Shown in pieces: positions 1-27,573 of a stretch of DNA of 27,573 nt (positions within the stretch are counted from its first letter, which is position 1; the number at the start of each line of letters is the position of its first letter). The notes under the pieces are model-generated. The model saw only the letters and a program-made list of their open reading frames with translations, searched no databases and was not told the origin of the DNA. Origin of the DNA: Gemmatimonadota bacterium. Lineage in GTDB: Bacteria > Gemmatimonadota > Gemmatimonadetes > Palauibacterales > Palauibacteraceae. The stretch covers positions 1 to 27,573 of the forward strand of contig JBHIAV010000038.1 in the NCBI GenBank assembly GCA_046758745.1, given 5' to 3'. The position numbers and the translations under genes are program-made.

Positions 1-33
1 CTAGCTTCCCAGCGCGTTCGCGCGAGCGGCTCC

Positions 34-753
34 ATGGACGCCATGATCTTCGCGGCCGGCCTCGGGACTCGCCTTCGGCCCCTCACCGAGCATACCCCCA
101 AGGCACTCATCGAGGTCGGCGGGGTGCCGATGCTCGAGCGCACGGCACGCCGGCTCATCGAGGCTGGCGCCGACCGCATCATCGTCAACCTCCACCATCA
201 CGCAGACCAGATCGAGCGCTTCGTGAACGAGCGGCTGGAGGTGGAGGCCGAGATCCTGCTGTCGTGGGAGGGGGAGCGGCCGCTCGAGACGGGCGGCGGG
301 ATGCTCCACGCCTCCCCGCTCTTCCGCCACGATGCGCCGTTCTTCCTACACAACGTGGACGTCATCACCGACTTCGATCTGACAGAGATGTATCGGGCGC
401 ATCTCGAAAACCGCGCCCTGGCCACGCTCGCGGTCAATCGGCGGGCGACATCGCGGTTTCTCCTGTTCGATGAGAAGGGACTATACGGGTGGGAGAACCA
501 GCGAACAGGCGAGAGGGCGAAGGCACGACCGCCGTCGGGTGAGAGGCTGAGGATCGGGTTCGCGGGCGTTCACGTGGTGTCGCCGGAGATCTTCGATCTC
601 ATCGAGGAGCGCGGGACCTTTTCGATCGTGGCGCTCTATGTCAGGCTGGCGGCCGGCGGCCGGCGCATTCTCCCGTTCGAGATGACCGGTGCCGGCTGGC
701 TCGAGATCGGGACCCCGGAGCGGCTGGAGAAGGCGAGGAGCATGCCGCCGTAG
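34..753 (+). CDS. Nucleotidyltransferase family protein (MurU-like NTP transferase)
   Basis: N-terminal MIFAAGLGTRLRPLTEHTPKAL signature, NLHH, LETGGG, HNVD and C-terminal WLEIGTPERL; 239 aa single domain with no left-handed beta-helix. MurU assignment is inference. Confidence 0.85.
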   Translation: MDAMIFAAGLGTRLRPLTEHTPKALIEVGGVPMLERTARRLIEAGADRIIVNLHHHADQIERFVNERLEVEAEILLSWEGERPLETGGGMLHASPLFRHDAPFFLHNVDVITDFDLTEMYRAHLENRALATLAVNRRATSRFLLFDEKGLYGWENQRTGERAKARPPSGERLRIGFAGVHVVSPEIFDLIEERGTFSIVALYVRLAAGGRRILPFEMTGAGWLEIGTPERLEKARSMPP

Positions 754-1384
754 CACCACCCTGCCCCAGTCTCTTCTTGCTGTCGCGGAACCAGCGGGCC
801 AGGAGACCGGAGCGGTCGACGACGTGGACGTCGTCGAGTCCACCGACCTCGAGCAACCCCTTCCACTTCCGGAGGGTCTCCGGTCTCTCTCCTTCTATCT
901 CTTCCAGCTCTCGCTTCAGCTCTTCCGGAGCGTCCTCCTTCCAGCAGATCTCGTGAATTCCCACCCGCCCCCCACTCTTCACCACCCTTATCATCTCCCC
1001 GATCGCGGTCTCCTTTCGGAGAAGCGAGAGCGTACACTCGGAGATCGCCGCATCGAAGGAGCCGTTCCGAAAGGGCAGGTGGTGCGCGTCGGCTCTCAGG
1101 AATCCGAGCTTGAGCCTCCTTTCCCGCGCCTTCTGCGCAGCCCGCGCGACCATGCGATGGGAGAGATCCACCCCGAATACCTCGGCCGCAAAGCGCTCCG
1201 CCAGATAACAGGCGCTCTCTCCGGTACCCGAAGCGATGTCCAGAACGACGCTGTCCGAGCCGATCCCACACAGCTCGGCGAGCTCGGCCGTAATGTCCAA
1301 TCCTCCGGGGTGGAGAACCTCGAGGGACAGATCCCCGCTCTCTACCAGACTCTCCAACGAAGGCGGTCGCCCGCTCAACGCCAT
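641..1384 (-). CDS. Class I SAM-dependent methyltransferase, probably C-terminally truncated near 754
   Basis: Motif I VLDIASGTGE, ADAHHLPF, FDAAISEC, EMIRVVKSGGRV. ATG at 1384 overlaps the upstream gene's stop. After KKRLGQGG the frame runs 113 nt antisense into the nucleotidyltransferase with non-protein-like sequence. Confidence 0.75.
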   Translation of the reverse strand: MALSGRPPSLESLVESGDLSLEVLHPGGLDITAELAELCGIGSDSVVLDIASGTGESACYLAERFAAEVFGVDLSHRMVARAAQKARERRLKLGFLRADAHHLPFRNGSFDAAISECTLSLLRKETAIGEMIRVVKSGGRVGIHEICWKEDAPEELKRELEEIEGERPETLRKWKGLLEVGGLDDVHVVDRSGLLARWFRDSKKRLGQGGATAACSSPSPAAPGSRSRASRHRSSRTGECAGRRPPA

Positions 1385-1860
1385 CTCGGGAGCCACCGAT
1401 GAACGGACTTCTTGTACTCGAGGTAGCTGGTGCCGAACCGCCTCTCGAGCCCCGGTTCTTCGTACAGAACGACAAACAGGTGCATCATCAGCGCCAGCAG
1501 TAGAGTGAAGAGCAGGATCGACAGCGACCGGTGCCAGAGACCGAATCCGCCGAGCAGTCCGAGGCCGCCGATATACATGGGGTTCCGCACCCACCGGTAA
1601 GGACCTACGGCGACGAACTCCCTCGGAGGATCGAACGGCGCCGGCGTACCGCGGCCCCGCGTGGCGAAGAAGCCGACACACAGGAGAACGAGAGCGCCGC
1701 CCAGCGCCATGAAGGCGACGCCGAGCGGACGAGCCCCCGTCGGCAGCCGAAACCCGAAGCTCGGGTCGAACCTTCGGACGCTCAGCGCCACCCAACCCCA
1801 GAACAGAACGAAAGCCGACCCGTAGATGGCGGCTCTGAGCCCGGCGAGGAGCGGCCTCAC
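1375..1860 (-). CDS. Isoprenylcysteine carboxyl methyltransferase / PEMT family membrane protein
   Basis: Hydrophobic helices plus GRGTPAPFDPP, GPYRWVRNPMY and EEPGLERRFGTSYLEYKKSVHRWLP motifs; GTG start. Confidence 0.88.
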   Translation of the reverse strand: MRPLLAGLRAAIYGSAFVLFWGWVALSVRRFDPSFGFRLPTGARPLGVAFMALGGALVLLCVGFFATRGRGTPAPFDPPREFVAVGPYRWVRNPMYIGGLGLLGGFGLWHRSLSILLFTLLLALMMHLFVVLYEEPGLERRFGTSYLEYKKSVHRWLPRWR

Positions 1861-2167
1861 CGAAGCGGGCGGATGGTCATTTACGGCCGGCCTTGCCTGT
1901 CAACCCCACCTCGCCGTCGATCATCGATGTGAGGACTGTCCATGGATCCATCAGAATACAAGGCGCGCGGTCTCCCGCCGCAAGTGACATGAGTGGAGGA
2001 GCGCCGGCACAGCGCTTCACGGTGCCGCGTCACCCTCCCCATCTCGGAGGATTCGCTCGATCCTCGGAACGATAACAAGACCAGGTATCTGATACTAACG
2101 ATAATCCATGTTTGTTGACTCGAATGAATACAAGTTTGATCTTGCAAGACCCGAGAATTCGCTCAGC

Positions 2168-2181
2168 CTTGTGCATACAAG
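2168..2181. promoter_or_regulatory. Imperfect palindrome CTTGTGCATACAAG, candidate transcription-factor operator (GntR-like)
   Basis: CTTGT-N4-ACAAG inverted repeat in an AT-rich stretch 40 nt upstream of the radical SAM start; ATACAAG also occurs at 1956-1962 and 2128-2134. Confidence 0.35.
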
Positions 2182-2221
2182 TAGGTCACATCCTTTGGAT
2201 CCTTCCTTTGAGGAGAGAGCG

Positions 2222-3451
2222 ATGACGGCCGACCTGGACCACCGGAAGCTCTATCGTTTGCCCTGGAGCCTTCCCGACAACTCGATCTCCTGGCTGGAGC
2301 CGACCTCCGCCTGCAATCTGGCCTGTCTCGGATGCTACCGGACCAACGACCCGAAGAGCCACAAGCCTCTGGAGCAGATCGATAGAGAGCTCGATGTCTT
2401 CACCCGGCTCCGCACCTCGGACGGTATCTCCATCGCCGGTGGCGATCCCCTCACCCACCCCCGGATCGCCGACATCGTCGCTCTTGTGGCCAAGCGGGGG
2501 ATCAAGCCGATCCTGAACACGAACGGGCTCACCCTCACCCACGAGCTGCTGGTCGAGTTGAAGCGCGCCGGGCTGAAGGGACTGACCGTCCACATCGACA
2601 GCAAGCAGGGACGCCCTCACTGGAAGAAAAAGAGCGAAATCGAGCACAACGAGCTCCGTCTGTATTACGCCGAGATGATCGCCGGCGTCGGGGGGCTCTC
2701 CTGCTCGTTCAACTCCACCGTGTACGAGGACACGCTGGAGTATGTCCCGGAGATCGTCGCCTGGGGTCAGAAGCACATCGACATCGTCCACGTCCTGGTG
2801 TTCATCGCCTTCCGGGCGGGCACGGTCGGCGGCGCGTACGACTACTACGTCGGAGGCAGGAAGCTCGATCTCGACACTCCGTACGTCATGCAGGAGGATT
2901 GGGGACGGATCGACATCAAGTCCACGGAGATCCTCGCCACGATTCGGCGGCGGTTTCCCGACTTTCAACCGTGCGCCTACCTGAACGGCACGGAGAGGCC
3001 GGACTCCTTCAAGTGGCTTCTCACGGGCCGTCTCGGGACGAAGGGGAGGATCTACGGATACGTCGGCCCGAAGTTCATGGAGCTCGCGCAGACTTCCCAT
3101 CATCTGCGGCACGGTCGCTACCTGGCCTACAGCGGGCCGCGTGTCCTGCGCCGCGGTCGATCCATGATGCTTCTTTCACCCCTCGACCGGGGCGTGGCGG
3201 GAGCGGCATCGGCCTATCTGCGCGCCCTGGCCCTCAATCCGCTGCGCGCCTTCCAGCGCGCCTACTTCCAGTCGGTGATGATCATCCAGCCCGCCGACGT
3301 GCTGCCGAACGGAAAGCAGGATATGTGCGACGGCTGTCCCGACATGACGGTATGGAACGGTCACCTGGCGTGGTCCTGCCGGCTGGAGGAACCGATCATG
3401 TACGGGGACTTCGTACGGACCGTACCAAAGTCCGACTCACCCGTTCACTGA
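2222..3451 (+). CDS. Radical SAM protein of unknown function
   Basis: CNLACLGC (CxxxCxxC), AGGDPL, LNTNG; extra C-terminal cysteines (QPC, CDGC, WSC). ATG 2222 follows AGGAGAG, so it is preferred over ORF start 2108. Confidence 0.9.
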   Translation: MTADLDHRKLYRLPWSLPDNSISWLEPTSACNLACLGCYRTNDPKSHKPLEQIDRELDVFTRLRTSDGISIAGGDPLTHPRIADIVALVAKRGIKPILNTNGLTLTHELLVELKRAGLKGLTVHIDSKQGRPHWKKKSEIEHNELRLYYAEMIAGVGGLSCSFNSTVYEDTLEYVPEIVAWGQKHIDIVHVLVFIAFRAGTVGGAYDYYVGGRKLDLDTPYVMQEDWGRIDIKSTEILATIRRRFPDFQPCAYLNGTERPDSFKWLLTGRLGTKGRIYGYVGPKFMELAQTSHHLRHGRYLAYSGPRVLRRGRSMMLLSPLDRGVAGAASAYLRALALNPLRAFQRAYFQSVMIIQPADVLPNGKQDMCDGCPDMTVWNGHLAWSCRLEEPIMYGDFVRTVPKSDSPVH

Positions 3452-3474
3452 GAGGCCCAGCTTCGAACCGGCCA

Positions 3475-4221
3475 GTGGCAGTCGACCCGCGGCAGGCCGC
3501 GCGTCCGCTGCTGTCGACCCGGGAACGCGCCGGCCGCCTGGCGGCCATCATCGGGGTCATCCTTCTCCACCTCACCGCCTATTACATCGTGACGCGGGTG
3601 AACTCCGGACGTCCCGTCGACGCGCTGTGGGATCCGCGGCTGCGCGCAGATGATTGGATCCCCCACCTTCCGTGGTCCTGGGTCTTCTACTGGACGGCCT
3701 ACCCGTATCTTACCCTGGTGGCGGCAACCGTCATCTGGCGGCTGCCCGCCGGGAGCTTCCACCGGAGCATCCAGGCCTTCGTCGTACTCACCCTGGTCGG
3801 GGCGGGCATCCAGCTCGCGCTACCCATCGAGGCGCCCTGGCCAGAGGCCGCTCACCCGATGCAGAGGCTGATGCACGAGTCCGCTCTTACCCGCCCCTAC
3901 GCTTCCCTCCCGTCCATGCACGTCGCCTACAGCGTGCTCACCGCCTGCCTGGGCGTCGCTATCGCGAGACGCGGCCTGCTCAAAGTGCTGCATGTCGTCA
4001 CGGCCATGCTCATCATCCTCTCGACACTCACGCTCAAGGAGCACTTCGTGCTCGACTCCGCGACCGGAGCGCTCCTTGGAATGCTGGCGGCCGGATGGTG
4101 GCGTCTTGGGTCGAGGCTCGACGAGGAAAGGGCGTTGTCGACCGAGAGAGGATGGACCGGAGCGACGGGGAGTGACGCGGCGGCTGTCGAGGCCCGCCCG
4201 TGGCGGAGGACAGTGGATTAG
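3475..4221 (+). CDS. PAP2-superfamily membrane protein (PAP2/AUR1-like phosphatase or phosphotransferase)
   Basis: Several TM segments; ASLPSMHV and STLTLKEHFVLD catalytic His/Asp motifs. Start uncertain; in-frame GTG at 3475 lies just after the radical SAM stop. Confidence 0.8.
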   Translation: MAVDPRQAARPLLSTRERAGRLAAIIGVILLHLTAYYIVTRVNSGRPVDALWDPRLRADDWIPHLPWSWVFYWTAYPYLTLVAATVIWRLPAGSFHRSIQAFVVLTLVGAGIQLALPIEAPWPEAAHPMQRLMHESALTRPYASLPSMHVAYSVLTACLGVAIARRGLLKVLHVVTAMLIILSTLTLKEHFVLDSATGALLGMLAAGWWRLGSRLDEERALSTERGWTGATGSDAAAVEARPWRRTVD

Positions 4222-4266
4222 CCCGCCCGTCCTGCTCGTTCGAAGGCCAGGCTCGTGGGTCGCTCA

Positions 4267-5063
4267 TCAAGTGTCGTGCTGCCTGGGTGGAACGGCTTCC
4301 GCGTACGCGGACGGCGACACACCGTAGCGGGCCCGAAACCGCCGACAGAAATGTGATACGCTCTTGAAGCCGACCGCGTAGGCGATCTCACTCACAATCC
4401 CGGCTTTCGCCGCAAGGAGGTCGCCGGCGCGCTCCAGCCGGAAGCCCTGAATCAGCTCACTCGGCGACTGGTCGAGCAGATCCTGCAGCCGTCGGTAGAG
4501 CTGGGATCTGCTCTGGCTAACGGCGCGTGCAAGCAGTTCGACACTAAATTCGCTGTCGGCCAGGTGTGCCTCGAGCGCCTTACGCACACGCTCCAAGAAG
4601 ACCTCGTCGCTCGATGGCACGTCGACCGGAGCCGGACGCAGATGCGCAGGGCGCTGAAAGCGCTCGCGCAGGCGCAGGCGCGAGGCGATCAGGTTCTGGA
4701 CGCGTGCCGTTACTTCCACCGTGTCGAAGGGCTTGGTCAGATAATCGTCCGCCCCTTCCGCCAACCCTTCCAGCCTGTGCTCGCGGCCCGCCTTTGCGGT
4801 AAGCAGGATGACGGGCACGAAGTCGAGCTCCGGATCGGACTTGACCGCGCGGCACAGCGCGTTACCGTCGAGTCCGGGCATCATGATATCGCTGATGATG
4901 CAGTCGGGAACGACCTCGCGGGCCAGGCGCAGGCCCTCCTCGCCCGTCGCCGCCTCGACTACGCGGTACGAGGCAGAACGCAGATGTTTGGAGACGTAGG
5001 CGCGAAGCTCCGGGTTGTCGTCGATCAACAAGACCGTCGGCAGCTCATCCTCCACCGAAGACA
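4267..5063 (-). pseudogene. REC + AraC HTH fragment, C-terminal part of a hybrid two-component regulator lacking sensor and kinase
   Basis: [28 protein letters not shown] receiver domain followed by AraC (SRSQLYRRL, IAYAVGFKSVSHFCRRFRARYGVSPS). Upstream of ~5063 the frame is antisense of the TrxB-like gene. An in-frame GTG at 5055 could still allow a stand-alone product. Confidence 0.7.
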
Positions 5064-6018
5064 GGTCCGGCGGGGCTGGCCGCGGCCGTCTATGCCGCCT
5101 CGGAGGGGCTGCACACCCTCGTGGTCGAAAGACAGGCCCCCGGAGGCCAGGCGGGTATGAGCTCACGCATCGAGAACTACCTCGGCTTCCCGGGAGGTGT
5201 GTCCGGCGGTGAGCTCGCGCGGAGAGCGGCGACCCAGGCCCGGCGCTTCGGCGTCGAAGTGCTAACGGCGCAAGAGGTCGTCGGGCTGGCTGCCGAGGGT
5301 CCCTCTCGAACCGTCAAGCTCGGCGATGGCAACGAGCTGAAGTGCCGGGCGACTGCTCATCGCGACCGGAGTCTCCTATCGTCAGCTTCAGGCCGGGGGG
5401 ATAGAACGGCTGACTGGAGCCGGCGTCTACTACGGCGCCGGCATGAGCGAGGGCGAATCGGTGCGCGGTCGGGACGTGTACATCGTGGGCGGGGCGAACT
5501 CGGCCGGGCAGGCCGCGATGTACTTCTCGAGATACGCCAAGACTGTCACTATGCTGGTGCGAGCCGAATCGCTCTCCAGCCGCATGTCCCGGTATCTCAT
5601 CGACCAGATCGACGCCACCGACAACGTCCGGGTGTGGACGCAGGCGACAGTACAGGAAGCTGTGGGTGCGGAGCGGCTCGAGGAACTCGCCCTCGCCCGC
5701 GACGGCGACCGGACCACGGAGACCGTCCGGGCGAGCGCGCTGTTCATCCTCATCGGCGCCGTGCCGCACACAGATTGGCTCGGGGACATCGTTGCGCGTG
5801 ACGAGCGCGGCTTCATTCTCTCGGGGCCGGATGTCCGACGCAACGGCGCACCGGCGCCACATGGGCTAGATCGCCCACCCTTCATGCTCGAGACCAGCCT
5901 CCCAGGAGTCTTCGTGGCGGGCGACGTTCGTCACGGCTCGGTGAAGAGGGTCGCGTCCGCCGTGGGCGAGGGATCGATGGCCGTTATGTACGTGCACCAC
6001 TATCTGAGCTCTGTGTGA
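5064..6018 (+). pseudogene. TrxB-like FAD-dependent oxidoreductase, 5'-truncated and frameshifted
   Basis: Starts abruptly at [15 protein letters not shown] with the first strand of the FAD-binding motif missing; [17 protein letters not shown]. An extra base near 5352 shifts KCRA to LLIATGVSY. Then [11 protein letters not shown] and ETSLPGVFVAGDVRHGSVKRVASAVGEG. Confidence 0.8.
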
Positions 6019-6089
6019 CTCGTGATCGCCGATGGGCGGGGAGCAGTTGGATGCTGAAGGCTCTTGAGAAATCCCTGCCTTCAAGCGCA

Positions 6090-6115
6090 CGAGCCCGGCC
6101 GATCGGCCGGGCTCG
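6090..6115. terminator. Perfect 26-bp palindrome between convergent genes, candidate bidirectional terminator hairpin
   Basis: CGAGCCCGGCCGATCGGCCGGGCTCG equals its own reverse complement; lies 50 nt past the nrdJ stop; no U-tract. Confidence 0.55.
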
Positions 6116-6165
6116 GACCCCCCGCTTCGTAGATTCGGGCTACAAACAGCAGAACGGCAAGCCGT

Positions 6166-9100
6166 CTACCCGCACTCGCTGTAGCCGCAGGCCATGCACT
6201 TCGCGCACCCCTCGGCGAACATGAGGCTGGCGCCGCAGTCGGGGCACGTCCCGATGAACGTCAGCGCCTCCTGCTCCTCGAAGCGCTTCACGATGGGCTT
6301 CTCGGATGTCCGGGCGCCGCCGTTCGCCTTCTTCGTCTCCCCGACGTCGTTGATCGGGAGCGCCGTCTGCACCCCCTCCTTCTCCTCGAGGTAGCGCTCG
6401 AGCACCTGGGCGATCGCGTCGGGGCTCGAGAGCACCTTGTTCGGCCCGAGACCGACGGCCCGGTCCGAAGAGATGCCACGGAGCTGCCGGTGGATCTCCT
6501 TGAGGGAGATCCCGGAGCGCAGCCCGAGGCTGATGAGCCGTCCGATCGCCTCCGCGTCGGCCATGGCGGCCCCGCCGGCCTTGCCGAGAGCCACGAAGAT
6601 CTCGAACGGTCGTCCCTTCTCGTCCTCGTTGATGGTGACGTACATCGTTCCGAGGGGCGACTCGATCTTCCGGGTGATGCCGCGCAGCGCGGCCGGGCGC
6701 TCGCGCACCAGGGGCTGCCGCACCACGCCGCCCTCGAGCTCGCTGATCTTTCCCTTCTTCTCCTCGAGCTCCTTCTCGAGCTGAGTGATCCGCCCGAGCG
6801 CCGCCGCGAGCTCCCGGGCGAGCTCGCCCTCCGCCACGACTTCCAGCGCGCCTCCGTTCGCCTCGACCTCCACCCTCCTGGCGGTCCTTCCGGTCGAGAG
6901 CACCTGAGCGTCGCGCGAGCCATCCCGGTACACGGTCACGCCCTTGCACCTGAGCTCGTAGGCGAGCTCGTAGATCTCGCGCACATCGTCTTCCGTCGCC
7001 GACTCGGGGAAGTTGCACGTCTTCGAGATCGCCGAGTCCGTGTATTGCTGGAAGGCCGCCTGCATCCGGATGTGCTGCTCGGGCGTTACATCGTGCGCCG
7101 TAACGAACAGCTTCTGAACATCCTCCGGGACCTCCTCGAAGTGGATGTGTCCCTCATCGGCGATCCGCCGCATCAGCTCCTCGGAGTACCACCCCTGCTC
7201 CTTCGCGAGCCTGACGAACTCGGGGTTCACGTCAGGCATGAGGACGCCCGCCTGGTTCCGCATGAACGCGACGGCGAAGAGCGGCTCGATCCCGCTCGAG
7301 CAGCCGGCGATGATCGAGATCGTGCCGGTAGGCGCCACGGTGGTGACGTTGCAGTTACGGAGTCGCCGCATGGGGCGAATCCTCTTCCCCTCTTCGTCCC
7401 GCGCGCAGGTCTCATCGGGACCCCAGATCGAGCGCTCCCACGCCGGGAACACCCCCCGCTCCTCGGCCAGCTCCTCGGAGGCGACCTTCGATTCCTCGTC
7501 GATGAAGCGCATGACCTCCCGGCCGAGCTCGATCGAGCGCTTGGAGCCGTACGGTTCCCCGAGGCTCACCAGCATGTCGGCCCACCCCATCACGCCGAGC
7601 CCGATCCGCCGGATGGCGTGCGAGAGGTCGGTGATCTGCGGAAGCGGGTACTTGTTCGCGTCGATCACGTTATCCAGGTAGTGCGTCGCGTCGTGCACGG
7701 CCCGGCGCAGCCCATCCCAGTCGATCTTCCCGTCCTTTGCGTAGTGGCCGACGTTGATCGATCCGAGATTGCAGACGTCGTACGGAAGGAGGGGCTGTTC
7801 ACCGCATTGTACCGTCACTAAAGAACTTACGACGATCGAGTGCGTGACCGGCTCGGTCGTGCAGTACACATCCGCCTCACCCGCCGGCTCGATCGACCTT
7901 ACTCGTGTGAGGTAGCGCTCCCGTACCGAGCGCTTGCGCTTTCGACCGATCCACTCCTCCACCTTCTCCTGCTTGGCCCGGCTGAGGAAGCCGATCCGCT
8001 CGGCGAACCGGTCCCCGCTCACCTTCTCGAGCATGAGCTCGTATTGCGCCTCGTAGGCGTGACCCTCCATGCCTCCGCGCTCGTCCGGCATCGGCCTGCT
8101 CCCGGCGCTCCGGCGGAGGCGGATCCGGGAGACGAGTCCGAAGTTCGCGAGGAGCTGCTGAACCTCCTTCAGAAGCTCCGGCTCGCTGCTCGCGAGCCGC
8201 ACCGTGCAGCTCTCCCGATGCGAGGAGACGTGTACGGTCCCGTCTGCCGTGAAGAGCGACTGGAGGAAGCCGAGCACCGCCTCTCGCGGCGCGCTCCAGA
8301 TGCTCTCCGGAACCCGCGTCGGCTCGCCCGGCGCGTGGATCCCGAGCGAGCGGAGGAAGTAGTAGAGGCCGGATCGATAAAGGAGCTGGACGCGCCCCTT
8401 CCGCTCCATCCGGTTCCCCCTCAGCCCGGTCCAGCGCGTGATCCGCTCCCGGAACAGCGGCTCCAGCTCGCACTCGGCATCGCCGAACAGCAGACCAACC
8501 GTGTAGGTGGGTACATTTCGCCCCGGGGGCAGCTCCTCGGTCACCCACCCCTCGGCCACGACCCACCCGAGGAGCTGCCCGAGCTCCTTCGACCACCGCG
8601 TCGGCAGCTGTGCCCCTCCCCGCTCGACGCTCGCCTTGAGGTTGTCCTCCGGCTCGAACGGCGGGAGGGCGTACTCGTGGCTCCACGCCCCCTCGCCCGA
8701 CTGCAGGAGAAGGGTATCACCCGGTCTCAGGTCCTTGAGCTCGATGAGGCCACGCGGCGTGAAGAACCTGTGGTTGTCCGTGGCGGTCACCTCGTAGCCG
8801 TGCTCCGTGACGAGGCGAAAGACCGGGGCGTCCCGCCGGGTGCGAAACACCGGCACGGCGCGGCGCATCGTGACTCCGGTCTTCGCCCGAACCGCGACGC
8901 CCCCTCCTCGCTCCATGGCGCGGATCGCCGGAACGCGGTCGTCCGTGGCAACGCGGATCTCCATACACTCTCGCTCCAGCTCCTCCATGGTGAGCAGGCC
9001 GCGATCCGTGGCGAGGCGCGTAGCGCCGATCACGCACGGGTTCGTCGCCTCGTATTGGCCGAGCTCCGGCACCGGGTTGTAGCGGTTCGCCTCATCGATG

Positions 9101-12100
9101 AAGAAGACGCCCGGCTCCCCGTTCCGCCACGCTCCATAGACGATCTTGTCGAACACCTCGCGCGCGTCGAGCTGGCCGGCAACCTGGCCGGTGCGCGGGT
9201 TGACCAGGTCGTACTTCTCTCCCTTCTCCACCGCTTCCATGAAGGCGTCGGTGACGGCGACGGAGATGTTGAAGTTCGTGATCTTCGTCTTGTCGGCCTT
9301 GCAGTCGATAAACTGGAGGATGTCGGGGTGATCGACCCTCAGGATCCCCATGTTGGCGCCCCGTCGGGTATTGTGGCTGACAAACCCGTTGGCGACGTAC
9401 GTATTGTTGGCCGGCACGGACAGATCGAGCGTGAGCGACCGGTCCTCTTCGATCGTCGCGACCTGATCGTAGAACTGGTCGTTGGCCAGGAACCACAGCA
9501 GAGGACTGGTCCCATTTGCCTCGGGCCCTTCGGCCAGCGTGGCCAAGCGGGATCGCGTCAGGTCTCGAGGCGCCTGGACGCCGGGCGGGTAGTGCTGGAT
9601 ATCCCGAGTCGGCACGCGATCGGCGCCCACGGGGCCGCTCCCGGGACCGGAGCCGCTCGCGGGATCCGCGTACGTCCCCGGCAACACCGTCTCCTGGTTC
9701 GGGATCACATCGCTGAACGCCCACGCCATCTGATGGTCGTCGGAGAGGAGCGCGTTCCGGTGCTCATCGAGGAACCCGATCGTATCCGCGAACACCTCGA
9801 GCCCGGCCCGCGTTACCACGCGCAACCGATGTAGCGGTCGGTCTCCGATGGCCCTTCTGCGATCGACGGTCACGGAGACTCGGCTCGGAACGCCGACCGC
9901 CAAGAGCAGCTGTTGCACATCCCCGATCAGGTCGGGGGACAGCGACGAGAGCGAGGGATGTCCGTCCTGCGAGACCACACCGGCGGCCGTGAAGAGCCCG
10001 CGGAGGAAGCCCCGCGCCATCTTCATGCCCTTCCGAAACACGATCGGCGGCACGCGCACTGCGTGGGAGGCCGACTTCTGCACGCCGATCTGGTGTAGCC
10101 AGTCGACGAGAACGGTCGCGTTCAGATAGTAGTTCGTGCTCCCATCATTCTTCTCTTGCTGCGAGACGGGCGTGAGGCCGAACAGCTCCTCACTGGCTCG
10201 CTTCACCCACTCGGCCACTTCGGGCTGATCGCTTGCGATCCTCAGGATCAGCCGTCCCGTCGTCCCTGCGCGCTCGTACCGGCTGAAGCTCCCGTCCCCC
10301 ACGAGATACCCGAGGAATTGACCCAGCTGCTCCGACGACTCCGCAGGCAAGCGGACGTCCTGGGCACTTGGATGCGGTTCGCCCGCCAGCACAGGAAGGC
10401 TGTAGTCATCGGGCTCCAGGAGATGTCCCTTCTGGAGAACGACCCAGTCACCCGGCTCGAGCTCTTCGAGCCGGCGCCAGACGTATCGACCGTCCGCATC
10501 GATCACCCGGATGCGATGCTCCAAGGTCGCGGCGAGGCTGTACCCGCTCCGGGTACGGATGCGGCGGATGGTGGCGATCCCGTGCGTGTAGAACTCGTCG
10601 GACAGCCGGGGGCCCTCATCCGTGGCGACCATCACCGGCGCCGGGTGCGGATTCCACGAGTTCGCCGGGGCTTCCGCCGGCCCCAGTTCACGGATGGGAA
10701 CGATCCCCCGATCGGTACTCACCAACGTTTCGGGAACGACGCAGCCCCCCTGCTTCACCGCCTCGGTGGAGGCGTCGTACACCTCCATGAAGCTCACCGG
10801 GCCGCTCGCCACGCCCATGGTGGACTTGACCAAGTCGCCTGCGGGGCGGAGGCGGCTGAAGCCGAAGCCGGTGTTGTGAATCACCAGCATCTTCCCGTTC
10901 GGGCCGCCCGCCAGGTAGTTGTTGAAGTCCTCGACGGTGAAGTCGTAGAAGCCCTTCGTCTCCTCGGCGCGGCGCACCGACTCGACGACGGCCCACCCCT
11001 CGGCGAGCCGCTCGAGCCGCTCGAGCCGCTTCGCGTAGGACTCGGGCAGCACCTTCCGGAGTGCGCCGGCGAGTCGGCGCAGCTTGTCCTCGCCGATCCC
11101 ACCGCCCCTCTTCGCCCGATGCAGCCAGAACTCCTCGCCCGCGATCGTGACGGGTGCCTTGTCGATGGCCGTGACGCCGGCGTTCACGCCGGCCGCCCTC
11201 AGCAGCTCCGAGAGCCCCGCGAAGGGAATGGGGATGCGGGTGTGCGTGTTTTGCTCGACCGCCTCGCGGAGCCGCGACAGGCGCTCGGCACGGAACGGGT
11301 CGTGGACCCACCCCCCGATCAGCTCGACCAGCTGGGCGGTGTTCTTCGCGTTCGCCAGCTTCACCCGGAACTCGGTCCGTCTCGCCTTGCCGCGCGGTGT
11401 CTTCTGCCCTAGCGCGGGATGGAACCCGAGGGCGCTCAGAAGCGTGCCGAGCCGACGCGCGAGCTCCGGAGACACCGTCGAGAGCACGACGCGACGCCGC
11501 TCGACGTTCACGTGGCAGTCCGAGTCCACGAGGCCGCCGAGGAACGCCGCCACCACGGAGAGCGGCGACTTCGCCACCCACTCCGGGAGGGTGCGGCGGT
11601 CCGCCCTCGCCCCTGGCCCCACCTCGGCGAGGCGCGCGAAGGCCGGAACGAAGGCCTGGTTCGTCGTGGTCAGGCGCCACTGCCCGCGGCTGTCCTGCCC
11701 GGGCCTCACCCCGACGCCGTACCGTTCGAGCACCCCGGCGGCGAAGCGGATGCTCTCCGGTCGCCCGTCGAAGAAACGAAGCCGCAGCGCCTCGTAGTCG
11801 TGCGCGCGGTTTCGGAAGGCGTCGAGGCTCCCGCCGCCGAGGAAGTAGCCGACGAGCCACGCCAGCTCCTCGTCGATCACGAAGCCCTCCGCCCCGACCG
11901 GCCGCGTGAACGGCCAGGCCTCGCGCACCGACCGGTTCGGAGTGAGCAGCACATCGCCCGGCCGCAGCGCATCCGCCCGGCGCTCCACGACTCCCTCGCC
12001 GGTGAAGACCAGGAAGGGGTGCCAGGCGCTCGTCGTCACCTCGCTCCCGTCGCGGCATCGGATCGTGCACTGCTGGTCGGCCGGCACGTCCCACCTCCAC

Positions 12101-12720
12101 AGGTGCGAGACGGCCTTCGGCCCGAAGCGCCCCGTCTCGGGATCCAGGGCGAGCGTGCGGATGCCGAGCCGCGACACGTCCATGGTCCGGTGGTCCCGCT
12201 CCACCACCTCGGGAACTCCGAGAGCGCGCACGCGCTCGTACAGCTCCGCGATCGACTCCACCCCGCAGAAAGTGGTGTGGACGAGGGCGTCCCCGGCCAC
12301 GCATCCACCTCCTGACTGATGAATCAGCGCCATGTCCTTCAGCGTATCGTAGATTCCGTCCAGGCTGTCCGGGACGGGAAGGACGAAGCAGGCACTCAGC
12401 TGGCCGAGGGGCCGGCCGGCGTTCATCAGAGTCGGGCTGTTCGGCTCGAAGTGGCCGAAGGCCATCATCTCGTAGAAGCGCCGGGCGGTCTTCTCCGCCT
12501 GCTCCTGGTTCGCGCCGTAGCGGACATCTTGCGCCGCGATGACCCGCGCCACGCGCCAGAACATGTCGCGCGGCTCCTCGATCGGCTCGCCGTCATCGCT
12601 CTTCTTCAGGTAGCGCCGCGCCAGGACCGTCTTCGCGTTTTCGGTGAGCCGGGGCTCGGGGAGATCGTCCGGAGTGACCTCGCCCGCGATCGCTTCCGCG
12701 ACGGCATCGGGTGGGATCAT
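6166..12720 (-). CDS. nrdJ: Adenosylcobalamin-dependent (class II) ribonucleotide reductase precursor with three inteins; predicted mature protein ~839 aa
   Basis: FEPNSPTLMNAG, QLSACFV, GGG|TGF, QGG|TRRGANM, ATNP|CGEQPL, CNLGSIN, RRIGLGVMG, VAPTGTIS, KGVTVYRDGSR; C-terminal TSCPD-like domain (SSPDAIA) and Zn ribbon CPDC...CMACGYSEC. ATG 12720 follows AGAGGA; alternative start 12804. Confidence 0.95.
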   Translation of the reverse strand: MIPPDAVAEAIAGEVTPDDLPEPRLTENAKTVLARRYLKKSDDGEPIEEPRDMFWRVARVIAAQDVRYGANQEQAEKTARRFYEMMAFGHFEPNSPTLMNAGRPLGQLSACFVLPVPDSLDGIYDTLKDMALIHQSGGGCVAGDALVHTTFCGVESIAELYERVRALGVPEVVERDHRTMDVSRLGIRTLALDPETGRFGPKAVSHLWRWDVPADQQCTIRCRDGSEVTTSAWHPFLVFTGEGVVERRADALRPGDVLLTPNRSVREAWPFTRPVGAEGFVIDEELAWLVGYFLGGGSLDAFRNRAHDYEALRLRFFDGRPESIRFAAGVLERYGVGVRPGQDSRGQWRLTTTNQAFVPAFARLAEVGPGARADRRTLPEWVAKSPLSVVAAFLGGLVDSDCHVNVERRRVVLSTVSPELARRLGTLLSALGFHPALGQKTPRGKARRTEFRVKLANAKNTAQLVELIGGWVHDPFRAERLSRLREAVEQNTHTRIPIPFAGLSELLRAAGVNAGVTAIDKAPVTIAGEEFWLHRAKRGGGIGEDKLRRLAGALRKVLPESYAKRLERLERLAEGWAVVESVRRAEETKGFYDFTVEDFNNYLAGGPNGKMLVIHNTGFGFSRLRPAGDLVKSTMGVASGPVSFMEVYDASTEAVKQGGCVVPETLVSTDRGIVPIRELGPAEAPANSWNPHPAPVMVATDEGPRLSDEFYTHGIATIRRIRTRSGYSLAATLEHRIRVIDADGRYVWRRLEELEPGDWVVLQKGHLLEPDDYSLPVLAGEPHPSAQDVRLPAESSEQLGQFLGYLVGDGSFSRYERAGTTGRLILRIASDQPEVAEWVKRASEELFGLTPVSQQEKNDGSTNYYLNATVLVDWLHQIGVQKSASHAVRVPPIVFRKGMKMARGFLRGLFTAAGVVSQDGHPSLSSLSPDLIGDVQQLLLAVGVPSRVSVTVDRRRAIGDRPLHRLRVVTRAGLEVFADTIGFLDEHRNALLSDDHQMAWAFSDVIPNQETVLPGTYADPASGSGPGSGPVGADRVPTRDIQHYPPGVQAPRDLTRSRLATLAEGPEANGTSPLLWFLANDQFYDQVATIEEDRSLTLDLSVPANNTYVANGFVSHNTRRGANMGILRVDHPDILQFIDCKADKTKITNFNISVAVTDAFMEAVEKGEKYDLVNPRTGQVAGQLDAREVFDKIVYGAWRNGEPGVFFIDEANRYNPVPELGQYEATNPCVIGATRLATDRGLLTMEELERECMEIRVATDDRVPAIRAMERGGGVAVRAKTGVTMRRAVPVFRTRRDAPVFRLVTEHGYEVTATDNHRFFTPRGLIELKDLRPGDTLLLQSGEGAWSHEYALPPFEPEDNLKASVERGGAQLPTRWSKELGQLLGWVVAEGWVTEELPPGRNVPTYTVGLLFGDAECELEPLFRERITRWTGLRGNRMERKGRVQLLYRSGLYYFLRSLGIHAPGEPTRVPESIWSAPREAVLGFLQSLFTADGTVHVSSHRESCTVRLASSEPELLKEVQQLLANFGLVSRIRLRRSAGSRPMPDERGGMEGHAYEAQYELMLEKVSGDRFAERIGFLSRAKQEKVEEWIGRKRKRSVRERYLTRVRSIEPAGEADVYCTTEPVTHSIVVSSLVTVQCGEQPLLPYDVCNLGSINVGHYAKDGKIDWDGLRRAVHDATHYLDNVIDANKYPLPQITDLSHAIRRIGLGVMGWADMLVSLGEPYGSKRSIELGREVMRFIDEESKVASEELAEERGVFPAWERSIWGPDETCARDEEGKRIRPMRRLRNCNVTTVAPTGTISIIAGCSSGIEPLFAVAFMRNQAGVLMPDVNPEFVRLAKEQGWYSEELMRRIADEGHIHFEEVPEDVQKLFVTAHDVTPEQHIRMQAAFQQYTDSAISKTCNFPESATEDDVREIYELAYELRCKGVTVYRDGSRDAQVLSTGRTARRVEVEANGGALEVVAEGELARELAAALGRITQLEKELEEKKGKISELEGGVVRQPLVRERPAALRGITRKIESPLGTMYVTINEDEKGRPFEIFVALGKAGGAAMADAEAIGRLISLGLRSGISLKEIHRQLRGISSDRAVGLGPNKVLSSPDAIAQVLERYLEEKEGVQTALPINDVGETKKANGGARTSEKPIVKRFEEQEALTFIGTCPDCGASLMFAEGCAKCMACGYSECG
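7807..9036 (-). mobile_element. Intein 3 of NrdJ (410 aa), LAGLIDADG-type, C-terminal Gln
   Basis: Inserted in NP|CGE. Starts CVIGATRL; block B TATDNHRF; LLGWVVAEG and FLQSLFTADG endonuclease motifs; block F DVYCTTEP; ends LVTVQ before Cys+1. Confidence 0.92.
9370..10743 (-). mobile_element. Intein 2 of NrdJ (458 aa), LAGLIDADG-type
   Basis: Inserted in KQGG|TRRGA. Starts CVVPETLV; block B ATLEHRI; FLGYLVGDG and FLRGLFTAAG; ends TLDLSVPANNTYVANGFVSHN before Thr+1. Confidence 0.95.
10873..12303 (-). mobile_element. Intein 1 of NrdJ (477 aa), LAGLIDADG-type
   Basis: Inserted in SGGG|TGF. Starts CVAGDALV; block B variant TSAWHPF; LVGYFLGGG and FLGGLVDSDC; ends FYDFTVEDFNNYLAG...VIHN before Thr+1. 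Confidence 0.95.
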
Positions 12721-12998
12721 CGCGTTTCCTCTTCGCGTGCCTCGGGATGGCTGCGGCTCAAGCGGCCTGTCCTCGTCGGCCCGCGGCGGGCGATCGGCGT
12801 CCATGCCTCTGTTCGCCCGCGACTCCCGTGCCGCGCCGCCTGGGTGAGCGACGCCGCGGACCGAATTCGACTCGACATCTATCCACAGGGCCCACAGAGA
12901 CAGCGACCCCTCAGGCTCCGTCTTCCTACACCGCTATGGGCGCGTGGTACCGCGGAAGGAAGGCTCCGGCGTCGCGTTTTTCCACGCCGCCGGCGGGC

Positions 12999-13007
12999 TT
13001 TTTCACA
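12999..13007 (+). promoter_or_regulatory. DnaA-box-like site in the nrdJ leader
   Basis: TTTTTCACA matches TTWTNCACA exactly; one-mismatch copies at 12978-12986 (TTTTCCACG) and 12879-12887 (CTATCCACA), all in the same orientation. Confidence 0.45.
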
Positions 13008-13025
13008 TCCTTTCCCCGCCGAACC

Positions 13026-13041
13026 CCACAACATCTTGGGG
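13026..13041 (-). promoter_or_regulatory. NrdR box (promoter-downstream copy)
   Basis: CCCCAAGATGTTGTGG on the minus strand fits the 16-bp NrdR consensus acaCwAtATaTwGtgt; upstream of an RNR gene; 32 bp from the second box. Confidence 0.8.
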
Positions 13042-13048
13042 TATCGGT

Positions 13049-13077
13049 AGACTAATACCGCGATATGTAGTGGTCAA
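13049..13077 (-). promoter_or_regulatory. Sigma70-type promoter of nrdJ
   Basis: Minus strand TTGACC (13077-13072), 17-nt spacer, TAGTCT (13054-13049); overlapped by an NrdR box. Confidence 0.7.
13058..13073 (-). promoter_or_regulatory. NrdR box (in the promoter spacer)
   Basis: CCACTACATATCGCGG on the minus strand fits the NrdR consensus; tandem with 13026-13041. Confidence 0.8.
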
Positions 13078-13117
13078 GGCCCGGGAGGCGGAATCTCCGC
13101 TTTTGCGAAAAGCGGTC

Positions 13118-13645
13118 TCAGGCCCTTCGCCACCTCCCGGCCCGGTGGCCTTCCCTCAGCACGCCGTAGTGCTCGGTCGTGAGGCGAATCCGGGCGCGGA
13201 GCTCCTCATCCACCTGGCGCAGCACGCGGCCGGGGACACCGACGACGAGGCTTCCGGGCGGCACGCGCATACCCTCCCTGACCAGGGCGCCGGCGGCTAC
13301 GACCGAGCCCCGGCCTATCACGGCGTTCGAGAGAACGATCGACCCCATGCCGATCAGGCAGTCGTCCTCGATCTGACAGCCGTGAATGATGGCTCGGTGG
13401 CCGATCCCCACCCCGGTGCCGATGATCGCCGGCCGGCCGACGTCCACGTGGACGATGGTGAGGTCCTGGATGTTGGTCTCCGCGCCGACGTGGATCGGCG
13501 CGATGTCGCCCCGTAGCACGGAGCCGTACCACACGCTCACCCGCTCACCGAGCGTGACGTCACCGATGAGGAGCGCCGAGGGAGCGACCCACGCGCTCTG
13601 CGCCACCCGCGGCTCCGCCCGGGTCTCCAGATCCTCGATCTTCAT
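13118..13645 (-). CDS. Gamma carbonic anhydrase family (hexapeptide-repeat) protein
   Basis: IGDVTLG, VWYGSVLRGD, TNIQD...VH, IGHRAIIHGC, LIGMGS, VAAGALV; three His ligands present. Confidence 0.92.
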   Translation of the reverse strand: MKIEDLETRAEPRVAQSAWVAPSALLIGDVTLGERVSVWYGSVLRGDIAPIHVGAETNIQDLTIVHVDVGRPAIIGTGVGIGHRAIIHGCQIEDDCLIGMGSIVLSNAVIGRGSVVAAGALVREGMRVPPGSLVVGVPGRVLRQVDEELRARIRLTTEHYGVLREGHRAGRWRRA

Positions 13646-13779
13646 CGTCGGCCTCTCGCAGGATCTTCCACCTCGACCCGACAGCGCCCGCCGCGGGCGG
13701 CTCGCTGTTGGCCGAGGGCGCGTCGCGCTGTCGCCAGTCCCAGCGCCCGGTCCGCTCCCTCTCCCCGCTACAGCCCCCG

Positions 13780-15714
13780 CTACGGTCCCAGCGCCCGCCG
13801 TTTCAGGAACTCGCGGATTCCCTGCAGCACCCCGCGCGCATACGCTTCCTGGAACTCGCGCGTCCTGAGCGCCGCCTCGTGCCGCGGCATCATCATGAAG
13901 GCGCCCTCGGTCAGCACCGACGGCATCCAGGACATGCGGGCCACGGCAAGGTCCCCCCAGTACACCCCGAGGTCCCGCAGCCCCATGCTGCGCAGCATCC
14001 CATCCTGCACGGCGACCGCGAGCCGGCGCGAGTGCTCATGGTAGTAGTAGGTGCTGGTCCCCTCCCTCCCGAAGGGGCGGACGCCGTCGGGCAATGCGTT
14101 GTTGTGGATCGACACGAAGAGCTCGGCGCCCGCGTCCTCGGCTATGCTCGTTCGGTGGTACAGACCGAGGGGAAGGGTGTCGTCGCGGATGAGGATCGGC
14201 GCCGCGCCCTCGGCGCGGAGCAGCTCGGCTAGGAGCCGTCCGATCGCCAGGTTCGCGTCACCCTCGTAGTAGCCGGTCGGGCCGTACGCCCCCGCGCCGG
14301 GATGGCCGGGATCGATCGCGATGCGCCGGTCACGCAGGGGATCGCGGGGATCGATCGCCGGCGGTCGGTGGATCTCGAAGCGCAGGCTCGCCCGGTCGTC
14401 CCCCTCGCTCTCGTACGCGGCCCGATAGCCCCACACCGGCTGCCGGAGGCGCAACGCGAGGCGGTAGCGAAGCCCTTCGTCCTGCTCCCAGCGGATCGAC
14501 TCGATCAGGCGGTGGCCGGCCCCGTACGCGATCCGCTCGGTATTCCCCGCGGCGCCGTACAGGGTAAGGACGAGGGTGTGGTCGTCCGGCTCTTCGACGT
14601 GGAGCGGCAGGGGGCTGGCCAGCGAGATGCGGAGGACGAGCCGGTTTCCCTCCGCGCCGACGGCGAGGTCCCCGACCCGGCTGCGCGGCCTGGCCGTGCC
14701 GGCCGGGAGGATCGTCGCGTCTTCCGCGCTCACCCACGCGTTGAGCCCCGGCGCGAGGCGAAGCCGGAGACGGCCATCTTCACGCCCGTCCACCTCGGCC
14801 CTCGTCCCCACGGGGAAGCGCCACCGGTATGGCCCGAAGGCGATCGGCCGCCCGACGACGATCCCGTTGGAGCCGTTCACGGGGTCGGGCGCCTCGCGCA
14901 GCTCCGCCACCGGCAGCTCGAGGGGATCGAGCAGGCGGAGGGCGTAGGGAAGCTCCGCGAGCGCCGTATCGACGCCGTCCGTTGCGACCACCACGAGGGG
15001 AAGGGGCGCCGGCCCGGGTCCGACCCCGCACGGCTCGAGCTCCCGGCAGGCCGCATCGACGAGGTCGCGGGCCCGGAGCGTGGCGATGTAACGGCCACTG
15101 CCGCTCGGATCGGAGAGATCCGCGATCGACGCCCGCCCGGCGCCGCCCTCCAGCCACATCCGGAGGCCAGGGGCCGCCCGTACCGCGAGCTCGAGCGGCT
15201 CGTCCGGCAGGATCCACTGCTCGCCCCCGCCCGGCAGGGAGGCCGTATCGATCCACACCGGCTCGGTCGCCTCGAAGGGTCGCTCGGGGACGAGGAAGGG
15301 ATGGCGCAGCGAGTCCACCTCCTCTCCGTTCCGCGCGATCAGCCGGTAGAACGCCGTGTCGCCGCTCTCGGGGCGGGGCACCGGAAGCCAGGCCAGGAAG
15401 GAGCCGTTCGGCTCCACGGACACGAGGTGCCCATCGATGATCAGGGTGGCCTCTCCGGTGCCCACGCTCCCGAAGAGGAAGTTCGAGTCCCTGGCCGCGA
15501 TGCGCTGCAGCGAATCGGGATACTCGACGTGCAGGGATACGGGACCGCTCACGGTGGGAATCGGAGGGAGCGCCCCCTCCGGCGCGACGGCAGGCGAGAG
15601 GGAATCGAGGGGTTCCGTGCCTCCGCTCGCGCATCCGGCGGCGAGGAGCGCGGCCGTGACCGATACGGCGACCGCCGCTGTTCGTCCTCCCTCGGCAACG
15701 TCACCGCATCTCAA
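13780..15714 (-). CDS. N-acetylmuramoyl-L-alanine amidase (Amidase_3), predicted lipoprotein with long N-terminal region
   Basis: C-terminal IAIDPGH, EGDANL, FVSIHNNA, SVLTEGAFM Zn-amidase motifs; lipobox LAAGC. Start uncertain (TTG 15714 after GGAGG). Confidence 0.88.
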   Translation of the reverse strand: MRCGDVAEGGRTAAVAVSVTAALLAAGCASGGTEPLDSLSPAVAPEGALPPIPTVSGPVSLHVEYPDSLQRIAARDSNFLFGSVGTGEATLIIDGHLVSVEPNGSFLAWLPVPRPESGDTAFYRLIARNGEEVDSLRHPFLVPERPFEATEPVWIDTASLPGGGEQWILPDEPLELAVRAAPGLRMWLEGGAGRASIADLSDPSGSGRYIATLRARDLVDAACRELEPCGVGPGPAPLPLVVVATDGVDTALAELPYALRLLDPLELPVAELREAPDPVNGSNGIVVGRPIAFGPYRWRFPVGTRAEVDGREDGRLRLRLAPGLNAWVSAEDATILPAGTARPRSRVGDLAVGAEGNRLVLRISLASPLPLHVEEPDDHTLVLTLYGAAGNTERIAYGAGHRLIESIRWEQDEGLRYRLALRLRQPVWGYRAAYESEGDDRASLRFEIHRPPAIDPRDPLRDRRIAIDPGHPGAGAYGPTGYYEGDANLAIGRLLAELLRAEGAAPILIRDDTLPLGLYHRTSIAEDAGAELFVSIHNNALPDGVRPFGREGTSTYYYHEHSRRLAVAVQDGMLRSMGLRDLGVYWGDLAVARMSWMPSVLTEGAFMMMPRHEAALRTREFQEAYARGVLQGIREFLKRRALGP

Positions 15715-15802
15715 GGCTCCTCCCACGAAACGCGCCGCGAGACGACTCCGGGCCCGATCGAGCACGCCTTCCGGAACGACCTCCTCTGCCGGGCTCGAGC
15801 CA

Positions 15803-17542
15803 TCAAGGGGTCGGCGTCGCTCCCACCGGCCGCCGACTCCGCAACAGCCCGACGAGGCCGACAAGGCCGACGGCCAGGGCGAGTACGGCGCCGCGCCACT
15901 CGAGCAGCGTAGCACCGCCCACGGCGAAGAGGCCGCCGAAGAGCAGCAGGACGGCCCACACCGTGCGGGTCATGTCTCTCCTCAGGCCGGTGACCGGCGC
16001 AATACCGAGGCGCCGCCGGATCCGCGCCCACCCCGGCCCGCCCGGGCGAACGCGTCGGTAGAATGCCTCCAGGACTTCGTCGTCCTCCGGTCGGGTGAGG
16101 ATCATCACCGGCACCCAGATGAGGGCCGTTCCACCCGCCGTCACCGCGAGCCGGAGTCCGAACCCCATCCCGCCCCACGCCGGAAGATACGAGAGGAGCG
16201 CGATGGCGAAACCGCCGAGCATGCTGGCCAGCTCCGTCCATGCATTCACGCGCCACCAGAACCAGCGGAGTATGAGCACCGCGCCGGGACCGGTGCCGAT
16301 CGCGATCATGAAGCGGAAGACCGTCCCGATGTCATTCGCATAGAAGGCGGCGACGCCGGCCAGCGCGACGATCACCACCGAACCGACTCGCCCCAGCGCC
16401 ACCAGCCGCGCCGGTGCGGCGCCGGGTGCGACGAAGCGTGCGTACAGGTCGTTGACCAGATAGCTCGCCCCCCAGTTGATCTGGGTCGAGACGGTGGACA
16501 TGAACGCGGCCAGGAAGGAGGCGACGACGAGCCCAAGCAGGCCGGCAGGCAGGTACTCGAGCATGAGGAGCGGGTACCCGAGCTCGGGATCCGCGAGCCC
16601 CGGGAAGATGACGAGGGCGGCGAGCGCGGCGAGGATCCAGGGCCACACGCGAACGACGTAGTGGAGGAGATTGAAGAGCCACGCCGCCCGCTCGGCCTCC
16701 CCCTCGTCCCGGCAGGCCGACATGCGCTGCACGAACTCGCCGCCTCCGTCGGAGCGTCGGAACGCCCACCACTGGATGCCGAGGTAGGCGAGGAAGGTCC
16801 CCATGGGGAGGTCGGGCGTGCCTGGACGCGGGACGAAGTGCAGTACGTGGCCGCGCCCCGCGGCGACGAGCTGGCGTTTCAGCTCGGCGATGCCGCCGAT
16901 GTCGGCCACCGCGAAGCCGGCGACCAGCAGGGCACCGGTCAGGGCGAGGACGAACTGGAAGAAGTCGGTAGCGACCACCCCCCACAGCCCCGAGATACCC
17001 GCATACAGGAGGACGAAGACGCTCAGCCCGACCACGATCCACAGGCGCACGTCACCGGGTAGCGCCGCCGGCAGGTCGCCGAACAGCCCCAGCGCCTCGA
17101 TCACCTTTCGCATGGCGAGCATCACGTAGCCGATCGCGATGCAGTTGATCGGTACGGCGAAGAGGAAGGCGCGGCTGCCACGGAGGAGCGCCGCCGGCCG
17201 GCCGCCGTAGCGGAGCTCGGTGAGCTCCACGTCGGTCACCACCTCGGCGCGGCGCCACAGTCTGGAGAAGACGTAGATGAGGAGGACGTGCGACAGCGCG
17301 AAGGCCCACCACTCCCAGTTGCCGGCGATCCCCCGCCGGGCGACGAGCCCGGTGACGTAGAGGGGAGTGTCGACGGAAAAGGTCGTCGCGGCCATCGAGG
17401 TGCCGGCCAGCCACCACGGGAGAGAGCGGCCGCTGACGAAGAAGTCGACCAGGCTCCCGCTCGCCCGTCGTGCGAGCCACAGGCCGACCCCGAGGGTGCC
17501 GGCCAGGTATAGTGAAATGATCCACCAGTCGATCGGGCGCAG
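15803..17542 (-). CDS. Sodium:solute symporter (SSS) family transporter
   Basis: DFFVSGRSLPWWLAGTSMAATTFS, ELRYGG, GLWGVVATD, VQRM, AAFMSTVSTQINWG; many TM helices. Family-like sequence extends 49 codons upstream of ORF-track start 17395 to a CTG at 17542. Confidence 0.9.
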   Translation of the reverse strand: MRPIDWWIISLYLAGTLGVGLWLARRASGSLVDFFVSGRSLPWWLAGTSMAATTFSVDTPLYVTGLVARRGIAGNWEWWAFALSHVLLIYVFSRLWRRAEVVTDVELTELRYGGRPAALLRGSRAFLFAVPINCIAIGYVMLAMRKVIEALGLFGDLPAALPGDVRLWIVVGLSVFVLLYAGISGLWGVVATDFFQFVLALTGALLVAGFAVADIGGIAELKRQLVAAGRGHVLHFVPRPGTPDLPMGTFLAYLGIQWWAFRRSDGGGEFVQRMSACRDEGEAERAAWLFNLLHYVVRVWPWILAALAALVIFPGLADPELGYPLLMLEYLPAGLLGLVVASFLAAFMSTVSTQINWGASYLVNDLYARFVAPGAAPARLVALGRVGSVVIVALAGVAAFYANDIGTVFRFMIAIGTGPGAVLILRWFWWRVNAWTELASMLGGFAIALLSYLPAWGGMGFGLRLAVTAGGTALIWVPVMILTRPEDDEVLEAFYRRVRPGGPGWARIRRRLGIAPVTGLRRDMTRTVWAVLLLFGGLFAVGGATLLEWRGAVLALAVGLVGLVGLLRSRRPVGATPTP

Positions 17543-17573
17543 CGAGACCCCCTCCCCTCTCCCGCGCGCTGAG

Positions 17574-19268
17574 CTAGGCTTCCCAGCGGCCGCGCTGGGT
17601 CCCCCGGGCCGGCGGCCCGCCCGGCGCGTCCGGGGTCTTCCCGCCTCCGCTCAGGCCGCGTGCATCCGGGACGGAGCCACGAACGCGATCGTCGAGCCAC
17701 CGGGCTGCCGCGCGCTCGATCGTCTCCTCGGCGCCCCACGCGCACGCGCCGGGCCACTCGAGCCCTTCGAGGATACGCCGGTGGCCGAAGACGATCGGGA
17801 AGACGCGACGGGCAGCCGCGCGTGGTTCGCCCGGCGCGCGTCCCTCCTCCCACACGCCGGCCGCCCCGCTCGCCACCCCCCTCGCCACCGCGGCCCGACC
17901 ATCGGGCGTGAGGTCCGCCGTCCCCTTCCACGCCTGCGGCGTGGCCGCGATCAGCACAACGACCTGAGCGGGGGGTGCACCGTCCTCCTCCTCCGACAGC
18001 GGCGCCCACCCGCGAGCCCGGAGCTCCGCCGCGAAAGTCGCTCCGAACGGCGCGCGCCCCGGAGCCTCGCGATCGTCCCGCACGCACACGAGCCGCACCG
18101 GATCGCTCGGATCGAGCACGACCGCGGGATCGCCGATCGCCACGATCGTCTCCTCCGCGAGGCGAAGCGCCTCCTCCTCGCCCTCCGTATCAGGCGCTCC
18201 CGCTCGACCCGCATCCCCGAACCGGCCGAGGAGCGCGGCGCTCCGGGTCAAGGACTCCTCCAGGCGCCGCGCGAGCTCGGGCGACCGCTCCACGGCCCGC
18301 TCCAGCTCCCGGATCGCCTGCTCGAGATCGGGGGGGTAGAGGAGGAGATCGCAGCCCGCGAGGAGAGCCGCCGCCGCGAGACCGCCGTCCGGCCCGTCGT
18401 CCAGCGCGGCGGGGCGACGGCCCGACCGGCCCGAGCCCGACGAGACGCTCCCTCCCGCACCCCCGGTCTCCGAAGCCGGTCCAGCGCGCCCTCCGCGCAG
18501 CAGCCCCTCCATGTTCATCGCATCGCTGACGACCAGCCCCTGGAAGCCGAGCTCCTCCCGCAGAAGACCACGGATCACGGAGGGCTCGAGCGTGGCGGGG
18601 CCGCGCGCCCCGAGGGCGGGGTAAGCGACGTGCGCCGTCATGACCGTCGCCACTCTCGGCGCTACTTCGCGGAACGGGAGGAGGTCTTTCTCGAGACCCT
18701 CCCACCCCTCCTCGACCGTCGGCAGCCCGGCGTGGGAGTCCACCACCGTGCGACCGTGACCCGGAAAGTGCTTCGCGCAGGCCGCCACCCCCTCCGCCTG
18801 GCAGGCCTCGATCCACGCGCTCCCGAGCCTCGCCACCGTCATCGGATCGGCGCTGAAGCTTCGCGAGCCGACGATCGGGTTCCTCGGCTCGACGTCCAGG
18901 TCGAGGACCGGAGCGAGCGCCCAGTTGATGCCGAGCGCCAGCGCATCGCGAGCGGTCCGGCGGGCGGCCCGCCGAGCCGCTCGCTCAGGGTCCGGGTGCG
19001 CGGCGAGACCGCCAGGCGGCGGGAGGGCCGGCAGACCGCGGAACTGCTGGCCCGCGCCACGCTCGAGGTCGGCCGCCATCCACAGCGGCCGCCCCGCGAT
19101 CCGGCGAAGCTCCTCGGAGAGACGTGCCACGTCCGCGGCATCTCCGCCGAAGAGGAGAAAGCCGCCGACCCCGAGGGAGAGGGCGCGCTCCGCGCCTCTC
19201 CGCACCTCCTCCAGCGGCGACCGGTCGAGCCGCAGCGCTTCTACGAAGAGGTGGCCGCACTCCCGCAT
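17574..19268 (-). CDS. nagZ: Glycoside hydrolase family 3 beta-N-acetylhexosaminidase (NagZ-like)
   Basis: ADLERG, GINWALAPVLD, NPIVGSRSFS, KHFPGHG-x4-DSH (NagZ signature), VMTAH, VSDAMNM. ATG overlaps the anmK stop (TGATG). Confidence 0.85.
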   Translation of the reverse strand: MRECGHLFVEALRLDRSPLEEVRRGAERALSLGVGGFLLFGGDAADVARLSEELRRIAGRPLWMAADLERGAGQQFRGLPALPPPGGLAAHPDPERAARRAARRTARDALALGINWALAPVLDLDVEPRNPIVGSRSFSADPMTVARLGSAWIEACQAEGVAACAKHFPGHGRTVVDSHAGLPTVEEGWEGLEKDLLPFREVAPRVATVMTAHVAYPALGARGPATLEPSVIRGLLREELGFQGLVVSDAMNMEGLLRGGRAGPASETGGAGGSVSSGSGRSGRRPAALDDGPDGGLAAAALLAGCDLLLYPPDLEQAIRELERAVERSPELARRLEESLTRSAALLGRFGDAGRAGAPDTEGEEEALRLAEETIVAIGDPAVVLDPSDPVRLVCVRDDREAPGRAPFGATFAAELRARGWAPLSEEEDGAPPAQVVVLIAATPQAWKGTADLTPDGRAAVARGVASGAAGVWEEGRAPGEPRAAARRVFPIVFGHRRILEGLEWPGACAWGAEETIERAAARWLDDRVRGSVPDARGLSGGGKTPDAPGGPPARGTQRGRWEA

Positions 19269-20413
19269 CACGCCGGCACGCGCTTGCCGAGGATCCGGGC
19301 CCCGCGGGCGCCCGTGGCCCACTCCGGGCTCGCCGCGAAGCCCAGGAGATGCTGGCGGGCGAGGAGGGCGAAGGCGGCGGCCTCGCGCGCATCGCCCTCC
19401 CACCCGAGCGCGGCAAGGTCGGCCAACGGCGTCGGGGCGAGCCGCTCGGCGAGGCGCCGACGCAGCTCGGCGTTGCGGGCGCCGCCCCCGCACAGGTACA
19501 CCTCCTCCACCTCGAAGCCGATCCACCGGTAGCTGCCGGCGATCGAGCGCGCCGTGACCTCGGTGAGCGTCGACACCAGATCTTCCGGACGGGCCTCCCG
19601 GTGCCGCGCCATCCAACGTTCGAGCGGCGCGGAACCGAAACGCTCCCGTCCCGTACTCCGAGGCGGCGGCTCGGAGAAGAAGGGATCGGCGAGCCACTCC
19701 TCCACGGCCCGCTCGAGCACCTGCCCGTGCGCCGCCATCTCTCCGTCGCGATCGTACGCCACCTCGCCGCCGGTGAGCCGCCGCACGGCGCCGTCGATGA
19801 GCGCCACCCCGGGTCCGGTATCGAAGGCGACCGGCGGTCGCCCCTCCCCGACCCTCGGAAGCGCGGTCACGTTCGCCATCCCCCCGATGTTCTGGATGGC
19901 GCGCGTCGCCCGCCGCGAGGAGAGGAGCAGCCGATCGAAGTAGGGAGTGAGGGGGGCGCCGTGCCCGCCGGCCGCCATATCGCGCACCCGGAAGTCGGCG
20001 ACCACCGTGATGCCCGTCCGCTCCGCGATGACGGCCGGTTCTCCGATCTGGAGCGTGCTGCCCGGCCTCCCGCCGGCCGGTGGCCGGTGCCGCACCGTCT
20101 GGCCGTGGCTGCCGATCGCGGCGACCTGGCCGGGCGTGATCCCCGACGCCGCGAGGGTGGCGAGCACCGCGTCGGCGAAGCGCGTCCCGAGCGTGAAGTC
20201 CAGCTCGCACAGCTCGTCCGCCGTGGTCGACTCACCTCCGTCGCACGCGCGCCGGAGAGCCTCGCGGAAGGCGGCGTCGTACGGGTGCGCCTGGAAGGCC
20301 GCGAGCGCGGCCGGCTCCGGCCTCTCGCCTCGGCCGCCCATCTCCACCACAGCGACGTCGATCCCGTCCAGCGAGGTGCCGGACATGACGCCGACGTACA
20401 GCTCCCCCTTCAG
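19268..20413 (-). CDS. anmK: Anhydro-N-acetylmuramic acid kinase
   Basis: VGVMSGTSLDGID, IGSHGQTVRH, DFRVRDMAAGGHGAPL, NIGGMAN, FDTGPG, RSTGRERF, CGGGARN, REAAAFA. Probable CTG start overlapping the murQ TGA. Confidence 0.95.
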   Translation of the reverse strand: MKGELYVGVMSGTSLDGIDVAVVEMGGRGERPEPAALAAFQAHPYDAAFREALRRACDGGESTTADELCELDFTLGTRFADAVLATLAASGITPGQVAAIGSHGQTVRHRPPAGGRPGSTLQIGEPAVIAERTGITVVADFRVRDMAAGGHGAPLTPYFDRLLLSSRRATRAIQNIGGMANVTALPRVGEGRPPVAFDTGPGVALIDGAVRRLTGGEVAYDRDGEMAAHGQVLERAVEEWLADPFFSEPPPRSTGRERFGSAPLERWMARHREARPEDLVSTLTEVTARSIAGSYRWIGFEVEEVYLCGGGARNAELRRRLAERLAPTPLADLAALGWEGDAREAAAFALLARQHLLGFAASPEWATGARGARILGKRVPA

Positions 20414-22038
20414 GACCCGGCCTCCGGCGTCGAGGGAGCGGCCTCCGGCGTCGAGGGAGCGGCGTCCGGCCTCGAGCGGTCCGCCTCCGGCGTCGAGCGG
20501 GCGGCGCCCGCTTCGAGGAGGGCGGGGTGCACGCGCTCGCATATGCGGATGGCGTGCGCGTCGTCGTGCTGCGCGACGCCTTGCAGGAACTGAAACGCCG
20601 TGAGCTCCTCTCCGCCGAGCGCGGCGCGGCGCCTGAAGAACGCCGCCTCGGCGGCCTCGAGCATCGAGAGGGTCTCGGCCCGTTCGGCCTCGAAGCGGTC
20701 GAGGAGCGGGCGCGGCTCGAGCTCTTCGAGCGGCGGGTCGGGGGAGGGCTCCCAATCGGAGAGGCATGGGTGCTCCTCCACGGCGAACGCCCGCACCCGG
20801 AGCCGCACGGCCTCGGCCTCGAACTGAATGAGGTGGGCGAGGTGCTGCGACGTGGTCCAGCGGCCGGTTCGCCGCCCCGCCGCTTCGGCCTCTTCCACCG
20901 CCGATCGGAGCCGCGACGGGGCGTCGCGCATCCGATCGATCATCTCCTCGATCTGCCGCGGTCCTCCGACCTCCGGATACACGGAGTAGCACGAGGGACG
21001 CCCGGTCCCCGCGGGGCGGAAGCGCTCGAGGGCCCTCCCTAGCAATCCGTGGCACGCGTCGAGCGCGCTTTCGGCGAGGAACCGGTTCGCGCCCAGCTCA
21101 TGCATGGCGATCGCCGTCTTCACGGATCCGCCGGCCGCGACCAGCAGCCGCCGAGCTTCTTCCCTCCTCAACCCGCACACGGCATGGAGGATGCGGAGGC
21201 TCCGGTCGACCAGCTTGAGGCTGGTGGCCCGCAGGTCGACCATGAGGTTCTCGTACACCTTCCCGAGACGGATCATCACACCGGTGGTGAGCGCGTTCAG
21301 CACCAGCTTGGTCGCGGTGCCCGCTTTCATGCGGGTAGAGCCGGCGATGACCTCGGGGCCGACGAGCGGCGTGACGACGACGTCGGCCAGCTGGCGCATC
21401 CGCTCCGGCGGCTCGGTACAGCTGAGGAAGCCGATCGCGGCCTCGCGCGCCGCCGCCTCCTCGAGCGCCGCCCGCACATACGGAGTCGTCCCCGAGGTGG
21501 CGATCCCGAGCACGAAGTCCCGCCGGCCCACCTCCGCCTCCCGGATCGCGGCGCGCCCTCCCTCCCGATCATCCTCGTCGCCCTCCCGGCTGCGCACGAG
21601 CGCCGGTGGTCCGCCCGCGATGATTCCCTGCACCGTCCGCGGGTCCGTCCCGAAGGTGGGGGGACACTCGGCCGCGTCCAGCACCCCGAGACGCCCGCTC
21701 GTTCCGGCCCCGACGTAGATGAGCCGTCCGCCCCGCCGGAGTCGCGCCGCCACCTCGTCGATGAGCCGCGCGACGGGGTCGCTCTGGGCCTCGACGGCGG
21801 CGGGGACGGTGCGATCCTCGGCGAAGATGAGCCGCACGATCTCTCTCGAGTCGGCCAGGTCGATGTGCTTGGTGGAGGGGTTGCGCGTCTCGGTGAGCCG
21901 GGGATCTTCGAGGAGCCAGGGATCTTCGAGGTCGGACGCGCGGGCGCCACGAGTGTCGGAGGACCCGCCCGCTTCCGTTTGCTCGCCCCTGATGTCGCCG
22001 GTACATTCGGCGCCGGCTCCCACGGGTAGGTCTTTCAT
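20410..22038 (-). CDS. murQ: N-acetylmuramic acid 6-phosphate etherase fused to a C-terminal DinB-like domain
   Basis: TETRNP, GAGTSGRLGVLDAAECPPTFG, TSGTTPYV, GPEVIAGSTRMKAGTATKLVLN, NLMVDL; additional ~140 aa helical domain with WTTSQHLAHL and HDDAH. Confidence 0.93.
   Translation of the reverse strand: MKDLPVGAGAECTGDIRGEQTEAGGSSDTRGARASDLEDPWLLEDPRLTETRNPSTKHIDLADSREIVRLIFAEDRTVPAAVEAQSDPVARLIDEVAARLRRGGRLIYVGAGTSGRLGVLDAAECPPTFGTDPRTVQGIIAGGPPALVRSREGDEDDREGGRAAIREAEVGRRDFVLGIATSGTTPYVRAALEEAAAREAAIGFLSCTEPPERMRQLADVVVTPLVGPEVIAGSTRMKAGTATKLVLNALTTGVMIRLGKVYENLMVDLRATSLKLVDRSLRILHAVCGLRREEARRLLVAAGGSVKTAIAMHELGANRFLAESALDACHGLLGRALERFRPAGTGRPSCYSVYPEVGGPRQIEEMIDRMRDAPSRLRSAVEEAEAAGRRTGRWTTSQHLAHLIQFEAEAVRLRVRAFAVEEHPCLSDWEPSPDPPLEELEPRPLLDRFEAERAETLSMLEAAEAAFFRRRAALGGEELTAFQFLQGVAQHDDAHAIRICERVHPALLEAGAARSTPEADRSRPDAAPSTPEAAPSTPEAGS
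20419..20502. repeat. Four tandem 21-bp repeats at the murQ 3' end
   Basis: GGCCTCCGGCGTCGAGGGAGC twice identical (20419-20460) plus two degenerate copies; encodes repeats of the APSTPEA type. Confidence 0.85.
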
Positions 22039-22082
22039 GGAACGCTCAAGTTAATGGCGCCTTCGAGGGGCCGACAGATGCC

Positions 22083-22784
22083 GTGAGACCTGCCACCGCC
22101 GAGACGCCTCCGACGAACTCCCGTCGCACACGCGCCCTTCTCCGGATCGCGCGCCACCTCGAGTCGGTCTACGGAACGCGGCGTAAGCCGAGGCGCGAGC
22201 CGCTCGACGAGCTGATCCACACCATCCTCAGCCAGAGCACCGCGGACGCAAACCGCGACCGCGCCTGGAAGGCGCTCCGCGAGCGATACCCGGATTGGGA
22301 GGCGGTGCGAGGCGCCTCCGTCGAGGAGATCGAGGAGACGATCCGCATCGCAGGCCTCGCCGGCCAGAAGTCCCGCACGATCAGGGGGATGCTGGAGCGG
22401 CTGCACGAGGAGCGCGGCGCGGCGACGCTCGACCATCTACGGGAGATGCACCCGGAGAAGGCGCTCTCGTACCTCTGCGGCTTCCGGGGCGTCGGGGTGA
22501 AGACCGCGGCCTGCGTGCTCTGCTTCTCGCTCGGCCAGCCGATCATGCCGGTGGACACACACGTCCATCGTCTCGCGGTCCGGCTGGGTTGGGTTCCGGC
22601 GGGAGCGAGCGCCGCGCGCGCACACCGCTCGCTCAACGAGCTCGTACCGCCTCGGCTGCGCTACTCTCTCCACGTGCAGCTCATCGAGCACGGTCGCCGG
22701 GTGTGCACGGCCCGGCGTCCGGCGTGCGGGGGCTGCCCTCTCGCTGCGGCCTGTCCAAGGATCGGGGTGGAAGACCCACGATGA
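22083..22784 (+). CDS. nth: Endonuclease III family HhH-GPD DNA glycosylase
   Basis: ILSQST, GVGVKTAACVL, MPVDTHVHR and FeS motif CTARRPACGGCPLAAAC. Confidence 0.88.
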   Translation: MRPATAETPPTNSRRTRALLRIARHLESVYGTRRKPRREPLDELIHTILSQSTADANRDRAWKALRERYPDWEAVRGASVEEIEETIRIAGLAGQKSRTIRGMLERLHEERGAATLDHLREMHPEKALSYLCGFRGVGVKTAACVLCFSLGQPIMPVDTHVHRLAVRLGWVPAGASAARAHRSLNELVPPRLRYSLHVQLIEHGRRVCTARRPACGGCPLAAACPRIGVEDPR

Positions 22785-24607
22785 GCGAGGATAGGGGGGA
22801 CCCGCCTGCGGCCCCATCGGCGCGGCCGCGGCGGGCGGCGGGCGGCCTCGGGATCCGGGCCTCCCGGGGCGCTCTCCTCTGCCTGGCGCTTCTCACGGCC
22901 TGCGCCCCCAAGTGGGACGGGGAGACGGCCGCAGCGGCCGGGTCTGCCTGGCAGACCCCTCGCTTCCCGGCCGGGTGGCGCTACGGGCCCGACGACGCGC
23001 CGGCGGCGAGCGGCCGCGGGATGGTCGTAACGACCGACTCGCTGGCGAGCGCCGCCGGACTGGAGATCCTGCTCGCCGGCGGGAATGCCGTCGATGCCGC
23101 GATCGCTGTCCAGTTCGCCCTCGCCGTGGTGAACCCGGAGGCCGGCAACATCGGGGGGGGCGGCTTCCTGGTGGTGCGGCTGGCCGATGACACCCGCGCG
23201 GCGCTCGACTTCCGCGAGCAGGCCCCCCTCGGGGCCACGCCCGACATGTTCCTGGACGAGAACGGCGAGGTGACGGAGGCGAGCTGGACGGGTCACCTCG
23301 CGGCCGGGGTGCCCGGATCGGTGGCGGGCATGGCGGAGGCCCATCGCCGGTTCGGCAGCCTCCCCTGGGCCCGCCTGCTGGAGCCGGCGGTCCGGCTCGC
23401 CCGGGACGGGTTCGTGATCGCCGGTCAGCACCACCGCTCCATCCGCAGGGAGTCGCAGCGGCTCTCGCGCTACCCGGCCAGCGCCGCCGTCTTCCTACCG
23501 GGCGGGGAGGCTCCGCCCATCGGGTCGCGGTTCCGCCAGCCGGACCTCGCCCGCACGCTGCATGCGATCGCGGAGGAAGGCGCCTCCGTCTTCTACACGG
23601 GGTGGATCGCCGACTCGATCGCGGCGGAGATGAGGCGGGGTGGCGGCCTCGTCGACCGGGAGAGCCTGGCCGCGTACCGCGCGGTGTGGCGAGAGCCCAT
23701 CCAGGTGGAGTACCGGGGGTACGAGATCCTCTCCGTGCCGCCCCCGTCGTCCGGCGGGGTCACGCTCGGCGAGTTGCTCAACATCGTCGAAGGATACGAC
23801 CTCGGAGCACTCGGCTGGCACTCGGCCGAGGCGATTCACGTCGCCGCGGAGGCGATGCGGCGAGCGTACGGCGACCGGAACTACTACCTGGGCGACCCGG
23901 ACTTCGTCGACATGCCTCTCGCCCGACTTCTAAGTCAGGCGTACGCCGACTCGCTCGCCGCCTCCATCGACCCGGGACACGCCTCGCCCTCGAGCGCTTT
24001 CAACAAGGTGCCCACCGAGTCGACTCAGACGACCCACTTCTCGGTCATCGACTCGGCGGGCAACGCGGTCGCCGTCACCACCACCCTGAACGGCGGCTTT
24101 GGATCGGCCGTCGTGGTGCGCGGAGCCGGGTTCGTCCTGAACAACGAGATGGACGACCTGACGGCGAAGCCGGGCGTCCCGAACGCGTACGGCCTCGTAC
24201 AGGGGGAGGCGAATGCCATCCGTCCGGGCAAGCGCCCGCTATCGGCGATGACCCCGACGATCGTGATCGCGCCGGACGGCCGCACCGAGCTCATCACCGG
24301 GACGCCGGGAGGCTCGACGATCATCACCACCGTCTTCCAGATCATCACCAACCACATCGATTTCCGGCTGCCCGTGCAGACGTCCGTCAACGCGCCGCGC
24401 TTCCATCACCAGAACCTCCCGGACCAGATCTACTACGAGCGCGGCGGGCTGGACTCGGGTACCGTCGGCGAGCTGGAGAGCCGAGGCCACAGGGTGGTGG
24501 AGCGCAGCGGCGTCTCGGGCGACGTGCAGTCGATCTACATCGCCCCGGACGGGACGCGCTACGGGGCCGCCGACCACCGGCGCGATAGCAAGGCGCTGGG
24601 CTACTGA
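22781..24607 (+). CDS. ggt: Gamma-glutamyltransferase, probable lipoprotein
   Basis: GGNAVDAA, AGNIGGGGF, DFREQAP, GVPGSVAG, PPPSSGG, autocleavage TTHFS, LNNEMDD, KRPLSAMTP, GTPGGSTI; ATGA overlap with nth; lipobox LTAC. Confidence 0.95.
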   Translation: MSEDRGDPPAAPSARPRRAAGGLGIRASRGALLCLALLTACAPKWDGETAAAAGSAWQTPRFPAGWRYGPDDAPAASGRGMVVTTDSLASAAGLEILLAGGNAVDAAIAVQFALAVVNPEAGNIGGGGFLVVRLADDTRAALDFREQAPLGATPDMFLDENGEVTEASWTGHLAAGVPGSVAGMAEAHRRFGSLPWARLLEPAVRLARDGFVIAGQHHRSIRRESQRLSRYPASAAVFLPGGEAPPIGSRFRQPDLARTLHAIAEEGASVFYTGWIADSIAAEMRRGGGLVDRESLAAYRAVWREPIQVEYRGYEILSVPPPSSGGVTLGELLNIVEGYDLGALGWHSAEAIHVAAEAMRRAYGDRNYYLGDPDFVDMPLARLLSQAYADSLAASIDPGHASPSSAFNKVPTESTQTTHFSVIDSAGNAVAVTTTLNGGFGSAVVVRGAGFVLNNEMDDLTAKPGVPNAYGLVQGEANAIRPGKRPLSAMTPTIVIAPDGRTELITGTPGGSTIITTVFQIITNHIDFRLPVQTSVNAPRFHHQNLPDQIYYERGGLDSGTVGELESRGHRVVERSGVSGDVQSIYIAPDGTRYGAADHRRDSKALGY

Positions 24608-24632
24608 GGGAGCCGGCACTTCCGAAGCTGAA

Positions 24633-24662
24633 GGCGGCCGGTCCCACCGGAGACCGGCCGCC
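24633..24662. terminator. GC hairpin between convergent genes, candidate terminator
   Basis: 11-bp stem GGCGGCCGGTC / GACCGGCCGCC, 25 nt after the ggt stop; no U-tract. Confidence 0.5.
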
Positions 24663-24738
24663 CTGTCCGAGCCATCAGGTACCCCGCCCCGCTGCGTGCT
24701 GCGGAGCCGGGCGACGAAGCGACGGCCGAGACGGCGCT

Positions 24739-25578
24739 CTAGATCTCCCGCTGGACCACCAGCGGCGCATCCAGCCGCACCGTCATCACCGATCCCTGCT
24801 CGAGAACGGCATCCACATCCTCCGTGCCGAGGGTGATCGCCGTCCCGGCGGCACCCCCGAGGATCCCGCCGATGATGGCTCCCTTCGCGTTACCTCCGAG
24901 CACGCCCCCGAGGATCGCCCCGGCCGCGGCGCCCCCGCCGATCTTGGCGATCTTTCCACCCGTGCTGCCGCGCCCCTTGGTAGTCGGGTTCGCCTGGGTG
25001 ATGGTGAGCTGGATCGGGTAGGTGTCTCCCCCGAACGAGACCTCGTCGAACGCCACTTTCAGGACGGCCTCCTTGCCGGCCCCCCCGGATTTCTGAACGG
25101 CCGTCACCTCGCCCCGGATGACGGCGCCCGCCGGCACCGCCACCCGATCGCCCACGAGGATCGGTGCGTTCAGGGTGGTGGTGAAGATGTCGCCGGCCCG
25201 ACTCGTTCGCGTGCTGAGCTCCTGGTTCAGGGTGACCTGGAAGCTCGTGCCGGCGGGGATCGCCACGCTCTCGTATTGCGGGCCGGCGGGCGCGGGCGCC
25301 GGCTCTGGCGCGGGCGCCGGCTCGGGTGCCGGGGCTGCGCGCGGCGGGCGCGGCGCCGGCCGCGGGCGGGTCCGCTCGGGCCGGGGCTGAGGCGCCGGCT
25401 CCTCCGCCGGGACGTCCGCCAGCTCGGCCAACCCGGTGTCCGCCGCCATCGCGAGATCCATCTCGCGGTCCACCTCGGCCTGGAGATCCTCCGCGGGTGC
25501 GTCGCCGCCGCAGGCCGCTGCCGTGAGCGTCAGCGTGAAGAGCAACAGGGCCGGAACCAGCGGTGTTTTCCCTTTCAT
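24739..25578 (-). CDS. Hypothetical lipoprotein with Pro-rich linker, beta-rich domain and glycine-zipper hairpin
   Basis: Signal peptide ending AAAC; PAPEPAPA linker; IPAGTSFQVTL...VPAGAVIRGEVT; GGGAAAGAILGGVLGG...GAIIGGILGGAAGT; AGGAG upstream. Confidence 0.8.
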   Translation of the reverse strand: MKGKTPLVPALLLFTLTLTAAACGGDAPAEDLQAEVDREMDLAMAADTGLAELADVPAEEPAPQPRPERTRPRPAPRPPRAAPAPEPAPAPEPAPAPAGPQYESVAIPAGTSFQVTLNQELSTRTSRAGDIFTTTLNAPILVGDRVAVPAGAVIRGEVTAVQKSGGAGKEAVLKVAFDEVSFGGDTYPIQLTITQANPTTKGRGSTGGKIAKIGGGAAAGAILGGVLGGNAKGAIIGGILGGAAGTAITLGTEDVDAVLEQGSVMTVRLDAPLVVQREI

Positions 25579-25742
25579 GCCCGGATTCTCCTTATTCTCC
25601 TTACCATGATCCGCGAGTAGAAATCACGATTCGCCCTCAATAGGTTAACCCCCGTTAGTATACTGAAGTTCTACGCGGCGTTGAAGGCAAGCGGCGTGCC
25701 GGAACGCGGCGGACGGATCCGGCAGCCACTGTGGGGCCCCAT

Positions 25743-27569
25743 ATGAAGCAGCTTCGGACACTTCTTCCCTACTACCGGCCCTATCTGCGCGGTACGCTGA
25801 TCGGGCTCGTCCTCGTCATCGTCAGCAATCTTTTCACCATCGCGGGGCCGTACATCCTCAAGATGGCGATCGACGCTCTGGAGGCGGAGCTCAGCCGCCG
25901 CGTTCTCGTCCGCTATGCGGAGCTTCTCATCCTGGTCGCCCTCGGCGCCGGGACGGCCCGCTATTGGATGCGCCAGCTGCTCAACGGGATCAGCCGGCGT
26001 ATCGAGACGGACTTGCGCAACGATCTCTTCGCGCACCTGCTCCGCCTGCCGGCCGAGTTCTACGACCGGTGGCGAACCGGCGACCTCATGACCCGAGCGA
26101 CGAACGATATCCTCGCGGTGCGGCAGGTGGCCGGTCCGGCGATCATGTATCTGGTGAACACGGCCACCGTGTCGGCGCTTGCCCTGGCGTTGATGATCTG
26201 GATCGACCCGTGGCTCACCCTCGTCGCCATGATCCCGATGGCCGCGCTACCGCCCACCGTCATCCTCTTCGGGCGGAGAATCCATACCCGCTTCGAGCGG
26301 ATCCAGAGTCAGTTCTCGGAGATCTCGAGCTTCGCTCAGGAGAACCTGGCGGGGATCCGCATCGTGAAGGCTTACACGCGCGAGCGGAAGCAGGCGGAGG
26401 GATTCGGCGAGCGGAACCGCGAATACCTGTCACGCAACATGAGCTTGGCGAAGGTGTGGGGTGCCTTCTTCCCCACCCTGGCTCTCCTCACCGGTCTCGG
26501 GGCGACCGCGGTCCTGTGGTTCGGCGGAGGGCGCGTGGTCGCCGGGGCGATCACGCTGGGGGACTTCGTGGCGTTCGGCCTCTACCTCACCCTGCTCGCA
26601 TGGCCGATGATCGCCCTCGGGTGGGTCACCAACCTCTTCCAGCGGGGCGCGGCCTCCATGGGGCGGATCAACTCGCTGCTGGCGGTCGAGCCGGCGATCC
26701 GGGATGCGCGGCGGCCGGTCGCGCGGCCGGCCATGCGCGGCGAGATCGAGTTCGAGAACGTCTCCTTCCGCTATCCGGGCACGGAACGCTGGGTGCTCCG
26801 CCACGTCTCGTTCCGTATCTCACCCGGGCAGACGGTGGCGATCGTGGGGCCGACGGCGAGCGGAAAGACCACGCTGGTAAGCCTCATCCCCAGGCTGTAC
26901 GAGGCAACCGAGGGCGTCGTGCGGGTGGACGGAAGGGACGTCCGGGAGCTCCGCCTCGAGGATCTCCGCGCCGCCGTCTCGGTCGTCCCCCAGGAGCCTT
27001 TCCTGTTCAGCGAACGACTGCGTCACAACGTGACGCTGCGGGACGGTGGCAGACCCGCGGTGGAAGGTTCACGCTCCACGGCCGCCCGCACCCCGCGCGA
27101 GCGGCGTCCCGGGGGGGACGGCCGGCTCGATCGAGCGGTCGACATCGCGCAGCTCCGCGAGACGCTCGACGTTCTCCCGGAGGGGATCGACACGCACCTG
27201 GGCGAGCGGGGTGTGAATCTGTCGGGCGGCCAGAAGCAGCGCGCCACTCTGGCCCGCGCGGTGTACCGCGACACGCCGATCCTCATCCTCGACGACTCGC
27301 TCTCGGCGGTGGACACGGTGACGGAGAGGGCCATCCTCGCAGGCCTGCGGGAGTTCATGCGCGGGCGTAGCTCGATCATCGTATCGCACCGGGTCTCCGC
27401 CGTGGCCGGGGCCGACCTCATCCTCGTGCTGGAGGACGGTCGCATCGTCGAGCGCGGCCGGCACGCAGAGCTGCTGGCAACGGACGGGGTGTACGCTCGC
27501 CTGCTCGAGCGGCAGCTGCTGGCGGAGGAGATCGAGGCGGAGACGGCGCGGTCGCTCGGTCCGGGCTAG
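25743..27569 (+). CDS. ABC exporter, fused permease + ATP-binding subunit (MsbA/MdlA-like)
   Basis: TM domain with TGDLMTRATND; Walker A GPTASGKT, Q-loop VPQEPFLFS, signature LSGGQKQR, Walker B ILILDD (degenerate), H-switch VSHR. Confidence 0.93.
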   Translation: MKQLRTLLPYYRPYLRGTLIGLVLVIVSNLFTIAGPYILKMAIDALEAELSRRVLVRYAELLILVALGAGTARYWMRQLLNGISRRIETDLRNDLFAHLLRLPAEFYDRWRTGDLMTRATNDILAVRQVAGPAIMYLVNTATVSALALALMIWIDPWLTLVAMIPMAALPPTVILFGRRIHTRFERIQSQFSEISSFAQENLAGIRIVKAYTRERKQAEGFGERNREYLSRNMSLAKVWGAFFPTLALLTGLGATAVLWFGGGRVVAGAITLGDFVAFGLYLTLLAWPMIALGWVTNLFQRGAASMGRINSLLAVEPAIRDARRPVARPAMRGEIEFENVSFRYPGTERWVLRHVSFRISPGQTVAIVGPTASGKTTLVSLIPRLYEATEGVVRVDGRDVRELRLEDLRAAVSVVPQEPFLFSERLRHNVTLRDGGRPAVEGSRSTAARTPRERRPGGDGRLDRAVDIAQLRETLDVLPEGIDTHLGERGVNLSGGQKQRATLARAVYRDTPILILDDSLSAVDTVTERAILAGLREFMRGRSSIIVSHRVSAVAGADLILVLEDGRIVERGRHAELLATDGVYARLLERQLLAEEIEAETARSLGPG

Positions 27570-27573
27570 CGGG

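Follow-up and report, generated by a model that had tools for sequence, protein, structure and literature searches.

The window, which is the whole stretch of 27,573 nt analysed here, carries on its minus strand, in this order, murQ (fused to a DinB_2 domain), anmK, nagZ, a gene encoding an SSS-family symporter and a gene encoding an Amidase_3 lipoprotein, with short or overlapping junctions (Table 1). The original prediction had described murQ, anmK and nagZ as co-directional with overlapping stop and start codons, and this was borne out, with all five genes on the minus strand and with the overlaps CTGA, at the probable anmK start, and TGATG, formed by the anmK stop and the nagZ ATG. It had also placed the symporter gene 31 nt past the nagZ stop, a spacing that was confirmed, with CTG at 17542 as the start codon.

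Table 1. Features of the putative cell-wall recycling locus and its divergent neighbour (positions in the window)
Feature	Coordinates	Strand	Description
murQ	20410..22038	-	MurNAc-6-phosphate etherase, 542 aa, residues about 48-339, plus C-terminal DinB_2
anmK	about 19268..20413	-	anhydro-MurNAc kinase; probable CTG start
nagZ	17574..19268	-	GH3 beta-N-acetylglucosaminidase, 564 aa, no signal peptide
SSS gene	15803..17542	-	SSS-family (SGLT-like) symporter, 579 aa, CTG start; Pfam SSF
Amidase_3 gene	13780..15714	-	exported N-acetylmuramoyl-L-alanine amidase; TTG start, 88 nt past the SSS stop
gamma-glutamyltranspeptidase gene	22781..24607	+	divergent from murQ; Pfam G_glu_transpept 2.5e-173; lipoprotein-type signal

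MurQ matches NCBIfam NF003915 with 369 bits and exceeds the equivalog cut-off of TIGR00274 (328 bits vs 302), while its C-terminal DinB_2 domain occupies residues 370-496 (Pfam 2.5e-8). AnmK likewise exceeds its equivalog cut-off (NF007148, 433 bits vs 387). The Pfam match of AnmK (4.1e-105) begins 5 residues ahead of the first Met, and because the conserved N-terminus thus starts upstream of the first ATG (20386), the gene likely starts with CTG at 20413, overlapping the murQ stop. NagZ was identified by Pfam Glyco_hydro_3 (1.7e-58) and scores 154.9 bits with NF003740, under the cut-off of 207. At residue 166 it carries KHFPGHGRTVVDSH, and KH(F/I)PG(H/L)G....D(S/T)H is what we take to be the motif of cytoplasmic NagZ-type GH3 enzymes. 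The N-terminus of NagZ contains no signal peptide, as had been proposed.

The reading frame of the symporter has no ATG, GTG or TTG ahead of residue 50. The codon aligned with its start is ATG, GTG or TTG in 70/72 orthologues and CTG in the other 2, and three other runs of the hydrothermal-vent study in question gave DNA contigs that span position 17542 and agree with the CTG there. The amidase lipoprotein predicted after the symporter was recognised by a C-terminal Amidase_3 domain (Pfam 8.7e-35) and a lipoprotein-type signal ending in LAAGC. Its long N-terminal region resembles those of Gemmatimonadota and cyanobacterial AmiC-type amidases, and its atlas neighbours are Amidase_3 clusters, a minority of whose members possess AMIN or SH3_3 domains. 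A scan of positions 13000-22500 returned no promoter-like and one terminator-like site, fewer than in shuffled controls, and is uninformative for this phylum.

The symporter belongs to the SSS family by Pfam SSF (PF00474; 85.8 bits vs a cut-off of 22.8, E 3.6e-24), scores 126 bits with NCBIfam TIGR00813, under its stricter cut-off of 184, and was assigned to no specific family by the NCBIfam profile search. It is thus an SSS and not an MFS protein and falls outside the AmpG family, so that any likeness to AmpG would be a functional analogy only. Its sequence matches vSGLT (2xq2) at E 2.4e-26 and SiaT (5nv9) at E 5.8e-10. The AlphaFold2 model (pLDDT 80.7, pTM 0.86) is predicted to adopt the LeuT-type fold common to the solved SSS members, and its top Foldseek matches are SGLT2, SGLT1, NIS, vSGLT and SiaT (TM 0.63-0.72 by query). 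SGLT2 and SGLT1 are the nearest solved folds, with TM 0.70 and only about 20% identity. S349 and T350 of the symporter align with S364 and S365 of vSGLT, which we take to be the hydroxyl residues of the Na2 site. Among 77 orthologues, S349 is invariant, and 73 have T at position 350, against 3 with S and 1 with A. Because this Na2-type Ser/Thr pair is conserved, the symporter is probably Na+-coupled.

MurQ releases D-lactate, and some SSS proteins carry carboxylates, among them SMCT1, the 25th-ranked fold match, so a role in handling this by-product or another small carboxylate was considered. We regard it as highly improbable: the best matches by both sequence and fold are the sugar carriers vSGLT, SGLT1 and SGLT2, and the alternation with AmpG described below is not expected of a lactate carrier.

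The conservation of the neighbourhood was assessed at 80 loci found using the SSS protein, with flanks of up to 8 kb fetched (genomes, genera and loci are given below by working numbers, G, g and L). The order murQ-anmK-nagZ-SSS is complete in 35 of the 80 and partial, cut by contig ends, in 11 more, and because it recurs in this way, the arrangement is far beyond chance. When Cyanobacteria, Rhodothermales and Planctomycetota are excluded, nagZ lies directly upstream of the symporter gene in 46/57 loci, joined by anmK and murQ wherever the flank reaches. Ten of the remaining 11 have less than 700 nt of upstream flank, and one (L041) has ample flank and is unlinked. The linkage anticipated by the original prediction is therefore found throughout Gemmatimonadota, and it is seen in that phylum only. 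The orthologues of Cyanobacteria (15 loci), Rhodothermales/Bacteroidota (7) and Planctomycetota (1) share 54-63% identity and have unrelated Pfam neighbours, with murQ, anmK and nagZ absent from flanks of up to 8 kb. In a FastTree phylogeny, 8 paralogues fall outside a single clade that unites the 77 orthologues (SH-like support 100), and the cyanobacterial and Rhodothermales sequences are nested among the operon-linked Gemmatimonadota ones.

The gene encoding gamma-glutamyltranspeptidase adjoins murQ in 23/35 complete loci, in 17/20 further loci and in 6/6 AmpG-linked loci. It is a conserved neighbour of the cluster, and its belonging to the recycling pathway is only a lead.

The restriction of the linkage to one phylum, the unlinked gene of L041 and the want of a specific NCBIfam family would suit a symporter that carries an unrelated solute and owes its position to inherited gene order. 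Paralogues of the symporter (39-50% identity), however, also adjoin amino-sugar genes, encoding GH3, a BadF/BcrAD-family kinase, a PIG-L deacetylase and GH109, and the distribution of AmpG argues further against an unrelated solute. Among six AmpG-linked Gemmatimonadota loci fetched, L106 and L108 have the order murQ-anmK-nagZ-AmpG-amidase, so that AmpG fills the very slot, between nagZ and the amidase gene, that the symporter fills here. At L106, L108 and L109, Pfam assigned the AmpG gene to MFS_1.

Of 121 Gemmatimonadota genomes sampled, 100 possess anmK. Among these 100, 16 have an SSS orthologue (at least 55% identity) at a distance of 2.4-4.4 kb from anmK, and 15, including the unpublished G053, have an AmpG-family gene (TIGR00901, 278-480 bits) within 1.3-4.5 kb of anmK. 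Both stand beside anmK in 0/100. The two even switch inside single genera: in g13, the symporter is present in G025, G041 and G092 and an AmpG-like gene in G118, while in g27 the symporter is present in G049 and AmpG (496 bits) in G079. Across whole genomes, 18 Gemmatimonadota with the symporter and 20 with AmpG (E<1e-50) show no overlap, and neither do 18 and 42 (AmpG-like) among 151 Cyanobacteria, or 13 and 32 among 101 sampled genomes of the Rhodothermales-containing class of G123. Overlaps of 3.0, 5.0 and 4.1, respectively, would be expected under independence, and the naive hypergeometric P values for zero overlap (0.03, 0.002 and 0.005) overstate the case, because related genomes are not independent. 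The anti-correlation with ampG suggested at the outset is hence seen both as a shared slot in Gemmatimonadota and as zero overlap in the samples of three lineages. A counter-example from outside the samples is G122, which has the symporter together with a 198-bit AmpG-like gene. The SSS-bearing Gemmatimonadota genome G045 contains a weak, 128-bit AmpG match. In view of the shared slot, the switches inside two genera and the absence of overlap in three lineages, we consider an unrelated solute improbable.

Neither transporter lies beside anmK in 69 of the 100 anmK-bearing Gemmatimonadota genomes, and no transporter was found beside anmK in 20 such loci inspected. This implies either that there are further importers or that cells can do without import. 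In Cyanobacteria, anmK is present in 150/151 genomes, so its co-occurrence with the symporter is uninformative there.

The source genome (G000) is 87% complete. AmpG (TIGR00901), Amidase_2 and GH20 were not found in it, the NagZ of the operon is the only GH3 found, and three SLT lytic transglycosylases are present. Amidase_2 and true Mpl are absent from four further SSS-linked genomes (96-100% complete), and NagA (TIGR00221) gave only weak partial matches in 5/5 SSS-linked genomes. Amidase_2 (AmpD/AmiD) was discarded as a means of telling SSS-type from AmpG-type genomes, being absent from 5/5 SSS-linked and also from 4/5 AmpG-linked genomes. A BadF-type tandem pair (169-227 bits; G000, G065 and G023) was rejected as a sugar kinase, since it looks like a BcrA/BcrD-type activator. 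A third, weaker BadF match (95-106 bits) occurs in each of G065 and G023, and no BadF-type kinase was found in the SSS-linked genomes G054 and G078.

Taken together, we propose, with a probability of about 0.6, that the operon serves the recycling of peptide-free cell-wall sugars and that its SGLT-like symporter, probably Na+-coupled, imports GlcNAc-anhMurNAc; what it carries, in which direction and with which ion are inferred. In this scheme, the exported Amidase_3 lipoprotein would strip stem peptides in the periplasm and lytic transglycosylases would release GlcNAc-1,6-anhydroMurNAc, which the symporter would import, as AmpG does elsewhere. Cytoplasmic NagZ would then split the disaccharide, AnmK would convert anhMurNAc into MurNAc-6-phosphate, and MurQ would convert the latter into GlcNAc-6-phosphate and D-lactate. 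Because no cytoplasmic Amidase_2 was found, the symporter is probably restricted to peptide-free sugars.

A symporter importing one of the monosaccharides that cell-wall breakdown yields (anhMurNAc, MurNAc or GlcNAc) instead of the disaccharide would accord with the characterised SSS substrates, none of which is known to exceed the size of a monosaccharide (sialic acid or below), and with SiaT being a detectable relative. It would also fit the paralogue cluster of other Gemmatimonadota, in which a GH3 and a PF00144 protein, both with lipoprotein signals, are followed by two SSS genes and a BadF-type kinase, a layout suggestive of outside cleavage and subsequent uptake. The gene content of the source genome nevertheless favours the disaccharide over anhMurNAc: because the only GH3 found in it has no signal peptide and no GH20 was found, no extracytoplasmic cleavage of the disaccharide is apparent in this 87%-complete genome. 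Moreover, nagZ stands immediately ahead of the symporter gene in the 46 loci counted above, and the slot is otherwise held by AmpG, whose reported main substrate, GlcNAc-anhMurNAc (available text of PMC5154545), needs both GlcNAc and anhMurNAc. On this balance, import of a monosaccharide seems rather unlikely, though it deserves more weight than the lactate or unrelated-solute readings.

Import of GlcNAc-anhMurNAc by the symporter would have consequences beyond this genome. In proteobacteria, the recycling of anhydro-muropeptides is well understood and relies on AmpG. The position of an SSS protein in AmpG's operon slot suggests that an importer of cell-wall fragments has so far gone undescribed. 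In the literature searched, no SSS transporter was found to be described in the import of such fragments, in agreement with the initial statement that no characterised one is known in this role, and the present one would be, to our knowledge, the family's first demonstrated disaccharide carrier. There is about an even chance that the clade as a whole is the missing anhydro-muropeptide permease of AmpG-less diderms, importing GlcNAc-1,6-anhydroMurNAc in a Na+-coupled manner. The AmpG-less diderms concerned include many Gemmatimonadota, some Rhodothermales and, patchily, Cyanobacteria (Crocosphaera, Trichodesmium and a UCYN-A4 MAG among them). According to the available text of PMC7133116, Synechocystis has NagZ, AnmK and MurQ, while NagE, MurP and AmpG are all absent, and if the proposal is true, it would supply the importer that cyanobacterial peptidoglycan recycling has been noted to lack. 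The SGLT-like gene sll1087 of Synechocystis is at most a possible orthologue of the symporter. A dedicated SSS importer would fill a recycling gap in several phyla and widen the substrate range of the SSS family by a new class. Inside single genera, AmpG and the symporter alternate in the same place, which offers a clean natural experiment in non-orthologous displacement.

Compared with known systems, the symporter has the same proposed job and genomic slot as AmpG (MFS; TIGR00901) of the AmpG-NagZ-AnmK-MurQ route, and each excludes the other in the genomes sampled, whereas their superfamilies and folds (MFS vs LeuT-type) are unrelated. By sequence and fold, vSGLT, SGLT1 and SGLT2 are its nearest solved relatives, and the Na2-site serines are conserved, but these three carriers transport hexoses instead of the proposed N-acetylated anhydro-disaccharide, and the symporter forms a separate, uncharacterised clade of about 580-aa proteins. 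SiaT, a Na+/sialic acid SSS symporter, handles an acidic N-acetylated sugar with a chemistry like that of MurNAc; this detectable relative is more distant than the SGLTs (TM 0.63 by query) and has a different gene context. TfMurT, encoded in the murTKQ operon of Tannerella forsythia and compared here by description only, is a non-PTS, non-AmpG importer adjoining murQ and a sugar kinase. Unlike the symporter as proposed here, TfMurT (Tanf_08375) takes free MurNAc, in an organism without AnmK (PMC7670621), and its family is inconsistently reported, being called MFS in one paper and related to NagX, suggestive of another family, in PMC9007349. The available text of a 2024 review lists only one AmpG replacement, the ABC system YejBEF-YepA of Agrobacterium, a precedent for a non-homologous transporter replacing AmpG in an AmpG-less bacterium (PMC11509177). 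Unlike the proposed symporter, YejBEF-YepA works with a binding protein and imports peptide-bearing muropeptides.

Cyanobacteria, the class of a Rhodothermales genome and Gemmatimonadota all contain a sodium:solute symporter (SSS) of one clade that never occurred together with AmpG in our samples, and in Gemmatimonadota it occupies the same slot beside anmK that AmpG takes in other genomes. The window has a G+C content of about 70%, is present in hydrothermal-vent metagenome runs, and encodes proteins whose top homologues are from Gemmatimonadota, while its genome, G000, comprises 3.08 Mb in 130 contigs with a completeness of 87.4%. Five genes run in the same direction on the minus strand from 22038 to 13780. 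The layout given in the original prediction, with overlapping junctions, the SSS gene shortly after nagZ and an amidase lipoprotein last, was found as described.

Features of the operon and other genes in the window
Feature	Position	Strand	Assignment
murQ	22038..20410	-	MurNAc-6-phosphate etherase equivalog TIGR00274 passed, 328 bits vs 302
DinB_2 domain	residues 370-496, C-terminal in MurQ	-	Pfam
anmK	probable start 20413	-	equivalog NF007148 passed, 433 bits vs 387
nagZ	19268..17574	-	GH3; start overlaps anmK stop as TGATG
SSS gene	start 17542, 31 nt past nagZ stop	-	Pfam SSF, 579 aa
Amidase_3 gene	88 nt past SSS gene	-	lipoprotein-type signal
EndoIII-like gene	22083-22784	+	divergent from murQ
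Gamma-glutamyltranspeptidase (GGT) gene	22781-24607	+	lipoprotein-type signal; divergent from murQ
Ribonucleotide reductase gene	6166-12804	-	2212 aa; ATP-cone-less N and barrel domains, TSCPD domain

NagZ scores below the curated NagZ cut-off, has an N-terminus without a signal peptide, and possesses the motif KHFPGHG....DSH, which we take to be of NagZ type. Its C-terminal half (residues ~265-564) has no Pfam match and includes a Gly/Ser/Arg-rich low-complexity stretch. A DinB-like stretch directly follows murQ in 16 of 80 related loci, each with an SSS identity of at least 73%. The ribonucleotide reductase gene is interrupted by three inteins, with three Intein_splicing and three LAGLIDADG_3 matches in Pfam. 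As well, GGT is kept beside murQ in Gemmatimonadota with either transporter, and one may speculate that it processes gamma-D-glutamyl stem peptides released by the amidase.

From the end of nagZ onward no stop codon breaks the SSS reading frame, but its first ATG, GTG or TTG occurs only at residue 50, while the codon at 17542 is CTG, just downstream of a GGAGG-rich stretch. The start codons aligned at this position in 72 SSS orthologues (ATG in 45, GTG in 21, TTG in four, and CTG in two, L014 and L021) confirm the position of the start. An assembly error in one sample does not account for the CTG, as contigs from another three runs of the vent study span 17542 with zero differences. Similarly, the conserved N-terminus of AnmK begins upstream of the first ATG, suggesting a CTG overlapping the murQ stop as the likely start; CTG is thus the apparent start for the SSS gene and probably for anmK.

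Gene coordinates were compared across 121 evenly sampled Gemmatimonadota genomes, of which 100 carry anmK. An SSS orthologue (55-100% identity) lies 2.4-4.4 kb from anmK in 16 of these 100 genomes and an AmpG-family gene 1.3-4.5 kb from it in 15, including the unpublished G053; no genome has both beside anmK, and 69 have neither. Among six AmpG-linked loci fetched, L106 and L108 carry murQ-anmK-nagZ-AmpG-amidase on a single strand, gene for gene as in the window save for the transporter, while the AmpG gene is convergent in L109; all three AmpG genes belong to MFS_1 (Pfam). The two transporters alternate within families f3 and f4 and genera g13 and g27, and so do not reflect a single ancient split. 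SSS paralogues of 41-50% identity were never on the same contig as anmK. In 20 loci with neither transporter, what comes after murQ-anmK(-nagZ) is an FHA/PP2C/kinase/trypsin cluster, and no transporter gene was found there. This cluster of FHA, PP2C phosphatase, Ser-Thr kinase and FHA-trypsin genes is convergent to murQ-anmK-nagZ in many genomes that have no linked transporter (L086-L098 and others).

The anti-correlation with ampG that had been predicted was borne out in three sampled lineages. In Cyanobacteria, where anmK is present in 150 of 151 genomes, SSS orthologues occur in 18 (53-63% identity, with no matches between E 1e-60 and 1e-174) and AmpG-like genes (E<=1e-30) in 42, 33 of them above the curated cut-off, with zero overlap. 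The class of the Rhodothermales genome G123 has the orthologue in 13 of 101 genomes (at least 57% identity; two partial matches) and AmpG-like genes in 32, again without overlap, as is the case for 18 orthologue carriers and 20 genomes with AmpG (E<1e-50) in Gemmatimonadota, where one SSS carrier, G045, has a weak 128-bit AmpG match. Had the two genes been distributed independently, the expected overlap would be 5.0 genomes in Cyanobacteria, 4.1 in the G123 class and 3.0 in Gemmatimonadota; the naive probabilities of zero overlap (0.002, 0.005 and 0.03, respectively) are only indicative, since related genomes are non-independent. However, G122 (Baaleninema), from outside the samples, is a counter-example with both the SSS gene and a 198-bit AmpG-like gene; this score class was also seen as a second copy beside a true AmpG, suggesting that the G122 gene may be another MFS protein.

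The predicted conservation of the SSS neighbourhood with anmK and murQ held in Gemmatimonadota, but did not extend to other phyla. Scanning a single genome for each species gave 80 loci, which were then searched with the window proteins: the full order murQ, anmK, nagZ, SSS is present in 35 and a partial set in a further 11, while 10, where the flank upstream of the SSS gene is shorter than 700 nt, are uninformative; in L041 (Gemmatimonadaceae) the flank is sufficient and the SSS gene is unlinked. The fetched flanks of 15 cyanobacterial, seven Rhodothermales/Bacteroidota and one Planctomycetota loci (SSS identity 54-62% to the window protein) contain zero pathway genes, and their neighbours are unrelated according to Pfam, indicating that physical linkage is a Gemmatimonadota trait. 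In a close relative (L010), EndoIII and GGT are directly followed by nagZ-SSS, with no murQ or anmK detected between. A polytopic membrane protein of ~520-570 aa, with no Pfam family and 51-55% identity between loci, separates nagZ from the SSS gene in L032 (6272-7807), L035 (5635-7245), L050 (6340-7881) and L056 (5552-7267), and partial copies occur at the ends of L192, L194 and L197.

The closest solved relatives of the SSS protein are vSGLT, SGLT1 and SGLT2, and an AlphaFold2 model from 25 input sequences (pLDDT 80.7) predicts a fold with SGLT2 and SGLT1 as top matches (TM 0.70). S349, which is invariant among 77 orthologues, and T350, which is nearly so, align with vSGLT serines presumably forming the Na2 site. 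FastTree, applied to 85 sequences and giving a quick tree with long branches flagged, groups the 77 orthologues in a single clade (SH-like support 100, stem 0.64) with eight paralogues outside, and cyanobacterial and Rhodothermales sequences nest inside the operon-linked Gemmatimonadota ones. A relative 63% identical to a cyanobacterial orthologue is on a 613-kb contig of a Candidatus Atelocyanobacterium thalassae UCYN-A4 MAG (L178); provided that the bin is clean, its persistence in so small a genome would be noteworthy. Cultured cyanobacteria that carry the orthologue include Leptolyngbya sp. PCC 7375, Crocosphaera chwakensis CCY0110 and Hydrococcus rivularis NIES-593. Moreover, SSS paralogues of 44-50% identity lie in a second amino-sugar cluster (L112-L115, L119) of a GH3 lipoprotein, a PF00144 beta-lactamase-family lipoprotein, SSS, an IscA-like protein, a second SSS (~28% identity) and a BadF/BcrAD-family kinase, and the G054 paralogues (39-42% identity) adjoin PIG-L deacetylase or GH109 and Gfo/Idh/MocA genes.

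SSS proteins are not known to carry substrates as large as GlcNAc-anhMurNAc, and the paralogue cluster of other Gemmatimonadota, in which GH3 and PF00144 lipoproteins precede a pair of SSS genes and a BadF-type kinase, looks like monosaccharide import; import of a monosaccharide is therefore kept as the main rival to import of the disaccharide. No AmpG, Amidase_2 or GH20 was found in G000 at its 87.4% completeness, where three SLT-type lytic transglycosylases are present and the single GH3 is the operon NagZ. Since this NagZ has no signal peptide and GH20 was not found, the GlcNAc-anhMurNAc bond would have to be cleaved intracellularly; this agrees with import of the disaccharide and speaks against the monosaccharide, as does the requirement of AmpG for the same disaccharide reported in PMC5154545. 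Four further SSS-linked genomes (96-100% complete) likewise yielded no Amidase_2, and no true Mpl, so peptides must come off before import, in keeping with the exported amidase. The operon had been read correctly, and the predicted role survives the tests proposed with it; from comparative genomics, we put the probability that the SSS protein imports GlcNAc-anhMurNAc at roughly 0.6, and uptake of a cell-wall amino sugar of one kind or another for the recycling pathway as more probable still.

Finally, the open-access literature returned no description of an SSS protein or symporter tied to anmK/murQ, anhMurNAc or peptidoglycan recycling (for the last, judged by title and the opening of the abstract); for Gemmatimonadota peptidoglycan recycling the matches are unrelated by title. 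A 2024 review of muropeptide transporters has 'symporter' only in a reference title, for a host peptide carrier, and excerpts of it name MurP, NagE, AmpG, Opp/MppA, YejBEF-YepA and CadB (PMC11509177). TfMurT of Tannerella, whose family assignment is inconsistent between papers, is the nearest precedent for the SSS protein.
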